A program made the position numbers and the translations under genes. The notes under the pieces were generated by a model. That model ran no database searches and had not been told where the DNA came from. It saw only the letters and a list, made by a program, of their open reading frames with translations. A stretch of 64,000 nt of DNA, from assembly GCA_963713825.1 (NCBI GenBank), contig CAVQNG010000025.1, positions 704,001 through 768,000 of the forward strand. Reading direction: 5' to 3'. Origin of the DNA: an uncultured Acidobacteriota bacterium (GTDB taxonomy: Bacteria; Acidobacteriota; Thermoanaerobaculia; Multivoradales; JAHEKO01). How positions within the stretch are numbered: the stretch's first letter is position 1; each line of letters starts with the position of its first letter. Below, piece after piece: positions 1 to 64,000 of this stretch.

Positions 1-966
1 GGCGACAGTCTTTTCGCCAGGCTCGAGAGTGGCTAGCCCTACGCTGAACGACAGCGAGACCTGGCCATCCAAGAACTGGAGGCTGCCGAGGTGCTGTTCA
101 ACGCGTTCGGCGATCTCGCGAGCCTCCTGGGTAGGAGTTTCGGCAAGAATCGCCGCGAAGACCACGCCTCCGTAGCGTGATACCAGATCGGTGACGCGCA
201 GCGTCGTTCGCAAGGCGTCACTGATGGCGCGCACGCAGTGGTCCCCGCTCTCACGGCCGAAGCGCTCGTTGACGGTGTAGAAGTCGTCCGGGTTGATGAG
301 AAGCAGAGTCAACTGGGCGTCGCTGTCTTCGATCTCCTGGAACCGTTCGGCGAGAACGGCCTGGAACTCCTTGCGATCGGGCAGACCGGTCGTGGGATCC
401 TTGAGGATGGCGGAGACCTGACTGGTGTGGCTGGCCAGAGCGCCGCCCAGGGCGAACAGCCAATCCCACCAGTGCTCCGGATCCTTGGCCTTACGGAGGT
501 TACTGGGTAGGTAACTGCTGGCGAGGCGCTCCAGGACAGTGCCCTTACCGGCGGCGAAGCGAAGACCGATCCAGGCTCCCAGGAGAATGCTCCCCTTGCT
601 GTCTTGGGCGTCGGTGCGACGTCGGTTTCCCTCGTCGCCGAAGAGCGCTCCCAAGGTCCAGGGAGGTTCCACAGACGGCAGCGGCACGATTCCGGAGTCG
701 GCAGCCTGGCTGATGACGAGAGATGGGATTCCGGAGTTCTCCTCCTGCTCGCTATCCGAGCTGGCCCTGGCCATGTCGTTGGCGAACGCTTCTGCCGACT
801 CGAGGTCTTCGAGCTCCGGAACCGGTGGCGCCTCGCCGTCGTGGATCAGGACAGGCCGCGCCAGGCGACTCATGGGCGCCGGTATGAAGAGGCTGGCACA
901 CTCGGCGCCGCTGAGACGACGGATACCCTGGACGTAGGACCGTAGCAGTGCAGGTGCTTCAATCAT
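1..966 (-). CDS. GGDEF-domain protein with degenerate active site (3' end runs off the window)
   Basis: Not in the ORF track because it is truncated. Manual translation from ATG at 966 gives MIEAPALL...LKDPTTGLPDRKEF...LLLINPDDFYTVNERFGRESGD...LRVTDLVSRYGGVVF, a GGDEF-fold signature with GGVVF in place of GGDEF. Confidence 0.8.
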   Translation of the reverse strand, partial: MIEAPALLRSYVQGIRRLSGAECASLFIPAPMSRLARPVLIHDGEAPPVPELEDLESAEAFANDMARASSDSEQEENSGIPSLVISQAADSGIVPLPSVEPPWTLGALFGDEGNRRRTDAQDSKGSILLGAWIGLRFAAGKGTVLERLASSYLPSNLRKAKDPEHWWDWLFALGGALASHTSQVSAILKDPTTGLPDRKEFQAVLAERFQEIEDSDAQLTLLLINPDDFYTVNERFGRESGDHCVRAISDALRTTLRVTDLVSRYGGVVFAAILAETPTQEAREIAERVEQHLGSLQFLDGQVSLSFSVGLATLEPGEKTVA

Positions 967-1093
967 GATCAGATTCCTGGGCGGAAGAGAGGCGAAATTC
1001 GCACCAAAGTGGTGCATGCGCCACAATTTCGCCCGAGCGTAGCATGGCGCCAGCGACGCGACAGTCGAATATTTCGCAGTATTCCCCGGCCCG

Positions 1094-1981
1094 TCAGCGG
1101 TCGAGTATCCGCCCCAGCAGCCACCCGAGCAGGCTCAGCAGGGAACCCGAGCCTGCGACGCTCTCCGACCAGCCAGTGCCCAAGGTCGGCATCTGTCGGT
1201 CGAAATCGGCTCGACGCTCGAGATCGGCTTCCATCTCCTTGCGAAGGTGTTGGGCCTCGGATTCGCGTCCGGTGCGGATCCAACCCACAACCGCATCGAG
1301 CTCATTGGCATCGAACCACAGACCGTGGGGTCGGCAGCTGTCGAGAATGATGCCGCTCTTGCGACCGAAGTTCAATCGGTGCATCAGCTTGCCGCACACC
1401 GGGCAAGGACGATAGAGGCGAGCCTGGTCCCTCCCAGCTGTTGGAACGGTCTGCTTCGGGACCTTCTGATTCGATGTGAGCTCGGCGGCCAGGGAAGAGC
1501 TTCTCGCTCTCTCCATCAGGACCTGCGCCGTGTCCTTGGCCAGCCAGAGACCGGCGCAGCGAGGGCACTCGAGGACCGATACCGGGGGTTGGCCAAGCTC
1601 ACGACTGGTCAGGTGGACGGAGTCAGAGCACGCCGGGCATGGTGTCAGGCTCGGTTCTCCAGCTCTGCCGGCAGGTAGCAGCGGGGTAGCGCAGTGATGG
1701 CAGTAGCGGGCCTGGTCGCTGACGCGAGCCATGCACTCTGGGCAGATCGTGTGGAGGTCCCGTTCGTGAAGAGTGAAGTCCGCGTCGCAGAAACGGCAGG
1801 TGGCCGAGTCAGCCTGGCGGGGCGCTCCACACGCCGAGCAGCGCACCACCGCAGCGTCGTGAGGTGCTGGGATCGGAACTTCGAGAGTCTCGCTGCAAAG
1901 ACAACGGAATCGGTCTCCGGCCTGCAGCTTCCCGGCGTCGTATTGACGCTTGCAGGCAGGACATGAAACGAGAAGCCGCAT
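1094..1981 (-). CDS. Multi-zinc-ribbon protein (double zinc ribbon plus TFIIB-type zinc fingers)
   Basis: C-terminal 295 aa of ORF 1094..3346, starting MRLLVSCPAC. It has about ten Cys/His pairs and two 'C..C.GLW[LF]' motifs. The upstream part of the ORF is antisense to the MFP gene. Confidence 0.8.
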   Translation of the reverse strand: MRLLVSCPACKRQYDAGKLQAGDRFRCLCSETLEVPIPAPHDAAVVRCSACGAPRQADSATCRFCDADFTLHERDLHTICPECMARVSDQARYCHHCATPLLPAGRAGEPSLTPCPACSDSVHLTSRELGQPPVSVLECPRCAGLWLAKDTAQVLMERARSSSLAAELTSNQKVPKQTVPTAGRDQARLYRPCPVCGKLMHRLNFGRKSGIILDSCRPHGLWFDANELDAVVGWIRTGRESEAQHLRKEMEADLERRADFDRQMPTLGTGWSESVAGSGSLLSLLGWLLGRILDR

Positions 1982-2140
1982 GCAAGAAGGATGGTGCAAA
2001 CCAACTTTGGAGTCAATTGAATCCGTCAGTAGCGTCGAGAACCGGGAAGTCGACTGAAACAAACGGCGATTGCGATACGTAGAAACGAGCGTCGGAACCA
2101 ATACGCCAGAGCAATCCATGCCAGATCGACGGAGGCTGAC

Positions 2141-3340
2141 ATGACAGAGCGATACGAAGCGAAGAACGACACCGGAAGAGGCAAGAAGCTGTGGCGGTGG
2201 CTGTCGTTGACAGTTGCCGTTCTTCTGCTGGCCGCGGGCACAGTGACAATGATGAGCGTCAGGGCGGCCCGAGCCAATGAGGCCTCGACGGCGGAGGATA
2301 ACGCCGATACTTCCGAGACCGCTGAGGCGACCGCGGACTCTGGCGAGGAGAAAGAGGGCGAAGAGGAAGGTGACGACGCCAAGACGCCAGTGCCGGTCGA
2401 AGTAGCTGCGGTGTCGGAAGGCACGGTCTCCGCTTACATCAGTTCGACCGCCAATCTGGTAGCCGAGAACGAAGTCAAGGTCCTTTCGGAGGTCGAAGGA
2501 CGAGTTCTGACTTTGCGAGTCGAGGAAGGTGATTGGGTCAAGAACGGACAAGTGTTGGCCAGTCTGGTGCGAGACGATGAGCAGATCGCCTTCAAGAAGG
2601 CGCAGCTCAAGGAGACCAACGCGCGCGCCGCGTTCGATCGAGCCAAGGAGCTGGTGGACAGGGAGCTCATCAGTCGCGAAGAGTTCGACAAGCTGTCGAT
2701 CGACTATGAGATCGCTGGCCAGGAGCTCGCCGAAGCCGAATGGGCGCTGAAGAAGACCACCATCGTGGCGCCGTTCTCGGGCCGGGTCACGGCTCGTATG
2801 ACGCAGCTGGGCCAACATGTTCGCCCGGGTGACGAGCTCTTTCAGGTCACCGATTTCAATCCGCTCATTGCTCGCATTTATCTGCCAGAGAGGGATGTTC
2901 TGGGACTGGAGGAAGGTCGCACCGTGCAGATTCGCCTCGATGCCGCCGACCAGGTGTCTTTCGCTGGTCGGATACGCCAGATCAGCCCGGTGGTCGACAC
3001 GTCGACCGGCACGGTCAAGCTGACCGTGGAAGCCACGGAGCCACCCAAAGAGGTGCGCCCCGGCAGCTTCGTCACGGTGAACATCGTGCGCGAGACCCAC
3101 CCGGAAGCGTTGCTCGTGCGTCGCGAGGCGGTGCTCCGAGAGCTGCAAAAGGCTCACGTCTTTGTGGCCGAGGACGATATCGCCGAGAAGAGGTCGGTGA
3201 CGCTGGGTCTCGAGGAGGGCGACCTGATCGAGGTGATCTCCGGTGTCGAGGCCGGTGACCAGGTCATCGTCGCCGGTCAGGGCGGCCTGAAGGACGGTTC
3301 CGCCGTCAAGATCCTGATTGCAGACGCCAACGCCGGATAG
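2141..3340 (+). CDS. RND efflux periplasmic adaptor (membrane fusion protein)
   Basis: N-terminal TM segment, lipoyl-like VEEGDWVKNGQVL, APFSGRV, ISPVVDTSTGT; directly upstream of RND permeases. Confidence 0.95.
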   Translation: MTERYEAKNDTGRGKKLWRWLSLTVAVLLLAAGTVTMMSVRAARANEASTAEDNADTSETAEATADSGEEKEGEEEGDDAKTPVPVEVAAVSEGTVSAYISSTANLVAENEVKVLSEVEGRVLTLRVEEGDWVKNGQVLASLVRDDEQIAFKKAQLKETNARAAFDRAKELVDRELISREEFDKLSIDYEIAGQELAEAEWALKKTTIVAPFSGRVTARMTQLGQHVRPGDELFQVTDFNPLIARIYLPERDVLGLEEGRTVQIRLDAADQVSFAGRIRQISPVVDTSTGTVKLTVEATEPPKEVRPGSFVTVNIVRETHPEALLVRREAVLRELQKAHVFVAEDDIAEKRSVTLGLEEGDLIEVISGVEAGDQVIVAGQGGLKDGSAVKILIADANAG

Positions 3341-3351
3341 GTTCACAGACC

Positions 3352-6300
3352 ATGCGACTCGTTGATTTTTCCCTGCACCGTCGGGTGACGGTCTCGATGG
3401 TTGCTGTCGCCCTCGTTCTGTTCGGCCTGGTCGCTTTCGGCCGGCTCTCCATCAATCTGCTGCCGGATCTTTCGTATCCGAGCCTGACTGTGGAGACCAA
3501 GCTCTCCGGTGCTGCACCGGCCGAGATGGAGTCCCTGGTCTCCCGCCCCATCGAGGAGTCGGTCGGCATCGTCTCCGGAGTGAAGCGCCTGACTTCAGTC
3601 TCACGTCCTGGGTTGTCGCAGGTGACGATGGAGTTCGAGTGGGGCCGCAACATGGACTTCGCGTCGCTCGATGTGCGACAGAAGCTCGATGTCGTGAGGC
3701 TCCCCCGGGACGTGACAAAGCCCGTGGTGCTGCGCTTCGATCCCACGAACGATCCGATTCTGCGTCTCTACCTGCAAGGGTCGGATGACCTCTTCCAGCT
3801 GCGATATGTGGCGGAGGAGGTGCTCAAAAAGGACCTGGAGTCGACCGAAGGCGTGGCCGCGATCAAAGTCAACGGTGGCTATGAGGAGGAGATCCAGGTC
3901 CGGGTAGACGAAGGGAAACTGGCGCTCCTGGGCCTCAGCATCCAGGATGTGAACGAGACGCTGCTGAAGGAGAACGTCAATCAGGCTGGTGGCAGTCTCT
4001 ACGAGGAGGAAGCCCGCTACCTGGTGCGCTCGAACAACGAGTTCGTGGACCTGGAGGACATCATGGAAACGGTCCTCCTGGCCCAGGATGGGCGGGTGGT
4101 CCGGGTGGCGGATGTCGGAGAAGTGACCCGCGGCCACAAGCAGCGCGAAGTCATTACCCGATTCGACGGCCAGGAGGCAGTGGAGCTGGCGATCTACAAG
4201 GAAGGTGACGCCAACACCGTCCAGGTCGCCAAAGCAGTCGAGGGTCGCCTCGAGAGCATCTCCAAGGAGCTTCCAGAAGGCATCGAAGTCGTCACGGGGC
4301 TGGACCAGTCCGAGTTCATCCAGGCCTCGATTCGGGAGGTCCTGAGCAACGCGTTCTTGGGTGGCGGAATCGCCATTCTGGTCCTGCTCTTCTTCCTCAA
4401 AGATGCGCGCAGCACCCTGATCATCGGAGTTTCCATCCCGATCTCGGTGGTCGCTACCTTCTTCCTGATGTATCGCACCGGCACCTCGCTCAACATCATG
4501 TCTCTCGGTGGCCTGGCCCTCGGTGTCGGCATGCTGGTGGACAACGCTATTGTGGTGTTGGAGTCCATCTTCAAGCACCGCGAAGCGGGGGCTTCGGCTT
4601 TCGAAGCCGCACGCGCTGGAGCATCGGAAGTCGGCCGAGCGGTGGCGGCTTCGACACTGACCACAGTCGCTGTCTTCTTGCCGGTTGTCTTTCTGCAGGG
4701 AATCGCGGCACAGCTCTTTCGCGATATGGCGTTGACTGTCTCGTTTGCGCTCATCGCCTCGCTGGCCGTGGCCCTGACCCTCATCCCCATGATGTCGGCA
4801 CTGGCCGGCGGCAGCCCGGCCGAGAGTGTTGGGGTGGTGGCTGCAGCGCAGCCGGAAGGCAAACTGCGCCGATTCTTCCGCCTGGTGTTTCTCGGTCTGC
4901 CGTCCCTTCTGGTGCGTGGCATCCGCTTCGTGCTGCGTTGGGTCGGTAAGGGGCTGGCTCTGCTGGCACTTCCTCTGTCGAAGGCCTTCGACAAGACTCT
5001 GGGCGCGATCGCGGCGGCCTACCCACATATTTTGCGGGGCGCTCTGCGGACGCGTCTGGTTGTCCTCGCCATCGTGCTGGTGGCTTTCGCGGGCTCGATC
5101 TGGATGATTCCGCGACTCGGATTCGATCTCGTCCCGACGCTGTCGCAGGGCGAGTTCAGCTTTCTGGTGGAGCTTCCAGAAGGGACTCCGCTCGAAATCA
5201 CCGATCGCTTCATCAACGATGTGGAGTTGGTGCTGGATGGCAATGACCTGGTCGCTTCCCACTCCTCGATGGCGGGTGGCAGGGGACTGTCTCTCACCAA
5301 CACCGGAACCGAGGGTGAGAATGCGGGTCGCATCCAGGTACGGATGGCCGATGGCACGACGCCGGAGCAGGAATCCAGTGTCATCAGTGAGCTTCGGGAT
5401 GAGCTCGAGATCTCCGGTCTGGCGCGCTTCAAATTCGAGCGGCCGACCTTCTTCAGTTTTCGGACTCCGATCGAGGTGGAGGTCTACAGTGACAATCTGG
5501 CCGAGCTGCACCTCGCCACCGCCGAGCTCAAGGAGCGCATCGACCAGATTCCGGGTCTGGTGGACGTCAAGTCCTCGGCGGAGTTGGGCAATCCCGAGCT
5601 GCAGATCGCCTTCGATCGCAACCAACTCTCTCAGCTCGGGCTCAATCTGGGCGATGTGGCGGACACCCTGCGAAAGAAGGTGCAAGGTGACGTAGCCACG
5701 CGCTTCACCGAGGGCGACCGGGAGATCGACATCGTGGTGCGCTCGGTGGATCTCGGGCAGGCTTCGGTCGGTGACGTCAACAACTTCATCATCGCTCAAC
5801 GAGACAATGTTCCGATCTATCTGAAGTCCGTGGCCAAGGTCAACCTGGTCGAGGGCCCGAGCGAGATTCGACGCATCGGCCAGAAACGAACCGGGGTGAT
5901 CTCGGGGAATCTGGCGGGGCGTGACATGGGGGCTGTGGCGGCGGATGTCCGGGCAGTTCTGGCCGAAACCCCCTTGCCGGCCGGCGTCACCGCAGCCCTG
6001 AGCGGACAGGAGGAAGAACGGACCGAGGCCGTCCGCTCGCTGATGATGGCCATGGCGCTGGCAGTGTTCCTGGTCTATCTGGTGATGGCATCGCAGTTCG
6101 AGTCGTTTCTGCATCCCTTCATCATCATCTTCACCCTGCCGCTGGGAGCCATCGGGGTCATCGGTGCCCTGGCGATCACCGGTCGATCGATCAATATCGT
6201 CGCCATGATCGGGGCGGTGATGCTGGCCGGAATCGTCGTCAACAACGCCATCGTGTTGGTAGATGCCGTCAATCAGCGGCGTCGGTCCGGCATGGGGCGC

Positions 6301-6603
6301 ACCGAGGCCCTGGTCAGTGCGGGCAGCGATCGACTCAGGCCGATCCTCATGACCTCGGCGACGACCATTCTCGGACTCCTGCCGATGGCGTTGGGTCTTG
6401 GCGAGGGGGCCGAGCTGAGAGCTCCCCTGGCAATCACCGTTATCGGTGGCCTCAGTGTCGCCACGGTGCTGACGCTGGTCGTCATCCCAGTGGTCTACTC
6501 CCTGGTCGATCGTCGGCCCGACACGGTAGCCGACGTCGAGCTGGCCGCAGACTCGGAGGCTATTGATGGCTTGGTCGTGCAGCCTGTCGGAGAAACGAGC
6601 TGA
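3352..6603 (+). CDS. RND efflux permease (AcrB/AcrD/AcrF family), subunit 1
   Basis: 1083 aa; GMLVDNAIVVLE, GIVVNNAIVLVD and RLRPILMT motifs. Confidence 0.96.
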   Translation: MRLVDFSLHRRVTVSMVAVALVLFGLVAFGRLSINLLPDLSYPSLTVETKLSGAAPAEMESLVSRPIEESVGIVSGVKRLTSVSRPGLSQVTMEFEWGRNMDFASLDVRQKLDVVRLPRDVTKPVVLRFDPTNDPILRLYLQGSDDLFQLRYVAEEVLKKDLESTEGVAAIKVNGGYEEEIQVRVDEGKLALLGLSIQDVNETLLKENVNQAGGSLYEEEARYLVRSNNEFVDLEDIMETVLLAQDGRVVRVADVGEVTRGHKQREVITRFDGQEAVELAIYKEGDANTVQVAKAVEGRLESISKELPEGIEVVTGLDQSEFIQASIREVLSNAFLGGGIAILVLLFFLKDARSTLIIGVSIPISVVATFFLMYRTGTSLNIMSLGGLALGVGMLVDNAIVVLESIFKHREAGASAFEAARAGASEVGRAVAASTLTTVAVFLPVVFLQGIAAQLFRDMALTVSFALIASLAVALTLIPMMSALAGGSPAESVGVVAAAQPEGKLRRFFRLVFLGLPSLLVRGIRFVLRWVGKGLALLALPLSKAFDKTLGAIAAAYPHILRGALRTRLVVLAIVLVAFAGSIWMIPRLGFDLVPTLSQGEFSFLVELPEGTPLEITDRFINDVELVLDGNDLVASHSSMAGGRGLSLTNTGTEGENAGRIQVRMADGTTPEQESSVISELRDELEISGLARFKFERPTFFSFRTPIEVEVYSDNLAELHLATAELKERIDQIPGLVDVKSSAELGNPELQIAFDRNQLSQLGLNLGDVADTLRKKVQGDVATRFTEGDREIDIVVRSVDLGQASVGDVNNFIIAQRDNVPIYLKSVAKVNLVEGPSEIRRIGQKRTGVISGNLAGRDMGAVAADVRAVLAETPLPAGVTAALSGQEEERTEAVRSLMMAMALAVFLVYLVMASQFESFLHPFIIIFTLPLGAIGVIGALAITGRSINIVAMIGAVMLAGIVVNNAIVLVDAVNQRRRSGMGRTEALVSAGSDRLRPILMTSATTILGLLPMALGLGEGAELRAPLAITVIGGLSVATVLTLVVIPVVYSLVDRRPDTVADVELAADSEAIDGLVVQPVGETS

Positions 6604-9600
6604 TGAAGTTCTCGCACCTGGCGGTCAACCGACCGATTACAACAGCGATGTTGCTGATCAGTGTTCTGGTGATCGGCGGTATCGCCATCGCGCGCATGCC
6701 GCTGGCGTATCTTCCCGAGGTCGACGTTCCCTTCATCGGTGTACAGATCCCCTACCCGAACTCCAATCCCAAAGAGATCGAGAAGGAGATCGTCAAGCCG
6801 GTCGAGGAAGTTCTGTCGACGCTGTCGGGAGTCAAGACACTCAATGGCACGGCCAGCGCCGACCAGGCCGAGTTCTTCCTGGAATTCGACTGGGGCAACG
6901 AGTTGGACATCGTTCGCATGCAGGTCAGCGAGAAGATGGACCAGATCAAGCCGGAGCTGCCCCAAGACATCGGCGACGTCGTCATCTTCTCCTTCAATAC
7001 CAGCGACATCCCGGTTGTGCAGGCGCGACTCTCGGCGCAAGGCGTCGACCTGTCAGAGAACTACGAGCTCATCGAAGCCCGCATCCTGAACCGCATTCGG
7101 CGGGTGCCGGGTGTGGCCAGGGTGACGCTGGAGGGGGTCGAGCCGCGAGAGATCTTCATCGATCTGATCCTCGACAGAGTCAAGGAGCACAACGTCGATG
7201 TCGGTGCTCTGATCGACCAACTGCGAGGCGCTTCGTCCAACCTGGTCCTGGGGCAGATCGAGGATGGTGGACTGCGATTCAATGCCAGGGCTCTCGGTGA
7301 GTTCACCTCGGTGGAGGAGCTCAGCAATCTGATCATCAACGATCAGGGCTTGAGAGTCAGCGACATTGCCGAGATCAGCTACGAAGAGCCGCCCTATCCG
7401 CATGGGCGTCATCTCGATCGACAGTTCGCGGTGGCCTTGGAGGTCTATAAGGAGTCCACCGGCAATACGGTCGATGTCGTGCGCAGTGTGATGGCAGTGA
7501 TCCAGAACGACATCAACAACGATCCGTTGCTGCAAGGGGTCACACTCTTCGTCTTCGAGGACCAGGAAGAGGAGATCTCCGGTGGCCTCCAGGGTCTCCT
7601 GAAAGCAGGGAACATCGGTGCCCTGTTGGCGATGTTCAGTCTCTACTTCTTCCTGCGGCGCTTCGACTCGACACTCATCGTCTCCATGTCCATCCCGTTT
7701 TCGATCATTGCTGCCTGCGGCCTGATGTACTTCATGGGCAAGAGCCTCAACGTCCTGTCGATGATGGGGCTCATGTTGGCGGTCGGTATGCTGGTGGACA
7801 ACGCCGTCGTGGTCCTGGAATCCATCGACCGGATCCACCGATCCGAACCGGACCGCAAGAAGGCGGCCAAGATCGGGGCCGACCAGGTGGCCATCGCTGT
7901 CTCGGCCTCGACCCTCACCACGCTCATCGTCTTCTTGCCCCTGATCGTCGGCGCCAAGGTGCAACTCACCACTTGGCTGGGAGAGATTGGAATTGCCATT
8001 GCCATTGCTTTGGCCTGCTCCCTGTTTTCGTCGTTGACCCTGATTCCACTCATGTCGGCCCATTTTCTCGGCCGCAAGAAGCCGCAGCCGGTCAAATCCG
8101 TCACCTGGCTCGAAGATCGGTACGTCTCCCTGCTGGGTTGGACCTTGCATCACAAGGTCAAGACTCTCGGGTTGCTGCTTCTCGTGCTCGGTATCGGCCT
8201 GGTGCCGTTCTTTACAGGCATGGTCGAGTCGGCAATCTTTTCTGGTGCGGTCAACACAAGACTCTTCCTGCAGTACGAGTTTGCTGACTTCACCTACAAG
8301 TTGGATGCCGAGAGGGTCGTGGACCAGGTAGAGGAGGTCCTCGATGAGCACCGCGAGGAGTTCCTCATCGAATCCATCTACAGCTACTTCGCCGAGAATC
8401 GAGCTGAAACCTCACTCGTCCTGAATCGTCAGGACCTCGATGATGACGCTATCAAGGAGTTGCGCCAGAAGGTCAGGGAGGCATTGCCTGAGATTGCTGG
8501 AGTCAAGCTCTACTTCGACGACGAGGAGGACGAGGGAGGCAGCACGACCTACTTTGCGGTCAAGCTCTTCGGTCAGGACACGGATGTGCTCGAGAGCTTC
8601 GCTACCGAGGCGGCCAGGCGTGTGGAGACGCTCGAAGGCGTGCAGGATATTCGGACCTCGTTCCGCGACTCGCAGCGCGAGATCCAGGTCAAGATCGATC
8701 GCGACAAGGCCCAGCGTCTCGGGTTGACGGCCCAGGACCTGGCCGACATCTTCTCGTTCAGCCTCGGCTCGATGCGGCTGCCGCGCTTCAATGCCGGCGA
8801 GCGCGAGGTCGATACCTGGTTGGCACTGCGATTGGAAGACCGTCAGAACCTGGAGGACTTGAGGCAGATCCAGATCGGTGGCGGCAACGGCCAGAGTCCC
8901 TTCGTACTGGGCGATATCGCAAGTTTCGAGGTCGTCCCGCGACCCAAGGAGATCGTGCGCGAGAACCGCAAGGTCAGGGTCGCAGTGCGCGGCACCTACG
9001 AAGGAGAGGACTGGGAGGAGACCCAGGAAGAGATGGCCGGTTTGATGGATGCCTTCGACTTGCCACCCGGCTATTCCTGGTCATGGGGCGACCGCATCAT
9101 CGAGCAGCAGGATCAGAACTCACAGATGGGAATCAACTTCCTGTTGGCGTTGGTGCTGGTCTATCTGGTCATGGCGTCGCTGTTCGAGTCCCTGGCGCAG
9201 CCGTTCGCCATCTTGTTCTCGATCCCGTTCGCTCTACCTGGTGTGGCCTGGATGCTGGCTCTGACCGGCACCACTTTCAATCTCATGGGGCAGATCGGCT
9301 TGCTGATCCTGATGGGAATCGTCGTCAACAACGGCATCGTCCTGTTGGATCACATCAACCGGCTTCGACGTACGGGTCTCGAGAGGGACCAGGCAATTCT
9401 GCAAGCGGGTCGCGACCGTCTGCGTCCGATCCTGATGACTGCGGCAACGACGATCATCGGCCTGCTGCCCCTGGCTCTCCGCGGCCCGAATACGGCCGGC
9501 ATCTTCTACTACCCGCTGGCCAGGACCGTCATGGGAGGACTGATGTCTTCGGCGGTGCTGACCCTCGTGGTGCTGCCCTACGTCATGATCGGAGTCGAAG

Positions 9601-9716
9601 GCGTTGCCCATTGGGCGAAGCGGGTGTGGAGAGGTTCCGGAATGCGGCGGCTTGCGGCGACCTCGGACGGTGATGGACCTGCCACCGAGCCAGCGGTTGT
9701 GCTACCGGGGAACTAG
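6603..9716 (+). CDS. RND efflux permease (AcrB/AcrD/AcrF family), subunit 2
   Basis: 1037 aa; GMLVDNAVVVLE and RLRPILMT motifs; TGATG overlap with the previous gene. Confidence 0.96.
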   Translation: MKFSHLAVNRPITTAMLLISVLVIGGIAIARMPLAYLPEVDVPFIGVQIPYPNSNPKEIEKEIVKPVEEVLSTLSGVKTLNGTASADQAEFFLEFDWGNELDIVRMQVSEKMDQIKPELPQDIGDVVIFSFNTSDIPVVQARLSAQGVDLSENYELIEARILNRIRRVPGVARVTLEGVEPREIFIDLILDRVKEHNVDVGALIDQLRGASSNLVLGQIEDGGLRFNARALGEFTSVEELSNLIINDQGLRVSDIAEISYEEPPYPHGRHLDRQFAVALEVYKESTGNTVDVVRSVMAVIQNDINNDPLLQGVTLFVFEDQEEEISGGLQGLLKAGNIGALLAMFSLYFFLRRFDSTLIVSMSIPFSIIAACGLMYFMGKSLNVLSMMGLMLAVGMLVDNAVVVLESIDRIHRSEPDRKKAAKIGADQVAIAVSASTLTTLIVFLPLIVGAKVQLTTWLGEIGIAIAIALACSLFSSLTLIPLMSAHFLGRKKPQPVKSVTWLEDRYVSLLGWTLHHKVKTLGLLLLVLGIGLVPFFTGMVESAIFSGAVNTRLFLQYEFADFTYKLDAERVVDQVEEVLDEHREEFLIESIYSYFAENRAETSLVLNRQDLDDDAIKELRQKVREALPEIAGVKLYFDDEEDEGGSTTYFAVKLFGQDTDVLESFATEAARRVETLEGVQDIRTSFRDSQREIQVKIDRDKAQRLGLTAQDLADIFSFSLGSMRLPRFNAGEREVDTWLALRLEDRQNLEDLRQIQIGGGNGQSPFVLGDIASFEVVPRPKEIVRENRKVRVAVRGTYEGEDWEETQEEMAGLMDAFDLPPGYSWSWGDRIIEQQDQNSQMGINFLLALVLVYLVMASLFESLAQPFAILFSIPFALPGVAWMLALTGTTFNLMGQIGLLILMGIVVNNGIVLLDHINRLRRTGLERDQAILQAGRDRLRPILMTAATTIIGLLPLALRGPNTAGIFYYPLARTVMGGLMSSAVLTLVVLPYVMIGVEGVAHWAKRVWRGSGMRRLAATSDGDGPATEPAVVLPGN

Positions 9717-9937
9717 ACGAGAGCTCTTCTATTTCGGTCGATCGATGAAAGATCTGGCTGCCGGGCCGCGGACGGTCATCCCCTTTCCCTGGTTCGAGAC
9801 CTGCCTATTGTCCTGGCGCCAGATCTTTCATCGATCGACCCTCGTCTCTCGATCGCGGCTGACGTCACACCGCACGAGGTTTCTTCGCATGGCGGCCTGA
9901 CGCCGCCGCAACGGCGCGGGGATATACTACCGGCCAC

Positions 9938-12319
9938 ATGCCCGAGTCGTCGTCGCCTCCGGCTCCCCTGACGAGAGATCTGCTGCGGGAGCTGCACGCC
10001 TTCCTGAGCCTCGAAGCGCCATTTCTGATTCGCGATTTGCCGCAGGTCGCGACCGAAGAGCGGCTGGAAAAGGCCCTTCTGCAGCGCATCGGTGCGCGCT
10101 ATCGGACCGGTCCGGGATTCGCTGCTCATGAGCTCTACCCTGCGGTAACCCACCAAATGGCGGTAGCGGGGGGAAGAAGAGACCTGGAGACGTTGGTGCG
10201 GGGTTTCTTCGAGCGCCGGCGGATCAAGGCAACTCTTACAGCGCCCGAGCGCCGGTTGATGCTGCGCACGATGCTGCTGACGCGCGAGGTGGACGACTTC
10301 TTGAAGCGTGCCTTCGACAGAAGGGAGATTCGCTGGCAGTCCCACCCCTCCCCACAGAAGGGGTTTCGATCGACCGGCCAGGAGGCCATCGTCGGCGCTG
10401 CTCTACGTCTGCGGCGCTATCCGGAGTACGGCCAGGGAGAGACCTACCGGGGCGACTACATCAGTCCGCTGATTCGCGATCTGGGTGCCCTGCTCATGTT
10501 TCTGCCCGATCCGCTGCATCCCCTTCTGGTGCAGTACGGCAAGACCGGTACACCCGTCGATGGACGGGATATTCATCTCGGGGACTTCGACCGCGGAGTC
10601 TTGCCACCGGCGGCGCCATTGGCGACCGCCACCCAGACTCTCGTAGGAATGGCCTATGCCTTCAAGTCACGCCAGGAGGATCGCGTTTGTGTGAGCTTCA
10701 TCGGCGATGGCGGCTCGAGCCTGGGCGAGTGGCACGAAGCGGTGAACCTGGCGGCCACCCAGCGCCTGAACATGGTCTTCGTGGTCGAGAACAATCAGTG
10801 GGCGCTGGGCACTCACGTCTCGGAGCAGACAGTGGCGCGCCGCTTCGCCGCCAAGGCTGCGGGCTATGGAATCCCCGGTGTGACGTTGTTTGGCAATGAT
10901 CCCGACGAAGTGGCAGCTGGCTTGACCTGGGCAGCCGAGCGGGCCCGATTGGGACGAGGGCCGGCGCTGATCGAGTTGATCACCTACCGTCAGGCCGGCC
11001 ATGCACACCACGACGACGATCGATTCCACGGTAGCTCGGAGGCCAAGATCGCTGGCTACGAATTTGCGGAAGAAGCCGCAGCCTGGAAAGCCGCGGATCC
11101 GATCGCTCTCTACTCCCGACGATTGAAGAAGCTGGGTCTGATGACAGATCGAGACCTGGCTGCCATGAAGCGGCAGGTTCGCGAGGAGGTCTCGGCGGCG
11201 GCTGGAGCGGCCGCCAGAGCCGAATGGCCGGAGCCGGCCGTCTATCGAGATCGGGTCTTCGCACCGAGCGTTGCCAGTTCTTCGTCAATCTCGAAAGAGC
11301 CCCAGACCAAGACAATGTCCTACGACGAAGCGGTGCGCCAGGCCATGACCGAGTTGATGGACGACGATGAAGGGGTCTTCGTTCTGGGCGAGGATGTGGG
11401 CGGGCGCTATGGGGGTGCTTTCGGAGTCACGCGGGGCCTTGCGAAGCGTTTCGGGCAGAGCCGATGTTTGAATACCCCGCTTGCCGAGTCGGCCATCGTG
11501 GGCTGCGGGGTGGGGGCTGCGCTACTGGGCATGCGGCCGATCGTGGAGATCCAGTTTGCCGACTTCCTGGCGCCGGCGTTCAACGCGCTGGTGAACAACG
11601 CGGCGAAGATCCACTGGCGTTGGGGCCGTCCTGTGCCGATGGTGGTGCGACTGCCTTACGGCGGAGCGACCGGCAACCAGTCGAAGCTGCTGGGCGGTGG
11701 GCCGTATCACAGTCAATGTCCGGAGATGTGGTTCGTCAGCACCCCAGGTTGGAAGATCGTGGCGCCCTCCAACCCGGCAGACGCCAAGGGTCTGATGATC
11801 TCTGCAGTTCGAGACCAGAACCCGGTGATCTTCTTGGAGGCCAAGGGCCTCTATGGCTTCTTTCGTACGGACCTGCGTCAAGAGGTGCCGTTGGGGGTCG
11901 AGCACGCCATCCCACTCGGCGAAGCCGCGATCGCGCGTCAGGGGACGGATCTTTCGATTGTCACCTACGGCGCCATGGTCTGGACTGCCCTCGAGGCCGC
12001 CGATGCCTTGGCAGCGGCAGGCGTCGATGCAGAAGTCGTGGATCTGCGGAGCCTGGTGCCGCTCGACGAGAAGACGCTGTTCGAGTCGGTGGAGAAGACC
12101 AATCGGGTCCTGATTCTGCACGAGGATACGCGTCGTGGCGGGCTCGCCGGCGAGTTGGCGGCGCTGATCAGCGATGAGCGCTTCTACTTCCTGGATGCGC
12201 CAATTCGGCGAGTCACGGCGCCGGATACGCCTGTGCCGTACGCACCGCCGCTGGAGCTGGACTACCTACCCAAGGCTGAACAGGTTGTCGAGGCGGCGCT
12301 CCAACTTCTGGAGGAGTAG
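9938..12319 (+). CDS. Fused 2-oxoacid dehydrogenase E1 alpha/beta (ThDP-dependent)
   Basis: GQEA, ThDP motif GDG...ENNQWA, TYRQAGH; beta part GEDVG, NTPLAESAIVG, EIQFADF, VDLRSLVPLD. Confidence 0.92.
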   Translation: MPESSSPPAPLTRDLLRELHAFLSLEAPFLIRDLPQVATEERLEKALLQRIGARYRTGPGFAAHELYPAVTHQMAVAGGRRDLETLVRGFFERRRIKATLTAPERRLMLRTMLLTREVDDFLKRAFDRREIRWQSHPSPQKGFRSTGQEAIVGAALRLRRYPEYGQGETYRGDYISPLIRDLGALLMFLPDPLHPLLVQYGKTGTPVDGRDIHLGDFDRGVLPPAAPLATATQTLVGMAYAFKSRQEDRVCVSFIGDGGSSLGEWHEAVNLAATQRLNMVFVVENNQWALGTHVSEQTVARRFAAKAAGYGIPGVTLFGNDPDEVAAGLTWAAERARLGRGPALIELITYRQAGHAHHDDDRFHGSSEAKIAGYEFAEEAAAWKAADPIALYSRRLKKLGLMTDRDLAAMKRQVREEVSAAAGAAARAEWPEPAVYRDRVFAPSVASSSSISKEPQTKTMSYDEAVRQAMTELMDDDEGVFVLGEDVGGRYGGAFGVTRGLAKRFGQSRCLNTPLAESAIVGCGVGAALLGMRPIVEIQFADFLAPAFNALVNNAAKIHWRWGRPVPMVVRLPYGGATGNQSKLLGGGPYHSQCPEMWFVSTPGWKIVAPSNPADAKGLMISAVRDQNPVIFLEAKGLYGFFRTDLRQEVPLGVEHAIPLGEAAIARQGTDLSIVTYGAMVWTALEAADALAAAGVDAEVVDLRSLVPLDEKTLFESVEKTNRVLILHEDTRRGGLAGELAALISDERFYFLDAPIRRVTAPDTPVPYAPPLELDYLPKAEQVVEAALQLLEE

Positions 12320-12337
12320 CCTCGAGTCGCTCAGCGT

Positions 12338-13501
12338 CTACTCGTTCGATCCCGTCGCAACCGCTGGGTCCGCAGACGGAGCGATCGCACCGTCTCCACC
12401 CCAGAAGCTCCGTAGGGCCCGTCGGGCCTCGGGATCCTTCATCGAGAAGTCCCGATCCCAGGGGTCGGGACCGGGGATCCACTTCCACCAGAACATTCCC
12501 CGCACGAAGGGTTGCTCTTCGACTCGCTGCAAGGCGACCTCGATCAGCCTTTCTCTCAAACGCAGTGCCTCGGGGCTGGTCTCCATTCGAGGGCTCCACG
12601 GTTCACGCGCCGCTGCGTTGGATCGGCTGTAGCCGATCTCGGCGAAAAAGACAGGCTTGTTCCGATGGGCTGATGAGATCGACGCGAGCTGTCGCAGAGG
12701 CTCGTCCCAGCCCTGCCAGAGTGTCTCTCGACTGGGGTCGTCGTCGAGGCTCAACGGGAAGTAGGCGTGAACTCCGATCCAATCGAGGGCATCCCAGAAC
12801 GGCACCCGGTCGAGGCTGTCCCAGTTGGCGGCATAGGTCACCCTACCGTCATAGACCTCACGAACCGCGGCGATGATGCGGCGCCATTCCGTCTCGCGGT
12901 GTGTGGTCTTTTCGTATTCCACACCGACGGCGAAGATCTCGATGCCGCTCCTCTGGGCGAATCGCGCCTGGTCGACGATGAAGTGCTGGTAATCGTCGAA
13001 GAATCTCTGCCAGGCAGCCTCATCTGCGCCGAATTCGATATCGCCACGCCATTCGAAGCTGCCCCAGTAGGCCAGGTGGGGCTTCCAGAAGATCTGCATT
13101 CCAGCGGCGCGGGCGATCTCGACAGCCTTCTCGAGGTAGCCGACTTCCGCTGCAGGATGGCCAGAGACGGAGCCGTCGGGACGAACCCTCGCGTAAGGAT
13201 GAATTGCGATCCATCCGACGCCGAGCTCGTCCAATTGGCCGAGAGCATCAACCATCGAGGGCGAGCCCCAGATCTGCCCGGCGCGGGGGCACGACACGAC
13301 CATCCCCCTCATGAAGATCTCCTCCGTGAGGTCGGTGCTCGTCGAGATCTTGGCGCCCGCAGTTGGCTCGGCCATTGTTGGCGACGACAGGACCGCGAGG
13401 ATTGCCGCCAGCAGGATCGAACGCAGGCTGGAGGTCTTGAAGGGCCTCATCGAGAGAAGGTTCGTGGATGGAGGTCCGAAGGTTCGGCTTTCGGCCTTCA
13501 T
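12338..13501 (-). CDS. Secreted glycoside hydrolase, GH113-like TIM barrel
   Basis: Signal peptide; WKPHL, WRGDI, GVEYE (acid/base), TYAANWD, FWDALDWIGVHAYFPL, FAEIGY (nucleophile). The true start may be the internal Met of MRPFK. Confidence 0.8.
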   Translation of the reverse strand: MKAESRTFGPPSTNLLSMRPFKTSSLRSILLAAILAVLSSPTMAEPTAGAKISTSTDLTEEIFMRGMVVSCPRAGQIWGSPSMVDALGQLDELGVGWIAIHPYARVRPDGSVSGHPAAEVGYLEKAVEIARAAGMQIFWKPHLAYWGSFEWRGDIEFGADEAAWQRFFDDYQHFIVDQARFAQRSGIEIFAVGVEYEKTTHRETEWRRIIAAVREVYDGRVTYAANWDSLDRVPFWDALDWIGVHAYFPLSLDDDPSRETLWQGWDEPLRQLASISSAHRNKPVFFAEIGYSRSNAAAREPWSPRMETSPEALRLRERLIEVALQRVEEQPFVRGMFWWKWIPGPDPWDRDFSMKDPEARRALRSFWGGDGAIAPSADPAVATGSNE

Positions 13502-15015
13502 TTCAGGGCCTCGAGGGTCATTGGGTCTCGGGTCGGCAGGTGCCGGACGCGATGCTTGGTCGCCTTTTCGAGGTTGGACTGCCCCTCAGGCGCGCTCTGA
13601 GCGATGTCCTGCCAGCGGCCGACGACAAGAAAGAGGAGTCGATCTGGTTTCAGGAATGCTCTGGCAGCGTTCAAGACATCTTCGGCAGTCGTGGCTTCGA
13701 TACCCTTCAGGTAACGGTTCCAGTAGTCGTGGGGCCGGGACAGGAGCTCGTTCTCGGCTAGCTGTCCGGCGGTCTCCTCGGCGGTATCGAACGAAAGTCG
13801 CAGCTTGCCCAAGATCGTCTGTTTGGCGACCTCCAGCTCGGTTGGGTGCACCGGCTCCGTGCGGATTCGATGCAGCTCGTCGAGACTGAGCTCGACGGCT
13901 CGGGCCACCTGAGAGCCGCGAGTGCCGAAGAGAATCTGGAAATCACCGACCCACAACTCGCCCGGATCGATTCTCGCCGAGGCTCTGTAGACCAATCCCT
14001 CGGCCGTCCGCAGTCGCCCCGCGATGCGTGAGATTGCACCGGAACCACCGAGAATCTCACCGAGAACCTCGAGGGCAAACCGGTCGTCAGAATCCCAGCC
14101 TACTTCTCGAGGCAGCCTCGATCCCAGGGCGACTTTGGCCTGGGGTGTGTCGCTTTCGTAGTGATAAAGGCCCGGGATCGGCTCGAGGTCCGGGCCTGCA
14201 GGTGGCCAGGCGATCTCGCTGTTCCGAGCTGGGTCCGCTGCTTCCTCTGGCCACCGGGCGATTCCTTTCTCGAGTGCGGCGAGGAGCGAATCGACCTCGA
14301 AGTCGCCAGAAACGGCGAAGATGAAGTTCTCCGGCCGCCAGTAGGTGTGGTGAAAGCGGGCCATGGCTTCGCGATCGATGGCTGCGAGGGTGGCAGGCGT
14401 CAGCGGCGCCGTGGTGAAGTGCTGCCGACCGAAGACCAGCCATTGCCACTCTCTTTCGAGAATGTCGAGCGGGTCCTGATTCCGCCGGCTCATGCTCTCG
14501 AGTAGGTTGGTCTTGGCACTGGCGAGCCGATCCTCCTGGAATGCCGGTGAGGAAAGGACCTCGAAGAGCAGATCCAGCCCCTCGTCGAGAGCCCAGGTGG
14601 GGACGCTGAGGCTGGCGGCGCTGCGGGTAAACCCGGAAAACGTCTGGATGCGAGCTCCCAAGTCATCGACCTGGTTGTCGAATCGGTCGGCCGATCGGAG
14701 CCCCGTACCGCCCCTTCGCACCAGGGCGCCGGTCAAGGATGCGAGGCCAACCTGCTGAGGCGGCTCGAGAAACGAGCCGCCGCGCAGTGCTACCGTGACC
14801 TCGACGAGAGGCAGCGTGTGGTCCTCGGCCAGATAGACCACAGGGCCACCCGTGATCTCACGTCGGCGGCCGTCGACCTGTGGGAGCTGGATGTTCCGAG
14901 CACCGAAGCGCAGCTCGAAGGGGTTGGCCGGAATCGAAGACTCCTGCGCGGCAGACGCGAAGCTGCCGCCGACGAGCCACAGGACGCATGTGAGGCCCAC
15001 AGGGTTGAGTCTCAA
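13498..15015 (-). CDS. M16 (pitrilysin) family peptidase, non-catalytic subunit
   Basis: EDHTLPLVEV, GLASLTGAL (HxxEH absent), YWRPEN, SRIAGRLRTAEGLVY; signal peptide. Confidence 0.88.
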   Translation of the reverse strand: MRLNPVGLTCVLWLVGGSFASAAQESSIPANPFELRFGARNIQLPQVDGRRREITGGPVVYLAEDHTLPLVEVTVALRGGSFLEPPQQVGLASLTGALVRRGGTGLRSADRFDNQVDDLGARIQTFSGFTRSAASLSVPTWALDEGLDLLFEVLSSPAFQEDRLASAKTNLLESMSRRNQDPLDILEREWQWLVFGRQHFTTAPLTPATLAAIDREAMARFHHTYWRPENFIFAVSGDFEVDSLLAALEKGIARWPEEAADPARNSEIAWPPAGPDLEPIPGLYHYESDTPQAKVALGSRLPREVGWDSDDRFALEVLGEILGGSGAISRIAGRLRTAEGLVYRASARIDPGELWVGDFQILFGTRGSQVARAVELSLDELHRIRTEPVHPTELEVAKQTILGKLRLSFDTAEETAGQLAENELLSRPHDYWNRYLKGIEATTAEDVLNAARAFLKPDRLLFLVVGRWQDIAQSAPEGQSNLEKATKHRVRHLPTRDPMTLEALK

Positions 15016-16622
15016 GGCGCCATCTCTTCGTCGAACTCGCGACCACCAGAGACCGCCAGTCGATCACCCTCACCGGTCTGTTGATAGAAAGCCACGGTTC
15101 TTCCGGCGGAGTCGAGAAAGCGTCGGGCCGCGGCGCGAACCTGCTCTGCTTCGATCTCCAGCACCTGCCGCGGCCAGTTATTGATCTCCTGCCAGTTGCC
15201 CATTCCCTGGTAGACAAGGAGCTGGGCGAGGAGCGAAGCAGGGTCCTTGAGTCGCCGAAAGGAATCGGCGGTCAGTCGGTTCTTGGCCCGCTGGAGCTCC
15301 TCATCGGTCACGAGATCGGTTTGCAGCCTGACGACTTCCTGGTCCCAGGCAGTCAGGAGATCTTCTGGGCTCGATGTCCCCTTCGTTTCGGCTTGAAAGG
15401 TGAAATACCCCGCCTGTCGCAACTGGCTCTGTAGCGCGGAAGCCGAAAACGCGATTTGCCTGCCCAGGACCATTGAGCGGTAGAGCCTGCCGGTCCGTCC
15501 ATTGAGAACGGCAGCCAGCACCTCCAGCACGCGCGAGTCCTCCTCCCCGAAAGCCGCCGAGGGATACAGGACCTTCACCCCCGACGGGCATCGGCAATCC
15601 ACGGTCAGGGTGCGTTTGCTCTCATCGGCGGCGGGCATCACCGCCGCCAAGTTTCGGGGGCTGGCCTGCCGGGGAGGCAGGCGTTGGAAGTACCTCTCGG
15701 CGAGTCTGCGAACTCGCTCGGCATCGAAGGCTCCGACCAGGGCCGCCGTGATGCGGCCTGGCGTGTAGTGCTGTTTGAAGAAGGTGCGGGCCGAGTTACG
15801 GTCGAGACCCTCCAGATCTTCGGGCTCTCCCTGCGGATCCCAGGAGTAGGGGTGTTGGCCCCAGAACTCCGAACTCAGTCGCTCATCAGCAGCTCCTGTG
15901 GGACTGGACTCGATGCGGAGACGCCGCTCCTCATGGATGACATCGAGCTCTTTGTAGAACTCCCGGAAGACGGGCTCCAGTAACCGGTCTGATTCCAGCC
16001 AAAACCAGGTCTCGAGCTTCTCGGATGGCACTGTGACGTAATAGAAAGTCAGGTCTCGCAAGGTATGGGCGTTGAGACCGACAGCGCCCAACCGGGAGTA
16101 GATCAGTGAGAACTCGCCGAGACGGGCTTGCGCCCGAGCCTCGGCCTGCACTTGCCGCAAGTTCTCTTCGGATTGGGCTATCTGTCTCCCGAGCTTGGCC
16201 CGCCGCTTCGATCCAGCCTCCGAGAGCTCCGACCGCAGTTCACGCAGCTCGGACTGCAACTGGTCTTCCCGGTCGAGCAGGACCAACTCCTTCTCGATGT
16301 CACGGGTGCCGACGGTTCGCGTTCCTTTGAACATCAGATGCTCGAGGAGGTGGCTGAGACCGGTGCTGCCTGGTGCCTCGTCGGCCGATCCGACCTCGAC
16401 CACCCAGCCGGCGGCGACAGTCGTCATTTCTGGCCTTTCGACCAGCAGAATCCTCATGCCGTTGGCGAGCTGAACGGTCTCGACAGGCACCTGCGCGGTG
16501 AGATCAGGTGCCGCGTCGAGCGAGACGAACCCAAGCGACAGGAAAGTGGCCCACAGCAGAACGCTGCGCCAGCAGGGCGATCGACGGCGAGCGTCGACTA
16601 GGGGTGCAAAATCAGGTGCCAA
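15012..16622 (-). CDS. M16 (pitrilysin) family zinc peptidase, catalytic subunit
   Basis: LANGMRILL, GSADE, GLSHLLEHLMFKGT (HxxEH), LNAHT, WLESDRL, EERR. Start uncertain. Confidence 0.92.
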   Translation of the reverse strand: MAPDFAPLVDARRRSPCWRSVLLWATFLSLGFVSLDAAPDLTAQVPVETVQLANGMRILLVERPEMTTVAAGWVVEVGSADEAPGSTGLSHLLEHLMFKGTRTVGTRDIEKELVLLDREDQLQSELRELRSELSEAGSKRRAKLGRQIAQSEENLRQVQAEARAQARLGEFSLIYSRLGAVGLNAHTLRDLTFYYVTVPSEKLETWFWLESDRLLEPVFREFYKELDVIHEERRLRIESSPTGAADERLSSEFWGQHPYSWDPQGEPEDLEGLDRNSARTFFKQHYTPGRITAALVGAFDAERVRRLAERYFQRLPPRQASPRNLAAVMPAADESKRTLTVDCRCPSGVKVLYPSAAFGEEDSRVLEVLAAVLNGRTGRLYRSMVLGRQIAFSASALQSQLRQAGYFTFQAETKGTSSPEDLLTAWDQEVVRLQTDLVTDEELQRAKNRLTADSFRRLKDPASLLAQLLVYQGMGNWQEINNWPRQVLEIEAEQVRAAARRFLDSAGRTVAFYQQTGEGDRLAVSGGREFDEEMAP

Positions 16623-16736
16623 GTTCTCATCCGGTTGCAGAACGGGACAGGCTGCTCAGCGGCGTTCGATCGTAGCACGGCACCTTCTCAGGTGAGGGTC
16701 CCAGGATTGCCGGGTCTGCGGTACCATTCGTTTGAA

Positions 16737-17519
16737 GTGAAGAGACTCGCATGGCTCCTGCTCAACGGTCTGCAGGCCGTCTTCCTGTTTTTGTGGACCG
16801 CCTTCTGGGTTACGGTCGTTCTCGTCGTACGGGTGCTGACCGGGGGGCCGAAGCTTCCCTTGACGATCGCACGCAAGCTGTGGCTGCCTGGGGCTCTCTG
16901 GGCGGTGGGAGCGCGTCTGGAAGTCGAGATCTCACCGCGCAACGATTTTTCTTCCAAACCGGCGCTTTTTGTGTCCAATCATCGCTCGTTTTACGACATT
17001 CCGGCTTTGGTCGGGGCGGTACCGACCAACCTCCATTTCCTGGCCAAGAAGGAGGTCCGCAAGATCCCGTTTCTGGGACTCTACGCGGCAGCGATGGGTA
17101 TGGTCTTCATCGATCGAGCCGACAGTGCGGCCTCGAGAACCAGTGTCGAGCACATGTCACGACTGCTGGAAGAAGGCGCCAGCATGGCCTCCTACCCGGA
17201 GGGGACCCGCAGCCGGAGTGGCGATCTCCTTCCCTTCAAGACCGGCAGCTTCGTGGCTGCGATCAAAGCTGGTGTACCGGTCGTGCCCGTGAGCATCTCT
17301 GGAAGTGAGAAGGTACTGCCCGCGGATGGCTTCTCGCCTCGCCCCGGTCTGATCAGGGTGTCGATCGGCGAGCCGATCCCAACGGCGCAAATGGACCTCG
17401 AGGATCGGCGCAGGCTGGCCGACGAGGCGCGAGATCAAGTGGCTGAGATGCTGCAGCGGGCCGAAGGCCATCGTGGGGCCGACCGGGGGCCGGAAACAAA
17501 GGCTCCATCGGAGCTGTAG
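16737..17519 (+). CDS. plsC: 1-acyl-sn-glycerol-3-phosphate acyltransferase
   Basis: NHRSFYD (HX4D), FIDR, YPEGTRS, PFKTG. GTG start at 16737 chosen within ORF 16635..17519. Confidence 0.88.
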   Translation: MKRLAWLLLNGLQAVFLFLWTAFWVTVVLVVRVLTGGPKLPLTIARKLWLPGALWAVGARLEVEISPRNDFSSKPALFVSNHRSFYDIPALVGAVPTNLHFLAKKEVRKIPFLGLYAAAMGMVFIDRADSAASRTSVEHMSRLLEEGASMASYPEGTRSRSGDLLPFKTGSFVAAIKAGVPVVPVSISGSEKVLPADGFSPRPGLIRVSIGEPIPTAQMDLEDRRRLADEARDQVAEMLQRAEGHRGADRGPETKAPSEL

Positions 17520-17576
17520 CACGAATTCAGATGCAAGACAGGCGGAGAGCCGGCTGGTTTCATGGAACCGCGGTGG

Positions 17577-17948
17577 CTATTCGTTCTTCTCGGTCGCCAG
17601 TGCCAGAACTTCGTGCAGTCGCTTGGCGTCGAATGGTTTGGCCAGGAAGTACTGACCACCGATGATCGGTCCCCGCCGCTGCACTTCGTCGCCATCCACC
17701 AGTCCGGTCAAGAAGACGATCGGGATGTCGGCGGTCTCGGGATCCTCCCGTAGCTTCTGGGCTACGGTGGCGCCGTCCATGCGAGGCAGAACGATGTCGA
17801 GCAGGATGGCATCGGGACGGGTGTCTTCGACCATGAGAAGGGCCTCTACGCCATGGCTTGCGGTCACCACCTCATGACCCTCGAGCTCCAGCATCGCCGA
17901 GACGAGCTGGAGTATCTGGTCTTCATCGTCGACAACCAAAATCCGCAT
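17577..17948 (-). CDS. Single-domain (CheY-like) response regulator
   Basis: ILVVDDE, LLDIVLPRMDG, FLT, AKPF. Confidence 0.93.
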   Translation of the reverse strand: MRILVVDDEDQILQLVSAMLELEGHEVVTASHGVEALLMVEDTRPDAILLDIVLPRMDGATVAQKLREDPETADIPIVFLTGLVDGDEVQRRGPIIGGQYFLAKPFDAKRLHEVLALATEKNE

Positions 17949-18070
17949 GATGCAGGCTCTCGGGCTCCGTCAGGGGTAGTCCCAGAATTGGTGACCGCCA
18001 CCCGATCCAGCCCGCGAGAATCGTAGCATGGGGCCTGGTTCGCAGCCCTCTGCTAACATCTCGCAGCTCG

Positions 18071-18724
18071 ATGACTAGTCTTGGAAACTCAGTGGTCGGG
18101 GCCGTCCTGGCCGGAGGCCAAAGCCGCCGCCTGGGGCAGGACAAGGCACTGCTGTCCTGGTCGGGAAGGGCCTTGCTGCTGCGTCCTTTCGAGATTCTTC
18201 AGACAGTGTTTTCGGAAGTCGTTGTGGTCACGGTTTCCGGGCGAGCGTACGAGGACCTCGGAGTACCTGTGATTCACGATCGGTTCGAGGGGCAGGGTCC
18301 TCTAGCGGGCATTCACGCCGCCCTCGAGTGGGCAGGCTCGCGCCCAGTGTTTGTCACGGCCTGTGACTTGCCCAATGTCAGCGCCGAGCTCGTCGGCCAC
18401 GTCGCTGACTTGGGCTGTGAGTCGCCGACTCTCGGCCCGCAGAACAAGGAGCCCAAAGCTCAACCAAGGGCCAGAGTTGCGGTCTGGAATGGGCGCCAGC
18501 AGCCACTTTTTGGGCTCTACTCTGCATCGTGTCGGGAGCCAATGGAAGCGAGGCTCCGCGACGGTCGTCTGGAAGCCTGGCGTTTTCTGGCCGAGATCGA
18601 TACGACGCCAGTGCCCATTACCCCCGAGCTCGAGCTCTATCGACCCGATCTACTACTGAACGTCAACTCTCGCGCGGACCTTCAACCGAGATCTCCTGAA
18701 AGGGCCCACGAGCCCTCGAGATAG
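18071..18724 (+). CDS. mobA: Molybdenum cofactor guanylyltransferase
   Basis: VLAGGQSRRLGQDKA, GPLAGI, ACDLP, NVNS. Confidence 0.93.
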   Translation: MTSLGNSVVGAVLAGGQSRRLGQDKALLSWSGRALLLRPFEILQTVFSEVVVVTVSGRAYEDLGVPVIHDRFEGQGPLAGIHAALEWAGSRPVFVTACDLPNVSAELVGHVADLGCESPTLGPQNKEPKAQPRARVAVWNGRQQPLFGLYSASCREPMEARLRDGRLEAWRFLAEIDTTPVPITPELELYRPDLLLNVNSRADLQPRSPERAHEPSR

Positions 18725-18726
18725 AG

Positions 18727-19596
18727 ATGAGCGACGCCTCGAGAAGGAAAGGAGCTCCTGGAGCCTCGGTACCCGCCACCGTGTTGATGGTGAGGGGGGC
18801 AGAGATCGAAGAGAGTGCCGATACTGTGGCGACAGAGGAGCCTCTGGAGATCAGGGTTGCGGTCGAGATCGAGGGCCACAGGGAAAGCCACAGTGTTGCC
18901 GTCACAATGCGAACCCCGGGCAACGACTTCGAGCTGGCGGCCGGGTTTCTCTGCGGCGAAGGGATGCTCACCAACCAGAATGAGGTCTGGCGTATCGATC
19001 ATTGCGATGCCGCCTCGGCGGGTGAGCCCGGCAACGTGGTCGAGGTCCACCTGAGACCTGGAGTCGAGTTCGACTTCCAACGGCTCACCCGCCATGTCTT
19101 TACTTCTTCCAGTTGTGGAGTCTGCGGCAAGGCCTCTCTCGAGGCGGTCCAGATCGCCTGTTCAAGCACCCCGATCGGAACCATTCGGCTCCACCGGCAG
19201 CAATTGGTGCAACTGCCTGGTTCCCTGCGGCAGTCGCAGCCTGTGTTTTCAGAGACCGGAGGTCTGCATGCCGCAGGACTCTTCGACGGAACAGGTCGGC
19301 TCTTGGCTCTACGGGAAGATGTCGGGCGACACAATGCCGTCGACAAGGTCGTGGGGTCTTTGCTCCTCGGCGGCGACCTTCCCGCATCCGATCGAATCCT
19401 CCTGGTGAGTGGTCGGGCCAGCTTCGAGTTGGTCCAGAAGGCCGCTTTGGCTGGAATTCCTGTTCTGGCAGCGGTTGGCGCACCCAGTAGCCTGGCGGTC
19501 GACTTGGCCCGGGAAATGGAGATGACCCTGGTTGGGTTCCTGCGGGATGGGCGTTTCAATCTCTACACCGGCTCGGATCGCCTGGCAGTAGAGTGA
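18727..19596 (+). CDS. fdhD: Formate dehydrogenase accessory sulfurtransferase
   Basis: EEPLEI, TMRTPG, SSCGVCGK, TGGLHAAG, EDVGRHNAVDK. Confidence 0.95.
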   Translation: MSDASRRKGAPGASVPATVLMVRGAEIEESADTVATEEPLEIRVAVEIEGHRESHSVAVTMRTPGNDFELAAGFLCGEGMLTNQNEVWRIDHCDAASAGEPGNVVEVHLRPGVEFDFQRLTRHVFTSSSCGVCGKASLEAVQIACSSTPIGTIRLHRQQLVQLPGSLRQSQPVFSETGGLHAAGLFDGTGRLLALREDVGRHNAVDKVVGSLLLGGDLPASDRILLVSGRASFELVQKAALAGIPVLAAVGAPSSLAVDLAREMEMTLVGFLRDGRFNLYTGSDRLAVE

Positions 19597-19630
19597 TGGG
19601 GCCAGCCTCTGCCTGCAAGAGGATCTGTCG

Positions 19631-20482
19631 ATGACCGAGATCGACCACGAGCCTGACGCTGGGGATTGGCTCCTCTTCGACACGCATGCCCACCTTTGTG
19701 ATCCGGCGTTCGAAGCTGATCGCGAAGAGGTTCTCGAACGGGCAAGAAGAGCGGGAGTGGGGGCGATCATCGCAGTTGGAGAAGACCTCCAGGATGCGCG
19801 CTTCAATTTGGCGCTGGCTCGCGAGTATCCGTGGATTGTGCGTGCTGCGGCGGGGCTGTTTCCGACGAACCTCGACCTGGGCCAGGCAGAAGAGCTGGAA
19901 CAGTGGATTCGACGGCATGCCGACGATCTGATCGCGATCGGGGAAGTCGGGCTGGACTTCTGGAAGGTCGAGGGTGAGGACGATAGGGCAGTACAGAGAG
20001 AGATCTTCGAGCGGTTCGTGTTGCTGGCCATCGAGCTCGATCTGCCGCTGAACGTCCATTCACGGTCAGCCGGTGCCGCAACTGTCGAGCTCTTGTTGGA
20101 CTCGGGTGTCAGCCGAGTGCAGCTCCACGCCTTCGATGGCCGCGCCTCGAAAGCTCTCCCAGCCATCGAGGCCGGCTTCTTCCTGTCGATCCCACCCTCG
20201 GTGGTGCGCTCACGTCAGAAGCAGAAGCTGGTTCGGCACGTTCCGTTGCAGAACCTGCTGTTGGAGACTGACAGCCCAGTTTTGGGCGTCGAGCCAGGTG
20301 AGCGCAACGAGCCCGCCAACCTCACCCTCGCGTTGCGAGCGGTGGCCGATCTCAAAGGCGTTCATCCGCAGGCGATTGCGGAGGCCACTCGCGACAACGC
20401 TATTCGCCTCTATGGCAGAGCCCTCCTCAACGACGAGAGTGACCGCAGCGGTTCGACTACCGGGAGCTTGTCTGCTGGGTGA
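19631..20482 (+). CDS. tatD: TatD family hydrolase/DNase
   Basis: DTHAHL, AIGEVGLDF, NVHSR, LHAF, LLETDSP. Confidence 0.9.
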   Translation: MTEIDHEPDAGDWLLFDTHAHLCDPAFEADREEVLERARRAGVGAIIAVGEDLQDARFNLALAREYPWIVRAAAGLFPTNLDLGQAEELEQWIRRHADDLIAIGEVGLDFWKVEGEDDRAVQREIFERFVLLAIELDLPLNVHSRSAGAATVELLLDSGVSRVQLHAFDGRASKALPAIEAGFFLSIPPSVVRSRQKQKLVRHVPLQNLLLETDSPVLGVEPGERNEPANLTLALRAVADLKGVHPQAIAEATRDNAIRLYGRALLNDESDRSGSTTGSLSAG

Positions 20483-21476
20483 TCTTCCACCCGTCGTCGG
20501 AGCGGGCCACTGCGAATGAAGTCGCCACCGTTTCGTCTCGCTGATCAGTGCGAATCGACAGGTAGAAGGAGGCTTGGCCTTCGGTGGCCGTAGGAGCCGA
20601 GATCTCGAGCGCGGAAACCGCTATGCGGATGAAGGAGGCCTCCGTCATTTCTCGTTTCATGCGGGCTTCCCACTGGGCGCGCGTCTCTCTTCCGGCTGGC
20701 TTGAAATCGGCTGCGTAATAAGACAGGACCTCGTTCGACTCTCTACTCTCCCAGGCCTCCGCCCAGTCCTGAACGAGTCTTTCAATCGCCTCTTCCGCTC
20801 GCCGATTCATGGGCGGGGCGTCGGCTGCGGGAGGTTGGTCGGTAGGGGAGACCTCGATGGGGCTGGCGGGGCCAGTTTTCCCACCTTCCACCATGGCACG
20901 GGGTGGCTCCTCTTCTTCAACGGGGGGGCGGGTGGACTGAAACCAGAGCCCGATTGCCAAGACTCCGGCCATGAGGAGTGCACCAACTGCCCACAACAGG
21001 CGAGTGCCCGCCGTTCTATCTTGAAGTGAGCGTCGAGGCGTCGAGGGGACCTCCGGGTCGAGGCCGACAACGTCTTCCGTCGGACTACCGAGGTCGAATG
21101 GCTCACCCCCCATTTCGAGGTGCTTGTCGATGAGGTACCGGATCATCCGACGGCTCTGAGCGTCCACGTCGACGAATTTCACCCCCATCCCCGCCGGTCT
21201 GTCGGTGGCCTCATCGTGCTCGCGGTCCCAGATGACCCGCGCCGTGCCTTGAATGGGGCTCCAGTCCTCGATACGAAACCGGAAGGAGAGAGTCGTGCCG
21301 ACCGGTGCTGGCTCAGGACTCTGAATGAACATCCCCGAGGTGGAGATGTTGGCCGACATGGCCGTGACCAGAAGCTCGAAGTTGGGGAACTTGAGCTCCA
21401 TCTCCTGCTCGATGGCAGCCCTCTTTGCTTGGCCGGGAAGGCTCATGCCGTCCGGGGTCTGGTGCGGTGTCGTCAT
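20457..21476 (-). CDS. TIGR02266-like PilZ-domain membrane protein with C-terminal NTF2-like domain
   Basis: ANISTSGMFI and PAGMGVKF (PilZ), one TM helix, then WAEAWES...LSYYAADF...GWKITQQ. Confidence 0.75.
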   Translation of the reverse strand: MTTPHQTPDGMSLPGQAKRAAIEQEMELKFPNFELLVTAMSANISTSGMFIQSPEPAPVGTTLSFRFRIEDWSPIQGTARVIWDREHDEATDRPAGMGVKFVDVDAQSRRMIRYLIDKHLEMGGEPFDLGSPTEDVVGLDPEVPSTPRRSLQDRTAGTRLLWAVGALLMAGVLAIGLWFQSTRPPVEEEEPPRAMVEGGKTGPASPIEVSPTDQPPAADAPPMNRRAEEAIERLVQDWAEAWESRESNEVLSYYAADFKPAGRETRAQWEARMKREMTEASFIRIAVSALEISAPTATEGQASFYLSIRTDQRDETVATSFAVARSDDGWKITQQTSSR

Positions 21477-21777
21477 TGGTCTCCTGGCTCGTCTACGCGA
21501 AGATTATAGCCGGGGACCGACATATGTTGAGTTGAGCCGCCACCCCGCGGGGCGGGTTGGTCACAGTCGTCTGGGTGGTGTGCCGCTGCCTTGCCAGGCG
21601 TACACTTTTACGTGGTACTTCCTGGAGACCATTCAAGGCCTAATCAGACGACAAAGCAAGAGCCGAGGCAAGCCAAGGAACGGTCGTTACAACGATTCCG
21701 TTCGCGACTTGGTTCAGGCGCTCTGAAGGGTTACTCGAAACAATCAGGCAGGGGATCAAAGCCTCACGAGGTGTTCC

Positions 21778-23607
21778 ATGAGCACGACACGAGAGGAAGT
21801 GGTCAGCACGGTATGCCAGGCCTACGGCAAGGATCGAGGTCGTCTGCTGGATATCGCACGGGATGTGCAAGAGAAGCTGGGGTGTGTTGACGGCAAGTCG
21901 GTGAATCACATCGCCGAGGAGTTGTCCATTCCAAGAGTCGAGGTGGCGAGCCTCGTTTCCTTCTATTCGTTTCTCTACAGCGAGCCCCAGGGACAGGTTC
22001 GGATCCATCTCTGCAACGATGTTCCGGACATGATGAAGGGTACCGCCAGGATCGTTGCCGAGCTCGAGGAGGAGCTGGGAATCCAGGTCGGCGAGACGAC
22101 TCCGGATGGCAATTTCTCGCTGGACTTCGCCTCCTGCATCGGTCTCTCGGATCAGGCTCCGGCGGCTCTGGTGAACGATCTGATGGTACCTCGCCTGGGC
22201 CCTGGGACGGCCCGACGCGGAGTTCAGATACTCAAGGAGCGGGGTGAGCTCAAAGAGCTCAATCGGCTCCTGATTCGGAACCATGGTGACGGCAACAATG
22301 CCCACGATCTCGTTCGTTCGGCCTGCAGCAACAACCTTCGACAGGCTGGCGAGGTGATCTTCGCCGACATGGACCGAGGTGACGCTCTCGAGAAGGCGCT
22401 GGCCATGAGCCCGGTAGAGGTCATTCGGGAGATCAAGACGTCTCGGCTTCGGGGTCGGGGAGGCGCCGGATTCCCGACCGGCATGAAGTGGGAGTTCACT
22501 CGCGCTGCGGAGGGTGATCGGCGTTATCTCATCTGCAACGCAGACGAGGGCGAGCCTGGGACCTTCAAGGATCGAGTCATACTCACGGAGCGCCCCGACC
22601 TGCTCTTCGAGGGTATGACCGTTGGTGGCTACGCCATTGGGGCCGAGAAAGGGCTGGTCTATCTGCGTGCCGAGTACGCCTACCTGCAGGAGTTCCTGGA
22701 GCATGTGCTGGACGAACGCCGCGAGCTCGGTCTGTTGGGCGAGTCTGTTGGCGGCAAGGAGGGTTTCAATTTCGATATTCGAATCCAGATGGGGGCTGGA
22801 GCCTACATCTGTGGAGAGGAAACGGCGCTGATCAGCTCCTGCGAGGGCTTGCGAGGCGACCCGAAGAATCGACCGCCCTTCCCTGCTCAGCAGGGCTATC
22901 TCGGCAAGCCGACTTCGGTGAACAACGTGGAAACCCTCTGCTGCGTAGCACGAATCCTCGAGCGCGGCTCCGGGTGGTTCGCTTCCATCGGCACTTCTGG
23001 AAGCACGGGAACGAAGCTACTCAGTATCTCCGGCGACTGCATGAGGCCTGGTGTGTACGAGGTCCCCTTCGGAATCCGGTTGCGGCAGGTCTTGGAGATG
23101 TGCGACGCGGAAGAGCCGATGGCCGCCCAGGTAGGTGGCCCTAGCGGCAAGATGGTCGGCGAAGCCGACTTCGATCGGACGATCTGCTTCGACGACCTGG
23201 CGACGGGGGGGTCGCTGATGGTCTTTGGCAGGGACCGCGACGTGCTCGAGATCACGTCTCAGTTCCTGCAGTTCTTCATTCACGAGAGCTGCGGATACTG
23301 CACTCCATGTCGGGTCGGCAACGTTCTGCTCCAGGAACGCCTCGACAAGATTCGCGCCGGCTATGGGGAGCCGTCAGACCTCGACTATCTCCAGCGGCTA
23401 GGCGAGTCGATCAAGATGGCGAGTCGCTGCGGGTTGGGGCAGACCTCTCCCAATCCCGTTCTATCGACGCTCGAGAACTTTCGCTCCGCCTATGAAGAGC
23501 GGCTATCGGCACCGGCCGGGGGCGAGCATTCAAGTTTCGATCTCCAGTCTGCGCTGAGTACGTCTCGAGCGCTCACCGGCAGGAAATCGGTCCATTTCGA
23601 GGAGTAG
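21778..23607 (+). CDS. hoxF: NAD-reducing hydrogenase diaphorase subunit HoxF (NuoE-like plus NuoF-like)
   Basis: LRGRGGAGFPTG, CNADEGEPGTFKDR, GAGAYICGEETAL, ESCGYCTPCR; first gene of the hox operon. Confidence 0.93.
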   Translation: MSTTREEVVSTVCQAYGKDRGRLLDIARDVQEKLGCVDGKSVNHIAEELSIPRVEVASLVSFYSFLYSEPQGQVRIHLCNDVPDMMKGTARIVAELEEELGIQVGETTPDGNFSLDFASCIGLSDQAPAALVNDLMVPRLGPGTARRGVQILKERGELKELNRLLIRNHGDGNNAHDLVRSACSNNLRQAGEVIFADMDRGDALEKALAMSPVEVIREIKTSRLRGRGGAGFPTGMKWEFTRAAEGDRRYLICNADEGEPGTFKDRVILTERPDLLFEGMTVGGYAIGAEKGLVYLRAEYAYLQEFLEHVLDERRELGLLGESVGGKEGFNFDIRIQMGAGAYICGEETALISSCEGLRGDPKNRPPFPAQQGYLGKPTSVNNVETLCCVARILERGSGWFASIGTSGSTGTKLLSISGDCMRPGVYEVPFGIRLRQVLEMCDAEEPMAAQVGGPSGKMVGEADFDRTICFDDLATGGSLMVFGRDRDVLEITSQFLQFFIHESCGYCTPCRVGNVLLQERLDKIRAGYGEPSDLDYLQRLGESIKMASRCGLGQTSPNPVLSTLENFRSAYEERLSAPAGGEHSSFDLQSALSTSRALTGRKSVHFEE

Positions 23608-23619
23608 CGGGTAACCATC

Positions 23620-24333
23620 ATGAGCGAGCGGATTTCCCTGACCATCGACGGCCATACCATCGAAGCCAGATCCGGGCAGACGATCCTGGAAGCAGCCCAG
23701 GAGGCTGGGGTCTACATACCGCGCCTGTGCTGGATGAAGGGCCTTTCGTCCTTCGGCAGCTGCCGCCTTTGCACGGTGCGGGTGAACGGTAGATCTCAAT
23801 CCGCTTGCACCCAGCCGGCGGTCCCCGGCATGATCGTCGAGAACGACACGGAGGAGCTGAGAGAGCTGCGCCGCAGCCTCATCGACATGCTCTTCGTCGA
23901 GGGCAACCACTTCTGCATGTTCTGTGAGAAGAGCGGGGATTGCGAGCTCCAGGCGCTGGCCTACCGACTGGGCATCACGGCTCCACAGTACCCTTTCTTG
24001 TTTCCCCAGCGCGAGCTCGACGCCTCGCACCCCGACATCTTCGTCGACCGGAATCGCTGCATTCTCTGCGGCCGTTGCGTCCGAGCCTCCCAGGAGGTGG
24101 ATGGCAAGCATGTCTTCGGCTTCGTGGGGCGCGGTCCGGAGAAGCGGCTGGCGGTCAATGCCGAGTCGGGTCTGGGCGGGACGGATGCAGCGGCCGAGGA
24201 CGAAGCGGTGGCGGCCTGTCCGACCGGGTCGTTGCTGGCCAAGCGCGTTGGCTACGCGGTGCCGGTAGGACAACGCAGATTCGACCATCAACCCATCGGT
24301 TCCGAGATTGAACGAGCGCAGTCCGACGAGTGA
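23620..24333 (+). CDS. hoxU: NAD-reducing hydrogenase subunit HoxU
   Basis: 2Fe-2S (IPRLC...GSCRLC...SAC), HFCMFCEKSGDC, CILCGRC...CPTG. Confidence 0.93.
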   Translation: MSERISLTIDGHTIEARSGQTILEAAQEAGVYIPRLCWMKGLSSFGSCRLCTVRVNGRSQSACTQPAVPGMIVENDTEELRELRRSLIDMLFVEGNHFCMFCEKSGDCELQALAYRLGITAPQYPFLFPQRELDASHPDIFVDRNRCILCGRCVRASQEVDGKHVFGFVGRGPEKRLAVNAESGLGGTDAAAEDEAVAACPTGSLLAKRVGYAVPVGQRRFDHQPIGSEIERAQSDE

Positions 24334-24343
24334 GAAGCGAGTC

Positions 24344-24889
24344 ATGGGCAAACCAAGAGTAGCGACGACGTCTCTGTGCGGCTGCTTCGGCTGCCATATG
24401 TCCCTGTTGGATATCGACGAGCGGATCCTGAGTCTGGTCGAGTTGATCGACTTCGACCGCTCACCGATCAACGACATCAAGCAGATCTCCGGGCCAGTGG
24501 AGATTGGACTGGTGGAGGGCGGCTGCGCCAACGAGGAGAATGTCAAAGTCCTGCAGGAGTTCCGCCAGCACTGCAAGGTCCTGATCTCCGTTGGTGACTG
24601 CGCTATCAACGGCGGTATCCCGGCGATGCGGAACCTGGTGCCGTTGGGAGAGTGCTTCGAGGAGGCTTTTCTCAATGGACCGACGGTGGTCAATCCGGCA
24701 GGCAAGATCCCGGACGACGAGGAGATTCCGTTGCTCCTCGATCGGGTCTATCCCTGTCACGAAGTGGTGAAGGTCGACTACCACCTGCCAGGATGCCCTC
24801 CCTCCGCCGACACCCTATGGGAGGCCTTGACCGCCCTTCTCGAGGGCCGTGACCTCGAGCTTCCCTACGAGCTGGTCAAGTACGACTGA
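24344..24889 (+). CDS. hoxY: [NiFe]-hydrogenase small subunit HoxY
   Basis: CGCFGCHMS, VEGG, GDCA, PGCPP; ATG at 24344 within ORF 24308..24889. Confidence 0.93.
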   Translation: MGKPRVATTSLCGCFGCHMSLLDIDERILSLVELIDFDRSPINDIKQISGPVEIGLVEGGCANEENVKVLQEFRQHCKVLISVGDCAINGGIPAMRNLVPLGECFEEAFLNGPTVVNPAGKIPDDEEIPLLLDRVYPCHEVVKVDYHLPGCPPSADTLWEALTALLEGRDLELPYELVKYD

Positions 24890-24910
24890 GACCCGGTCAG
24901 AGGAAAAATC

Positions 24911-26359
24911 ATGTCAACCCCGAATACCAGAAGAGTCGTTATCGAGCCCCTCACACGGGTAGAGGGCCACGGCAAAGTCACCCTTCTCCTGGATGAGAAC
25001 AACCGCGTCGAACAGGCGCGACTCCATATCGTCGAGTTTCGCGGTTTCGAACGCTTCATTCAGGGCCGTCCCTTTTGGGAGCTGCCGGTCTTGGTGCAAC
25101 GACTTTGTGGCATCTGCCCGGTGAGCCACCACCTTTGCGCCGCCAAGGCGGTGGATGGGATTGTCGGGGCCGAAAAGCTGACCCCCACCGGGGAGAAGAT
25201 GCGTCGGCTCATGCACTACGGGCAGATGTACCAATCCCATGCCCTGCACTTCTTTTATCTGGCTTCTCCGGATCTGCTTTTCGGTTTCGATGCACCTGTC
25301 GAAAAGCGCAATGTCATCGGTGTCATCGCCGAGTATCCGGAGCTGGCGGTCCAGGGCGTCATGATGCGGAAGTTCGGTCAGGAGATCATCAAGGCGACTG
25401 CCGGCAAGAAGGTGCACGGTACAGGAGCGATTCCTGGTGGAATCAACAAGAACCTCTCGATCGAAGAGCGTGACGCCCTCCTGGCTGACATGGACAAGAT
25501 GCTGGAGTGGAGTCGAACGGCCGTCAAGATCGCCAAGGACTACACCCTGGAGAATCTGGATGAAGTTGCGGGCTTCGGGTCCTTCGATTCCAATCACCTG
25601 TCGATCGTCGGCCAGGATGGCGCCATGGATCTGTATGACGGCAATCTCAGAGCCATCGACTCGGCTGGAGAACCGATCATCGACCAGGTGGATCCACAGG
25701 ACTATCTGGATGTCATCGCCGAGGAGGTGCGTCCCTGGACCTACATGAAGTTTCCCTTCCTGAAGAGCGTGGGTCCTGAAGAGGGTTGGTATCGCGTGGG
25801 TCCGCTGGCTCGAATCAATACCTGCGACTTCATCGACACTCCCGAAGCGGACGCGGCCCGCCAGGACTTCCTTTCGCTCACCGATGGCAAGCCCAGCAAC
25901 GTGACCATGGCCTACCACTGGGCTCGCATGATCGAGGCCCTTCACTCGGCGGAGAAGATCCAACAACTGCTGCACGACGAAGACTTGCAGGGCGACGACC
26001 TGGTGGCCGACTCCGGAGAGCGGCGAGACGAGTATGTAGCCATTCTCGAGGCACCCAGGGGCACCCTCGTGCATCACTACAAGGTCGACGAAAACGACCA
26101 GGTGACCATGGCCAATCTGATCGTCTCGACGACCTGCAACAACGAGGCGATGAACCGCACGGTCCAGAAGATCGCTAGTGACGCCATTTCCGGCGTTCCC
26201 GAGATCACGGAAGGACTGCTGAACAACATCGAAGTGGGGATCCGGGCCTACGACCCCTGTCTGTCGTGCGCCACCCACGCTCTCGGGCAGATGCCCCTCG
26301 AGGTTACTTTGGTCGACCGGCAGGGCAGGATGCTCGACCGGCTGGCGAGGCCTGAATGA
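24911..26359 (+). CDS. hoxH: [NiFe]-hydrogenase large subunit HoxH (group 3d)
   Basis: TRVEGHG, L1 motif RLCGICPVSH, L2 motif DPCLSCATH followed by a cleavable C-terminal tail. Confidence 0.96.
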   Translation: MSTPNTRRVVIEPLTRVEGHGKVTLLLDENNRVEQARLHIVEFRGFERFIQGRPFWELPVLVQRLCGICPVSHHLCAAKAVDGIVGAEKLTPTGEKMRRLMHYGQMYQSHALHFFYLASPDLLFGFDAPVEKRNVIGVIAEYPELAVQGVMMRKFGQEIIKATAGKKVHGTGAIPGGINKNLSIEERDALLADMDKMLEWSRTAVKIAKDYTLENLDEVAGFGSFDSNHLSIVGQDGAMDLYDGNLRAIDSAGEPIIDQVDPQDYLDVIAEEVRPWTYMKFPFLKSVGPEEGWYRVGPLARINTCDFIDTPEADAARQDFLSLTDGKPSNVTMAYHWARMIEALHSAEKIQQLLHDEDLQGDDLVADSGERRDEYVAILEAPRGTLVHHYKVDENDQVTMANLIVSTTCNNEAMNRTVQKIASDAISGVPEITEGLLNNIEVGIRAYDPCLSCATHALGQMPLEVTLVDRQGRMLDRLARPE

Positions 26360-26868
26360 CCGCTAAGGGAACTCTGGTCCTGGGTTGGGGAAATCCTGGT
26401 CGCCTCGATGACGGGATTGGCCCGGCCTTTGCGGCGAGCCTGAAGACGATGCACCTTCCCGGAGTCGAGGTCGACTCTGACTACCAGCTTCAGATCGAGG
26501 ACGCGTCCGAGATCGCTGCCTTCGAGCGAGTCGTGTTCGTCGATGCCGATCGCGGCGGCGCCGAGCCATTCTGGTTGCATCGCATCTACCCCTCCCCGAA
26601 GGCGGCGAGCGGTTCGAGCTTCACGACGCATAGCGTCTCGCCTGGCGCGGTACTGACGATGACTCACGAGCTGTTCGATGCCGAGCCAGAGGCCTGGTTG
26701 TTGGGGATTCGTGGCTACGAGTTCAGCGACTTCGGAGAAGAGCTTTCAGACAGAGCAAGAGAGAACCTGCAGCAAGCGTTGGAATTCGTCAGCTCGGCGC
26801 TGCTTGACGGCAGCCTTCATGAGGTAGAACCCCCTGTGGACCCGCCGGCGGACTCGCCGGGATTGTGA
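26356..26868 (+). CDS. hoxW: Hydrogenase maturation protease
   Basis: LGWGNPGRLDDGIG, VFVDA, TTHSV; ATGA overlap with hoxH. Confidence 0.9.
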   Translation: MTAKGTLVLGWGNPGRLDDGIGPAFAASLKTMHLPGVEVDSDYQLQIEDASEIAAFERVVFVDADRGGAEPFWLHRIYPSPKAASGSSFTTHSVSPGAVLTMTHELFDAEPEAWLLGIRGYEFSDFGEELSDRARENLQQALEFVSSALLDGSLHEVEPPVDPPADSPGL

Positions 26869-26877
26869 GGACGAATC

Positions 26878-27258
26878 ATGCAAGACGGAAAGCACGTGAT
26901 TCTCTGCATCGACGACGACCCCGACATTCTTTCCTTCCTGGAGATCGTCCTCGAGTCGGAAGGTTACGTCTACGCTGGTGCCGCCAGTGCCGAAGAGGGC
27001 CTCAGGGAGTTCAAGCAGATCGATCCCGATCTCATCATCGTCGACCTGATGATGGAGGAGGTGGACGCAGGGACGGGCTTCGCCAAAGAGCTCAAGGTCC
27101 TCCAGAATCGGGCCCCTGTCTTCATGCTGAGCTCGGTGGGCGACAACCTGAACCTGACGACGGATACCGCGACCCTCGGCCTGGCCGGCGTCTTCCAGAA
27201 GCCCCTGGCGAAAGAGACACTCCTTTCAGTGCTGAAGGCGAAGCTGTCGGAAGATTGA
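26878..27258 (+). CDS. Single-domain response regulator
   Basis: ILCIDDD, IVDLMME, MLSS, QKP; 9 nt after hoxW. Confidence 0.9.
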   Translation: MQDGKHVILCIDDDPDILSFLEIVLESEGYVYAGAASAEEGLREFKQIDPDLIIVDLMMEEVDAGTGFAKELKVLQNRAPVFMLSSVGDNLNLTTDTATLGLAGVFQKPLAKETLLSVLKAKLSED

Positions 27259-27289
27259 GAGCGTTCCAGCCCCGGGTTGCGCTGGGCCG

Positions 27290-29227
27290 CTAGAGGTCTA
27301 GAGGTCTCGAGGTCTCGAGGTCTTGAGGGGGCTTGTCCTGGCGGATGGGCAGCTCGATCGTTACGGTCGTTCCCTGGCCCTCTTCGCTCGACAGCTCGAG
27401 CGTACCGCCGTGCCTTTCGACCGTCTTCTTGACCAGGACGAGACCCAGTCCAGTCCCCTCGGCGGTGAGCTTCTTGGCGTTCGAAGCGCGGAAGAACTCA
27501 TGAAAGAGCTTGTCTTGCTCAACCGCGGGAATGCCAATGCCGGAATCGCTGACTCGGATCTGGACTCTGTCGGGGCCGTCTTGCCGAAAGTGGACCTCGA
27601 CCTCGCCGCCTTCGGGGGTGTACTTGATGGCGTTGGAAACCAGGTTCTCCATGACCTGTTCGAGCAAGTCGGCACCACTGTCCACGTCGGGAATGCCCTC
27701 CTCGACGGTCACCTCGAGACTAAGCCCCTGGCGGGCGGCTGCCTCGCGAAATGTTTGCTCTGTGTAGCTGGCCAGCTCGGTGAGGTCGACAACAACATCG
27801 GGAATCTCGCGGCTCCAGTCCCGTGTCTTGGCGATCGTCAATAGCTCGCCTATCGTCTGGTTCAGGGATCGCAGTCGGACCTCGATACGCTTCAGGTAGT
27901 CGGCTTGTTGGTCCGTCATCTCTCCGAGCAGGCCCTCTTCGAAGAGATCCAGCATCGTCAGGCCAGCGCCGAGTGGGGCGCGCAGGTTGTGCGCCACCTG
28001 CAGCATGAACTGTGTGCGCTCCTGCATCAGAGCCTCGATGGACTCATAGGCCCTGGCACCGTCGATGGCGATGGCCACGAGCTCGGCGGCCAGCTGGAGA
28101 TAGTCGGTATCACTGGCTTGGAAGTGATCGGGAGCCTGCGAATAGAAGCCCAGCGTTCCGATGACCCTGTCTTCGACCTTGAGGGGGGCCAGAACAGCCG
28201 ACCGGATGCCGAGGGCGCTGAGCTCCTGCCGCAGCTGCAATGTGTCGTCCTCGTCGATTCTCGCCTCTACAAGGGTCTCTCCATCGATGATCCGCTGATT
28301 CAAGGGACTCTGGTCCAGATGGACGACCTTCTCCTGGGTCAGCTCACTCGGCAGCCCGTGGGCAGCAACGTACCGCAGGGTCTTCCCGTCTTCGGACAGC
28401 AGCTTGACAGCCACCGCAGGAATCTCCATGACCTTGGCCAACTCCGAGGTCGCAGTGGCGAGGATAGGCTCGAGATGCCGCTCCCCTCCGATCGTCCGGA
28501 CAATGGCATAGAGGCTGTTGAGCTTCTCATTCAGATCGGCCATCTTTGTCGTAGCCACGGCGAGTTCTCGCACCCGCCTTCTCAGTCGGCCCATGATCCG
28601 GCTCACCATGACGACCACCAGGAAAAGGGTCGCAGCGAAGAAGAGCAACATGAGAACCGCGGAGACAGTGTTGCTGACGACCAGGGCTGGCTCGCCGTGA
28701 TAGACGATGTAGTAACTGGGATACCAGCCCGTCACGTCACCGACAAGCAGAATCCAGAGTCCTCCGACTGCCAGTCCCGCCAGGCCATAGGCCGTCCCTG
28801 GGGAGAACTGAATCGCGGCGATGATGACGTGAAAGACCAGGAAGAAGATCAGCGGGCTCGCCACGCCACCGGTGAAGTGGAGAAGCAGGAGCATGGCGGC
28901 ATAGTCGACGAGCACCTCGAGGACGGTGAAGACTCGATCCAGCTGAGGATCGGCCTGCAGCCGACTCTCATAGCGACTGAAGATCCAGGCGAAGACTGCG
29001 TTGTAGAGGGGGCTCGCGAGTGCGATCAGCAGGATCGGCACCACTTGGAACTCGAACCCCAGGGCCAGGCCCACCAGGACGCCCGCGACCATGAGAGGGG
29101 CGACGGCCCAGCGCATCTTGATCTGCCAGAAGCCCCGTCGGCCCCACAATTGAGGGAGGTTCTGGCGTCCCGGAATCAGCTCACGGGCGGCCAATTCGCT
29201 GGAAATGATCGGGTCGTCTCGCAGCAT
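27290..29227 (-). CDS. Membrane sensor histidine kinase (multi-TM, GAF, HisKA, HATPase)
   Basis: About six TM helices, GAF (VLAPL...VIGTL), VAHNLRAPL, NLVSNAIKY, DSGIGI, GTGLGL. Confidence 0.92.
   Translation of the reverse strand: MLRDDPIISSELAARELIPGRQNLPQLWGRRGFWQIKMRWAVAPLMVAGVLVGLALGFEFQVVPILLIALASPLYNAVFAWIFSRYESRLQADPQLDRVFTVLEVLVDYAAMLLLLHFTGGVASPLIFFLVFHVIIAAIQFSPGTAYGLAGLAVGGLWILLVGDVTGWYPSYYIVYHGEPALVVSNTVSAVLMLLFFAATLFLVVVMVSRIMGRLRRRVRELAVATTKMADLNEKLNSLYAIVRTIGGERHLEPILATATSELAKVMEIPAVAVKLLSEDGKTLRYVAAHGLPSELTQEKVVHLDQSPLNQRIIDGETLVEARIDEDDTLQLRQELSALGIRSAVLAPLKVEDRVIGTLGFYSQAPDHFQASDTDYLQLAAELVAIAIDGARAYESIEALMQERTQFMLQVAHNLRAPLGAGLTMLDLFEEGLLGEMTDQQADYLKRIEVRLRSLNQTIGELLTIAKTRDWSREIPDVVVDLTELASYTEQTFREAAARQGLSLEVTVEEGIPDVDSGADLLEQVMENLVSNAIKYTPEGGEVEVHFRQDGPDRVQIRVSDSGIGIPAVEQDKLFHEFFRASNAKKLTAEGTGLGLVLVKKTVERHGGTLELSSEEGQGTTVTIELPIRQDKPPQDLETSRPLDL
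27293..27328. repeat. 8-bp tandem repeat (GAGGTCTN) x4.5
   Basis: GAGGTCT at 27293, 27301, 27309 and 27317, plus GAGG at 27325. Confidence 0.8.
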
Positions 29228-29334
29228 CTGGAGAGCGGCAGAAGAGAGGGGTGCTCGGCCAAGATCGATCGCTGTTCGATCTTCACAGGGATGCTAACAC
29301 GGGCCTGTGAAGCCGCTGGATCGGCAGGCTCAGG

Positions 29335-30714
29335 CTACTCGGTCGAGGGCTCGGCCTCGGCATGTCCTACCGGTGGGCTGGGAAGCGCCTCCCTGGCCTT
29401 CTGGAGCTTTCTATAGAGCGTGCGCTCGCTGACTCCGAGCCGCCGAGCCAGCGCCCGTTGGCTACCGCCAGTTCGGGACGCTGCCCATCCGATGTAAAGC
29501 GCCTCCACATCGCTCAAGGGCACCACATCTCCCTCGAAGCTCAGTCGTGGTCTCGAGACTTCTTTGCCTGTCAGGCAGGCACTGGGGAGATGTTCTGGCA
29601 GGATGATTTTTCCGTCTGCTGTCAGACAAGCGCGTTCCAGGATTTGGATCAACTCGCGGACATTTCCCGGAAAGTCGTAGGCTTGCAGCGCCTCGATTGT
29701 GCTGGGATCGACCTCAGGGCGGGGCTGTAGGAGCTCCAATCGGTGCAGCAGGCTGTCGACGAGAATCGGGATGTCGGTGATTCTGTCTCGCAGGGAGGGC
29801 ACCGCGATGGGGAATCCTCCGATCTGATGTCGTAGGTCGTCCCGAAAACGACCGGTCCTGGCGAGGTCGTCGAGGCTGTGCGTCGAGGAGCAGATGAGGC
29901 GGAACTCCGATCGCTGGGACTGGGTGGCTCCTTCGGGTATGTAGGAACCGGTCTCGAGCAGGCGGAGCAACTTCACTTGTGCGGCCGAGCTGAGAGTCTC
30001 CACCTCCTTGAGAAACAGTGTGCCGCCATCAACCGCTCCGACGAAACCGGTCCGGGATTCATCGGCTCCTGGAAAAGCTCCCTTGGTGTGGCCAAAGAGC
30101 TCGCGCTCGAACTGCCATTCGTGAAGGGCCGCACAGTCGACCGGAACAAAGACGCGGTGAGCGCGAGGACTGATCTCGTGAAGCGCCCTGGCGACGAGCT
30201 CCTTGCCGGTTCCCGCCTCCCCGAAGATGGCCACCGACTTCTCGGTCGGTCCGACGAGCTCCAGATCCTGCAGCATCCGATTGAACATCGGTGAGCGACC
30301 CACCAACCGATCTCGACTGGCCGTGGCGCTGGCGATCTTTAGCGGCTTCAAGACCTCGAGGAAGTTGTCGAGCTCGCCGGTCTCGTCGAAGAGCGGCCGC
30401 ATGACAATGGCAGTATGGACATCGCCCTCCGGGGTTCTGTGAACATGGACGGTGCGTGCCGGCTCTCCCGTTTCGAAGCTGCGCTGCAGGGGACAGAGCT
30501 CGGAGATGCCTTCGCAAGGCACATCGCGGCAGTGGGAGACCTCGAAACAAGGTCGGCCCTTCACATCGTGTCCATCGGAGAAGACCGAACGGAACTGCTC
30601 GTTGGTGGCGACGATCACTCGATCGCGACCGAGCAACATGGCGGCATCGGGCAGGGCCTCCAGTAGAGCCGCGAAGCGGCCGTTTCGGGGTGGGTGCGTG
30701 ACTTGCTCTTTCAT
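29335..30714 (-). CDS. PAS-domain sigma-54 enhancer-binding protein with degenerate AAA+ motifs
   Basis: PAS, Walker [29 protein letters not shown], Fis-type HTH (ARRLGVSERTLYRKL). Confidence 0.9.
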   Translation of the reverse strand: MKEQVTHPPRNGRFAALLEALPDAAMLLGRDRVIVATNEQFRSVFSDGHDVKGRPCFEVSHCRDVPCEGISELCPLQRSFETGEPARTVHVHRTPEGDVHTAIVMRPLFDETGELDNFLEVLKPLKIASATASRDRLVGRSPMFNRMLQDLELVGPTEKSVAIFGEAGTGKELVARALHEISPRAHRVFVPVDCAALHEWQFERELFGHTKGAFPGADESRTGFVGAVDGGTLFLKEVETLSSAAQVKLLRLLETGSYIPEGATQSQRSEFRLICSSTHSLDDLARTGRFRDDLRHQIGGFPIAVPSLRDRITDIPILVDSLLHRLELLQPRPEVDPSTIEALQAYDFPGNVRELIQILERACLTADGKIILPEHLPSACLTGKEVSRPRLSFEGDVVPLSDVEALYIGWAASRTGGSQRALARRLGVSERTLYRKLQKAREALPSPPVGHAEAEPSTE

Positions 30715-30871
30715 GCTGGGTTCCTCGCTGCCACTGGTGTCAGTCCCTGGTGGGAAGTCCCGACACCGAAGGCGTTTGTCGGAGTCTCCGGATTCTCGTC
30801 ATCACCTAGTCGTCGTGGGCGTTCCTGAGAGTTGCTGCCCAGCCTCCTCCCTCCTTCAGTTCGAAATTGCT

Positions 30872-30886
30872 ACAAGCTTCGTGCCA
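30872..30886 (-). promoter_or_regulatory. Putative sigma-54 promoter for the 30714 gene (variant -12 element)
   Basis: Minus strand TGGCAC-GAAGC-TTGT; -24 element matches consensus, -12 GC is GT. Confidence 0.5.
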
Positions 30887-31013
30887 AGCTCGGGCAGCCT
30901 CGAAATCTTCTCTCCCGAGTCGGATGGGTCGGACGCCGCAATAGGGAGAAGCCTCCCCGTCGCCAGGTTTCGAGAGCGGCCCGCGGGCATTTCGTCGAGT
31001 CCCCAACCCGGGA

Positions 31014-31061
31014 CTGCAACCGGTGTCAGAGCGCCGGTGGATCCTCTGCCGGGGATGGCAG
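31014..31061. promoter_or_regulatory. Tandem candidate activator sites (UAS type 2)
   Basis: CTGCA-ACCGGT-GTCAG (31014) and CTGCC-GGGGAT-GGCAG (31046); similar pair at 33023/33065. Confidence 0.55.
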
Positions 31062-31217
31062 AAAAGGGCGCGGCTCGGGCAGCCAGGGCGTCTCTCTCGA
31101 ACGGGTCTGCCGACTCCGTCCAGCGCTCGAAGTCCTCGAAGAACGCTTTGATTCTTGGGTCTTGTCGGGAGTCCCTGTCCGGTTTTGCTGCCACCTGGCA
31201 GAGCCATCTGCCTGTTC

Positions 31218-31232
31218 TGGCACACCTATTGC
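31218..31232 (+). promoter_or_regulatory. Sigma-54 (-24/-12) promoter
   Basis: TGGCAC-ACCTA-TTGC, an exact match to TGGCAC-N5-TTGC. Confidence 0.85.
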
Positions 31233-31328
31233 GCTATCTGCTGGAAACGCAAGGACAGGAGGCGTCCAAGCCTTCTAGAGCGCAGCGGGGCCCCGCGACG
31301 GCCTTGGTCATGGAGCTGGAGAAAGACC

Positions 31329-31511
31329 ATGACCGATCACATTCACCGCCAACCGGAAGCTGTCGTCCTGGGTCTGCAGCTGAACCGAGAGTCGATTGCA
31401 GCTGGTGACCAGCTGAAGGTGTGGTTTCGAGACCGAAGGGAGGTGGCATATCGATTTTATTGCGGTCGAGGGGGCGGAGAAACGAAGTCTTCACAGGCTA
31501 ACCATGATTAA
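31329..31511 (+). CDS. Possible 60-aa small protein
   Basis: GGAG seven nt before ATG; lies between the sigma-54 promoter and the 31533 gene; no recognisable motif. Confidence 0.3.
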   Translation: MTDHIHRQPEAVVLGLQLNRESIAAGDQLKVWFRDRREVAYRFYCGRGGGETKSSQANHD

Positions 31512-31532
31512 AGAAGAGACCTTCTATGGAGG

Positions 31533-32876
31533 ATGGAAATGAACCAGATGAGCCAGAAATCGTGCCTGATCCTCGGGCTCGCGCTGAGCGTCCTGCTGGC
31601 AATTGCTCCGGCGACCCTGGCCGAAAAGCCGGAGGATCCGGGAGGCAAGCCGCAGGATGAACCCGGTGGAAGCTCCGATTTTGCCGTTCTGTATGGCGAT
31701 CTCTACGTCCTGGAAAGGGATGGGAACGGCGTGCCGGTGACTCGCATCGTCACCTACGACGACCCCGAGTATTCAGAACCTGTCGACGTCGATTGCCTGC
31801 AACCGATCGCCGCAGACTGCTCGATGTTGAACCTGTGGGGAGAGATGCCGGGATTCGATGCCGAGCTCTACGACCCATGCGAGATCCACGTTGATGACCT
31901 GGAGTTGGCTCAGGAAGTCTCCTTTGGGCGCCAGAGCGTCGTGCGGACCGACCCTACGGTTATTGACAGCGCCTACTTCGAGGCCTTGAAAGTCCTCAAC
32001 TCCGCGACGGAATACTACGATCCCGACAATGAGCTCCTGGATGTCTCCTTGCCCGTTCGCCTCGACCCGGCGGGAAGGTTCGAGTTCTACATTCCGGTTG
32101 TCGAGGGCGCGACCGGCTGCGTGGCGCTCGAGGATTGCGCCTGGAAGACGATCGATTCGCCCTTGGAGAATCTGGGTTTTTACCGCACTCTGATGCTCGA
32201 CGGCTGCTTGATGCCCGTCACGGTCACCCGTGGTTACACGGATAGTACCAACACGCTTTCGGCGACTGCGGCCGGCTACCTGGTCGACGCAGACCTGGGC
32301 CATTTGATCTGTGGAATGGTCGACGGAGAGCTGGTACCCGATGAGCATCCGGAAAGCCTCGACATGTTGATGGCAGCGGCCTTCTGGGGAGGAGCCGCTG
32401 ACAAGACGAGCCCGGTGGCCCTTGACGAGTTCATCAACGCGAACACCTACCTGGGGATCAACTCGTACGTAAGAGTCGGGGGGACCAAGAAGAAGCCGGA
32501 GTTGGAATTCACCTACTTCGACTTCACTCCCTTCAGTTATGACCGCGCTGCTACCCATCCCGCGGGAGGAGTGGATCCAGGAGAGGGTTTGCCGCCCATT
32601 CCGTCGAGTGCCACGGTCTTGGGGCTTGCGACAGAGGAGCCGACGTTCGAAATTGTCACTCCTTTGATTCTGTTCTCGGGATCTCCTCCTGGAGTAGATC
32701 TGGAGACTGTCGCAGTCCCGGTCTGCAGGGATGGAGTGATGCTCGGGCCCTGCCTCGGCGGCTCCGGGGATGAAGGCCATTGCGGGCCGGCGAACTACTT
32801 CGAACAGGCCACGGAAGATGCTCGCAAGATCGTCTGGTTCGTCCACAACTGGCACATTCCAGAGATCGCGTACTGA
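31533..32876 (+). CDS. Secreted acidic Cys-rich protein of unknown function (paralog A)
   Basis: Sec signal peptide; GGAGG RBS favours ATG 31539; shares five motif blocks with the 33316 gene. Confidence 0.9.
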   Translation: MEMNQMSQKSCLILGLALSVLLAIAPATLAEKPEDPGGKPQDEPGGSSDFAVLYGDLYVLERDGNGVPVTRIVTYDDPEYSEPVDVDCLQPIAADCSMLNLWGEMPGFDAELYDPCEIHVDDLELAQEVSFGRQSVVRTDPTVIDSAYFEALKVLNSATEYYDPDNELLDVSLPVRLDPAGRFEFYIPVVEGATGCVALEDCAWKTIDSPLENLGFYRTLMLDGCLMPVTVTRGYTDSTNTLSATAAGYLVDADLGHLICGMVDGELVPDEHPESLDMLMAAAFWGGAADKTSPVALDEFINANTYLGINSYVRVGGTKKKPELEFTYFDFTPFSYDRAATHPAGGVDPGEGLPPIPSSATVLGLATEEPTFEIVTPLILFSGSPPGVDLETVAVPVCRDGVMLGPCLGGSGDEGHCGPANYFEQATEDARKIVWFVHNWHIPEIAY

Positions 32877-33022
32877 AACAAGCTGTCCAATCGGGCGTTC
32901 GCCTCGCTCGATCGCCAGGTGGCGGAGCCTTTTGAAGGCCCCGCCGCCTCTGCGTTGGGAAGACTCGGCAGTCGAACCCGTCAAGTTGCTTGATCTGCCG
33001 AACGTCGATCTCAGGAACCGGA

Positions 33023-33080
33023 CTGACAAAGATGTCAGCAGGTCGGTTGCGTATTGGTACCGGACCGCCGCCGGTGGCAG
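33023..33080. promoter_or_regulatory. Tandem candidate activator sites (UAS type 2)
   Basis: Perfect inverted repeat CTGACA-AAGA-TGTCAG (33023) and CCGCC-GCCGGT-GGCAG (33065). Confidence 0.55.
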
Positions 33081-33219
33081 CTATCTGCTCGTCCGTAAGA
33101 CTTGATTGCAGGATAGAGCAGTTGATTCGCTCTCCATGTAGCCTGTAAATAGTTACAAATAAGGCACTTAAGCTGAATGACTTGCGACGTACTACATGGT
33201 CATGTTTGGCGTAGTCTGC

Positions 33220-33234
33220 TGGCTCGCTGCTTGC
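33220..33234 (+). promoter_or_regulatory. Sigma-54 (-24/-12) promoter
   Basis: TGGCTC-GCTGC-TTGC(T); preceded by an AT-rich stretch at about 33140-33180. Confidence 0.7.
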
Positions 33235-33315
33235 TACGGAGGTCTCCACCGACATCGAGCAAGGGCTGCGAGTGGGAGGTCGATGCAATCGTTTCAGCAG
33301 GAAGGAGGAGGCACG

Positions 33316-34782
33316 ATGCGAACCTGGAGAGTTGGATGGATGATTGTGACGGCCGCGGTGCTGCTCCCGGCGGTCCCGGCGATCGCGCAGGATCACGGCA
33401 GCGGCGGTCACGGTGGTGGTAGTGGCGGCGGTTGTGGCGACCTGTTCGGCGATCTGATCCATATTCTGCGTGACGATGTCACCGGTCAGCCCATACTGGC
33501 GAAACGCTGGATAGAGATGCCGAAGGAAATACCGGGATACGGCTGGGGCTACTGCCCGATCCCAGTGGACATCGACGGGGTGGAGCTCGGCTTTGCCCCC
33601 CTGAGCTGTGACGTCGATCCGGCGGACGAGGCCAGGGTCGTGGAGGTCGACTACTTCGGCCGTCTTAGCGGCGGGCGCGTCAAAGAGCGCAACATCCGCA
33701 TGCACTTCGACGAGGTGATTCGCAAGATCCGCCACTCGGAGGTCGTCGACCGAAACGCGGCAGGACGATTGAAGATGGGTGAGGGTTGCGATCTGGGCAG
33801 CGATCCGATCACCTGTTCTTTGTGGATCGAGCTCGACTCGCCCGTGGAGAACATGGCCGTCTTCCATCGCCTGATGAAGTACGGCCATTTCCAGACGGAT
33901 CCCAACGAGGAGGATCTCTGGGCCCATGGGGATCCTGCGGCGGGTACGGAGTACCACCCAGCGCTGCGGGCCAACGATTGGGGGAAATTCGTCGGCGAGC
34001 TGGTTCACTTGGTACCAGGAAAAGTCGGTGAGGAGGCGGAGTGCTTCTACCCCAACCCCGACTCGCTAGCTCCACCGGACGTGCCCTTCAATCCGCAGTG
34101 CGCAGTGCCACACAGGTTGAAGAAGCATGACTTCAATCAAGCGGCCTCGCTCCTTGGCACGGCAGCGAGCAAGGACGGTTGGGTGACCGACCACCTGGTC
34201 CAGTACCTCGGGCGCATCCTCAGGCTCACTGTCGATACAACCGACAATCCGTCAGGCGGTAGCCTGCCGACCAAGAAGACCCTGCCGGCCCTGGTCCGGG
34301 AATGCCAAGTGGAAGCTGGCTGGGACCCCGATCCCGATTCGGAGGATCAAGTCGAGCCGCCGTATGTTTTCACCGACTGCGAGGTCGTCGAGGCGATTCC
34401 TGCCATGGAGAACTACGAGCTGTTCGTCGATCTGCAGGAGGAGTTCGTCGACTTCGGCAAAGTGAATTTCAAACGCTGGCAGCGCTATCGCGACGAAGCG
34501 GGAATTCCCCTCGAAGTCGCTGTCATCGAGCCCCTGGGCTGGGTGCAGGAGCCCTGCGACTTCGATCCGGGTTCCGAAGAGCCCTATTGCGCAGCAGCGT
34601 CCTGGATGCCGGTGCAGGATCCTGGCGTACCGCTGATCGAGTGGCTTCGCTCTGTCAACTCCGGATTGGGTAGTGGCAGGGACATCGACGGCTTCGTCAA
34701 GGCTACGAACGACGCCATCCGTTCGGTACAGTTCATCCATAACTACCGCATCCCAGTCGACCTTTGGGACTTCGACTACTGA
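33316..34782 (+). CDS. Secreted acidic Cys-rich protein of unknown function (paralog B)
   Basis: AGGAGGAGG RBS before ATG 33316; signal peptide ending AIA-QD; His/Gly linker; homologous to the 31533 gene. Confidence 0.9.
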   Translation: MRTWRVGWMIVTAAVLLPAVPAIAQDHGSGGHGGGSGGGCGDLFGDLIHILRDDVTGQPILAKRWIEMPKEIPGYGWGYCPIPVDIDGVELGFAPLSCDVDPADEARVVEVDYFGRLSGGRVKERNIRMHFDEVIRKIRHSEVVDRNAAGRLKMGEGCDLGSDPITCSLWIELDSPVENMAVFHRLMKYGHFQTDPNEEDLWAHGDPAAGTEYHPALRANDWGKFVGELVHLVPGKVGEEAECFYPNPDSLAPPDVPFNPQCAVPHRLKKHDFNQAASLLGTAASKDGWVTDHLVQYLGRILRLTVDTTDNPSGGSLPTKKTLPALVRECQVEAGWDPDPDSEDQVEPPYVFTDCEVVEAIPAMENYELFVDLQEEFVDFGKVNFKRWQRYRDEAGIPLEVAVIEPLGWVQEPCDFDPGSEEPYCAAASWMPVQDPGVPLIEWLRSVNSGLGSGRDIDGFVKATNDAIRSVQFIHNYRIPVDLWDFDY

Positions 34783-34828
34783 AGCGGCGGCAATCCGGTG
34801 CTCCGCTGGTCTGGGAGTGCTGCTGATC

Positions 34829-34858
34829 CGGGCCGGGGGTTCTCCAACCTTCGGCCCG
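34829..34858. terminator. Hairpin between convergent genes (probable terminator)
   Basis: CGGGCCGGGGGTT-CTCC-AACCTTCGGCCCG followed by CTGTTCTT. Confidence 0.55.
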
Positions 34859-34904
34859 CTGTTCTTGTGGCAACGCTCCGGGGACGTCTCGGGTTCGGGC
34901 TCGG

Positions 34905-36236
34905 TCAGTGTTCCCTCAGTCGTCGGTAGAGGGTGCGCTCCGAGATTCCCAGCCGATCAGCCAGCTGGGCGCGCGAGCCGTCGAAGCGACTGCCCATCCA
35001 TTGGATGTAGCGGGTTTCGACATCGTCGAGAGATAGGATTCGGTCGATGTCGATGGGGATCGGCATCTCGCAGCCCACGTTTGTGTCGTTCGTCCCGATC
35101 AGGGGCAGGTGCTCCCGGTCGATGCGGCCGCTATCGCTGAGTAGGCAGGCGCGTTCCAGCATGTTATGCAGCTCGCGAACATTGCCTGGGAAGCTGTGAG
35201 ACCGCAGCACCTCGAGGGCCTCGTCGGTCAGGTGGCAGTGGCCGCCGCAGCCCAGGCGATCGAAGATGCAAGCGGCCAGCAACGGAATGTCCTCCCATCT
35301 CTCGCGCAGCGTCGGCAGGTGGATCGGAAAGGCACTGATCCGATAGTAGAGGTCTTCGCGGAACTGCTCGGCCTCGACCAGCTTCGTCAGGTCGCGGTGG
35401 GTAGCGCAGACCAATCGGAAGTCGGAGCGCCGCTGCTCGACGCTGCCGACCCGCCGAAAGGTGCCAGTTTCGAGCAGTCGCAGCAGCTTGACCTGCAGCG
35501 ACAGCGGAATGTCCCCCACTTCGTCGAGGAAGAGGGTGCCCTCGTTGGCCACCTCGACCAGACCTCGCTTGCGCTCATGAGCCCCGGTGAAGGAGCCCTT
35601 TTCGTGGCCAAAGAGCTCGCTCTCGAACAGTGTTTCGGTGAGCCCCGAGCAGTCCAGGGGTACGAAGGGACCGCTGCTCCGTGAGCTCAACGAGTGAACC
35701 GCACGGGACACCAGATCCTTGCCGGTACCCGATTCGCCGAGCAGCAGCACCGTCGTCGGGGTGTCAGCGACCCGCGTTACGAGGTCGAGCATGCGCTCGA
35801 AGGCGGGTGATCGCCCGACCATCTGTCCGTCTCGAGAGGACTTGAGGCTGGCGATCTGTTGCGGGGCCAGCACCTCCAGATAGAAGCGGATTCGGCCACG
35901 GTTGTCGCAGAGCGGATGCACGGTGACCGACTCGTGTTGCTCGCCTTCGGCGGTGTGGTGGATGTGCAGCGCCGGACACCGCGTGCCGCTGGCTCGGGCT
36001 CCGGCCAGGGGACAGCTTTCGCCGAGCTGGTCGCAGGGAATCCTGTAGTGGTGAGAGACCTCGTAGCAGTGCTTACCACAGACCCGATCGCCCTCCGCGA
36101 AGTGTTCGCGGTAGGCCTGGTTGGCAGCGACGATCTGATGTTCATCGTTGATGATGACCGCCGGCTCGCGAAGCCCCTCGAGCACCGAGGGCAGCGTGAC
36201 GTCCGAGAGGGGGGAGATTCTGTTGCTATCGATCAT
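34905..36236 (-). CDS. PAS-domain sigma-54 enhancer-binding protein (intact AAA+)
   Basis: [41 protein letters not shown]; paralog of the 30714 gene. Confidence 0.93.
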
Positions 36237-36245
36237 GTTTGACTC

Positions 36246-36710
36246 TCAGCGGCCGGGGCCGTTGCCTCTCTGCCCGTGTCCGCCGCGTCCCCCCATCGCT
36301 CCCTGACCGGGACCCCCCTGCCAGGCGCCGACGCCATCCCAGAGCGGGATACGGTGGAGCGTGCGCAGGCGCAGCATGGTGTGGCGGGTCAGGTTCTGGA
36401 CCTTGTGCACCTTGGCGGGTCCATCATCGGCTGGGAAGACTCGAGCTTGTATCTGGTCCCCCTGTTCGACCTGGAAATCAACTTCATCTAGGGCGGCTTT
36501 GGGTGCCAGCAGGAGGTCCATTTTCTTCCCCTCTGCTCCCGTGGGTGCGAGGGTTACCGACAGGACTTCGAGATCGCCCTCACCCGGTGCCGATGCGACG
36601 CTCAGAACCGTGCCCTCGACCGTGATGAGCGAGGAGCGCAGATCGTCCTTGGAGCTGGCCCCGATCAGCATGAGCACCGCAAGGCAGATTGCTGCAAATC
36701 GGAGCCTCAT
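36246..36710 (-). CDS. Exported OB-fold protein (MamS/MamX-domain-like) with Gly-rich tail
   Basis: Signal peptide; TVEGTV...LLLAP...GDQIQARV...LRLRTLHRIPLW pattern; ATGA overlap with the upstream gene. Family call from remembered pattern. Confidence 0.7.
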   Translation of the reverse strand: MRLRFAAICLAVLMLIGASSKDDLRSSLITVEGTVLSVASAPGEGDLEVLSVTLAPTGAEGKKMDLLLAPKAALDEVDFQVEQGDQIQARVFPADDGPAKVHKVQNLTRHTMLRLRTLHRIPLWDGVGAWQGGPGQGAMGGRGGHGQRGNGPGR

Positions 36711-37621
36711 CGCACGGGTCCCCGGGTACCTACGGTTGGTGTCGAGACACCGAAGGAAGTGCCGAAGAGAATCGTGAAGTCCTGAGCGGCGTCCGTTAGC
36801 CCGAGAGTAGTGAGAAGGCGCCAGCGCATCTTGCCAAGACTGCGCAGGCCGAAGCCCAATGCCGCCCTTGAGCCCAGGCCATCGACGACTTCGGGATTGC
36901 CCTCCACCCAACCCGACAGGATCAACCGGCCGCCCAGTGGTTCACTCTCGACACCGACGTAGCCCTCGACAACGTCGTTCAGGGTCTGCCAATCGGGATC
37001 GCCCAGGTAGTTCCAGCCGAAACCGCCGAAGCCCGTGGCGGACCAGAACCGGTACTCACTTGTCAGACCGAGGTAGGCGTCCCACTCGCCGGTGCCGAGC
37101 CCTTCGTCGGGATCGGCGGTCGGTACCTTCACTTGCGCTCCGAGATCCATTCGAAAGACCTTGGCACCACCTCCCATCAGGCGCCGGCTGCCAGCCAATC
37201 GAACATCTCCCAGGCCGGAGACCCACTCGTCCTCGACGGTGGTGACCGGGTCCGAGGTCTGGCCGTCGCTCGAGTCGGATCCGGTGCCCCCGGCCGAGCC
37301 GTTGCCGGAATTCGAAGAGATCTGGCTGGCGCTCTGCCCGCCAGATCCGTGCGGTCCTCGCGGCTTTCCCGGTACCGGTCCCTGTCCACTCGGGATGGGT
37401 GCGCCGAGTTCCTTCCGCAGAAAGCCGACGTCGGCTCTGAACTGGTACTTGTCGCCGGTCACGAAGGTGAGCTGGCCAGCTTGGGCAGCGGTATCAGTGT
37501 CGGTACCATAGCTCGCCTGCGTGATTCCACCCAGTAGGAAGAGCTCACCACTGAAAGCGACTACTGGGGTCGACGCCAGCAGGGCCGCGACGATGAGGAG
37601 AACGACAGTTTTGTCAGACAT
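36707..37621 (-). CDS. Putative outer-membrane beta-barrel (MetA-pathway/SphA 'transporter'-like)
   Basis: Signal peptide; GLGDVRL, VKVPTADPDEGLGTGEWD; amphipathic beta strands; Ser/Gly-rich insertion. Confidence 0.7.
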   Translation of the reverse strand: MSDKTVVLLIVAALLASTPVVAFSGELFLLGGITQASYGTDTDTAAQAGQLTFVTGDKYQFRADVGFLRKELGAPIPSGQGPVPGKPRGPHGSGGQSASQISSNSGNGSAGGTGSDSSDGQTSDPVTTVEDEWVSGLGDVRLAGSRRLMGGGAKVFRMDLGAQVKVPTADPDEGLGTGEWDAYLGLTSEYRFWSATGFGGFGWNYLGDPDWQTLNDVVEGYVGVESEPLGGRLILSGWVEGNPEVVDGLGSRAALGFGLRSLGKMRWRLLTTLGLTDAAQDFTILFGTSFGVSTPTVGTRGPVR

Positions 37622-37677
37622 GATCGATTCAGCGGGTCGTCGAGCAAGATCGAGTGTCGAATACGGCATACAGCACC

Positions 37678-37692
37678 GCAATTCCTGTGCCA
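37678..37692 (-). promoter_or_regulatory. Sigma-54 (-24/-12) promoter
   Basis: Minus strand TGGCAC-AGGAA-TTGC, exact consensus, about 55 nt before ATG 37621. Confidence 0.85.
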
Positions 37693-37730
37693 TCCTGAGC
37701 CCTCGATTCGACACCTTCGAGCGCCCGATG

Positions 37731-37760
37731 TTCGACAATTTCGTCGAATACGGTCCTCGG

Positions 37761-37778
<18 letters not shown>
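37731..37778. promoter_or_regulatory. Tandem candidate activator sites (UAS type 1)
   Basis: TTCGAC-AATTTC-GTCGAA, then TACGACGATTCTTGCCG 31 nt later; same layout at 41547. Confidence 0.7.
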
Positions 37779-39134
<1,356 letters not shown>

Positions 39135-39145
39135 GCCTCTGCCTT

Positions 39146-40762
39146 TCAGTCGATTGGGAGCTTCATCACCGCTTCTGCTCCGCCATCTTCGAGATTGACT
39201 AGGGTCACCGATCCTCCATGGTCCTCGGCAACCCGCTTGACCAGTGCCAAGCCAAGCCCGGTGCCGGAATCTCGGCCCGTCACGAAGGGATCGAAAAACC
39301 TGCCGTCCAACTCCGGGTCGAGCCCTGGTCCCTGGTCCTGAATGCGAATCAGTGCCATGCCGTTGTGCTCTGCCGCTTGCACGGCAATCCGCCCCCCAGA
39401 GGGGCTAGCCTGAATAGCGTTGCGAATGAGGTTGATCATGGCTCTGTGGATGGATTGCCGGTCAATCCTCGCGGAAGCCGAGCCGGAGACCTCCTCGAGC
39501 AGCACGCCTCGATCGGCAGCTTCTTCGGACATCAGGTCCAAGACCTCCCGCGCGATGGTCACCAGATCGGTTTCGGAGCGCCGGTCGGACACCGGGCTCG
39601 CCAATTCGAGAAAACCCCGCAGAACTCCTTCGAGGCGGCCAATCTCTGCCCGAATGCGACCGGCAATGCGCCGCAACTCGGTGTTGTCGGGCAACTTTCT
39701 CTCGAGGCGTTGAGCTGCCAGGCCGATGGCGTTCATCGGGCTCCGAACTTCGTGGGCCATTCCCGCCGTCAAGGCACCGGCGGCAGCCAGTCGCTCGCTG
39801 CGACGTCGTGCAGTCTCGGCCTCGGCTAGCCGTTGACTGGCCTCCTCACGCTCACGGGCGCGCAGTCGACTGACGACGGCGAACCCGGCCGCGCTGACGG
39901 CGAAGCCGGTCAGGATCAGCCCGAGTAACAGGGACCTCCACATGGTCTGCGAGGCCGTTCGTTGGAGTCCGCTACCGTCCAAGCCGACGCGTAGGGCAGC
40001 GCTGGTTCCGGCCGGTGATTCGATGGGCATTTCCACTTCTAGAGCGGTCTGCCCGCGGAGATCGAAGAGTCGCTGGTTCGATGGCGGCCTCGGTGGCACG
40101 GCGCCATCGTCCCAGGCGACGTCGACCACATTCCCAGAAGGTTCCTCGCGATAGCTGAGGTAGAGCACCCCTCCTGCGCCTACCAGTCTTTGCAGCAGGT
40201 TCTCGACCCCGAGCCGACGCGCGAAGGTTCGGGCCGTAGACGGATGAACTCGGACCAGCACTACGCCTCCGGAGGGCGTTCGCACAGCAGCGCCCAGATG
40301 CTCGACACCGTCTTCGAGTGAGGTGCCCAGAACAACCTCATCGGCGTCTTTGTTGAAGAGGTCTTGTAGCTCGTCTTTGACCCTTTCGGGCACCCCTTCC
40401 CCCAGGAGCTGGCGTTCTTGCTGGTCTGAGTCATAGAAGACGACCGAGTCGAGGCCGTTGTTGGCCGCCAGATCTTCGAGCAGCTCCTGGTCGTCTCTCC
40501 CAGCCTGTCGCAGCTCCGCCAGGAGGCGCGCGTTGTCGAGCATCTTCCAGGCAATGATCTCGTCGAGCTCGCGGCTGGCATGGGATGCGGCCACCAGCCC
40601 TGGTCCGAGCGACCTCGCCAGGACGGTGGCTTGTGCGGTGAGCGCTGCCTGGACCTGGCTGCGCTGATGGCGCGCTTCGAGGATAGTCCAGCTGAATAGC
40701 AGGACAGCCAGCAGCAGGGAGAAGACAACTAAGGTACGGGCGCGAGCTGGGCTCACGGGCAC
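39146..40762 (-). CDS. Sensor histidine kinase (NtrB/ZraS-like, periplasmic sensor)
   Basis: Two TM segments, ERLAAAG...MAHEVRSPM, NLIRNAIQA, DQGPG, GTGLGL. Confidence 0.93.
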   Translation of the reverse strand: MPVSPARARTLVVFSLLLAVLLFSWTILEARHQRSQVQAALTAQATVLARSLGPGLVAASHASRELDEIIAWKMLDNARLLAELRQAGRDDQELLEDLAANNGLDSVVFYDSDQQERQLLGEGVPERVKDELQDLFNKDADEVVLGTSLEDGVEHLGAAVRTPSGGVVLVRVHPSTARTFARRLGVENLLQRLVGAGGVLYLSYREEPSGNVVDVAWDDGAVPPRPPSNQRLFDLRGQTALEVEMPIESPAGTSAALRVGLDGSGLQRTASQTMWRSLLLGLILTGFAVSAAGFAVVSRLRAREREEASQRLAEAETARRRSERLAAAGALTAGMAHEVRSPMNAIGLAAQRLERKLPDNTELRRIAGRIRAEIGRLEGVLRGFLELASPVSDRRSETDLVTIAREVLDLMSEEAADRGVLLEEVSGSASARIDRQSIHRAMINLIRNAIQASPSGGRIAVQAAEHNGMALIRIQDQGPGLDPELDGRFFDPFVTGRDSGTGLGLALVKRVAEDHGGSVTLVNLEDGGAEAVMKLPID

Positions 40763-40802
40763 ATCCTAGCGCGCTGTCGGGGTTCGAGCGAAGCGCAGAA
40801 AG

Positions 40803-40829
40803 GCAAAGGGGGCGGTGCCGACCGCCCCC
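40803..40829 (-). terminator. Rho-independent terminator after the 41381 gene
   Basis: Perfect 9-bp stem GGGGGCGGT/ACCGCCCCC followed on the minus strand by TTTGCCTTT. Confidence 0.7.
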
Positions 40830-40859
40830 GAGCTCGTGTTGTGTGTGCTGCTGATCGTG

Positions 40860-41381
40860 TCAACCTCTGCCGTTGCCGCCGCGGTTTCCACCACCGCCAC
40901 CGCCTCCACCACGGTTGCCGCCACCCTGGCCTCCGCCCTGGCAGTTGCCGTTTCCAGTCCCCTGGTTGTTCCCACGCTGATGTCCCGCTCCGGAGCCATC
41001 CCGGAGCCGCTGCTGGGTCCCGACCATCTGGCCACCCTGGTTCTTGTAAGAGCTCATCTGTCTGTTGCGTTTCACCTTCATCGATTGCACCTGTCCAGCC
41101 TGGCCCCCAGATCCCTGCATGACCCGGGCCCGAACCTGGTCTCCGACCTGCACGCAATCGGCGCACTGGCCTGCTCGACCCAGCCTCAGCTGCATCTCCT
41201 CGCCCTGTCGGGTTCTGATGGTGAAGTGATCGAACTCGCCATCGTTCTGGGTCTGTTGCTGCTGTTGGAGTTGGATCACCTCTCCTCGCACCTTCTGGGT
41301 ACTCTCCTGAGCCGAGAGGGGGAGGGTGGTGTAGAGGGCCGCCACGATTATCAGGGTCATGATCTTTGCTGCTCGTTTCAT
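40860..41381 (-). CDS. Exported OB-fold protein with CxxC and Gln/Gly-rich low-complexity tail
   Basis: GGAGG RBS before ATG 41381; signal peptide; KVRGEV...LRLG...QCADC...VGDQVRARV; tail QQRLRDGSG...GGGNRGGG. Confidence 0.8.
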   Translation of the reverse strand: MKRAAKIMTLIIVAALYTTLPLSAQESTQKVRGEVIQLQQQQQTQNDGEFDHFTIRTRQGEEMQLRLGRAGQCADCVQVGDQVRARVMQGSGGQAGQVQSMKVKRNRQMSSYKNQGGQMVGTQQRLRDGSGAGHQRGNNQGTGNGNCQGGGQGGGNRGGGGGGGGNRGGNGRG

Positions 41382-41456
41382 GGTTTCGTTCCTCCGCATT
41401 TCCGCAGTGGGTCTGGTTTGTGAGTCCTCTTTCATGCCCATCAACGGTGGGATATA

Positions 41457-41471
41457 GCAGAGTTCGTGCCA
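41457..41471 (-). promoter_or_regulatory. Sigma-54 (-24/-12) promoter
   Basis: Minus strand TGGCAC-GAACT-CTGC(T). Confidence 0.8.
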
Positions 41472-41546
41472 GATCTTGAGAGCGTTGTAACTGTTGAGTT
41501 GAATGCTACTTATGAGAGAGGCGTCGCGTTCTCGACGCTTTCTCGC

Positions 41547-41594
41547 TTCGACAATCGCGTCGAATGAGAGGCCTGGCTTCGACGGATCTTGCCG
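41547..41594. promoter_or_regulatory. Tandem candidate activator sites (UAS type 1)
   Basis: TTCGAC-AATCGC-GTCGAA, then TTCGACGGATCTTGCCG 31 nt later. Confidence 0.7.
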
Positions 41595-41662
41595 CCCGGA
41601 TCGGCGTTGGGATCCGGCATGCTCGCTGAGCGAGACGCTTCTTTGCGCCTGCTCTCCCAAGG

Positions 41663-41693
41663 GCTTGTGATTTTCTTCACAAGCTGTTATGAT
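41663..41693 (+). promoter_or_regulatory. Sigma-70 promoter overlapped by a Rex/CRP-type palindrome
   Basis: TTGTGA-N17-TATGAT with extended -10 TGn; palindrome GCTTGTGA-TTTTCT-TCACAAGC covers the -35 element. Confidence 0.7.
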
Positions 41694-41699
41694 CCTTTC

Positions 41700-41910
41700 A
41701 AGTTAGCTCGAAAGAGCTGGAGAGTATTGACTGGGAGGTTCCCCTTTCGAAGAGTGTTTTCCTACCAACTCTATCGGAGATCGCAAGATCTCGAACGCCT
41801 CTAGATACTCCTATCCCATTCCCTGGAAATCACCAGGGTAAAGTCGAAACCAACCAACCTACAACGGAACCTCCCAATCCTCTCTCTCCGATCGCAAGAT
41901 CGGAGGGGGA
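41700..41910 (+). ncRNA. Candidate structured non-coding RNA (family not recognised)
   Basis: Three GNRA-capped hairpins, an 11-bp long-range helix (41732-41742/41866-41876), C/A-rich unpaired linkers, own promoter, no credible ORF. Confidence 0.65.
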
Positions 41911-42187
41911 GCTCCGCGCTGTCTCCTGAGACCAGCAGAATCAGTGATGGGGCCGGTCGAATTTCTTCTCGCCCGCCTCGATGCGGGCCTCCAGACGGTT
42001 CTGTCTCGGGCAGAGCATCCAGACGCAGAGTCTTCCCGGCTACCGTAAAGATCACCGCGCCCCACGATGTTTGTTGATTGATCGTCCCCATGACATTGGG
42101 GATCGAAGTCAGGAATGCTGCAGTTCGTTGGATTGCCCAGTTCGAGTGCGCCGTCTCTGTCCCAGTCTGGCTTAGACTATCCCAGCG

Positions 42188-43273
42188 ATGTCGACCAAAA
42201 AGGAAGGACTCGGTGACAATGAGAGCTTCGAAGTGAGCCGCGATCCAGCATCGATCCGGAGCGGCTCGAGGCAGGCACCTTTCTTCTCGGTCGTGATTCC
42301 CGTACTGAATGGAGGGCCGGTGTTTCGAGAGTCTCTCGCAGCGCTGCACCGATCGTCCTTCAGGGACTTCGAGGTGTGGGTTGTGGATGACGGCTCGACC
42401 GATGGTTCCGTCGCGGCGGCCGAAGAGTCAGGGGCTCGTCTCCTGGGGACTCGGGGACGGCAGGGACCTTCCGTGGCCCGCAATCTGGGGGCTGAGAAGG
42501 CTCGGGGGGAGTTCCTCTTGTTTGTCGATGCCGACTGCAGTGTCGGGCCGGAGACGCTGAGCCTGGCGGCAGCCGCGTTGCGCGCCGACGAATCACTGGA
42601 TGCTCTGTTCGGGTCCTACGATGACGAGCCGGCCGCCCCCGGATGGGTGGCACAGTACAAGAACTTGCAGCACCACTGGGTTCATCAGCAGGGAGCCCCC
42701 GATGCCTCGACCTTCTGGGCCGGTTGCGGCGCGATTCGCCGCCGAGTCTTCCTGGACCTGGGGGGCTTCGACGAGGTTCGCTACCCTCGGCCCACCATCG
42801 AAGACATCGAGTTGGGTTACCGACTACGGGCCTCGGGCCGGCGCATTCGCCTCGCCAAGGAGGTGCAGGTCAAGCACCACAAGGCCTGGTCTCTGCAGAG
42901 CGTCGTTCAGAGCGACCTTTTCGACCGGGGAATCCCCTGGAGTGAGCTCCTCGCCGGTCGTGAAGGACCCGCCAAGGAGCTCAATCTCGGCTCGGGCGGT
43001 CGGCTGAGCGTGGTCTCGGCCGTTCTGTTGCTGGCCTCCTTCGTCCTGATTCTGTTCGAGCCACGCTGGGCTCTTCTGGCTGGCCTCGCCCTCGCAACCT
43101 TGCTCTGGCTGAATAGGGACTTCTACAGGTTTCTATCGTCCAAGCGAGGACCGGCCTTTCTACTCGTAGCTCTACCTCTGCATTGGCTCTACTACCTGAA
43201 TTGCGCCGTCGCGTTTCCTGTCGGCCAGTTGCGCTACCAATGGCGTAAGTTGCTGAAGGCAGTAGGGGCTTAG
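42188..43273 (+). CDS. Family 2 glycosyltransferase with C-terminal TM helices
   Basis: SVVIP, VVDDGSTD, ARNLG, FVDAD, GGFDE, IEDIELG. Confidence 0.92.
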   Translation: MSTKKEGLGDNESFEVSRDPASIRSGSRQAPFFSVVIPVLNGGPVFRESLAALHRSSFRDFEVWVVDDGSTDGSVAAAEESGARLLGTRGRQGPSVARNLGAEKARGEFLLFVDADCSVGPETLSLAAAALRADESLDALFGSYDDEPAAPGWVAQYKNLQHHWVHQQGAPDASTFWAGCGAIRRRVFLDLGGFDEVRYPRPTIEDIELGYRLRASGRRIRLAKEVQVKHHKAWSLQSVVQSDLFDRGIPWSELLAGREGPAKELNLGSGGRLSVVSAVLLLASFVLILFEPRWALLAGLALATLLWLNRDFYRFLSSKRGPAFLLVALPLHWLYYLNCAVAFPVGQLRYQWRKLLKAVGA

Positions 43274-43376
43274 GGGAATGGGCGAGGGCCCCACAGCCTC
43301 AAAGGTAGGCCGGAGGCAGGATGGACTCCTCAACCCCCAAGCCCCAAGGTTCGGCCGGAAGGTACGGCCGGACGCC

Positions 43377-44888
43377 TCAACCCTCATGGTGGGATGGGCG
43401 ACTGGGTCGTGCATCTTCTGGGATGCCCCCGATCAGGGCGAGCGTCGCGCTGTACGTCACGATGCCGGCGAGCAGTCGCAGAAGCCAGGACGAGCTCGGT
43501 CCCAGCCAGAGGAGCAGCGCTGTCATCACCGCGGACGCCACGATCGGTTTGATCAGGAGGCCGAACGCAATATCGACTTTCAGCCGCCGACAAGCCAGGT
43601 AGTCGAGAGTCAGGATGAGCCCTTCGGCGATCACCGTGGCGACAGCTGCCCCCATGATGCCGTGCCTGGGGATGAGAATCAGATTCAAGACGATGTTGAG
43701 AGATGCGGCGATCGCCTGGATCCACATCAAGACCCGGGTCCGGTCGTGGGCCAACAAAGTAATTCCCAACAGGCCGTGCAGGAACATGAACGCGACGCTG
43801 ACGAGGAGCAGGCGAAAGGCGTCGGCTCCCTCGCCGTACTCGGGACCGAACAGATTGACGAGAAGCGGGCCGGCGAGGAGGATCCCGCCTGTAGCCATGG
43901 GGATTGCGAGCGCGGCGCAAAACTCGAGGGCTCGATTGACGAGCTGACTGACCTCCTGGGACGATCGGTGGGCGGCTCTGGAGAGAGCGGGTAGATAGGC
44001 CACCTGCAGGGAGTGGCCGATGAGGATGACGAGAAAGCAGATTCGATAGGCCGCTGTGTAAAGGCCAACGGCGATCTCCCCAATCAGCAGGGAGAGTAGG
44101 ACGACATCGAAAACGTTGATCAGGGCGCGGAGCAATTGGCCAATGACGAAAGGGACCGAGGCTCGAAAGATCGACCGGGCCTTGTCCAGATCGGGGGTCC
44201 AGGGAGATCCCTTGAAGAGAGGCACGGCCAGATAGGCAGCCCCAACAAGCTCACCGAAGAGGACGCAGATCGGCACCCAGAGAATATTCTCGGGTCCGCG
44301 GACGACAAGAAAGAGCGCCGCCACATAGACGGCCTGTCCCAGGATCAGGCTGATTCCGACGCGACGGTTTCTCGCCAGCCCCTTGTACACCCAGCCGGTG
44401 TCCAGGGACAGGGAGATGTAAGTGAGGGCGGTGAGCATGACGACCCACTTGACGATCTCCGGCTTGTCGAGCACCAGGGTTCCCAGATAGGTCAGCAGAA
44501 AGACCCCGCTTGCAAGAGCCAGACGCAGCACGATGACCCCGCCGGTCACGGGCGCGATTTGACCTGGGTGGCGGGCCACCTCGCGTGCCCCCACAGGACC
44601 GAAACCGGCCCTCAGAGCAATTGCGAAGTAGCTGCAAACTGCGGTGGCGAAGCCGATGACGCCGAATCCGTAGACTCCGAGTCGGCGCGCGAGATAAGCG
44701 GTGCCGATGAAAGCGACCGCCTTCGAAATGACGATTCCGCTGCCCAGGGATAGAAAATTGTCCAACACGGTACTGGACCCCATTGGACTGTCGGGCGATT
44801 GGCTCCGATTGTCCGAGGTCGAGCCTTCGAGACCATGATCGATCTGGGTACCGTCGGCGTCGGGGAGTTCGGATTCAGCAGCGGCCAA
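43377..44888 (-). CDS. Polysaccharide flippase (Wzx/MOP family)
   Basis: Multi-TM; YLARRLG...FG, VGLYTAAYR, LNIVLNLILIP.HGIMGAAVAT. Start may be ATG 44783. Confidence 0.9.
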   Translation of the reverse strand: MAAAESELPDADGTQIDHGLEGSTSDNRSQSPDSPMGSSTVLDNFLSLGSGIVISKAVAFIGTAYLARRLGVYGFGVIGFATAVCSYFAIALRAGFGPVGAREVARHPGQIAPVTGGVIVLRLALASGVFLLTYLGTLVLDKPEIVKWVVMLTALTYISLSLDTGWVYKGLARNRRVGISLILGQAVYVAALFLVVRGPENILWVPICVLFGELVGAAYLAVPLFKGSPWTPDLDKARSIFRASVPFVIGQLLRALINVFDVVLLSLLIGEIAVGLYTAAYRICFLVILIGHSLQVAYLPALSRAAHRSSQEVSQLVNRALEFCAALAIPMATGGILLAGPLLVNLFGPEYGEGADAFRLLLVSVAFMFLHGLLGITLLAHDRTRVLMWIQAIAASLNIVLNLILIPRHGIMGAAVATVIAEGLILTLDYLACRRLKVDIAFGLLIKPIVASAVMTALLLWLGPSSSWLLRLLAGIVTYSATLALIGGIPEDARPSRPSHHEG

Positions 44889-45013
44889 AGGTTTGAGCTC
44901 GAGAAGAGGGTGCGATCGTTTTCCGGGTCGTGGTGCGTTGAACTCTATCCTCTCCGGCTGTTCAGCGGGAGGGAGCCGGCGATCGTGGGTCGGGATAGGA
45001 TAGGCGCCGACTC

Positions 45014-46831
45014 ATGAGCAAGACCATCATTATCGGCGCCGGTCCGGCCGGTCTCACCGCGGCCAATGAGTTGCTCACTCTGGGCCACCCCGCAGAAGTC
45101 TACGAGATGGATGCGGTGGTTGGCGGGATCTCTCGCACCGCTCAGTATCGCGGCTATCGATTCGATATCGGCGGACACCGGTTCTTCACCAAGGTTCCGG
45201 CGGTCCAGGAGCTGTGGGAAGAGGTGCTCGGCGACGATCTCTTGGAGCGCCCCCGGCTCTCCAGGATCTACTACAACGACAAGTTCTTCGACTACCCCTT
45301 GAAGCCTCTGAACGCACTGCGGGGACTCGGACCGATCGAAGCGGGTCGAGTGGGCCTGAGCTATCTCTGGGCTCAGGTGGCGCCTCACCCTACCGAGAAC
45401 AACTTCGAGGAGTGGGTCTCCAACCGGTTCGGCCGTCGTCTTTTCGAAGTCTTCTTCAAGACCTACACAGAGAAGGTGTGGGGCATGCCCTGCACGGAGA
45501 TCAGCGCTGACTGGGCTGCGCAGCGCATCAAGAACCTGGACCTGTTCAAGGCAGTCAAGAATTCTCTGATCGGCTCGGTGGGTGATCGGGAGGTCATCAC
45601 GACGCTGATCGACCGCTTCCACTATCCGCGACTCGGTCCTGGAATGATGTGGGAGCGTCTCACCGAGCGACTAAGGGAATCGGGCACACCTGTGCACCTC
45701 GAGACTCCGGTGCAAGAGCTGCATCACCGCGACGGCCGAATTACGGCCGTCACGGTCGGAGCGGCCGACGGTGGAGGCAACAGGGAATTGCCGGCAGATC
45801 ACGTCATCTCTTCGATGCCCCTCCGAGAGCTGCTATTGAGCTTTTCTCCACCGCCGCCGGCCGAAGTCCGGCAGGCGGCGAACCGACTGCGATACCGCGA
45901 TTTCCTCACGGTGATTCTGATCGTGCGACAGAAAGATGTGTTCCCCGACAACTGGATCTACATCCACTCGCCGGATGTCCGGGTCGGTCGCGTACAGAAT
46001 TTCGGCAGCTGGAGCCCCGAGATGGTGCCCGATGCTTCGACGACCTCACTCGGACTGGAGTACTTCGTTCAGGAGGGCGATGACCTGTGGAGCTCCTCTG
46101 ACGAGGCCCTTCTCGAGCTCGGAGCTCGGGAGCTGGCCGTCCTCGGTCTGGCTCCGGAGGAGAGCGTGGTTGACGGCACCGTCGTCCGCATGCCGAAGGC
46201 CTACCCGGTCTACGATGACGCGTACAAAGAGGCGCTGGCCCTGATTCGAGGCTATCTCTCCGGCTTCCCGAATCTGCAGGTCATAGGACGCAACGGCCAG
46301 CACCGCTACAACAATCAGGACCATTCGATGCTGGCGGGGATGCTGGCGGCACGCAATGTTCTCGGCGAGTCGCACGATGTCTGGGCGGTCAACGTGGAGC
46401 AGGAGTACCACGAGGAGGTCTCGGACGGCGAGGGGAAGGTCAAGGACCGGTTGACCCCCGAGCGCCTGGATCGACCCGAGCTCGAAGAGCTCATTCAGCA
46501 GGCGTTTGCGCGCTTCGATCCCATCGCTCTAGGTACGGCGGTCGGTTCCGTTGCCGCTCTCATCCTCTTTGCGAGCACAGTGGCGCTCCTGCTCGAAGGC
46601 AGTGATCCGCTGGGCCCGACGCTTTCGCTTCTGGGTCAGTTCCTGACCGGCTATCAGGTATCCTGGACTGGAGCGCTCGTCGGTTTTGCAGAGGCCGGAG
46701 TGCTCGGGTTCGGGCTCGGCTGGCTGATGGCCAAGATGATGAATCTGCTGGTGGGTGCGACCGAAAGGTCGATCCGCCGCCGTCTGGAGATTGGAGAGGT
46801 CTTGGATCCACTGAATGCCGGAGAGCTATGA
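45014..46831 (+). CDS. FAD-dependent oxidoreductase (HemY/UDP-galactopyranose mutase-like) with C-terminal membrane domain
   Basis: GAGPAG, FDIGGHRFFTK, YTEKVWG, WIYIH, AYPVY, GRNGQHRYNNQDHSM. Confidence 0.88.
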   Translation: MSKTIIIGAGPAGLTAANELLTLGHPAEVYEMDAVVGGISRTAQYRGYRFDIGGHRFFTKVPAVQELWEEVLGDDLLERPRLSRIYYNDKFFDYPLKPLNALRGLGPIEAGRVGLSYLWAQVAPHPTENNFEEWVSNRFGRRLFEVFFKTYTEKVWGMPCTEISADWAAQRIKNLDLFKAVKNSLIGSVGDREVITTLIDRFHYPRLGPGMMWERLTERLRESGTPVHLETPVQELHHRDGRITAVTVGAADGGGNRELPADHVISSMPLRELLLSFSPPPPAEVRQAANRLRYRDFLTVILIVRQKDVFPDNWIYIHSPDVRVGRVQNFGSWSPEMVPDASTTSLGLEYFVQEGDDLWSSSDEALLELGARELAVLGLAPEESVVDGTVVRMPKAYPVYDDAYKEALALIRGYLSGFPNLQVIGRNGQHRYNNQDHSMLAGMLAARNVLGESHDVWAVNVEQEYHEEVSDGEGKVKDRLTPERLDRPELEELIQQAFARFDPIALGTAVGSVAALILFASTVALLLEGSDPLGPTLSLLGQFLTGYQVSWTGALVGFAEAGVLGFGLGWLMAKMMNLLVGATERSIRRRLEIGEVLDPLNAGEL

Positions 46832-47145
46832 CGCGAAAGAGCACAGCTGATGAAGAGACCCTGATCCGCTCCGCCGTGGCGCGCTTGCGAGCCGGCATCT
46901 TGGCCATCGCCTGCGGCCTTCTGGCCGGCACCGGACTCTTCGTCGCCACCGTGTGGCTCGTTCTCCAGGGCGGAGAGACGGTCGGGCCGCATCTCGGCTT
47001 GTTGCGCTACTACCTACCTGGATATTCGGTCACCTGGCCTGGCGCTTTCCTGGGCTTCTTCTATGGTTTTCTTCTCGGCGTCATCGTCGGTGGCATGACC
47101 GGTTGGATCTACAATCGAGTGGCTGACTGGAGACAATCTCGATAG
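46828..47145 (+). CDS. Small membrane protein homologous to the C-terminus of the upstream oxidoreductase
   Basis: ATGA overlap; GPHLGLL.YYLPGYSVTWPGA matches GPTLSLL.QFLTGYQVSWTGA. Confidence 0.85.
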   Translation: MTRKSTADEETLIRSAVARLRAGILAIACGLLAGTGLFVATVWLVLQGGETVGPHLGLLRYYLPGYSVTWPGAFLGFFYGFLLGVIVGGMTGWIYNRVADWRQSR

Positions 47146-47220
47146 AGGGCAAGCTGGAGAGCCGTCAATCTCGCCGGCCGAGGGCGGTCGGTCTATGAAC
47201 CCGGGGGGTCTCGCAAGACG

Positions 47221-48006
47221 ATGGAGCTAAAGGGTCGGATCGCGCTGGTCACCGGCGCCGCTCACCGGCTGGGCAAGGCTGTCGCGACGGCTTTGGCAGC
47301 AGAGGGATGCCACCTGGTCGTCCACTTCGGCCGCTCGGCGCGACAAGCCGCCCAGACCGTCGACGAATTGTCGGCCGTGGGGGTAGAGGCGGTGGCGATG
47401 GCAGCCGACCTCTCGCAGGAGGACGAGATCGAGGGGCTCTTCTCGCGGGTCGAAACCCAGTTTGGCAAGCTCGACATTCTCGTCAACAGCGCGGCTAGTT
47501 TCGAGCAGCAGGCATTCGACGCTGTGCGAGCCGAAGACTGGGATCGGGTCATGGCGGTGAATCTGCGAGCCCCTTTTCTCTGCACCCGACAAGCCGCCCG
47601 GCTGATGAGAGCGAGCCGACGGGAAGAAGAGCTGCCGGCACTGGTCGTAAACATGGTCGATCTCAGCGCCGTCTCGCCCTGGCCGGGGTACGTCCAGCAT
47701 GGCGTCAGCAAAGCGGGATTGCTTCAGTTGACTAGAATCGCTGCCAGGGAGTTGGCTCCGGGGGTACGAGTCAACGCGATTCTGCCGGGCGCAGTCCTCC
47801 CCCCACCCGGGATGGAAGCGCAGAGTGAGCAATGGCGGAAGATGGGCGAGCTTCTGCCGGTCGGTCGGACTGGTGAGCCTTCCCAGGTTGGTCGAACGGC
47901 AGTTTTCTTGGCGCAAAACGACTTCATAACCGGCGAAGTGATCTTCGTCGACGGTGGAGAGCATCTCCTTGGTGCGGGTCATCGTCGGTCGGTCGAGGAG
48001 ATCTGA
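47221..48006 (+). CDS. SDR oxidoreductase, FolM/pteridine reductase-like
   Basis: TGAAHRLG, LVNSA, NMVD, HGVSK (His at the usual Tyr position); upstream of folB and folK. Confidence 0.85.
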   Translation: MELKGRIALVTGAAHRLGKAVATALAAEGCHLVVHFGRSARQAAQTVDELSAVGVEAVAMAADLSQEDEIEGLFSRVETQFGKLDILVNSAASFEQQAFDAVRAEDWDRVMAVNLRAPFLCTRQAARLMRASRREEELPALVVNMVDLSAVSPWPGYVQHGVSKAGLLQLTRIAARELAPGVRVNAILPGAVLPPPGMEAQSEQWRKMGELLPVGRTGEPSQVGRTAVFLAQNDFITGEVIFVDGGEHLLGAGHRRSVEEI

Positions 48007-48033
48007 GTTACGAATCCCAGGAGCGCTCGATTC

Positions 48034-48402
48034 ATGACAGACGACAAGCTATTGATCAACGATCTTCTCCTGAGGGGCATCGTGGGCCTCAACGACTGGG
48101 AGAGAGAGAAGAAGCAGGACATCCTGATCAATCTGACGGTCTTTGTGGACACCAGGGCCGCTGGTGAGTCCGATGACATTGAAGATTCGGTCAACTACCG
48201 CACGCTCACGAAGGCCATCATCCAGTATGTGGAAGGATCTTCCCACTACCTGGTGGAGACGCTGGCGGCAGCGATAGCGAAGATCGCGATCGTGGACTTC
48301 GGAGCCCAAGGTATCCGAGTTCGCGTCGAGAAGATGGGTGCCTTGCGTTTTTCTCGCTCGGTCGGTGTGGAGATCGAGCGCCGCCGCGCGGATTTCGATT
48401 GA
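48034..48402 (+). CDS. folB: Dihydroneopterin aldolase
   Basis: GIVGLNDWERE.KQ, DSVNY, LVETLA, VRVEK, VGVEIER. Confidence 0.92.
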   Translation: MTDDKLLINDLLLRGIVGLNDWEREKKQDILINLTVFVDTRAAGESDDIEDSVNYRTLTKAIIQYVEGSSHYLVETLAAAIAKIAIVDFGAQGIRVRVEKMGALRFSRSVGVEIERRRADFD

Positions 48403-48405
48403 GCC

Positions 48406-48930
48406 TTGGGCACTCCTGCTTTCTCTCCGACACTGCTCTTGATGGGTTCGAACATCGAGCCCAGGGTCAATATCGCCCGCGCTGCGACCTTGCTGCTCGA
48501 GTCTTTCCCGCAGGTCCGTTTTTCGCGCGTCTTCGAGACTGAGCCCGTCGGAGCAGCGGACGCGCCCTGGTTTCTCAACGCTGCGGCGGCGATCTCGACC
48601 GATCTCAGTCCCCTGGAATTGAAATACCAGCTCTTACGGCCATTGGAGTCGAGCCTCGGGCGGCGACGTTGCTCCGACCGGAATGCCCCGAGAACCATCG
48701 ATCTGGACATCGCCATGTGCGGTGACCTTGTGATGAAGGTCAAAGCGGAGGGTCTGGAGATCCCAGATCCTCAAATCTTGAACACAGCTCATATCGCTCT
48801 GCCTCTGGCCGATCTCGCGCCTGAAATGTTGCATCCCATCACTGGACAGTCCTTACGGGAGATTGCCGCGGGCCTGACCGGTGGTGCCTCGGTGAAGCCG
48901 GTTGTTGATATGGAATTGGGCGGGGTGTGA
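48406..48930 (+). CDS. folK: 2-amino-4-hydroxy-6-hydroxymethyldihydropteridine diphosphokinase
   Basis: MGSNI, FETEP, FLNAA, PRTIDLDI. Confidence 0.93.
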   Translation: MGTPAFSPTLLLMGSNIEPRVNIARAATLLLESFPQVRFSRVFETEPVGAADAPWFLNAAAAISTDLSPLELKYQLLRPLESSLGRRRCSDRNAPRTIDLDIAMCGDLVMKVKAEGLEIPDPQILNTAHIALPLADLAPEMLHPITGQSLREIAAGLTGGASVKPVVDMELGGV

Positions 48931-48966
48931 GGGCAATTCCGATGTGGACTCCGATAAGGTTCCAAG

Positions 48967-50418
48967 ATGCGTAGGCCCGTGGCTCGCCTGACCCGATCGT
49001 GGATGGTCCTGGTAGGGCTGCTGATCTGTTCAGCGGCCTACTCTCTACCAGCGCCGACCCGCTTGGAGTTCATCGGCGAAGCTCTTGTCCCACCCGGTTC
49101 GCAGGTGGAGGGTCGGAGTGTGGGTGGTCTGTCGGGGATTGCCTACGAGCCGAGCTCGGACCGATTCTTCGTGGTTTCGGACGAACCCGGGAATCGCTTC
49201 CCAGCCAGTTTCTTCGTTCTGGAGATCGACCTGAAAGAAGGTCGGCTCGAGAAGGGGGCCGTGCGCGTCACAGATGTGGTGACGCTGCAAGATGAACCTG
49301 GTCAGCCCTTCCCGACAAATGGCGTCGATCCGGAGGGCGCTGTTTTCACCTCTGATGGCAACCTCCTCATTTCGTCCGAGGGTCAGGCCAGCGCCGGAGT
49401 TCCTCCATTCGTGCGTGAGTTCGGGGTCGATGGCCGACCGATAAGAGCGTTCGAGCTACCATCCCGGTACCTGCCGTCTCCTGGCCACGGAGTGAGGCAC
49501 AACCTTGCGTTCGAAGCCCTCACCATCAGCCCCGACAGCCGATACGCCATTGTGGCTACTGAGAACGCTCTGGCGCAGGATGGGCCGAAATCCTCCCTGG
49601 AGACCAGGAGCCCTGCACGGTTGGCTAGATTCGACATGCGGGGCGGGTCACTGGTCGACGAGTATTTGTATTGGGTAGAGCCAGTGGCCAGCCCGGCCAC
49701 CCTGACAGACGGCCTCGAGGTGGCCGGTTTGGTGGAACTGATCGCCCTGGACGAGACTCGTCTGTTGGCGCTGGAGAGATCCTTCTCGATGGGAGCAGGC
49801 AACGCGATTCGCCTCTTCCTGGTCTCGCTGGAAGGAGCCACGGACATCAGCAGCCATGAGTCGCTGGCGGCGATCGATCTCGAGACGGTTCGGCCGGTGA
49901 CCAAGCAACTACTCATCGATCTTGATGACCTTGGCGTCAGTTTGGACAACCTGGAAGGCATGACTTTCGGCCCGCAGCTCGCCGATGGGCGGCGCAGCCT
50001 GATTCTTGTTGGTGACGACAATTTCAACTACCCGATCCAGGTCTCGCAGATCCTTGCCTTCGCTGTCGGCTCAGAGCCGATGGGCATTTCTCAGGCTCAG
50101 GGGGCTGGTCACACGTCGCCGCTGGAAGGTCAGTGGGTGGGAGGGATCGCCGGTGTCGTGACGGCGCTGCAAGGGGGCCGGGAGGCAGGTTTCTGGATGC
50201 AGGAGTCGGAAGGCGAAACGGCACCTGACACATCGCAGGCCATTCAAGTTCTGGCAGAACAGGCCGGTGATGTCTCGATCGGTGACCGGGTCGAAGCCTG
50301 GGGTCGCGTCGTAGAGATGGACAACCGATACGGCCTGACCGTCACGGTGCTCGAGGCGAGCTCGCTCGAGGTCCTCGAGAGTAATGTCGACCTGCCGCCT
50401 GGCGGTCCAGATTGGTGA
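48967..50418 (+). CDS. Secreted phytase-like esterase domain plus OB fold; 5' part of a probably frameshifted gene
   Basis: GGLSGI, DPEG, NLAFEALT, LALERSF, DNLEGM, VGDDNF; then ISQAQGAGHTSPL...GFWMQ, typical of the start of ExeM/NucH nucleases. Confidence 0.82.
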   Translation: MRRPVARLTRSWMVLVGLLICSAAYSLPAPTRLEFIGEALVPPGSQVEGRSVGGLSGIAYEPSSDRFFVVSDEPGNRFPASFFVLEIDLKEGRLEKGAVRVTDVVTLQDEPGQPFPTNGVDPEGAVFTSDGNLLISSEGQASAGVPPFVREFGVDGRPIRAFELPSRYLPSPGHGVRHNLAFEALTISPDSRYAIVATENALAQDGPKSSLETRSPARLARFDMRGGSLVDEYLYWVEPVASPATLTDGLEVAGLVELIALDETRLLALERSFSMGAGNAIRLFLVSLEGATDISSHESLAAIDLETVRPVTKQLLIDLDDLGVSLDNLEGMTFGPQLADGRRSLILVGDDNFNYPIQVSQILAFAVGSEPMGISQAQGAGHTSPLEGQWVGGIAGVVTALQGGREAGFWMQESEGETAPDTSQAIQVLAEQAGDVSIGDRVEAWGRVVEMDNRYGLTVTVLEASSLEVLESNVDLPPGGPDW

Positions 50419-51817
50419 GGCAGGCAGAAAGCCGCCTGGCTCGGTGGTGGACAACGATGGCTTGCAGTGGTTCGAGCCTGAGTTCGACGGCCTCGACTTC
50501 TGGGAGAGCATGGAGGGAATGAGAGTCGAAGTTCGACGGTCGACCGTTGTCGGACCGACCACTCGACATGGCGATGTTGTCGTGATCGGAGATTCGGGAC
50601 TGATCGCGTCGCACAGGACCAGCGCTGGGGGCGTCCTCCTACGGCCCGGTGAGATGAATCCGCAGCGCTTGGTCGTTGACTCGTTTCGAGTCGGAGGAGC
50701 TCCGTCGACGGCAGTCGGTGATCGCTTCGACGGCGAGATCGTGGGTATCCTGGACTACCGATTCGGAGCGTATCGCCTGCTTGCGACGCAGCCCCTCCCC
50801 GAAGTGACGAGTCGACGACGGGAGGTAGCTCGAAGCCGGTTGACCGGGGGGCGCGGCAGCCTGACCCTTGCCACCTACAACGTCGAGAACCTGGATCCGT
50901 CGGCCGGCCGTGAGCGCTTTCGGAAACTCGGGTTGGTGATCGTCGATCACTTGCGAAGTCCCGACATCCTGGCTCTGCAGGAGGTCCAGGACAACAGCGG
51001 TGCCGAGGACAACGGCGTCGTCGAGGCGGATGAGACGTTCGAGGGACTGATTCAGGCGATCGGTGCGGCCGGAGGACCGACCTACGACTACGTCCAGATC
51101 GATCCAGTGGATGGTGCTGACGGCGGGCAGCCCGGGGCCAATATTCGAGTCGGATACCTATTCAACCCCGCTCGAGTCCAACTTCGCCGCCGCGGTTCAG
51201 ATACGACGTCGGGGCCATCGACAGCCGCCACTCTGGGCGCGCGTGGAGCCGGGTTGTCGGTGAATCCCGGTCTCGTCGAACCGCAGCATCCTGCCTTCTC
51301 GGGTGACGAGGCCCGAGGTTTCGAACCGGGTCGCAAGGCGCTGGCGGTGGAGTTCGAGTTCCGAGGCGAGAAGCTCTTCGTGGTCAACAATCACTGGAAG
51401 TCGAAACGGGGTGACGAGCCGATTTTCGGCGTCCGCCAACCGCCTTTCTGGTCCACGGAAGATCAGCGCTCACAGCAGGCAGCGGTCATTGGTGGATTCG
51501 CCCAAGCACTCACCAGGTTGGATCCGTTGGCGAGAGTGATCGTGCTGGGAGACCTCAACGACCACGAGTTCCGAAGCCCACTGCGGGTCCTGGAGGGGGC
51601 CGGTCTGGTGAATCTCATGGGACTGGTACCCGTGGCGGACCGATACTCGTTCAACTACCGTGGCAACTCGCAGCTCCTGGACCACGTGCTGGTCAGCCGC
51701 AGCCTGTACGACACGGCGAATCCCGAGGTCGACGTCATCCACATCAACGCCGATGTCGCCGCCGACGAGAGAGCGAGTGACCACGATCCGGTCGTGGTGC
51801 GGCTGCATCTGGATTGA
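50384..51817 (+). CDS. ExeM/NucH-type endonuclease/exonuclease/phosphatase; 3' part of the frameshifted gene
   Basis: FWESMEGM, ATYNVENL, LQEVQD, NHWKSK, GDLND, LDHVL, SDHDP. Confidence 0.85.
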   Translation: MSTCRLAVQIGEAGRKPPGSVVDNDGLQWFEPEFDGLDFWESMEGMRVEVRRSTVVGPTTRHGDVVVIGDSGLIASHRTSAGGVLLRPGEMNPQRLVVDSFRVGGAPSTAVGDRFDGEIVGILDYRFGAYRLLATQPLPEVTSRRREVARSRLTGGRGSLTLATYNVENLDPSAGRERFRKLGLVIVDHLRSPDILALQEVQDNSGAEDNGVVEADETFEGLIQAIGAAGGPTYDYVQIDPVDGADGGQPGANIRVGYLFNPARVQLRRRGSDTTSGPSTAATLGARGAGLSVNPGLVEPQHPAFSGDEARGFEPGRKALAVEFEFRGEKLFVVNNHWKSKRGDEPIFGVRQPPFWSTEDQRSQQAAVIGGFAQALTRLDPLARVIVLGDLNDHEFRSPLRVLEGAGLVNLMGLVPVADRYSFNYRGNSQLLDHVLVSRSLYDTANPEVDVIHINADVAADERASDHDPVVVRLHLD

Positions 51818-51833
51818 TGGGTCCGACGGGGTT

Positions 51834-53303
51834 TCAGGATTCGGATCCGTCGAGGAACTGTCTGGCGAACTCGACGAACGTGTGAGCGTCGCTGAAATTG
51901 CTGACGATCCCCACCGAGATACGGACGGCACCGGTACTCTTGCCGTCGATGCACAGTCGGAAGTCGTCGTAGGTCATGCCTTGGTCCGAGCTCGTGAAGC
52001 AGGTGACGAGCTCCTGCTTGGAGAGTCCCAGCGCCATTTCGCCAGCGCCGGGATTGCAGAAGCAGCCCGTGCGCAATGAGATCATCTTGGCGCTGGCCTG
52101 CTCTTCGACGATGTCGTGGTCGATGACTCGGCCATTCGCATCGTAGAAGTTCAGGGTGATCGTGCCGCCGCGCTGCTCGGAGGCCCGCGGGCCAAAGATC
52201 TGAATCAGCGGCCGACCATTCTCGTGTCTCAGGGCGCCGAGGGACTCGATGAGCCAACTGGTCAGGCACGCGACCCGTAGGTGAATCTGATCCAGCCCGA
52301 CCTTTTCGAGGAAGTCGAGACCGATGTCGATGGCCGGGATGTTGGCGTAGTCCAGGGTGCCGTCTTCGAATGCGGCGGATCCAGCCGCCATGGTGTGACG
52401 GTCGGCTTGGACCGATGCCACCTCGATCGTACCGCCGGCGAACCAGGGCCGATGGAGCTTCTCGAGGGCTGGCCACCGCGCAATGAGTGCGCCGACACCG
52501 GTGGGGTAGCCAAACATCTTGTAGAACGACAGGGCAACATAGTCCGGATGGTAGCGATCCAGGTCGAGCCGGTTGGTCGGCACGAAGGCGGCGGCATCGA
52601 GGAGCACGTCCCAACCGTGATCCTGAGCCCTCTCGATCCACTCCAATGGATGTTGAACTCCGGAGAAGTTCGACTGGGCAGGAAAGGCGAAGAGGTTGTG
52701 GCCACCCTGCTTGGCGAGGCTCCAGGAGGAGTCCAACAGCGCTTCCGGTACCCGCATCTCCGGAGGAGCGACCGGAATATAGGTGGTCCTCGCCCCGTGG
52801 GCCCGGTCGAATTCGCGGATGCCGTTGACAGAGTTGTGATTGTCGAAGGTCAGGAGGAACTGGTCCCCGGGCTCGAAGGGATAGGACTCTCCGACCAGCT
52901 TCAGAGCGTGGCTCGCATTGGCGGTGAAGACGACGCCGTACTCACTGGGCGAAGCGTTGAAGAACTCGAGAATGTGCTGCCGCGTCTTCTCGACGAGCTC
53001 GGTCGTTCCGAGTGAGGTGGGATTCGTCGAGTGGGGATTGCCAAAGACCGTATCGCGCAGGAGGGCGGAATGGCGCTCGATCTGACGCTTGCCGTAGAGT
53101 CCACCGCCTGTGTAATCCAGGTAGACGTGGCCGTGGCGGTCGAGTCGCTCGAAATCCGTCTTGCGAAGCTCATCCAAAACGGCGGTCTCGCCGAAATCGG
53201 GACACGATTGCTGGAAGGCCTCGTAGGCCTGCTGGTGCTTCGAGGGCGAAGTGCCGGAGTCAGTCATGGTCGGGAAGAGTGGTGGGTTCGTGGCTGCGGG
53301 CAA
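51834..53303 (-). CDS. PLP-dependent class V enzyme, molybdenum cofactor sulfurase-like
   Basis: YLDYTGG, GNPHS, FPAQSNFSG, SFYKMFGYPTG, LRTGCFCNPG. Start probably ATG 53267. Confidence 0.88.
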   Translation of the reverse strand: MPAATNPPLFPTMTDSGTSPSKHQQAYEAFQQSCPDFGETAVLDELRKTDFERLDRHGHVYLDYTGGGLYGKRQIERHSALLRDTVFGNPHSTNPTSLGTTELVEKTRQHILEFFNASPSEYGVVFTANASHALKLVGESYPFEPGDQFLLTFDNHNSVNGIREFDRAHGARTTYIPVAPPEMRVPEALLDSSWSLAKQGGHNLFAFPAQSNFSGVQHPLEWIERAQDHGWDVLLDAAAFVPTNRLDLDRYHPDYVALSFYKMFGYPTGVGALIARWPALEKLHRPWFAGGTIEVASVQADRHTMAAGSAAFEDGTLDYANIPAIDIGLDFLEKVGLDQIHLRVACLTSWLIESLGALRHENGRPLIQIFGPRASEQRGGTITLNFYDANGRVIDHDIVEEQASAKMISLRTGCFCNPGAGEMALGLSKQELVTCFTSSDQGMTYDDFRLCIDGKSTGAVRISVGIVSNFSDAHTFVEFARQFLDGSES

Positions 53304-53379
53304 AGGCTAGCGGATCCCGGCATCCTCGATCAAGCATATTGCGACTATAATTCCGCCACTCCGCACTTCTCTCCACGCC

Positions 53380-54615
53380 ATGACGACCTCGACGCAGACT
53401 CAGTCCCAGACCGGCGAGGCGAAGGGTGCCCTTGAGATCGCCGAATCTCAGGCGGCTTCGGGAAGGACGACACTGGACCCTGCAACGGTACCTCGCGAGC
53501 TGGGACGTGTGGAGGCGGTGGAGTCCGGACCGACGCTGATCTGTATCGGAGGCCTGCACGGTAACGAGCCGGCGGGGGTCCTGGCGATCGATCGGGTTCT
53601 CCAACAGATCTATCGACGGGAGGAAGGCCTCTGCGGGCGCATGGTGGGAATAGCCGGAAATCTCCGAGCGCTGGCGGCTGGCCGCCGCTACGTCGAGCAC
53701 GATCTCAACCGGGCCTGGCGACCAGGTCGGGTGGAGCAGCTACAAGCGCTGCCTGGACCTCTGGATGGCGAGGACCAGGAGTTGGTCGAGTTGAATGCGG
53801 TGTTGAGCGGAGTCCTCGACGAGGCGCCGGGCAGGATCTTCCTGCTGGATCTGCACACGATTTCGGGACCAGGACCGGCGTTCGCCATTCTCGACGACAC
53901 TTTGCAGAACAGAGAGGTGGCACTGGACTTTCCCGTACCTCTCGTCCTGGGCCTCGAGGAAGAGTTGAGCGGAACCTTGGCCAACTACATGACCGCACGG
54001 GGAGTTACGGTCGTTGGATTCGAAGCCGGCCTGCACGATGACCCGATGTCTGTGGATCGGGCGGCCGCTGCTATCTGGATTGCCCTGGACTCCTGTGGGA
54101 TCTTCGAGCACGAGAGCCGCTTGGAGGTAGCGGCGGCGAGAGATCTGCTGCAGCAGCAGAACGGGTGCCCAGCCCGGATCGTCGAGGTGCGATACCGACA
54201 CAGTGTCGAGGCTGGAGATAGCTTCGAGATGGACCCCGGGTTCAGCAGCTTTCAGCCGATCGAGGCCGGGCAGGAAATAGGCACCGCCAGCCGGGGTCGA
54301 GTCGAGGCCCCCCGTTCGGGCCTGCTCCTCATGCCGCTCTACCAGGATCAGGGGAATGACGGGTTCTTCTTGGTGAACGAAGTCCGGCCTGCCTGGCTAC
54401 CATTCTCGGCCGCTGTGCGGCGAGTGGGAGTGGAGCGTTTTCTGCATCTGCTGCCGGGTGTCGAGCGCCATCCAAACCGGCGGCAGACCTTCATCGTGGA
54501 TCGTCGCTACGCTCGCTGGATGGCGCCACAGCTCTTCCATCTGCTGGGATTCCGTCAGGAAGGCAAAGACGGTCCGTGCTTGACCATGACCCGGCGCCGT
54601 GACCAGCTGCGCTGA
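53380..54615 (+). CDS. Succinylglutamate desuccinylase/aspartoacylase family zinc hydrolase
   Basis: GGLHGNEPAG, DLNR, DLHT, FEAG. Confidence 0.88.
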   Translation: MTTSTQTQSQTGEAKGALEIAESQAASGRTTLDPATVPRELGRVEAVESGPTLICIGGLHGNEPAGVLAIDRVLQQIYRREEGLCGRMVGIAGNLRALAAGRRYVEHDLNRAWRPGRVEQLQALPGPLDGEDQELVELNAVLSGVLDEAPGRIFLLDLHTISGPGPAFAILDDTLQNREVALDFPVPLVLGLEEELSGTLANYMTARGVTVVGFEAGLHDDPMSVDRAAAAIWIALDSCGIFEHESRLEVAAARDLLQQQNGCPARIVEVRYRHSVEAGDSFEMDPGFSSFQPIEAGQEIGTASRGRVEAPRSGLLLMPLYQDQGNDGFFLVNEVRPAWLPFSAAVRRVGVERFLHLLPGVERHPNRRQTFIVDRRYARWMAPQLFHLLGFRQEGKDGPCLTMTRRRDQLR

Positions 54616-54650
54616 CGAGAACCACAGGGTCCGGTGCTAGACTTCTCGCC

Positions 54651-56405
54651 GTGACCATGCCTGCTGCTGCAGTCCGCGGCGCGGACGTCATCCAACACTC
54701 GTTCGACGAATTCCAGACCCGATTCAGGGCCGTTACGAGGCGTGCCATGGAGCGCTTCGAGAACCGCGACTGGGACGGCATTCGTCGGGATACGGTCAAG
54801 AGACTCGGCCTCCAGCCGCAGGCCGTCGGGGAGACGTTCGAGGCGCTGCAGGATCAAATCGGGGAGAAGATCTCCGACCGGGAGCTGTGGCCGGCGATGA
54901 AAGAGGCCTACTCGCTGGCCATTCTCGGACGCAACGATTTCGAAGTCGCCCAGACGTTCTTCAACTCCCTGACCCGGCGGGTCTTTCCACACGTCGGAGT
55001 CGACCCCAGCATCGACTTCATATCCGACGATTTTCCCCTCCCCTACAGGGGTTGGGAGATGGCCAGCACGCGGCTCTATGCCGTTCGACAGGTCGATTCT
55101 GGAGTCGTTCGAAGAGTTCTGGAAGACGCCGCTTTTCGCGTTGCATTCTCCGATCTTCATGGCGATGCCACGTTGGCTGCCGACCGTCTGCGGCGAGACA
55201 TTGTCCTCGCTTTCGGCTCGGAGAAAATCGAGGCCCTGGACATTCTTCGACCCGTGTTCATTCGCAACAAGGCCGCCTACATCATCGGCCGGGTGCGGCG
55301 GGGTGAGCGGATCCTGCCGCTGGTGATTGCCATCTTGAATCGTCCGGGAGGCTTGCGGGTCGATGCCGTTCTGACCAGTGAGGAGGACGTCAGTATCGCT
55401 TTCAGCTTCGCCCGCTGGTACTTCCATGCGGACATCGCCAGCCCACGTCAGGTGATCGGATTTCTGCACTCGATCCTGCCGCGCAAGCGAATCGGTGAGC
55501 TCTATCTGTCCCTGGGCTACAACAAGCATGGCAAGACCGAGTTCTACCGCGACCTGATGAAGGACATCGACGCCTCGCAAGAGCGTTTTGTCGTCGCCCC
55601 CGGCCAGCCAGGGCTCGTCATGTCGGTCTTCACGCTGCCCTCGTTTCCATTCGTCTTCAAAGTGATCAAGGACTTCTTCCCGCCCTCGAAGCAGGTGACC
55701 CGTGAGGAAGTCATCCAGAAGTACCGCGATGTCATGCTTCATGATCGAGTGGGGCGCCTGGTGGATTTCCAGGAGTTCGAGCACCTGACCTTCCGCCAGG
55801 AGAGGTTCTCCGAGGAGCTGCTCGAAGAGCTCTTGAGGGTCGCTTCCCAAACGGTCTCACTCCAGGGTGGAGAGGTGGTGATTCGCCACCTCTATATCGG
55901 CCGTCGCGTGACGCCCCTGGATATCTTCGTGAACGAGGCCTCGCCAGAGGAATCGCGAGCCGCGGTCATCGACTGGGGAGTGACGCTCAAGGACCTGGCA
56001 GCGGCCAACGTCTTCGCCGGCGATATGTTGCTGAAGAACTTCGGGGTGACGCGCCACAATCGGGTCGTCTTCTACGACTACGATGAGATCTGTGCGCTGT
56101 CCGCTTGTCGATTCCGGAAGATTCCTCCGCCACGAAACGACTTCGAGGCGATGGCTCCGGAGCCATGGTTCTCCGTCGCCGATGAGGACGTCTTCCCCGA
56201 AGAGATGAAGAGCTTCCTCGGACTGCGGGGTGAGTTGGAGGGTGTGTTCATGGAGCACCACTCCGATCTGTTCGAGGCTGAGTACTGGCGTCGAACCCAG
56301 GAGAGAATCGTTCAGGGAGAGATCATCGACATCTACCCCTATTCTACGGACCGACGACTGAGGGCCGATCCGCAGGCACCGGGCTCGGGTGCCAGCTGGG
56401 GGTAG
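54651..56405 (+). CDS. aceK: Isocitrate dehydrogenase kinase/phosphatase
   Basis: TFFNS, RNKAAY, KHGKTEFYR, APG.PGLVM, VFKVIKD, HDRVGR, GDMLLKNFG, VFYDYDE. Confidence 0.96.
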   Translation: MTMPAAAVRGADVIQHSFDEFQTRFRAVTRRAMERFENRDWDGIRRDTVKRLGLQPQAVGETFEALQDQIGEKISDRELWPAMKEAYSLAILGRNDFEVAQTFFNSLTRRVFPHVGVDPSIDFISDDFPLPYRGWEMASTRLYAVRQVDSGVVRRVLEDAAFRVAFSDLHGDATLAADRLRRDIVLAFGSEKIEALDILRPVFIRNKAAYIIGRVRRGERILPLVIAILNRPGGLRVDAVLTSEEDVSIAFSFARWYFHADIASPRQVIGFLHSILPRKRIGELYLSLGYNKHGKTEFYRDLMKDIDASQERFVVAPGQPGLVMSVFTLPSFPFVFKVIKDFFPPSKQVTREEVIQKYRDVMLHDRVGRLVDFQEFEHLTFRQERFSEELLEELLRVASQTVSLQGGEVVIRHLYIGRRVTPLDIFVNEASPEESRAAVIDWGVTLKDLAAANVFAGDMLLKNFGVTRHNRVVFYDYDEICALSACRFRKIPPPRNDFEAMAPEPWFSVADEDVFPEEMKSFLGLRGELEGVFMEHHSDLFEAEYWRRTQERIVQGEIIDIYPYSTDRRLRADPQAPGSGASWG

Positions 56406-56424
56406 AGCAGGGTCGACGCGAGCC

Positions 56425-57537
56425 CTAAGTCTTCTCGCCGTACTGGTCCGTCATCCATTCCCGGTAGGTCTCGTCCATCACCGAGCGCCACCACGGTTCG
56501 TTGTCCACAAACCAGAGGACCGTCGAATCCAGGCCCTTGGCAAAGGCGATGGTCGAGCCGAAGCCGAGCTCGCCTTCGAGCCGACTCGAATCGATCGCGT
56601 ACCGACGATCATGCCCGGGTCGGTCGGTCACGAACTCGATGACCGACTCGCAAGAGCGACCCTGGGACGGCGGGGCCTCGGGATATCGATCGGCAAGCTC
56701 GGGTCTCTCCGCGAACAGCTTGTCAACAGAGCGGCAGAGCAGATGGACCAGGTCGAGGTTCGTCTGTTCGTTGCGACTGCCGATGTTGTAGATCTCTCCA
56801 ACACCGCCCCGTTCGAGGATCAATTCGATGCCGCGGCAATGATCGTCGACGTGGAGCCAATCCCGGACATTCTCACCGTCGCCGTAGACAGGGAGTGCCT
56901 TGCCGACCAACAGATTGACGATACACAGGGGAATGAGCTTCTCAGGGAACTGATAGGGACCATAGTTGTTGGAGCAATTGCTGATGCTGGTTGGCAGGCC
57001 ATAGGTGTGCTGATAGGCCCGGACCAGGTGGTCGGAGGCCGCTTTGCTGGCCGCGTAGGGCGAGTTCGGAGAATAGGGGGTCGTCTCGGTAAAGGCTGCT
57101 TCCGAAGGGCCGAGTGATCCGTACACCTCGTCGGTGGAGACGTGATGGAAGCGGGGGCTCTCGAAATCTCGATCAGGACCTTCCAGCCAGACCCGACGGG
57201 CTGCCTTCAGGAGGCTATGGGTGCCGTTGATATTGACATCGACGAAGATGTCGGGCCCGGAGATGGAACGATCGACATGCGACTCCGCGGCCAGATGAAC
57301 GATGGTGTCGAGAGATTCCGTTCGCAGCAGCTCTTCGACCCGTTTCTGGTCCCGGATGTCGCCGTGCACGAATCGGTAGCCTGGGTGAGCAGTCGCTGCC
57401 TCCAGGTTGGCCAGGTTGCCGGCGTAGGTCAGCGAATCGAGAACGACCAGTCGATCGTCCGGGTGCTGCCGGATCCAGTAGTGAATGAAGTTCGAGCCGA
57501 TGAACCCGGCACCGCCGGTCACCAGGAGTCTAGGCAT
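56425..57537 (-). CDS. rfbB: dTDP-glucose 4,6-dehydratase
   Basis: LVTGGAGFIG, AAESHVDRSI, STDEVYG, YAASK, DRPGHD; ATG 57537. Confidence 0.96.
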   Translation of the reverse strand: MPRLLVTGGAGFIGSNFIHYWIRQHPDDRLVVLDSLTYAGNLANLEAATAHPGYRFVHGDIRDQKRVEELLRTESLDTIVHLAAESHVDRSISGPDIFVDVNINGTHSLLKAARRVWLEGPDRDFESPRFHHVSTDEVYGSLGPSEAAFTETTPYSPNSPYAASKAASDHLVRAYQHTYGLPTSISNCSNNYGPYQFPEKLIPLCIVNLLVGKALPVYGDGENVRDWLHVDDHCRGIELILERGGVGEIYNIGSRNEQTNLDLVHLLCRSVDKLFAERPELADRYPEAPPSQGRSCESVIEFVTDRPGHDRRYAIDSSRLEGELGFGSTIAFAKGLDSTVLWFVDNEPWWRSVMDETYREWMTDQYGEKT

Positions 57538-58408
57538 GGTCAGGTTCTCCCAACTCGGCCAACATCGAGCGCAGAGCGATCCGCCAATGTGGTGGCCGGA
57601 TCGCGAGCTGAGTCCAGGTCGCAGTCTTGTCCAGCACGCTGTACTGGGGACGTCTTGCCGGCGTTGGATAGTCGCGGGTGGCGATGGGTCGAATTTCGAC
57701 GGGCCGGTCGAGGAGGTGACAGGAAAGTGCTTCTTCCTGGATTGCGACGGCGAAATCGTACCAGGAGGCGACCCCGGCATCCGTCCAGTGATGCAGGCCC
57801 CGCAGGTCGCTCGAAGCTGCAGCCTGCCATATCGCTACGGCCAGTCCCTTCGCCCATGTTGGCGTGCCGATCTGATCGGCGACAATCTCGAGATCTTGTC
57901 GGCCGTTCAGCCGCTTCAGCAGCGCTGTCACGAAGTTGCTCCCGAAGCTGGAATAGAGCCAGGCCGTGCGCAGGATCAGGGCGGCACCGTTCGTAGCCTC
58001 GAGCACGTACTCCTCTCCACGTCGCTTGCTGGAGCCATACACATTCTGCGGATTCGGCGTGTCCAGCGGCTGATACGGGCGGCTTTGCGCGCCATCGAAG
58101 ACGAAGTCGGTGGAGATATGAAGGACCCGAGAACCGTGCCTGACCGCGGCTCGGCCGACGTTTCGGGCGCCCTCGGCGTTGACCTGGAAGGCGAGGTCAC
58201 GCTCTTGCTCGGCGCGGTCTACTGCGGTGTACGCGGCGGCGTTGACAATCAGGTCCGGCTCGAGCTCGGCGACCTTTCGGTCCACACTTTCGACGTCGGT
58301 GATGTCGAGATCGCTTTGCCTGCAGCCAGTCAGCTCGAAGGTGGCCGGCGCAGTCCGCAAGATCTCGCACCCCAACTGCCCGTCGGCGCCGGTGAGGAGA
58401 ACCTTCAA
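57530..58408 (-). CDS. rfbD: dTDP-4-dehydrorhamnose reductase
   Basis: LLTGADGQLG, NAAAYTAVD, STDFVFDG, YGSSK, PARRP; TTG start overlapping the rfbC stop. Confidence 0.95.
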   Translation of the reverse strand: MKVLLTGADGQLGCEILRTAPATFELTGCRQSDLDITDVESVDRKVAELEPDLIVNAAAYTAVDRAEQERDLAFQVNAEGARNVGRAAVRHGSRVLHISTDFVFDGAQSRPYQPLDTPNPQNVYGSSKRRGEEYVLEATNGAALILRTAWLYSSFGSNFVTALLKRLNGRQDLEIVADQIGTPTWAKGLAVAIWQAAASSDLRGLHHWTDAGVASWYDFAVAIQEEALSCHLLDRPVEIRPIATRDYPTPARRPQYSVLDKTATWTQLAIRPPHWRIALRSMLAELGEPDHA

Positions 58409-58965
58409 GGGAAGCACTCCGCGGCCTGGAACCGGACGCCAGCGGCATCCTTGGCAGAGACCTTCGGCGGCAGGTTCGAAGTCAAGGGCCAGTCGATCGC
58501 GAGATCGGGGTCGTTCCAGATCACGGTGCGCTCGGCTCCAGGCGAGTAGAAGTCGGTGCATTTGTAGAGCACTTCTGCCTCTTCGCTGACGACGTAGAAG
58601 CCGTGCGCGAAGCCGGGCGGCACCCAGAGCATCTCTCTGTTCGTAGCACTCAGGGTCGCTCCGACCCACTGTCCGAAGGAAGAGGAGCTCCGTCGCAGGT
58701 CGACGGCGACATCATAGATTTCCCCGACCACCGCTCTGACGAGTTTTCCCTGCGCCCGGTCGATCTGGTAGTGAAGTCCGCGCAGGCACCCAGCTGTGGA
58801 CTGGGAGTGGTTGTCCTGAACAAATCGTGCCTCCAACCCTTCCTGGGAGAAAGTCTGGGCGTTCCAGCTCTCGAAGAAAAAGCCTCGTTCATCTTCGATC
58901 AGCCGAGGACGAATGCGTAGGACGTCTGGGATCGCCGTCGCCATGACCTCGGGAGCCAGGCTCAT
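58405..58965 (-). CDS. rfbC: dTDP-4-dehydrorhamnose 3,5-epimerase
   Basis: DERGFF, QDNHS, LRGLHYQ, GFAHGF. Confidence 0.96.
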
Positions 58966-59873
58966 CGGTCTTCTCTCAGGGCTGCCAGCAGATAGGTCGC
59001 GTAGCCGCTCTCACCAAATCCAGCCGCCAGCTGGTCCAGGTCGGAAGCCGTGATGAAACCCATTCGGAAGGCGATCTCCTCGGGGCAGGCGATCTTCAGG
59101 CCTTGGCGCTTCTCGATCACTCTCACGAAGACGGCCGCGTCCAACAGGGAGTCGTGAGTTCCGGTATCGAGCCAGGCCGTTCCACGCCCGAGAATCTCTA
59201 CAGCGAGCTGACCGCGCTCGAGATAGGCTCGGTTGACGTCGGTGATCTCGAGCTCGCCGCGCGCCGACGGTTGTAGTGCCTTGGCAATTTCGACCACCTG
59301 ATGGTCGTAGAAGTACAGGCCCGTTACCGCGTAATGGGACATGGGGCTGGCGGGTTTCTCGACGATGTCGAGAGCCTTCCCATCGGCGTCGAAGCTGACG
59401 ACACCGTAGCGCTCGGGATCCGTAACGTAGTAGCCGAAGACGGTAGCGCCTTGCGTACGACTCGCTGCAACCATGAGCTTGTCTGCCAGTCCTTCGGCGT
59501 AGAAGATGTTGTCGCCGAGAATCAACGTGACCGGATCGCCGGCGATGAACTTCTCGCCAATGAGGAAGGCTTGCGCGATGCCCTTTGGCTCCTCTTGAAC
59601 GGCATAGTCGAGTGAGATGCCCCACTGCGAGCCGTCGCCCAGAAAAGACTCGAAGGCAGGCTGATCACGGGGTGTCGTAATGACCAGGATGCTCCGGATA
59701 CCCGCCAACATCAGGGTGGACAGCGGATAGTGGATCATCGGCTTGTCGTAGACCGGCATGAGCTGTTTGCTGACTCCGTGGGTCAGTGGCAGGAGTCGCT
59801 TGCCGGCCCCTCCGGCCAGGATGATGCCTTTGTGAATGTTCCCAGACGAGTCTGGTCTCGGATTGTCTGCCAT
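58962..59873 (-). CDS. rfbA: Glucose-1-phosphate thymidylyltransferase
   Basis: [39 protein letters not shown]; ATG 59873 within ORF 58962..59924. Confidence 0.96.
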
Positions 59874-59907
59874 GACCTTCAGGCTCCTCGCAACAGCCGG
59901 TTCGAAT

Positions 59908-62900
59908 TCAGTGCTTGACCCCACGGCTCCAGTGGTTGCCCCAGTATAGGGCTAGAGGCCTCAGCAGGGGAAAGAACAGCTCGGCTGCCGAGCGTACGCG
60001 TCGTTGCCGCAAGCCCCGACCGAGGTCTGCATAGATCCCAGGCTGCATCATGTCTTTGGTCATGTCGAGCAGGGAGTAGTTCTCGCCCAGAAAGCTCCAC
60101 CCGAAACCTTCGCTCTGGCAGCGTCTGACGAGTGCGCCGAGGTCGTAGTCATGGCTGTGGAAGACGACGGCATCCTCCTGGTAGAAAATCGACGCGCCCC
60201 GCTCGACGGCACGGCGCTGCCACAACTTGTCCTCCATGATGGGTGCCTGGCCGAAGGGGATCTCTTCCCAAGCATCGCGTCGAATTGCCGCGTTGACGGT
60301 TGAGAAACCGATGCCGAAGAACCGCGCGATCCAGCGCTCGGACTCGCGGGTGAAGTAGAAACGCTCACCGCAGGAGTCCCAGTAGAACCGGTCAGCGGTC
60401 TCTGGTAGCTCCTGAATCGCACCTTGAACGGCCGCGTACTCGGGGCCTGCAAGGAGCGGCTCGGTCAGTGAGCTCAGCCAGTCTTCGGTCGCTGGAATGG
60501 CATCTTGGTTCAAGAAGACCAGGACGTCGCCGTTCGCAGATCGGGCACCCAGGTCCCTCGTCAGCCCATGGTCGAACTCCGACTTTCGAATCGAGATCAC
60601 CTGGGCCCCGAATTGCTCCATCGTCGCGACGTCCTTCGCTGACGAGCCTGAGTCGACGCAGATCAGCTCGACAGATCTCGCTGTTTGCTGGTGCGAGATG
60701 GCGGCCAGGCAATTGTGGAGCCGCTCCCCGCCGTTGTACGTCGGGATTACCACCGAGATGTCTACTGGCTGCCTGCCGTGCTTGGCGGTCGAGGGTTCGA
60801 CGACGGGCCGATTCGGAGAGCCTGCGTCTCCGATCTCGCGCGCCCCGATGCTCAACGCATGGTCGGCCGCACTCCGCAGGAGCTCTTCGTACCCGGCCAG
60901 CTGAAGGGCCGCACTCGCCTCCCAGGTGTAACTTTCTTCGACCAGGCGGCGGCAGTTCAGGGACAGGGTCGCGACGAGATCGTCGTTGTCGAGGGTCGAG
61001 ATCGCTGCCCGGGCGAAATCGGCGGGCTCGTCCGCGATCAGCAGATGCTGCTCGTGGCGGCATTCGATGCCCTCGGCTCCCAGGCGGGTGGAGATCACCG
61101 GTGCACCGCAAGCGAAGGCCTCGAGAATCTTCAGGCGGGTGCCGGACCCGGCGCGTATCGGCGCCACGAGTGCACGATGGTGTCGGTAGTACGGTGCGAG
61201 CTCGGGGACCTCGCCGACGACATCGACTCCTTCCAGCTCGCCGAACCGGTAGAGAGAGTCAGGCGCATTGGCGCCGACCACCGAGATCTCCGTTCCAGGC
61301 CGGGCGCGCAGGATCTCCGGCCAGATTGCAGCGAAGAAGTGCTCGATCGCGTCCAGGTTCGGTAGATGCTCGAAGTTGCCCACAAACAGCAGGCGCTGGT
61401 TGCGCTCGCTGATCGGTGAGGGTCGGTAGGCGTCGGTGTCTACGGCGTTGGGCACGACCCGCAGCCGCCGATGGCCATCGGGAAGATAGGCCGCCAGATA
61501 CTCGGCGTCTTCGGCGGACATCATCTGGACCTGGTCGGCTCTTCTCACCACTTGGAGCTCGTATCGGACCTGCCGCATCCAATCGCCGAAGGAGTGACCG
61601 AAGGCCCGCGAAGCGGCGAATCGCTCGTGAAACCCTTTGCGTCGGCGGCGTCCGAGCGAGCGGAAAGCGATATCGATCTCGCTCACGGCTACCTTGACGC
61701 GACTGAACTCGGGCAGGCCGTACTGACCGAGCTCCGTGTACTCGAGTTGCAGGATGTCGATCTTTTCCTCGGACAGAATCTGGGCGATCCGTCGGGCCAG
61801 CTCGTCAGAGTGGAAGAGTCGCTGACTCGGAGCATCTAGGCCGAGGCGGTCGCGGCTGAAGTCGGGCTCCCAGTGATGGAGGTGGACCTTCTTGGCGAAG
61901 GGCTCGAGGGCCTGCTGTTGGGCCACATCGTCGTCCTCCCGGGTGAAGACGATCAGGTGGAGGTCGCAGTGCTCGGCAAGGCGTCGAATCAGATTGAACA
62001 GCCGGACCGCGCCTCCATGGCTCGGTGGGTAGATGGAGTAGGGGCTAACCATGAGCACCCTTGGGCGGCGCTCCGAAGTCCGATTCGCTAGACCGCCGCG
62101 ACCTGGATCGAGCAGGGCCTCGCCTGCGGGTCTTCCTCTTCCGCGCCTGATTCTGGCGGCGACTTGCTCGCTAGAGGTCGAGAACAGCAAGAGCAGCCAT
62201 CCGAAGCTCTTGCTGGTGATCGACAGGGCTTTGCGAAGGACTCTGAGCGGCGCCTCGAACGCCCACCGAGTAGCGCGCCTGATGCCTTGCAGTCCACTTC
62301 GCGCGGCTTCCTTGGGAGACTGTCGAAGACCCGCTGCTACTCGTATTGCGGCGGTTCTGAGGCCGAGGTAGCCGGCCCACGAAGCGAGCAGGGAGCGCCC
62401 CACCTTGGAGCCCTGCAGGTCGTCCAGGTCGGTCTTGGCGCTCTGCCACTGCTCATAGAGCCAGTATTTGTCTTGCAGGGTCTTCTCGTGCTCGTCTCGC
62501 GCTGCCGCCAGAGTGCGCTCCAGCCGACTCTTCTCGTGGTCGAGGAGCTCGGCGGATTGAGCGGACCGTTCGCGAAGCGCTTCCTTTCGTTCGACCCGCT
62601 CGGCAAGCTCGAGAGTCTGTTTTTCGTATTCTCTGGTCTGCTGCTCCAGAGCTTCGATGCGCTCACGGTTGTTCTTGTGATCCTCGGCAGCCAGCTTCTT
62701 CAACTGCTCTTGCTGTTCGGCGAGAGTCTGGTTGGTCGCGACGAGATCTCGATTGGTTGCTTGCAGCTCGCCAATGGTCTCTGCCTGCTCTCTCACTCGA
62801 TCGTCGAACTCGTCGAGTAAGCCTCCTACTCTCTCGATCTCGGCTTCGTAGGTTGCCTTGTCCGCGGCGTGGGATTGCTCCAGCAGCTCGTTGTGCTTGT

Positions 62901-63915
62901 CGAAGTCGGTCTGGCGCTCCGCCAGTGAGCGCTGGGCCTCTGACAGCTGTGCCGAGACCTCTGCCACCTCCGATTCCCTTCGGCCGAGGGAATGCTCCAA
63001 GGACCTTTCGCGCTCGCCGCCAATCAAGGATCCGAAGGCGCTGCTGGCGCGATCGAATTCGACTCGCACACGGACGAGCTGTGCCATCGGTCGGCTGGCC
63101 TGTGGCGCTTCCTTCAATTGGCGGAGAGCCTCGAAGCTATCCATGACCCAGGGCGATACATCTGGGTTGAGGCCCATATCCGAGGCGGAGCTGGAGTGGT
63201 GCCGCAGCGAGGGGGACAGGAACTCCTCGATCTCCTCTGACGCCCCTTTCGGTTTCTCTGGCCAGACGATCCCTAGGCCTTGGGTCGCTCGATTGACGAC
63301 TGTGGACCAATCCTGCAGAAGAGCCTCGTAGTCCATGAAGGCTCGCGGCATCCCTCGCGTGGCTTTCTCCATGTCCAGTACATGGCGAAGCCAGAGGATG
63401 AGCGACTTGGAGGTGTCGAAGTCGTCGCGGCGGGCCAGCGACGCGGCGACCTCCAGCGGATTGCGGTTGAGCAGCAACGGCAGAGGCTCGGCTCCGAAGT
63501 TTTCGAGCAGGCTCATCCAGAAAGGCACGAACCGGCAGATGCGAGGATCCTTGATGACGAAGAGCGAGGAGTCGGAGAAGTCCTCCTCCAGCACCCCTAG
63601 AATCTCGTCAGAGAAGCTCTTGCCCGCAGCGGTCTCGAAGAATGCAGCCGGGAACTCCCGCGGATCATCCCAGGCGGAGCCGGCCGCGGCCAACATTCTG
63701 TCGTGAATATCGACCAGCTTGGCCGATTCCCAGAAGCCGGTGTCGTTGACCCCAGGGACCGGTTCCAGCAACTTGGCGGGTAGGTCGGCGCCGAGCAGGC
63801 TCAGGACCCGGGTGATCGCCGAGGTACCGCTACGGTGCATTCCGAGCACCAGGATGGCTTGGCGGGCAGGTTGTTTCTTCTCAGCTGGCAAGGCTTCCTC
63901 GCTCCAGTCGCCCAA
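59908..63915 (-). CDS. Multidomain glycan synthesis protein: sulfotransferase-like, coiled coil, GT4, GT2
   Basis: [20 protein letters not shown]; ~200-aa E/Q/R-rich coil; GT4 ([17 protein letters not shown]); GT2 ([19 protein letters not shown]). Start may be TTG 63891. Confidence 0.9.
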
Positions 63916-64000
63916 TTACAGCAGATCTGAGACGAGGTTCAAGTCGAGGGCGGCCTGGTCGGCGTTTGTCATTCAAAGGGTAGCCACGGCTTGGGTGGCC

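Follow-up and report, generated by a model that had tools for sequence, protein, structure and literature searches.

The 64-kb window, by which we mean the whole stretch of DNA analysed here, contains a cluster of genes for regulators and exported proteins that adjoins hydrogenase genes. The genes discussed are the following:

27290-29227, minus strand: GAF-type kinase, 107 bp outside the start of the cluster
29335-30714, minus strand: act1, degenerate Cys-PAS activator paralog; PAS_4, Sigma54_activat (159.6 bits) and HTH_8 (Pfam)
31539-32876, plus strand: A, exported, 445 aa with the ATG at 31539 as start, eight conserved cysteines
33316-34782, plus strand: B, exported paralog of A, 488 aa, His/Gly-rich N-terminus past the leader
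34905-36236, minus strand: act2, Cys-PAS sigma-54 activator; PAS_4, Sigma54_activat (221.1 bits) and HTH_8 (Pfam)
36246-36710, minus strand: OB1, exported, 154 aa, His/Gly-rich tail (ORF, leader by eye)
36707-37621, minus strand: FapF-like outer-membrane barrel, 304 aa (AlphaFold2, Foldseek)
37761-39134, minus strand: NtrC-type response regulator; Response_reg, Sigma54_activat (238.1 bits) and HTH_8 (Pfam)
39146-40762, minus strand: sensor histidine kinase; HisKA and HATPase_c (Pfam)
40860-41381, minus strand: OB2, exported, 173 aa, hydrophobic N-terminal leader, Gln-rich stretch and Gly/Asn/Arg-rich tail

The three sigma-54 activators counted in a preliminary description of the locus all carry Sigma54_activat and HTH_8. 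In the alignment, GAFTGA is intact in the response regulator, and act2 has intact GSFTGA, Walker A and Walker B motifs. The degeneracy ascribed to act1 was confirmed: it has GAFPGA for GAFTGA, LFLKE for LFLDE and a glutamine replacing the arginine of YYR, and it retains the PAS domain, the Walker A motif and HTH_8. Its nearest relative is act2 (44% identity), and residues C57, C68, C75, E59 and H62 are conserved across all six aligned Cys-PAS proteins. The single kinase reported for the cluster is confirmed as a HisKA/HATPase_c protein; the GAF-type kinase beyond the cluster start had been left uncounted. Upstream of HisKA and HATPase_c, the former has a presumably periplasmic domain of ~260 aa between two hydrophobic segments. 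Its top NCBIfam matches, AtoS and ZraS, are both far under the cut-off (158.6 vs 479 for ZraS), and the response regulator scores 441.9 vs a ZraR cut-off of 760. The rpoN gene is absent from the 64-kb window, which counts against the regulatory reading developed below.

All five non-regulatory products (A, B, the barrel, OB1 and OB2) begin with an export-type leader, called by eye from the N-terminal translations, and none belongs to a Pfam or NCBIfam family, in line with the uncharacterised exported system that had been proposed; OB2 finds no Pfam match even at E ≤ 10. The assignment of the gene starting at 37621 to a beta-barrel is borne out by its AlphaFold2 model, which has 12 strands (pLDDT 80.6) and a ~60-aa low-complexity insertion between strands 3 and 4. 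In Foldseek, its top PDB match is FapF (E 1.3e-11, TM 0.55-0.69), and it also matches a COG4313 channel (1.3e-6). The barrel family comprises 106 clusters, with the two matches that have a source name coming from Thermoanaerobaculia and Acidobacteriota, and the OB1 family comprises 48; seven identical longest-contig sizes are common to the barrel and OB1 matches. For the OB fold proposed for OB1, the Atlas gave one lead, PF26390 (MamS_MamX, score 0.88), and a weak profile match (hhalign 57%, E 1e-4) links OB2 with the family of OB1. When the barrel and OB1 were modelled together, ipSAE was 0.55 vs 0.00 for the best control, with at least 19% of contacts in common between runs and a partner pLDDT of at least 71. 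Of 157 solved complexes 116 attain the 0.55 mark, as do 2 of 215 mismatches, but few of the solved complexes (18 of the 157) and both passing mismatches reach it with a value of 0.60 or less, so that the prediction hints only weakly at a barrel-OB1 complex.

That A and B are paralogous, as had been suggested, is supported by an hhalign probability of 99.3% (E 7.6e-21). A was modelled confidently and its model has no match in the PDB. The superfamily of A is large (917 representative clusters), and a Pfam match was found in 14 of the 27 long members scanned, to FG-GAP, BACON, cadherin-like, PKD, CARDB, DUF11 and similar domains; in one long member the sole match is a weak one to SprB. In 45 of 80 loci an ORF of ~820 aa lies near the A homologue on the same strand, within 600 bp in 39 loci and upstream in 37. 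BBP2_2 and OMP_b-brl were detected in all four of these ORFs scanned, which thus appear to be outer-membrane barrel genes. Channels of the FapF type let unfolded chains through, but A has a compact model and eight conserved cysteines, so A and B are unlikely to be cargo of the predicted barrel channel.

The promoters of these genes were examined by scanning the whole 64 kb for TGGCAC-N5-TTGCW with at most one mismatch, in comparison with 100 shuffles. Six matches were found vs a shuffle mean of 1.36, and none of the 100 shuffles reached six. Five of the six are the -24/-12 promoters proposed earlier, and all five are intergenic and point at a gene. The elements and hairpins are:

41456-41471, minus strand: sigma-54 element TGGCACGAACTCTGCT, upstream of OB2, one mismatch, GG/GC present, intergenic
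40808-40829, minus strand: terminator-like hairpin between OB2 and the kinase gene, 9 pairs (8 GC), followed by T-rich sequence
37677-37692, minus strand: sigma-54 element TGGCACAGGAATTGCG, upstream of the barrel operon, GG/GC present
34829-34858, no strand assigned: 13-pair hairpin where B and act2 converge
33220-33235, plus strand: sigma-54 element TGGCTCGCTGCTTGCT, upstream of B, GG/GC present
31218-31233, plus strand: sigma-54 element TGGCACACCTATTGCG, ~300 nt upstream of A, GG/GC present
30871-30886, minus strand: weak sigma-54-like element TGGCACGAAGCTTGTA, upstream of act1, with TTGT and GT at -12

Four of the five promoters thus stand with both doublets, and the element before act1 fails the GG/GC filter; because of its TTGT at -12 we rank it as a weaker, non-canonical promoter candidate. 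This failure and the ~300-nt leader between the A promoter and its gene weigh against the main reading. The operon behind the promoter at 37692 does encode an activator, as had been noted: barrel, OB1 and act2 are tightly packed, the OB1 start codon overlapping the barrel stop codon (ATGA) and act2, the last gene, beginning 9 bp past the end of OB1. A scan for the sigma-70 consensus between 26800 and 42300 yielded a single site, away from act2. Nevertheless, act2 could have its own internal promoter, which would speak against the main reading. Since the hairpin and its T-rich tail stand between OB2 and the kinase gene, the kinase and regulator may likewise have a promoter of their own, a further point against it.

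The promoters fall into two classes that differ in their upstream palindromes:

41547-41564, no strand assigned: UAS type 1a, TTCGAC-N6-GTCGAA, centred ~86 bp before the -24 GG in the 41471 promoter
37731-37748, no strand assigned: UAS type 1b, TTCGAC-N6-GTCGAA, centred ~49 bp before the -24 GG in the 37692 promoter
33023-33038, no strand assigned: UAS type 2, perfect CTGACA-N4-TGTCAG, ~191 bp before the -24 GG in the B promoter
31014-31029, no strand assigned: UAS type 2-like CTGCAACCGGTGTCAG, two mismatches, ~198 bp upstream of the GG of the A promoter
30728-30743, no strand assigned: UAS type 2-like CTGCCACTGGTGTCAG, one mismatch, inside the act1 leader

The sharing of the 18-bp type 1 palindrome by two promoters is clear, its only exact copies in the 64 kb being those listed, and even at two mismatches none was found close to the promoters of A or B in the window. 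The sharing of type 2 held only in part: the site before B is perfect, but the others are degenerate, and the pattern is not enriched in the 64-kb window (four matches vs 2.9 expected; 35 of 100 shuffles reach four), a result against the main reading. The two type 2-like sites near act1 flank its promoter on either side.

B-type genes were found in three other Acidobacteriota loci (L001, L003 and L007), which all retain A, B and an ortholog of act2, with B adjoining the act2-type activator. The expectation that the exported proteins co-occur with these regulators is borne out for act2 in these three, but 77 of the 80 loci have neither an act2-type activator nor B beside the A homologue. A sigma-54 element precedes B in all three (at 1298 in L001, 8079 in L003 and 7479 in L007). 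In L003, CTGAC-N6-GTCAG lies ~173 bp upstream of the B promoter, nearly the spacing seen before A and B in the window; the type 2 pattern has no match in L007 at one mismatch or fewer, nor was a sigma-54 element found ahead of A in L003 and L007, both against the main reading. The L001 locus is too short to show an upstream tier.

These loci bear on which activator serves which palindrome. HTH_8 is present in all three activators and the window alone cannot pair HTH with palindrome, so the PAS activators might bind TTCGAC-N6-GTCGAA, and in this way control their own operon, leaving A and B to the response regulator. This exchange of roles is very improbable, given the missing type 1 sites near A and B and the L003 locus, where only a PAS activator adjoins the palindrome and sigma-54 promoter before B. 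As no NtrC-type regulator lies near the modules of L003 and L007, we assign act2, and not the response regulator, to the TGACA-type site and the promoter of B.

Whether the two promoter classes form a hierarchy is a separate matter. In L003 and L007, no NtrC-type regulator, barrel or OB1 lies nearby, which argues against the main reading, and the act2 ortholog is divergent from B with no sigma-54 element found on its strand. This would suit two merely adjacent modules, act2 being expressed from its own constitutive promoter, as its orthologs in those two loci seem to be, and the kinase and regulator driving only OB2 and barrel-OB1. We regard such an arrangement as rather unlikely: the 9-bp gap leaves no room for an intergenic promoter before act2 in the window, the lone sigma-70 site lies elsewhere, and L001 shows the window's convergent B/act2 layout. 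The two-tier cascade put forward earlier accordingly keeps its footing in the position of act2 at the end of the barrel operon and in the differing palindromes, but finds no upstream tier in L003 and L007, so that the wiring is at most lineage-specific.

L003 and L007 also encode a degenerate Cys-PAS AAA+ paralog, in each case immediately preceded by a canonical sigma-54 element. EBP relatives without GAFTGA act as co-activators or sigma-70-type regulators in other bacteria, and act1, with its retained PAS domain, Walker A motif and HTH_8 and its promoter flanked by type 2-like sites, could be one of these instead of a brake. We consider this unlikely; the L003 and L007 paralogs lack HTH, the Walker A lysine and the Walker B motif, so a protein-protein role suits all three better than DNA-bound activation.

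The adjacency to hoxFUYHW was upheld for hoxF, U, Y and H by Pfam, but the presumed hoxW, a 170-aa ORF, has no Pfam match at 1e-5. On this neighbourhood one could build a scheme in which act1, the GAF kinase and a single-domain receiver regulate the hydrogenase, with the exported proteins acting in redox, metal or hydrogen metabolism; the His/Gly-rich segments of OB1, B and the barrel loop could bind metal, and the PAS domain resembles a redox sensor. The suggested hydrogenase link found no support, however: the promoter scan found no canonical -24/-12 element upstream of hoxF, a scan of 31 ORFs from L003 and L007 showed no hydrogenase domain, and the closest relative of act1 is act2. Such a scheme is highly unlikely.

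Several known systems resemble parts of this arrangement. OrpR of Desulfovibrio vulgaris is a redox-sensing sigma-54 activator whose PAS [4Fe-4S] cluster is held by three cysteines and a nearby acidic residue (PMC8359166). As described there, it shares with act2 the PAS, AAA+ and HTH architecture, the three PAS cysteines, an acidic residue at +2 from the first of them (C57-x-E59 in act2; C52, D/E54 in OrpR), and palindromes before sigma-54 operons with proteins of unclear function beside the activator gene. It differs in cysteine spacing (C-x10-C-x6-C here vs C52/C61/C65) and palindrome (TGACA-N4-TGTCA type here vs GGGCGYRTTTTGCGCCC), and the same text describes no degenerate paralog.

ZraPSR combines a periplasm-sensing kinase and a sigma-54 response regulator with a Gly-rich-tailed periplasmic protein under a sigma-54 promoter, in divergent gene order. 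The kinase/regulator pair of the window likewise adjoins a small exported protein gene with a sigma-54 promoter and a Gly-rich tail, but its order is co-directional, its scores lie below the ZraS and ZraR cut-offs, and OB2 and OB1 have no Pfam family. ZraPSR is an enterobacterial envelope-stress system (PMC4987338).

FapF bears an N-terminal periplasmic extension; in the barrel model the first strand follows the signal peptide directly, with no such extension. Both are 12-stranded, but sequence identity is 14-17% and a profile search reached only E 0.5. The best-matching structures are those of this Pseudomonas outer-membrane channel for functional amyloid (PDB 5o65, 5o67, 5o68). No Fap partners were recognised beside the barrel, because the exported neighbours match no Pfam family, and our literature search found no paper on FapF together with sigma-54.

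HrpR/HrpS are paired or cascading enhancer-binding proteins. RedR1/RedR2 also belong to this kind (PMC10084136), and Nla28 is reported to regulate EBP genes directly in Myxococcus (PMC9765219). These systems share with our cluster paralogous activators on common promoters, or an activator gene behind a sigma-54 promoter, and differ in that one partner here is catalytically dead and, in L003 and L007, sigma-54-driven without a DNA-binding domain; a limited literature search found no description of such a partner. Control of the bacterial exterior by sigma-54 has been put forward (PMC3162934), a theme that fits all five leader-bearing products but is general rather than specific to these families.

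At this locus, which we read as chromosomal and from a Thermoanaerobaculia-like acidobacterium, we infer two coupled sigma-54 modules, a response-regulator tier feeding an act2 tier with act1 as a brake, a plausible reading of the sequence to which we give a probability of roughly 55%. In the first, the membrane kinase, through its large, presumably periplasmic domain, would phosphorylate the NtrC-type regulator, which would bind TTCGAC-N6-GTCGAA and fire two sigma-54 promoters. One would express OB2, the small exported Gly/Gln-rich protein, and partial read-through past the hairpin may extend into the genes for kinase and regulator; the second would express the FapF-like channel, His/Gly-tailed OB1 and act2. 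In the second module, act2, whose PAS domain with three conserved cysteines resembles that of the Fe-S redox sensor OrpR, would, signal permitting, bind TGACA-N4-TGTCA-type sites ~170-200 bp upstream and thereby activate the promoters of A and B. These exported paralogs are probably rich in disulfides and come from a large uncharacterised family, in which other members adjoin outer-membrane barrel genes or carry fused cell-surface domains. Catalytically dead act1, from its weaker sigma-54-like promoter, would most likely temper act2 by site competition or in mixed rings. OrpR, ZraPSR and the activator cascades of Myxococcus offer precedents for such regulatory logic; the cargo is uncharacterised. 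On balance, the circuit would remodel the cell surface when a signal from the envelope AND a redox or metal signal from the cytoplasm coincide.

The regulators and exported proteins discussed here form one cluster, in a window of about 62% G+C and with nearest relatives in Thermoanaerobaculia and other Acidobacteriota MAGs. The genes of the cluster and its neighbourhood are as follows.

21778-26359, + strand: hoxF, hoxU, hoxY and hoxH, assigned by Pfam
26356-26868: 170-aa ORF after hoxH
26878-27258, + strand: single-domain receiver
27290-29227, - strand: GAF histidine kinase
29335-30714, - strand: act1, with PAS_4, sigma-54 AAA+ and HTH_8 domains
31539-32876, + strand: exported protein A
33316-34782, + strand: exported protein B
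34905-36236, - strand: act2, with the same architecture as act1
36246-36710, - strand: OB1, a small exported protein
36707-37621, - strand: putative outer-membrane barrel
37761-39134, - strand: NtrC-type response regulator
39146-40762, - strand: membrane histidine kinase
40860-41381, - strand: OB2, a small exported protein

Beyond OB2, in plus-strand order, come a GT2 glycosyltransferase and then a polysaccharide flippase. Polysaccharide genes stand on both flanks of the cluster (42188-44888 and 56425-63915), with GT2 transferase, Polysacc_synt flippase, GDP_Man_Dehyd/Epimerase, dTDP_sugar_isom and NTP_transferase domains as well as a 1335-aa multi-domain glycosyltransferase. The receiver and the GAF histidine kinase (26878-29227) sit between the hox genes and act1; the start of the kinase gene lies 107 bp past act1 on the same strand, and act1 may be co-transcribed with it. 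The preliminary description had named a hoxW gene at the end of the hydrogenase operon and suggested a link to hydrogen metabolism. The 170-aa ORF at that place has no Pfam match at E ≤ 1e-5. The hydrogenase link comes down to adjacency: a canonical sigma-54 element is absent before hoxF, and the scanned ORFs of L003 and L007, two other Acidobacteriota loci with A homologues, include none with a hydrogenase domain. No RNA element came up when 26000-43000 was searched against Rfam at E ≤ 1, and rpoN is absent from the window.

Near-perfect sigma-54 elements are enriched in the window. Allowing up to one mismatch, the 64 kb contain six copies of TGGCAC-N5-TTGCW against a shuffle mean of 1.36, and none of 100 shuffles reached six. 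Five of the six are the -24/-12 promoters originally proposed, all intergenic and facing genes, but only four of them (31218+, 33220+, 37692- and 41471-), all upstream of and facing genes, keep both the GG and the GC doublet. The element facing act1 (30886-) has TTGT at -12 and is for this reason the weaker candidate. Because the pattern with two mismatches showed no enrichment (18 sites in the window, 22 expected), we gave weight to the near-perfect sites only.

Two types of upstream activator site had been proposed, each common to two promoters. For the first, the claim stands: TTCGAC-N6-GTCGAA occurs with zero mismatches exactly twice in the window (37731-37748 and 41547-41564), each copy 49-86 bp upstream of a -24 element. 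For the second, CTGACA-N4-TGTCAG is the best candidate: a perfect copy is present at 33023, but the sites at 31014 and 30728 carry two mismatches and one, respectively, and the pattern is not enriched window-wide (4 matches, 2.9 expected). Three of these four matches fall in the act1-A and A-B intergenic regions, and the spacing to the -24 GG is nearly equal, about 198 bp at the A promoter and about 191 bp at the B promoter. IHF sites with at most one mismatch were not in excess (8 in the window, 8.96 expected), and the one at 31141-31153, between the second-type site and the A promoter, was set aside as not significant.

About 300 nt of leader (31234-31538) separate the A promoter from the A start codon. 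A riboswitch or a small gene within it was considered and dropped: no Rfam family matched, the structure of the 295 nt is not unusual (z -0.19), and a 60-codon ORF at 31329-31511 has a GC3 of 0.52, against about 0.75 for local genes, and no counterpart in the 80 loci compared below. The B leader (33236-33315) is almost identical to that of the Thermoanaerobaculia locus L001 (L001:1314-1397), with diverged DNA upstream of the promoter, and folds no better than shuffles in either (z -1.6 in the window and -1.0 in L001). A GC-rich stretch right after the A stop codon (32890-32935), with inverted GGCGG/CCGCC ends, is kept in L001; it could serve as a terminator or as a site of processing between the two genes. 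OB2 is separated from the kinase gene by a hairpin with a T-rich tail, which suggests high OB2 output with limited read-through.

The three sigma-54 regulators differ in their motifs. The response regulator carries all the features of an active enhancer-binding protein (Sigma54_activat domain, Walker A GxxGxGK, Walker B DE, GAFTGA, conserved arginines, HTH). The same set is found in act2, which keeps Walker A, Walker B and the conserved arginines and has a GSFTGA variant where its orthologs in L003 and L007 have GAFTGA; the arginine fingers of both regulators are presumably among these conserved arginines. Its paralog act1 (44% identity over 430 residues) lacks catalytic and sigma-54-contact motifs of an active protein, with GAFPGA, LFLKE and a Q replacing the YYR arginine, and reaches a Sigma54_activat score of 159.6 bits against 221-238 in act2 and the response regulator, while retaining Walker A, PAS and HTH_8. 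Judged by its motifs, act1 is a degenerate paralog, and the motif losses and lower score justify the word 'degenerate' first applied to it.

The PAS domains of act1 and act2 have the motif C-x-E-x2-H-x5-C-x6-C-P in common, and all six aligned Cys-PAS proteins keep its three Cys, its Glu and its His; the PAS part has no sequence match in the PDB. The closest described parallel is OrpR of Desulfovibrio vulgaris, a sigma-54 activator switched by a redox-sensitive [4Fe-4S] cluster that is bound through the PAS residues C52, C61 and C65, perhaps with D/E54 (PMC8359166). Three conserved Cys are common to both, but their spacing in OrpR, as given there, is unlike that in act1 and act2; the resemblance is therefore a functional analogy and not family membership.

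The membrane kinase has a domain of about 260 residues between two hydrophobic segments. The best NCBIfam scores for the kinase and the response regulator came from AtoS/ZraS and AtoC/NtrC/ZraR, all far under cut-off (ZraS model 158.6 bits, cut-off 479; ZraR model 441.9, cut-off 760), which places the pair outside ZraS/ZraR/ZraP, and OB1 and OB2 match no family.

A scan of genomes with the A profile gave 126 confirmed loci, of which 80 were kept, and promoters were scanned in 12 of the 80. A B-type gene occurs in only three of the kept loci, all from Acidobacteriota: L001 (Thermoanaerobaculia, 3.7 kb), L003 (Vicinamibacteria) and L007 (Acidobacteriota). In all three, B adjoins A and an act2 ortholog, and a sigma-54 element precedes B (L001 1298, L003 8079, L007 7479), the L001 element aligning with that of the window. 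Outside Acidobacteriota, no sigma-54 activator adjoins an A homologue among the 80 loci. The upstream sites are less uniform: L001 has two TGACA-N4-TGTCA sites with one mismatch, L003 has CTGAC-N6-GTCAG about 173 bp before the B promoter, and L007 has no TGACA-N4-TGTCA site with at most one mismatch. No sigma-54 element was found before A in L003 or L007, where A may be co-transcribed with B.

Directly downstream of the intact activator, L003 and L007 encode a second Cys-PAS AAA+ protein (L003:5444-6508(-), L007:4796-5893(-)) that lacks the GAFTGA loop, the Walker A lysine, Walker B and the HTH, and a canonical sigma-54 element stands immediately upstream of each of these dead paralogs (6519- in L003, 5941- in L007). 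Counting the window, three Acidobacteriota lineages thus pair an active activator with a dead paralog under predicted sigma-54 control; act1 is a milder version of the dead paralog and has kept its HTH.

Taken together, these features are compatible with a two-tier cascade. The response regulator would act at the TTCGAC palindromes and drive the OB2 and barrel-operon promoters (tier 1), and act2 would act at the TGACA-type sites and drive A and B (tier 2), an assignment made because L003 and L007 keep such features with the PAS activator only. The act2 gene would most simply be transcribed from the 37692 promoter, since it starts 9 bp past the end of OB1, OB1 overlaps the barrel stop codon, and no sigma-70-like site was found near act2. 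The cascade would then require both the kinase signal and the PAS signal of act2 itself. In view of its motifs and of the HTH-less paralogs elsewhere, act1 probably restrains act2, by competition for sites or by entry into the AAA+ ring. We consider the full cascade a reasonable reading, with a probability of roughly 55%; the link from act2 to B and A, taken alone, is clearly the safer part and quite likely correct. Of the cascade first proposed, the tier-2 module (act2, B and A) recurs in L001, L003 and L007. No NtrC-type regulator, barrel or OB1 was found within 10 kb in L003 or L007, and the cascade is probably specific to the lineage of the window. Exported and envelope functions are well-known targets of sigma-54 (PMC3162934), and in Myxococcus one activator is known to be wired to another (PMC9765219). 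The kind of regulation is known, while its cargo and the pairing of an active with a pseudo-activator are uncharacterised.

The cargo was indeed undescribed, as first stated: A, B, the barrel, OB1 and OB2 match no Pfam or NCBIfam family. That A and B are paralogs was confirmed by hhalign (probability 99.3%, E 7.6e-21 over 244 columns), plain BLAST finding only two short common motifs. A word-based search for the A family gave 80 clusters, and a profile search of 1.84 billion representatives for the A/B superfamily gave 917 clusters at E ≤ 1e-3, 348 of them at E ≤ 1e-30. The A family is without a Pfam or NCBIfam model, three proteobacterial homologues also finding nothing in Pfam, and the best match of the A profile to PDB sequences had an E of 1.3. 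The AlphaFold2 model of A, built from 44 sequences, is confident (pLDDT 85.1, pTM 0.83), and Foldseek returned nothing for it at E ≤ 0.001 (best E 0.69 in the PDB and 0.49 in BFVD). The ESM Atlas clusters returned for A had no name, except one automatically called 'CARDB protein family', whose members have no Pfam family in common. Eight Cys are conserved in the A family, which fits an extracytoplasmic protein. Among 27 long superfamily members scanned, 14 had Pfam matches (FG-GAP, BACON, Big_9, cadherin-like, PKD, Calx-beta, CARDB, DUF11 or Y_Y_Y, and in one member weak SprB only) and 13 had none; these domains point to a cell-surface or extracellular role for the superfamily.

Outside Acidobacteriota, the A homologues have other company. 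In 45 of the 80 loci a same-strand ORF of about 820 aa accompanies the A homologue (for example L016:7087-9546 beside L016:9617-10858; L021 is a further case); 39 of these ORFs lie within 600 bp of it and 37 upstream, and all four that were scanned have BBP2_2 and OMP_b-brl domains. This looks like a conserved two-gene cassette of Alpha- and Gammaproteobacteria and Nitrospirota; we found no published description of it. The PF10082/BBP2/DUF2320 literature gave nothing relevant. Five loci from Deltaproteobacteria or Anaeromyxobacter instead have an ORF of one cluster downstream of the A homologue (L002:4576-6300, L005:11201-13282), the two scanned having Big_5, fn3-type and CopC-like repeats, and the Vibrio and Pseudaeromonas copies of A have no conserved neighbours. 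Two loci, L010 and L012, have sigma-54 regulators at a distance of 3-4 kb; these are neighbours of genes with NifQ and radical-SAM/FeMo-cofactor domains and were taken as unrelated.

The barrel gene of the window lives up to its first assignment as a beta-barrel. Its AlphaFold2 model (pLDDT 80.6) has the 12 strands of the FapF/COG4313-type fold, with no N-terminal extension and with about 60 low-complexity residues inserted between strands 3 and 4. The best PDB match by a wide margin is FapF (Foldseek E 1.3e-11, TM 0.55-0.69, 14-17% identity), the amyloid-subunit channel of Pseudomonas, followed by the COG4313 channel 4rl8 (E 1.3e-6). By sequence, the barrel falls outside the Fap system: its profile matched PDB FapF at E 0.5, Pfam at E ≤ 10 gave nothing but one spurious match, and no Fap partner genes were recognisable among its neighbours. 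The predicted likeness is one of fold only. We found no literature linking FapF with sigma-54, and nothing related on Thermoanaerobaculia with sigma-54. Being compact and disulfide-rich, A is unlikely to travel through a FapF-type channel, and the functional tie between the barrel and A/B would therefore be regulatory only.

OB1 is a candidate partner of the barrel. Its family comprises 48 clusters with a conserved core and a His/Gly-rich tail. In the Atlas feature search, 65-97% of the members of its nearest clusters carry PF26390 (MamS_MamX), at a score of 0.88 (below 0.9) with 186 shared features, which makes this a lead only; none of 25 OB1-family members matched PF26390, although the Pfam copy may predate the model. 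OB2 shows a weak profile link to the OB1 family (hhalign 57%, E 1e-4), and BLASTP found no match between OB1 and OB2. The predicted complex of the barrel with OB1 scored 0.55, against 0.00 for the best control, with at least 19% of contacts common between runs and a partner pLDDT of at least 71. This supports the pairing weakly. Of 157 solved complexes, 116 passed the same mark, as did 2 of 215 mismatched pairs, and the passing scores at 0.60 or under comprise only 18 of the 157 and both of those mismatches. The barrel and OB1 matches have seven identical longest-contig sizes in common, which suggests a conserved gene pair. One barrel match, the 452-aa predicted protein P0177, combines sigma-54 AAA+, lid and HTH_8 domains with a stretch matching the barrel's N-terminal half at 57% identity. 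Two genes on either side of a regulator-barrel junction were probably called as one here, and P0177 hints at that adjacency on another contig.

A wider reading, which we regard as speculative and rather improbable, would make A/B a widespread, structurally new cell-surface or outer-membrane-associated class with a dedicated barrel partner. In Proteobacteria this partner would be the BBP2_2 double barrel, in Thermoanaerobaculia a FapF-like channel together with a periplasmic adaptor resembling MamS. A/B and the barrel would form an unrecognised envelope assembly or export pair, its expression in Acidobacteriota gated by an Fe-S PAS activator and its output limited by a sigma-54-driven pseudo-activator that poisons the AAA+ ring. 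If true, such a pseudo-activator would be a built-in negative feedback not described for enhancer-binding proteins.

Acidobacteria are a dominant, poorly cultured phylum of soils and sediments, and sigma-54 circuits, well studied in Proteobacteria, have to our knowledge hardly been studied in them. The locus offers three testable cases: a compact cascade of the AND type, with an envelope-sensing two-component system that would license a second, probably redox-sensing, activator; a conserved active enhancer-binding protein with a dead sigma-54-driven paralog, which may be a general limiter of AAA+ activator output; and a large exported family (the 917 representative clusters), with a confident model unmatched in the PDB, that recurs beside outer-membrane barrels or fused to adhesion-type domains. 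Members of the A/B family occur in cultured Vibrio, Roseovarius and Rhodobacter strains with easy genetics, and once the family has a function, hundreds of hypothetical proteins from marine and soil bacteria could be annotated.

Follow-up and report, generated by a model that had tools for sequence, protein, structure and literature searches.

FisR forms a Cys53-Cys64 tetrasulfide after exposure to sulfane sulfur, as described in an excerpt of PMC9495516, and three R-domain cysteines of Cupriavidus FisR sense reactive sulfur, according to an excerpt of PMC12754779. The excerpts of PMC7315123 and PMC12754779 state that the FisR cysteines are 'not generally conserved' and that they are absent from A. 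baumannii FisR. Here, we analysed a stretch of 64,000 nucleotides (the window) in which two genes for exported proteins, A and B, are flanked by two activators related to FisR. The comparison with Cupriavidus pinatubonensis FisR concerns these flanking regulators only, not A or B. The features of the locus, in order of position, are as follows.

29335..30714, minus strand: bEBP1, a paralogous activator with PAS_4, sigma-54 AAA+ and HTH_8 domains (Pfam)
30728..30743, no strand: dyad CTGCCACTGGTGTCAG, a candidate activator-binding (enhancer) site
30871..30886, minus strand: sigma-54 promoter-like site upstream of bEBP1, TGGCACGAAGCTTGTA, one mismatch, position and orientation fitting
31014..31029, no strand: dyad variant CTGCAACCGGTGTCAG, one departure from the consensus CTGMC-N6-GKCAG
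31046..31061, no strand: dyad CTGCCGGGGATGGCAG, 172 nt upstream of the A promoter
31218..31233, plus strand: predicted sigma-54 promoter of A, TGGCACACCTATTGCG, one mismatch
31533..32876, plus strand: gene A, exported protein of 447 aa (probably 445 aa, from 31539), A-type superfamily member
33023..33038, no strand: dyad CTGACAAAGATGTCAG, 197 nt upstream of the B promoter
33220..33235, plus strand: predicted sigma-54 promoter of B, TGGCTCGCTGCTTGCT, one mismatch, 216 nt upstream of the GDL codon
33316..34782, plus strand: gene B, exported protein of 488 aa, B-type superfamily member
34905..36236, minus strand: bEBP2, a canonical FisR-type activator (PAS_4 sensor, AAA+, HTH_8)
36246..36710, minus strand: small exported protein of 154 aa with a Gly-rich tail, in an operon with the outer-membrane-protein-like (OMP-like) gene and bEBP2
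36707..37621, minus strand: OMP-like protein, outer-membrane-barrel-like, 304 aa with a signal peptide, its stop overlapping the start of the small gene
37677..37692, minus strand: sigma-54 promoter-like site, TGGCACAGGAATTGCG, one mismatch, ~55 nt upstream of the OMP-like gene

Flanking activators and sigma-54 promoters

Common to FisR and the flanking bEBPs are a PAS-type sensor with three cysteines at 11 + 7 spacing, a sigma-54 AAA+ domain and a Fis-type HTH. The sensors read C56-x10-C67-x6-C74 in bEBP1 and C57-x10-C68-x6-C75 in bEBP2, and the C-x10-C-x6-C motif occurred in 12 of 13 neighbouring bEBP ORFs; the FisR Cys53/Cys64 spacing of 11 residues (excerpt of PMC9495516) is the same as in both sensors. 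The bEBP sensor domain shared 39.5 % identity (E 2e-19) with the sensor of a C. metallidurans bEBP flanked by a persulfide-dioxygenase-like gene and SQR, and by TauE and a SoxA/TsdA cytochrome, and C57, H62, C68 and C75 were invariant in the alignment with a Cupriavidus FisR-like protein. Unlike FisR, which has sqr/pdo as targets, the activators here adjoin A, B, the outer-membrane barrel and the small periplasmic protein. They also differ in being paired, one of them with a degenerate GAFTGA loop (Walker A GEAGTGK and loop GAFPGA in bEBP1, cf. GESGTGK and GSFTGA in bEBP2), and the dyad CTGMC-N6-GKCAG was absent from the Cupriavidus locus.

The bEBP2 sensor additionally contains H62, H91 and H93, of which H91 and H93 are also invariant beside the three sensor cysteines, and these cysteines and histidines could equally bind metal or sense another oxidant. 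Their invariance is consistent with an alternative that we regard as unlikely but well worth weighing, namely that A and B handle thiophilic metals (Cu, Ni, Zn, Cd) as periplasmic or extracellular metal-binding or metal-processing proteins, with the PAS sensors detecting the metal instead of sulfane sulfur.

The initial annotation had given each gene its own sigma-54 promoter, and we found sites with one mismatch to the consensus searched (-24/-12, TGGCAC-N5-TTGC) at 31218 and 33220. The number of one-mismatch sites across the window was not above chance (18 vs 22.04 expected), so that the case for the two promoters comes from their conserved position in related loci: a site lay 204–228 nt upstream of the GDL codon in 8 B-type genes from 7 sources (window B included), against a background of 156 of 3326 windows of 460 nt. 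The leader of ~300 nt between the A promoter and A matched no family in an Rfam search. Dyads sit 100–200 nt upstream of both promoters. All three exact copies of the 16-bp consensus in the 64 kb (0.60 expected) fell in the upstream regions of A or B, and across 773 kb, 9 of 19 dyads lay in the 2.7 kb of sequence, taken together, upstream of 9 promoters, 8 of which had one, an enrichment of ~250-fold upstream of promoters. Promoter and dyad recurred at fixed distances in related Acidobacteriota loci, and the dyad is a candidate activator-binding enhancer. We infer that the flanking FisR-related bEBPs activate A and B. As read from the DNA, this regulation (sigma-54 promoters, dyads and FisR-type activators) is the firmest new result.

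Homology, fold and relatives of A and B

Both ORFs were present at the coordinates initially annotated, and all 12 peptide motifs quoted there were found, collinear in A (residues 53, 127, 177, 204, 281 and 423) and B (residues 43, 109, 146, 170, 276 and 460). Judged by three sequence features, B starts at 33316 rather than 33196, because the promoter sits within the longer ORF, a ribosome-binding site (GGAAGGAGGAGG) lies just 5' of 33316, and homologues begin MRTWRVGW. For A, 31539 is the more probable start than 31533, given GGAGG at 31528–31532 and an identical database protein (P0001) of 445 aa. Secretion of both proteins had been proposed, in keeping with N-termini that read as Sec signal peptides, with a hydrophobic helix up to TLA|E in A (modelled helix 9–23) and up to AIA|Q in B (modelled helix 7–23). 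Mature A has 10 Cys and a pI of 4.05, mature B 11 Cys and a pI of 4.57, and neither sequence contains the haem-binding motif CxxCH, which agrees with their description as Cys-rich proteins lacking it. Multihaem c-type cytochromes were ruled out by the absence of this motif from both.

The description of A and B as tandem paralogues held at the level of family profiles. Pairwise BLASTP was weak, with two short collinear blocks (E 0.001 and 0.006), whereas hhalign of 62 A-type against 76 B-type sequences gave 99.9 % and E 2.7e-32 over 295 columns; the A-family HMM matched window B at 7e-17 and the B-family HMM matched window A at 2e-10. By these sequence profiles, A and B are homologous beyond chance. 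Homologues numbered 80 A-type and 318 B-type, every one named 'hypothetical protein' in its source, and a superfamily profile search returned at least 547 clusters at E ≤ 1e-3 (322 at ≤ 1e-10), none of them named, from Acidobacteriota, Gammaproteobacteria, Myxococcota and other delta-type lineages, Rokubacteria and Desulfuromonadales. A Pfam scan of 52 distant relatives left 51 without any family. Among long forms, 14 of 16 were fused C-terminally to Ig-like, BACON, Calx-beta, PKD/fn3, Y_Y_Y or FG-GAP domains, and the fusion partners across the superfamily were of Ig-like and FG-GAP type only. These fusion domains, the signal peptides and the hydrophobic N-termini of 45 of the 52 distant relatives point to an extracytoplasmic location. 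We take A and B to be two old paralogues from a large superfamily, not described before, whose members are alpha/beta proteins exported by Sec and stabilised by disulfides.

Neither protein had a recognisable family, as initially stated: Pfam yielded 0 families at E ≤ 1, NCBIfam 0 matches at E ≤ 0.01, and a PDB sequence profile search nothing below E 1 (best 1.1 and 1.6). AlphaFold gave confident models of A (pLDDT 82.5, pTM 0.83) and B (pLDDT 83.2, pTM 0.83), and Foldseek against the PDB found 0 matches at E ≤ 0.001 (best E 0.11 with TM 0.13, and E 2.4 with TM 0.12), the queries being whole models, so that a known sub-domain fold could escape. The monomer modelling and Foldseek check that had been proposed therefore returned no PDB counterpart, and the predicted A/B fold is one without counterpart among solved structures. 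Both models are mixed alpha/beta, with the shared motifs on or beside five or six long helices; the earlier suggestion of a helical core with disulfide-bonded insertions is partly supported. The conserved cysteines mostly differ between the two families, with A-type counterparts only for B C80, C98 and partly C243, which fits lineage-specific disulfide-stapled elaborations. DUF5666 and DUF2202, Pfam families found as neighbours in other loci, are like A and B exported, uncharacterised and situated in envelope/stress neighbourhoods; unlike them, A and B have no Pfam or NCBIfam model.

Beyond the initial annotation, the analysis brought out the size of the superfamily, three residues lost from B, the B arm, and the FisR-type regulators with their dyad.

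Invariant residues and the B-type arm

Approximately 15 polar residues were near-invariant superfamily-wide (B numbering: D46, R52, R116, R121, E133, R151, D174, E178, Y183, D272, K286, D293, N299, D466 and H475). A retains the invariant residues that can be aligned (R182, D208, E212, Y217, D277, K291, D298, N304 and H438), and B is substituted at three otherwise invariant positions (Y183F, D293H and N299G). Almost every signature position was identical in the 44 locus-encoded B-type proteins; deviations at 293 and 299 were seen in window B, P0081–P0083 and L001, each also deviating at 183 except P0082. Since A keeps the residue set and B has lost three, A is probably the active copy in this genome and B a diverged or specialised one.

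Of the residues invariant in the superfamily core, one is His and four are Arg, and none is Cys or Met. A and B may contain a metal or cofactor site; from the sequences compared, the Arg/Asp-rich invariant set looks more like an anion-binding or catalytic pocket, and the core composition, unlike known Cu, Zn and Ni sites, speaks against metal handling. The lack of an invariant core Cys also leaves no obvious catalytic thiol for sulfur-transfer chemistry. A polar set like this is what one would expect where a small anionic compound is bound or converted, and we therefore read the A/B domain as an extracytoplasmic enzyme or specific binding protein and not a structural subunit. A role as structural or adhesive subunits, in which A and B would singly or jointly form polymers or a coat on the cell surface or on a mineral, appears highly improbable: the two proteins are tandem, acidic, Cys-rich, exported paralogues and some lineages carry adhesin-type Ig and FG-GAP fusions, but fifteen near-invariant buried-type polar residues in very distant relatives would be unusual for such subunits, and B is alone in most loci, with an A-type partner alongside in only 4 of 41.

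Polymer-degrading enzymes use sets of the kind Arg/Lys + Asp/Glu + Tyr/His/Asn, and the invariant residues here resemble such a set. We also considered, as a quite unlikely reading, that A and B are secreted enzymes of new fold (polysaccharide lyase/hydrolase, phosphoesterase or sulfoesterase) whose substrate would be an anionic polymer outside the cell, with sulfur or metal entering only as regulatory context. Modules like those at the C-terminus of 14 of the 16 long forms typically occur in secreted carbohydrate-active enzymes, and the superfamily is widespread in soil and sediment phyla; however, there was no sequence or fold match to CAZy, esterase or nuclease families, the neighbourhoods of related loci contained no sugar transporters, TonB/SusCD-type systems or glycan genes, and a catabolic enzyme would be an unusual target for stress-type regulators.

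The B-type proteins carry an N-terminal arm (signal peptide, then Q-x-H, a poly-Gly/His stretch and G-C-G-D), which in B reads AIA|QDHGSGGHGGGSGGGCGD and was modelled as disordered (residues 18–45, pLDDT below 50). Cys40 of the arm was present in 117 of 120 B-type sequences, with Q at +1 in 108 and H at +3 in 84. This conserved and probably unpaired cysteine adjoins the first invariant motif; arm and cysteine are both absent from A-type proteins. The arm may be a tethered carrier or ligand for thiophilic species. The sulfur-carrier arm of SoxY is Gly-Gly-Cys-Gly-Gly, and the B-type arm resembles it as a flexible, disordered peptide with a lone Cys flanked by glycines (GGCGD), on an exported protein under a sulfur-type regulator. 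The SoxY arm is C-terminal, in contrast to the N-terminal arm of B-type proteins, and A and B have no sequence or fold similarity to SoxY/SoxZ, A-type proteins lack the arm, and no sox genes lie near. A SoxY-type carrier was ruled out by the N-terminal arm, the lack of a Pfam SoxY/SoxZ match, and the absence of sox from the window.

The composition of this arm also bears on metal handling, in which Q-x-H (an ATCUN-like X-X-His), the His-Gly runs and the arm Cys of B-type proteins would capture metal. An ATCUN motif is a free N-terminus with His at position 3, and stretches of M-x-x-M and H-G-G-G bind copper. Mature B-type proteins are predicted to begin Q-D/E/G-H (Q-D-H in window B) and to continue with Gly/His runs, which is ATCUN-like on the assumption of cleavage after AxA, the predicted site. 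Unlike in ATCUN, the N-terminal Gln can cyclise, which would block such binding, and the motif is absent from A-type proteins and distant relatives, the former having no arm at all.

Gene neighbourhoods and proposed role

A FisR-type neighbour was found in only 8 of 41 related loci (L001, L005, L007, L029, L032, L035, L038 and L039), all from Acidobacteriota and two of them contig-end fragments; in five Gammaproteobacteria loci, the neighbours of B are instead DUF5666 proteins and a two-component system of OmpR type. Both observations count against a general link of the superfamily to sulfur sensing. The small exported protein had 28 unnamed homologues, including one at the same position in L029. 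By phmmer, the OMP-like protein matched neighbours of B in 8 loci, one of which was a Phenol_MetA_deg (Pfam) protein at 3.5e-6; a Pfam scan of the window's own OMP-like protein gave no match. The 45 other window ORFs scanned contained no sqr, pdo, sox or rhodanese gene and no other gene dedicated to sulfur oxidation, which counts against a sulfur reading of A/B control.

Several neighbours are consistent with the handling of thiophilic metals. Directly downstream of B in six loci (L008, L010, L021, L022, L031 and L038) is a Gln/Met-rich secreted protein in which M-x-x-M spacing recurs, and after it comes an outer-membrane barrel. The two-component systems beside B, in 5 loci, best matched the heavy-metal sensor/regulator models TIGR01386/TIGR01387 of NCBIfam (E ~1e-50), but these matches are below the family cut-offs. 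Further neighbours include a YHS+HMBD P-type ATPase with a YHS protein and DUF302 (L012), a CDF transporter with TerB (L020), a NosD-like protein (L024), and DUF2202 ferritin-like proteins in 5 loci.

Biochemically, the function of A and B can be given only as we infer it: with a likelihood a little under even, they belong to a new family of proteins that act as enzymes or bind ligands outside the cytoplasm, and reactive sulfur or a comparable thiol-reactive signal induces them. Each gene would be transcribed from its own sigma-54 promoter with the dyad upstream and FisR-type activators flanking, the pair would be induced on meeting reactive sulfur or a chemically similar thiol-reactive signal, and A and B would work on that compound or its damage, either periplasmically or extracellularly. 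The sigma-54-driven outer-membrane barrel and the small periplasmic protein, in an operon with the activator, may work alongside them. More speculatively, and in our estimate improbably, the superfamily would be a new enzyme fold that processes inorganic sulfur outside the cytoplasm under FisR-type wiring, with the B-arm Cys binding the substrate (polysulfide, elemental sulfur, thiosulfate, polythionate or metal sulfide) covalently and delivering it to a pocket lined by Arg and Asp; the protein would then be a functional counterpart, complete in itself, of the SoxYZ/SoxB carrier-hydrolase pair.

At least 547 sequence clusters share this exported domain, which has no name, Pfam model or structural relative, and its hosts are soil and sediment bacteria that are abundant and have seldom been cultured. 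With its new fold, modelled with confidence, and its ~15 invariant polar residues, the domain is a strong candidate for an extracytoplasmic activity still to be discovered, and the sigma-54 promoter, 16-bp dyad and three-cysteine sensor give a concrete handle on the inducer and hence on the substrate. The predicted regulation would carry FisR-type sensing, until now a matter of sqr/pdo detoxification in Proteobacteria, over into Acidobacteriota, where its output would be a different one. If the improbable inorganic-sulfur reading were true, the superfamily would represent a step of the sulfur (or sulfur-metal) cycle that has gone unrecognised and is widespread among Acidobacteriota, Gammaproteobacteria and Myxococcota.

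Genes A and B and their superfamily

Two tandem genes encode the secreted proteins A and B, with residues numbered from 31533 in A and from 33316 in B.

31533-32876, + strand: gene A, ORF of 447 aa
33196-34782, + strand: gene B, longest ORF; the start at 33316 gives 488 aa

The start of B is almost certainly 33316, since the longer ORF contains a sigma-54 promoter, 33316 is preceded by a strong ribosome-binding site and homologues begin with MRTWRVGW. A probably starts at 31539, given GGAGG at 31528-31532 and an identical database protein of 445 aa. All 12 peptide motifs listed in the initial annotation were found in A and B in collinear order, and its description of Cys-rich, acidic proteins agreed with their composition (mature A, 10 Cys and pI 4.05; mature B, 11 Cys and pI 4.57; CxxCH absent). 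Both N-termini look like Sec signal peptides, as had been proposed.

The two proteins had also been called paralogues. As a sole test of homology, pairwise BLASTP was too weak to decide, aligning no more than two short blocks in collinear order (E 0.001, E 0.006), and was superseded by profiles. Homologues numbered 80 for A and 318 for B; hhalign of 62 A-type against 76 B-type sequences returned a probability of 99.9 % (E 2.7e-32, 295 columns), the A-profile HMM matched window B (7e-17) as well as other B-type ORFs (1e-15 to 1e-31), and the B-profile HMM matched window A at 2e-10. These scores and reciprocal matches bear out that A and B are true, old paralogues. When 1.84 billion cluster representatives were searched by profile, 547 clusters were recovered at E ≤ 1e-3, of which 322 also passed E ≤ 1e-10. 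Scored with the A and B HMMs, the representatives split into a compact B clade and a broad spread of A-like and intermediate forms. Among genomes, the nearest B homologue was in a Thermoanaerobaculia MAG (L001, 73 % identity), which makes this class of Acidobacteriota the probable origin of the window; tblastn of B against a plasmid collection gave no match.

The initial annotation had recognised no family for A and B, and this held throughout profile searches, AlphaFold monomer modelling and Foldseek. Neither protein matched Pfam at E ≤ 1 or NCBIfam at E ≤ 0.01, and the best match in profile searches of all PDB sequences had an E of 1.1. AlphaFold models built from the family alignments were confident (A, pLDDT 82.5 and pTM 0.83; B, pLDDT 83.2 and pTM 0.83), and Foldseek of the whole models against solved structures, a search that a known sub-domain fold may have escaped, gave none at E ≤ 0.001 (best for A, E 0.11, TM 0.13; best for B, E 2.4, TM 0.12). 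Among 52 distant relatives scanned with Pfam, 51 were without a family and one had a weak PKD match, and wherever a source gave a homologue a name, it was "hypothetical protein". ESM Atlas look-alikes were rejected as a lead, being unnamed clusters or one auto-named "CARDB" cluster without a common Pfam family. A literature search, largely confined to journals outside subscription, found no paper describing the A/B proteins. We consider it near certain that A and B are real exported paralogues and belong to a large superfamily that has not been described and whose predicted fold is unmatched.

Conserved residues, N-terminal arm and domain fusions

When 346 database proteins and the two window proteins (348 family sequences in all) were aligned on the B profile, they showed a signature that was near-invariant across the A family, the B family and distant relatives, and that coincided with the conserved motif set of the initial annotation. 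In B numbering, its positions are:

G45-D46-L47, R52, G57-x-P59; F114-G115-R116, R121, E133; G150-R151
D174-x-P176-x-E178, Y183, G190; D272, K286, D293, N299; F460, D466, H475-N476, P480

The conserved polar set comprises four Arg, one Lys, five Asp, two Glu, one Tyr, one Asn and one His. Because these residues are conserved over such evolutionary distances, we infer that they may form a pocket for catalysis or for binding a ligand, probably an anion. Among the alternatives, a structural subunit has the least support.

Three signature positions are altered in window B (Y183F, D293H and N299G). All three changes are shared by window B, L001 and the database proteins P0081 and P0083, while P0082 has H293 and G299 and keeps Y183. 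Across 120 B-type sequences, Y183 was present in 115, D293 in 111 and N299 in 110. Since window A retains Y, D and N at the positions aligned to 183, 293 and 299, A looks like the intact copy in this lineage and B like the diverged one.

Seven cysteines are conserved in B (C80, C98, C158, C243, C262, C330 and C355). Conserved cysteines are mostly family-specific: A-type counterparts exist for no more than C80, C98 and, partially, C243, which fits disulfide staples on lineage-specific elaborations. Past the predicted cleavage point, which follows AxA, the mature N-terminus of B-type proteins is an arm of Q-(D/E/G)-H, a Gly/Ser/His stretch of varying length and then G-C-G-D-x-F-G-D-L; of the 120 sequences, 117 have Cys40, 108 have Q at +1 and 84 have H at +3. 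This arm is disordered in the AlphaFold model of B and, as B has 11 Cys, its Cys40 may be unpaired. A-type proteins have neither the arm Cys nor the arm His. Handling of metals by these proteins draws real support from the B-type arm, and also from neighbouring genes in other phyla.

Long forms of the family carry C-terminal Ig-like and FG-GAP modules in 14 of 16 cases by Pfam, the Ig-like modules being Big_9, Big_3_5, He_PIG, cadherin-like, BACON, Calx-beta, fn3 and Y_Y_Y; these architectures are extracellular. Such fusion partners support a polymer-degrading enzyme as an alternative reading. Proteins of ~1000 aa headed at the N-terminus by the B-type domain occur in Vicinamibacterales and one Rokubacteria MAG and carry Ig-like, PKD/Y_Y_Y and FG-GAP modules; these long-form B-type proteins have E in place of N476. 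Long B-type ORFs of about 1000-1150 aa occur in L003, L008, L010, L011, L015, L019, L021, L022 and L031.

Sigma-54 promoters and FisR-type activators

Each gene had been assigned its own sigma-54 promoter, and one-mismatch sites were located upstream of A, B and two neighbouring genes.

31218-31233: sigma-54 site of A, one mismatch
33220-33235: sigma-54 site of B, one mismatch
30871-30886, - strand: site upstream of the activator gene bEBP1, one mismatch
37677-37692, - strand: site upstream of an outer-membrane-barrel-like gene, one mismatch

Sigma-54-like sites were not above chance across the whole window (18 found, 22.04 expected), so this count was not used as evidence and positional conservation across loci was used instead. 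Across the 41 loci that the B profile retrieved, a site lay ≤460 nt upstream in 10 of 44 family genes, compared with 156 of 3326 background windows. Eight B genes (L001, L005 twice, L007, L029, L038, L039 and window B) had the site 204-228 nt upstream of the GDL codon, and this conserved spacing upholds the promoter assignment. The A leader (31234-31532, + strand), some 300 nt between promoter and start codon, is unusually long and, as Rfam at E ≤ 0.1 found nothing in 26800-42000, corresponds to no known RNA family.

A candidate activator-binding element accompanies these promoters. Our first dyad pattern, CTGNMACNNGTKNCAG, was too narrow, with 2 matches in the window, a number reached by 10 of 100 shuffles. 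The 16-bp pattern CTGMC-N6-GKCAG, adopted after comparison with related loci, occurs exactly three times in the window (30728, 31046 and 33023), always in the upstream region of A or B (0.60 expected; three reached by 1 of 100 shuffles). Over all loci, 9 of 19 dyads in 773 kb fall within the 2.7 kb upstream of nine promoters, eight of which have at least one dyad, located 102-199 nt upstream. In the Cupriavidus FisR-like locus, the dyad was not above chance.

A and B are flanked by two sigma-54 activators.

29335-30714, - strand: bEBP1, Pfam PAS_4, sigma-54 AAA+ and HTH_8
34905-36236, - strand: bEBP2, Pfam PAS_4, sigma-54 AAA+ and HTH_8

Both PAS domains contain C-x4-H-x5-C-x6-C, a motif also present in 12 of 13 bEBP ORFs adjoining family genes (L005, L007, L029, L035, L038 and L039); the remaining one is an alternative ORF that overlaps. 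Residues 1-135 of bEBP2 matched a chromid protein of C. metallidurans CH34 (39.5 % identity, E 2e-19), itself a PAS_4 bEBP between two gene groups. To one side lie a metallo-beta-lactamase-fold gene, whose best NCBIfam match was sulfur transferase/dioxygenase Blh (1e-116, below cut-off), and a type III sulfide:quinone reductase-like gene (2e-53, below cut-off); to the other lie TauE and a SoxA/TsdA-type cytochrome. This arrangement is the one described for Cupriavidus FisR. A four-way sensor alignment showed the three Cys and His62, His91 and His93 to be invariant. The three sensor Cys of FisR lie at positions 53, 64 and 71. In C. pinatubonensis FisR, sulfane sulfur produces a Cys53-Cys64 tetrasulfide, and the 11-residue spacing of these cysteines is the same as in the flanking regulators (PMC9495516). 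By sequence, the CH34 match, the invariant Cys and His and this spacing class bEBP1 and bEBP2 as FisR-type. Two further papers state that Cupriavidus FisR uses three R-domain cysteines, not conserved in general, to sense reactive sulfur (PMC12754779) and that A. baumannii FisR lacks these three (PMC7315123). Sequence conservation gives good support to a regulon in Acidobacteriota in which the A/B genes would depend on sigma-54, a defined enhancer dyad and activators of the FisR three-cysteine type; regulation is the firmest functional evidence.

Some FisR-type paralogues are degenerate and keep the three-Cys PAS sensor: window bEBP1 and L029 6026-7516 have GAFPGA for GAFTGA, and others have lost the loop together with Walker A. 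Such paralogues may assist the canonical copy in sensing or act as its anti-activators.

29335-30714, - strand, window (bEBP1)
1741-3084 and 6026-7516, L029
7235-8332, L038
7264-8328, L039

Gene neighbourhoods and proposed role

Genes in the GC-rich loci were called by a GC3-GC2 score, since longest-ORF calling picked antisense ORFs. In the window, the barrel-like gene, a small-protein gene and bEBP2 appear to form one operon under one sigma-54 promoter.

36707-37621, - strand: outer-membrane-barrel-like gene, first of the three-gene operon
36246-36710, - strand: small exported protein gene, its start overlapping the stop of the barrel-like gene

L029 also has the arrangement of B, bEBP and small protein. 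The small protein has 28 homologues, all unnamed, of which the data suggest that four co-occur with A- or B-type proteins. Pfam at E ≤ 0.5 gave only low-complexity noise for the small protein, the OMP-like protein and recurrent unknown neighbours.

Four of the 41 loci have an A-type partner, three have two B-type copies and eight, all Acidobacteriota, have FisR-type bEBPs. Homologues of the window barrel protein occur in 8 loci and DUF2202 ferritin-like neighbours in 5; five Gammaproteobacteria loci carry DUF5666 proteins with an OmpR-type regulator and kinase, a system whose best match was a heavy-metal sensor subfamily, below cut-off. Single cases were L012 (YHS/HMBD P-type ATPase with YHS and DUF302 proteins) and L020 (TerB, CDF transporter and GST). 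A DUF5666 protein is among the top 20 by abundance in Dissulfuribacter thiosulfate disproportionation, according to one report (PMC13490349), a weak hint towards sulfur. Combined, the neighbourhoods indicate envelope, thiophilic stress, and do not discriminate reactive sulfur from metals.

In 6 loci, the gene immediately downstream of B encodes a secreted Gln/Met-rich protein and is followed by the gene of an outer-membrane barrel. These Gln/Met-rich proteins are about 170-240 aa long, with glutamine runs of up to ~30 and then a Met/Arg/Asp-rich helical part with repeated M-x-x-M, and matched no family in Pfam or NCBIfam.

13052-13669, L008
12957-13598, L010
13092-13736, L021
6707-7432, L022
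10319-10933, L031
14075-14581, L038

Elsewhere in the window we observed:

3352-9716, + strand: two tandem AcrB-type RND transporters
21778-26868, + strand: NAD-linked [NiFe]-hydrogenase cluster just upstream of the regulon (fused NuoE/NuoF-like diaphorase, 2Fe-2S/4Fe-4S subunit, small and large hydrogenase subunits, maturation protease)
37761-40762, - strand: third sigma-54 system, a response-regulator bEBP (best AtoC/ZraR-like) and a histidine kinase (AtoS/ZraS-like)
41456-41471, - strand: one-mismatch sigma-54 site upstream of an uncharacterised ORF (40860-41450)
54651-56405, + strand: AceK isocitrate dehydrogenase kinase/phosphatase
59908-63915, - strand: 1335-aa multi-domain glycosyltransferase (GT4 and GT2)

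In our proposal, the A/B domain would be an enzyme or a specific binding protein whose pocket is directed at anions, the B-type arm would offer this pocket a Cys/His ligand, and induction would come from sulfane sulfur or from a thiol-reactive or thiophilic agent like it. On a plasmid/chromid of Pseudoalteromonas xiamenensis (L043 2958-7320), a three-Cys PAS bEBP is divergent to the cytochrome bd oxidase genes cydB, cydX and cydP and also lies upstream of an HlyD/ABC efflux system, a placement which suggests that FisR-type sensors control outputs besides sqr/pdo, the known FisR targets. The regulator type is known; what is new is the A/B output module.

Follow-up and report, generated by a model that had tools for sequence, protein, structure and literature searches.

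A candidate Rex-controlled structured RNA and its sigma-54-associated relatives in Thermoanaerobaculia (Acidobacteriota)

The locus and its neighbours

The DNA analysed here is a 64-kb stretch, hereafter the window, and the feature under study is a predicted small RNA (sRNA) transcript of about 215 nt at 41700-41913 on the plus strand, matched by a covariance model over 41699-41913. Both ends are predicted: a conserved CA lies 6-7 nt past the -10 element, so the start is put at about 41700, and the 3' end would fall just past the last hairpin. A promoter directly upstream, already proposed in the first-pass annotation, is borne out by a promoter scan, which finds a sigma-70-type site at 41665-41693 (+), TTGTGA-17-TATGAT with a TG before the second hexamer, the one site found in 41200-42400 against 0.2 expected.

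The divergent neighbour (40860-41381, minus strand) encodes a small secreted Gly/Gln-rich protein of no Pfam family; it has a sigma-54-like promoter of its own and adjoins a histidine kinase and a sigma-54 response regulator. On the opposite flank the minus strand keeps the C-terminal remnant of a DUF1684 gene, broken by stop codons; this remnant has 13 of 21 residues in common with an intact DUF1684 gene that occupies the corresponding position in another genus. No plus-strand gene begins before 42188, 275 nt past the RNA, where a family 2 glycosyltransferase gene starts; with the minus-strand remnant in between, the RNA stands alone in the window and is not the leader of a gene there. The arrangement expected of a riboswitch or other cis-acting leader, a co-oriented gene directly downstream, is absent from the window and present in other genera. 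Two reading frames overlap the RNA, at 41589-41804 (+) and 41801-42349 (-), and neither is credible as coding, since relatives show single-base indels inside them and no ATG is seen by eye within the RNA. A BLAST search of the window's own genome finds the locus in single copy and no dispersed repeat.

Fold, strand and C-rich motifs

RNAfold gives the plus strand of 41695-41915 a minimum free energy (MFE) of -85.3 kcal/mol, against -59.2 +/- 4.9 kcal/mol for 200 dinucleotide shuffles (z -5.30, 0 of 200 as good); for the minus strand z is -3.70 and 1 of 200 shuffles is as good. With the covariance model the plus strand reaches 244.5 bits and the minus strand 23.3 bits, a gap that owes something to the way the model was built. 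The plus strand is favoured because it carries the GNRA loops, the G-U pairs of helix P1 (C-A on the opposite strand) and the promoter. The predicted fold is multibranched, unlike the long rod with a central bubble of 6S RNA, and all the hairpins and the long-range helix listed in the first-pass annotation lie at the coordinates given there and are recovered in the MFE structure.

From the 5' end, the fold begins with hairpin P0 (41705-41718, AGCUC-GAAA-GAGCU) and enters the core through the 5' strand of P1 (41732-41742, UGGGAGGUUCC, in DNA TGGGAGGTTCC), which is Shine-Dalgarno-like and pairs over a long range with the 3' strand at 41866-41876 (GGAACCUCCCA, in DNA GGAACCTCCCA), which contains ACCUCC. 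Within the core that P1 closes stand P2 (41751-41772, AGAGU/ACUCU), P3 (41777-41792, GAGAUC-GCAA-GAUCUC) and P4 (41821-41838, CCCUGG-AAAUCA-CCAGGG). The RNA ends in a 14-bp hairpin with a GCAA loop at 41880-41911 (CTCCGATC-GCAA-GATCGGAG at 41886-41905), presumed to be a terminator or a 3' stabiliser. This hairpin is GC-rich and has no U tract 3' of it, and the terminator scan made no call here because there is no T run.

Two nested pairings had also been proposed, TTTCGA (41745-41750) with TCGAAA (41844-41849) and GAGTGTT (41752-41758) with GATACTC (41804-41810). Both can be seen in the window sequence, but they are not kept among relatives, in which 46.3% of cells pair against 45.0% after shuffling, with 133 of 500 shuffles as high, and they were rejected as family structure. 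Relatives back instead the local hairpin P2, AGAGU at 41751-41755 with ACUCU at 41768-41772, whose loop displays UCCUACC.

The linkers are nearly free of G in the sequence, as had been remarked, and the C-rich motif that recurs in the RNA is CCYACC, not the anti-Shine-Dalgarno CCUCC. It occurs unpaired at three fixed places, kept in alignments A5 and A6. Motif 1 (UCCUACC, 41760-41766) lies in the P2 loop. Motif 2 (CCUAUCCCAUUCCC, 41810-41823) lies in the linker between P3 and P4, unpaired to 41820, its last three bases opening P4; here CCYACC followed by CCAUUCCC is kept in both alignments. Motif 3 (CCAACCAACC, 41850-41859) lies in the linker from P4 to P1, within a conserved single strand that begins UAAAG (41839-41865). 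The sequence GGGGUA(A/G)A after P4 is conserved and unpaired, and GGGUAAA/GGGGUAGA and CCAACC/CCCACC are kept across both classes of the family described below.

Covariation and comparison with Rfam

Five helices, P0 to P4, are kept among relatives through compensatory changes. In an alignment of 69 distinct sequences fitted to the covariance model, 91.3% of cells are paired against 74.7% after shuffling, and cells changed on both sides of a pair number 404 against 110.6 shuffled, a number reached by 0 of 500 shuffles; sliding the 3' partners by 1-3 columns leaves at most 95 such cells. A model-fitted alignment leans towards its model. Pairs were also counted on an alignment made with MAFFT, and not fitted to the model, of the 22 sequences of class A (the class of the window copy): 86.5% of P0-P4 cells pair against 81.6% shuffled, and both-side-changed cells number 47 against 19.0 (0 of 500 as high, slid partners reaching at most 27), and the number of further pair types is unexceptional (71 of 500 shuffles as high). 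RNAalifold on a MAFFT core alignment of the 69 sequences recovers P4 and part of P1 only; helices are out of register in that alignment, which is why pairs were counted on the other two. On both of these, compensatory changes exceed the shuffles, and the structural conservation on which the earlier proposal of a plus-strand, multibranched, non-coding RNA depended is found in relatives, beside the fold energy and the promoter. That 41700-41913 (+) is a real structured RNA gene we hold to be very probable.

The helices differ in how they vary. P3 and P4 covary freely: both-side changes affect all six pairs of P3 in the family and 5 of 7 in class A, and P4 shows compensatory changes at 4 of 6 pairs in the family and, in class A, 97.7% pairing, 8 of the 22 sequences showing U:A to C:G changes. 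P0 has both-side changes in 3 of 5 pairs on the class A MAFFT alignment and in 5 of 5 on the model-fitted one, on which the terminal hairpin, kept with differing sequences, shows them in 14 of 14 pairs. P2 is the weakest helix, with 70.0% of cells paired and both-side changes in 3 of 5 pairs. P1, which closes the core as a nearly invariant GGGAGGUUCC/GGAACCUCCC helix, is paired in 98.8% of cells (model-fitted alignment, 69 distinct sequences), and GGGAGG/CCUCCC is present in 69 of 69; compensatory changes in it are rare, which indicates selection on its sequence as well as on pairing.

A cmscan search with Rfam release 15 gives no match at gathering score anywhere in the window, nor in 11 related loci. 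At E-values up to 10 within 41400-42200, the matches to sno_ncR4 (15 bits, cut-off 103) and to Chlorobi-1 (14.2 bits, cut-off 50, outside the RNA) are taken as chance. The 6S models and RsaE/RoxS (RF01820) are unmatched both in the window at gathering score and in 41400-42200 at E up to 10. The novelty suggested at first reading, for which 6S had been named as a possible known identity, survives this search.

Family, distribution and promoter classes

A BLAST search of 40 related genomes recovers the locus at 87-93% identity in four genomes from the window's genus and at 69-75% in two other genera. A covariance model built from seven aligned sequences (R1) matches 29 of 45 genomes of the family, the unpublished genome G006 included. 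An exact pattern scan over one genome per species (185,579 species) yields 57 loci, of which 53 lie in records titled Thermoanaerobaculia, Acidobacteria/Acidobacteriota, Thermoanaerobaculaceae, Thermoanaerobaculum or "Candidatus Multivoradales"; the remaining four titles read Solirubrobacterales, Nitrospirota, Planctomycetota and "uncultured bacterium". The covariance model confirms 55 of the 57, and the two unconfirmed loci, L084 (titled Nitrospirota) and L101 (titled Planctomycetota), are taken as chance. A broader model (R2) matches 14 of 151 sampled genomes of the class, all in families of the window's order; under stricter filters it matches 0 of 114 sampled genomes in other families of the class. 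These genome counts are samples of mostly incomplete metagenome-assembled genomes (MAGs), and the model E-values are rough. With duplicates removed, the RNA family comprises 76 distinct sequences, nearly all with Thermoanaerobaculia or Acidobacteriota titles. As judged from sequence, the candidate is a stand-alone gene, about 215 nt long, that is restricted to a single family within the Thermoanaerobaculia (Acidobacteriota).

Two classes can be told apart. Class A, to which the 41700-41913 RNA belongs, consists of the 5' hairpin, the core and the 3' hairpin, and counts 22 distinct sequences in 22 of 45 family genomes and 9 of 20 genera. The remaining sequences match in the core only, and by pattern 46 of the 76 (including L065 from G006) have sigma-54 promoters of the GGCAC-N5-TTGC type; of seven unclassified sequences, most look sigma-54-like to the eye or run into a contig end. 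A GGAAT element ahead of the -24 is a candidate activator site for the sister copies. Tandem copies of the family occur in several genomes, and one MAG record titled Thermoanaerobaculum sp., a genus with a cultured member, has two copies of the sigma-54 class.

The genome of the window holds a second copy at C3:814783-814956, which R2 scores at 84.2 bits and BLAST misses. It has a sigma-54 promoter (GGCACG-N4-TTGCT), in which it differs from the sigma-70-type 41700-41913 copy, together with a one-mismatch copy of the palindrome described in the next section, over the -12/+1 region. One sequence from the same genus (L059) combines a sigma-54 promoter with a perfect palindrome. RpoN is encoded in the genome (217.3 bits). 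Neither the sigma-54-driven class nor the second copy had appeared in the first reading of the window.

Promoter and predicted Rex operator

The "-35" hexamer of the sRNA promoter, TTGTGA, is the left arm of an 18-bp palindrome, TTGTGATTTTCTTCACAA (41665-41682), a perfect TTGTGA-N6-TCACAA that covers the -35 and the spacer and is followed by the extended -10 element TGTTATGAT (41685-41693, plus strand), within which GCTGnTAT is conserved in alignment A1. The palindrome (7 of 7), GCTGnTAT and both strands of P1 are invariant in the seven-way alignment. All 22 distinct class A sequences, which come from 9 genera, have a perfect or near-perfect palindrome, and in every member it starts 34-35 nt ahead of the first position of the model and is followed by TGnTAnnnT.

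The palindrome matches the consensus operator of the NADH-sensing repressor Rex, TTGTGAANNNNTTCACAA, and overlaps promoter elements, and in this it resembles the Rex operators (ROP) of Actinobacteria and Firmicutes, which are 18-bp palindromes lying between or over the -35 and -10, one of them at rex itself, which is autoregulated in Streptomyces (PMC5355995). In the 5.42-Mb genome only three perfect palindromes are found, at the sRNA, upstream of rex and next to a gene for a multihaem cytochrome c. A further four, each with a single mismatch, stand at the second sRNA copy, before a second multihaem cytochrome gene, before a DUF1800 gene and before a frame without a Pfam family; the pattern read backwards, as a control, occurs twice in the same genome. 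One Rex is encoded, with PF06971 (52.4 bits) and PF02629 (66.6 bits) in one frame on C1.

Among 20 other genomes (15 genera), seven have a box with at most one mismatch upstream of rex, which no more than 1 in 200 shuffles of each region reproduces, and in the other 13 none is found within about 525 nt. A rex gene is found in 35 of 45 family genomes (G006 included, a genome on which no conclusion depends) and in 21 of the 22 that carry the class A RNA, the exception being a genome of 70% completeness. In genus g17, rex is found in 0 of 5 genomes and the class A RNA in none; kin are not independent, so the co-occurrence of rex and class A is to be read as consistency and not as a test. Control of the sRNA promoter by Rex is likely, as judged from these sequence features. 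The analogy to Rex-repressed sRNAs was drawn in the first-pass annotation from the window, and it proves stronger than could be known there, since the operator is kept in 22 of 22 class A members, the genome encodes Rex and the same box lies upstream of rex.

Presence in RNA libraries

Thirteen RNA-library runs match part of a 601-nt query, and the contigs of four were aligned. In one run of study P2 a 154-nt contig is identical to 41717-41870, and in a second run three contigs fall inside 41719-41867, the flanks being uncovered in both. The contigs of study P1 also cover the promoter and downstream DNA, or come from a relative, and as they reach the flanks they may reflect DNA carry-over. Runs X1 and X4 have covered flanks and X2 and X3 leave parts of the stretch uncovered, so that ends are not readable from either pair. 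Contigs of this kind give neither ends, strand nor level, and they hint, weakly, at an RNA that is made and abundant.

Proposed function and alternative readings

In the mechanism that we propose, the extended -10 sigma-70-type promoter would drive the sRNA, with the Rex operator occupying the -35 and the spacer. At a low NADH/NAD+ ratio Rex would sit on the promoter and block transcription; when NADH rises, for example when electron acceptors are short, Rex would leave and the sRNA would accumulate. The folded RNA, with its 5' GNRA hairpin, multibranched core and 3' hairpin, would present the three CCYACC sites of the core for pairing in trans with G-rich sites of mRNAs, possibly with Hfq, for which the genome has two matches. 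Such pairing would tune the translation or stability of the mRNAs, a logic like that of RoxS and RsaE reached independently. As a whole explanation, a Rex-gated, trans-acting sRNA acting through C-rich pairing is, by analogy, about as probable as its negation, and that the RNA is a base-pairing regulator is a tentative proposal, likewise by analogy, to which we give slightly under an even chance.

RNAduplex was run with the three C-rich segments (S1 to S3) against 4100 crudely called start regions, with five shuffles per segment and neither an accessibility nor a conservation filter, and strong duplexes do not exceed those of shuffled segments; at or below -18 kcal/mol, S1 gives 69 matches against 52-135 for its shuffles. 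The gene calls missed rex and the dehydrogenase and glycosyltransferase genes in the queried ranges, and the scan is not evidence against pairing. Nor does it, or the recurrence of CCYACC in place of CCUCC, lend support to the earlier suggestion of anti-Shine-Dalgarno-like loops. S1 and S2 have a slight preference for start over internal regions, which would be expected of any C-rich sequence; S3 has none on these calls. The cytochrome genes with Rex boxes and the neighbouring secreted-protein gene rank poorly as predicted partners in the same scan.

Several other readings of the RNA were weighed. Three CCYACC sites on a rigid scaffold might bind several copies of one RNA-binding protein, with Rex and sigma-54 setting when that protein is sequestered, much as CsrB/RsmZ and CrcZ bind protein copies through repeated motifs. 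The occurrence of the motif three times at fixed places in both classes, despite differing promoters and contexts, would suit such a sponge, as would predicted mRNA partners no better than those of shuffled segments and the tandem copies, which are common among sponge RNAs. The motif count is low for it, however, a survey of contexts shows no conserved adjoining gene for an RNA-binding protein, and we know of no bacterial protein with a preference for CCYACC. We regard protein sequestration as rather unlikely, though as a reading to be taken seriously.

The RNA could also be as described with its palindrome bound by a regulator of the CRP/FNR family in place of Rex. TGTGA-N6-TCACA, the CRP consensus, fits the sRNA box as well, and a frame near the second copy looks by eye, from its translation, like a cyclic-nucleotide-binding protein. 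Rex is nonetheless the better reading, because the box has the Rex-specific outer T/A and inner A/T (TTGTGAA..TTCACAA), because its centre near -26.5 is a repressor position and not -41.5 or -61.5, and because of the link to rex, seen in the perfect box upstream of rex here, in the boxes of 7 of 20 relatives and, with the reservation about kin made above, in the joint absence of rex and class A RNA from genus g17 (0 of 5 each). Binding by a CRP/FNR-type protein is accordingly held to be unlikely.

A third reading takes the RNA for a cis-acting 5' leader, riboswitch-like or protein-bound, of a short-chain dehydrogenase gene in class A or of mutY in the sigma-54 class, with the window copy left as an orphan by rearrangement. 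In 12-13 class A loci of other genera the dehydrogenase gene does follow on the same strand, so that co-transcription is possible there, and in seven loci an FNR-like NAD-binding oxidoreductase gene stands upstream. In most sigma-54-class loci, the second copy included, the RNA is followed on its own strand by mutY after 100-190 nt (dnaA, sppA or rimK flanking the other side), and some members of that class lack an obvious hairpin before mutY. Yet the downstream genes of the two classes are unrelated, class A has a covarying hairpin after the core, and genomes of the same genus keep the RNA at 87-93% identity with no same-strand gene behind it. The Shine-Dalgarno-like strand, moreover, stands at the fold's 5' end, and more than 130 nt separate it from any start codon, so that it cannot be the ribosome site of a gene. 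A leader function appears improbable.

A more speculative role rests on the closing helix. ACCUCC is the sequence at the 3' end of 16S rRNA, and P1 (GGAGGU/ACCUCC) might be a Shine-Dalgarno/anti-Shine-Dalgarno mimic that, with CCYACC, would make the RNA a global modulator of translation gated by redox state and sigma-54. Once opened, P1 would be a competitor of 16S rRNA at the ribosome-binding sites of mRNAs, or of mRNAs at the 30S subunit, and the effect would be in bulk instead of on a few specific targets. We give this little credence; if true, it would be an RNA-level link of NADH/NAD+ sensing to bulk translation in Acidobacteriota.

That there is no RNA, the palindromes being DNA-level features (a repeat element or protein-binding sites) or chance, would agree with the better-than-shuffled folding of the minus strand, which any inverted repeats would show, but is highly improbable given a locus that is no dispersed repeat, strand-specific G-U pairs and GNRA loops, compensatory changes that keep helices while the sequence drifts, a conserved promoter at a fixed distance and the presence of the sequence in RNA libraries.

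Relation to described systems

The Rex-gated RNA is closest in design to RoxS of Bacillus subtilis and RsaE of Staphylococcus (RF01820), likewise Rex-repressed (a predicted feature here) and likewise with several C-rich unpaired regions. [quoted passage not shown] The predicted site of the Thermoanaerobaculia sRNA lies instead at the -35 and spacer. The likeness is one of analogy only: the RNAs belong to different phyla and share no homology of sequence or structure, RoxS and RsaE being short and formed of simple hairpins, whereas the Thermoanaerobaculia sRNA has about 215 nt and a multibranched fold with a long-range closing helix, and the motif is runs of C in the former and CCYACC in the latter. 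From known Rex regulons the present case differs in that its product is an RNA and not a respiratory or fermentation enzyme. The full-text literature searched describes no Rex regulon for Thermoanaerobaculia.

Sigma-54-dependent sRNAs are known as Qrr in Vibrio, CrcZ in Pseudomonas and GlmY/GlmZ in enterobacteria, and the sister class resembles them in its GGCAC-N5-TTGC promoters, in an encoded RpoN and in its tandem copies. It is not homologous to them, and the 41700-41913 copy uses a sigma-70-type promoter. A sigma-54 promoter with a Rex-like box over -12/+1 is, to our knowledge, a combination not known from these RNAs.

Weinberg et al. (2010) reportedly described the Acido-1 and Acido-Lenti-1 RNA motifs as candidate structured RNAs of Acidobacteria; their models are unmatched in the window at gathering score and in 41400-42200 at E up to 10. 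In the literature searched in full text, no small or non-coding RNA of Acidobacteria or Thermoanaerobaculia matches the sRNA described here, nor does that literature describe any regulatory RNA of Thermoanaerobaculia or, for Acidobacteriota, one whose regulator is known.

We rate the sRNA as a new RNA family on a known regulatory design, and what is unusual in it is that sister copies stand under sigma-54, one of them also with a Rex-like box, and that the closing helix is invariant and Shine-Dalgarno/anti-Shine-Dalgarno-like. Thermoanaerobaculia are abundant and mostly uncultured bacteria of soil and sediment, and the wiring predicted for this family, with one paralogue gated by Rex, others by sigma-54 and one by both, is unusually clear and offers a direct handle on the response to electron-acceptor shortage. 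If the proposed mechanism is true, the Rex-controlled C-rich sRNA known from Firmicutes would have arisen a second time, independently, which would suggest a design of general use in redox balancing. As a seed for a new Rfam family, the alignment and the structure are of sufficient quality.

Second RNA copy and Rex-type boxes in the genome

The genome that carries the window RNA also holds, on the plus strand of its contig C3, a shorter second copy of the RNA core (C3:814783-814956; about 1470-1690 in locus L133), which is flanked by sppA on the minus strand and mutY on the plus strand. Its promoter is of the sigma-54 type (GGCACG-N4-TTGCT), and a Rex-like box with one mismatch spans the -12/+1 region. 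On contig C5 of the same genome, a Rex-type box with no mismatches (C5:532324-532341, locus L127) adjoins a multihaem cytochrome c gene (Paired_CXXCH_1), and another with one mismatch (C5:504834-504851, locus L131) adjoins a further gene of this kind (Paired_CXXCH_1). These boxes suggest a Rex regulon that would include respiratory cytochromes.

Genes surrounding the RNA in the window

Upstream of the RNA, a gene on the minus strand (40860-41381, starting with the ATG at 41381) encodes a small secreted Gly/Gln-rich protein that belongs to no Pfam family, and about 75 nt 5' of this ATG lies a sigma-54-like promoter, TGGCACGAACTCTGCT (GG-N10-GC; 41456-41471, minus strand). Next to it are a histidine kinase gene (39146-40762) and the gene of a sigma-54 response regulator (37761-39134, minus strand; confirmed by Pfam). 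The response regulator is one of two regulators of the sigma-54 activator type less than 5 kb apart, the other being encoded at 34905-36236 (minus strand; translation judged by eye only), and between them is a frame for a second small secreted protein, Gly-rich (36246-36911). At 41941-42100 (minus strand) lies a C-terminal remnant of a DUF1684 gene, broken up by stop codons; another genus has the whole gene at the corresponding position (L013:389-1360; PF07920, 162.8 bits).

Sigma-54-class loci in other genomes

Three pattern hits fell in MAGs labelled outside Acidobacteriota. The one titled Solirubrobacterales (L076) was confirmed by the covariance model (32.4 bits) and has a sigma-54 promoter and the same synteny clusters, so its contig may be mis-binned; those titled Nitrospirota (L084) and Planctomycetota (L101) were not confirmed by the model. 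Sigma-54-class copies occur as tandem pairs, spaced by about 250-400 nt and each copy with its own promoter, at nine MAG loci (L070, L072, L083, L088, L104, L105, L107, L115 and L116). At many loci of this class (for example L071, L080, L089, L115, L118 and L124), a GGAAT(G) element is conserved roughly 6-12 nt 5' of the -24 GG, and it could belong to the promoter or be a site for a regulator.
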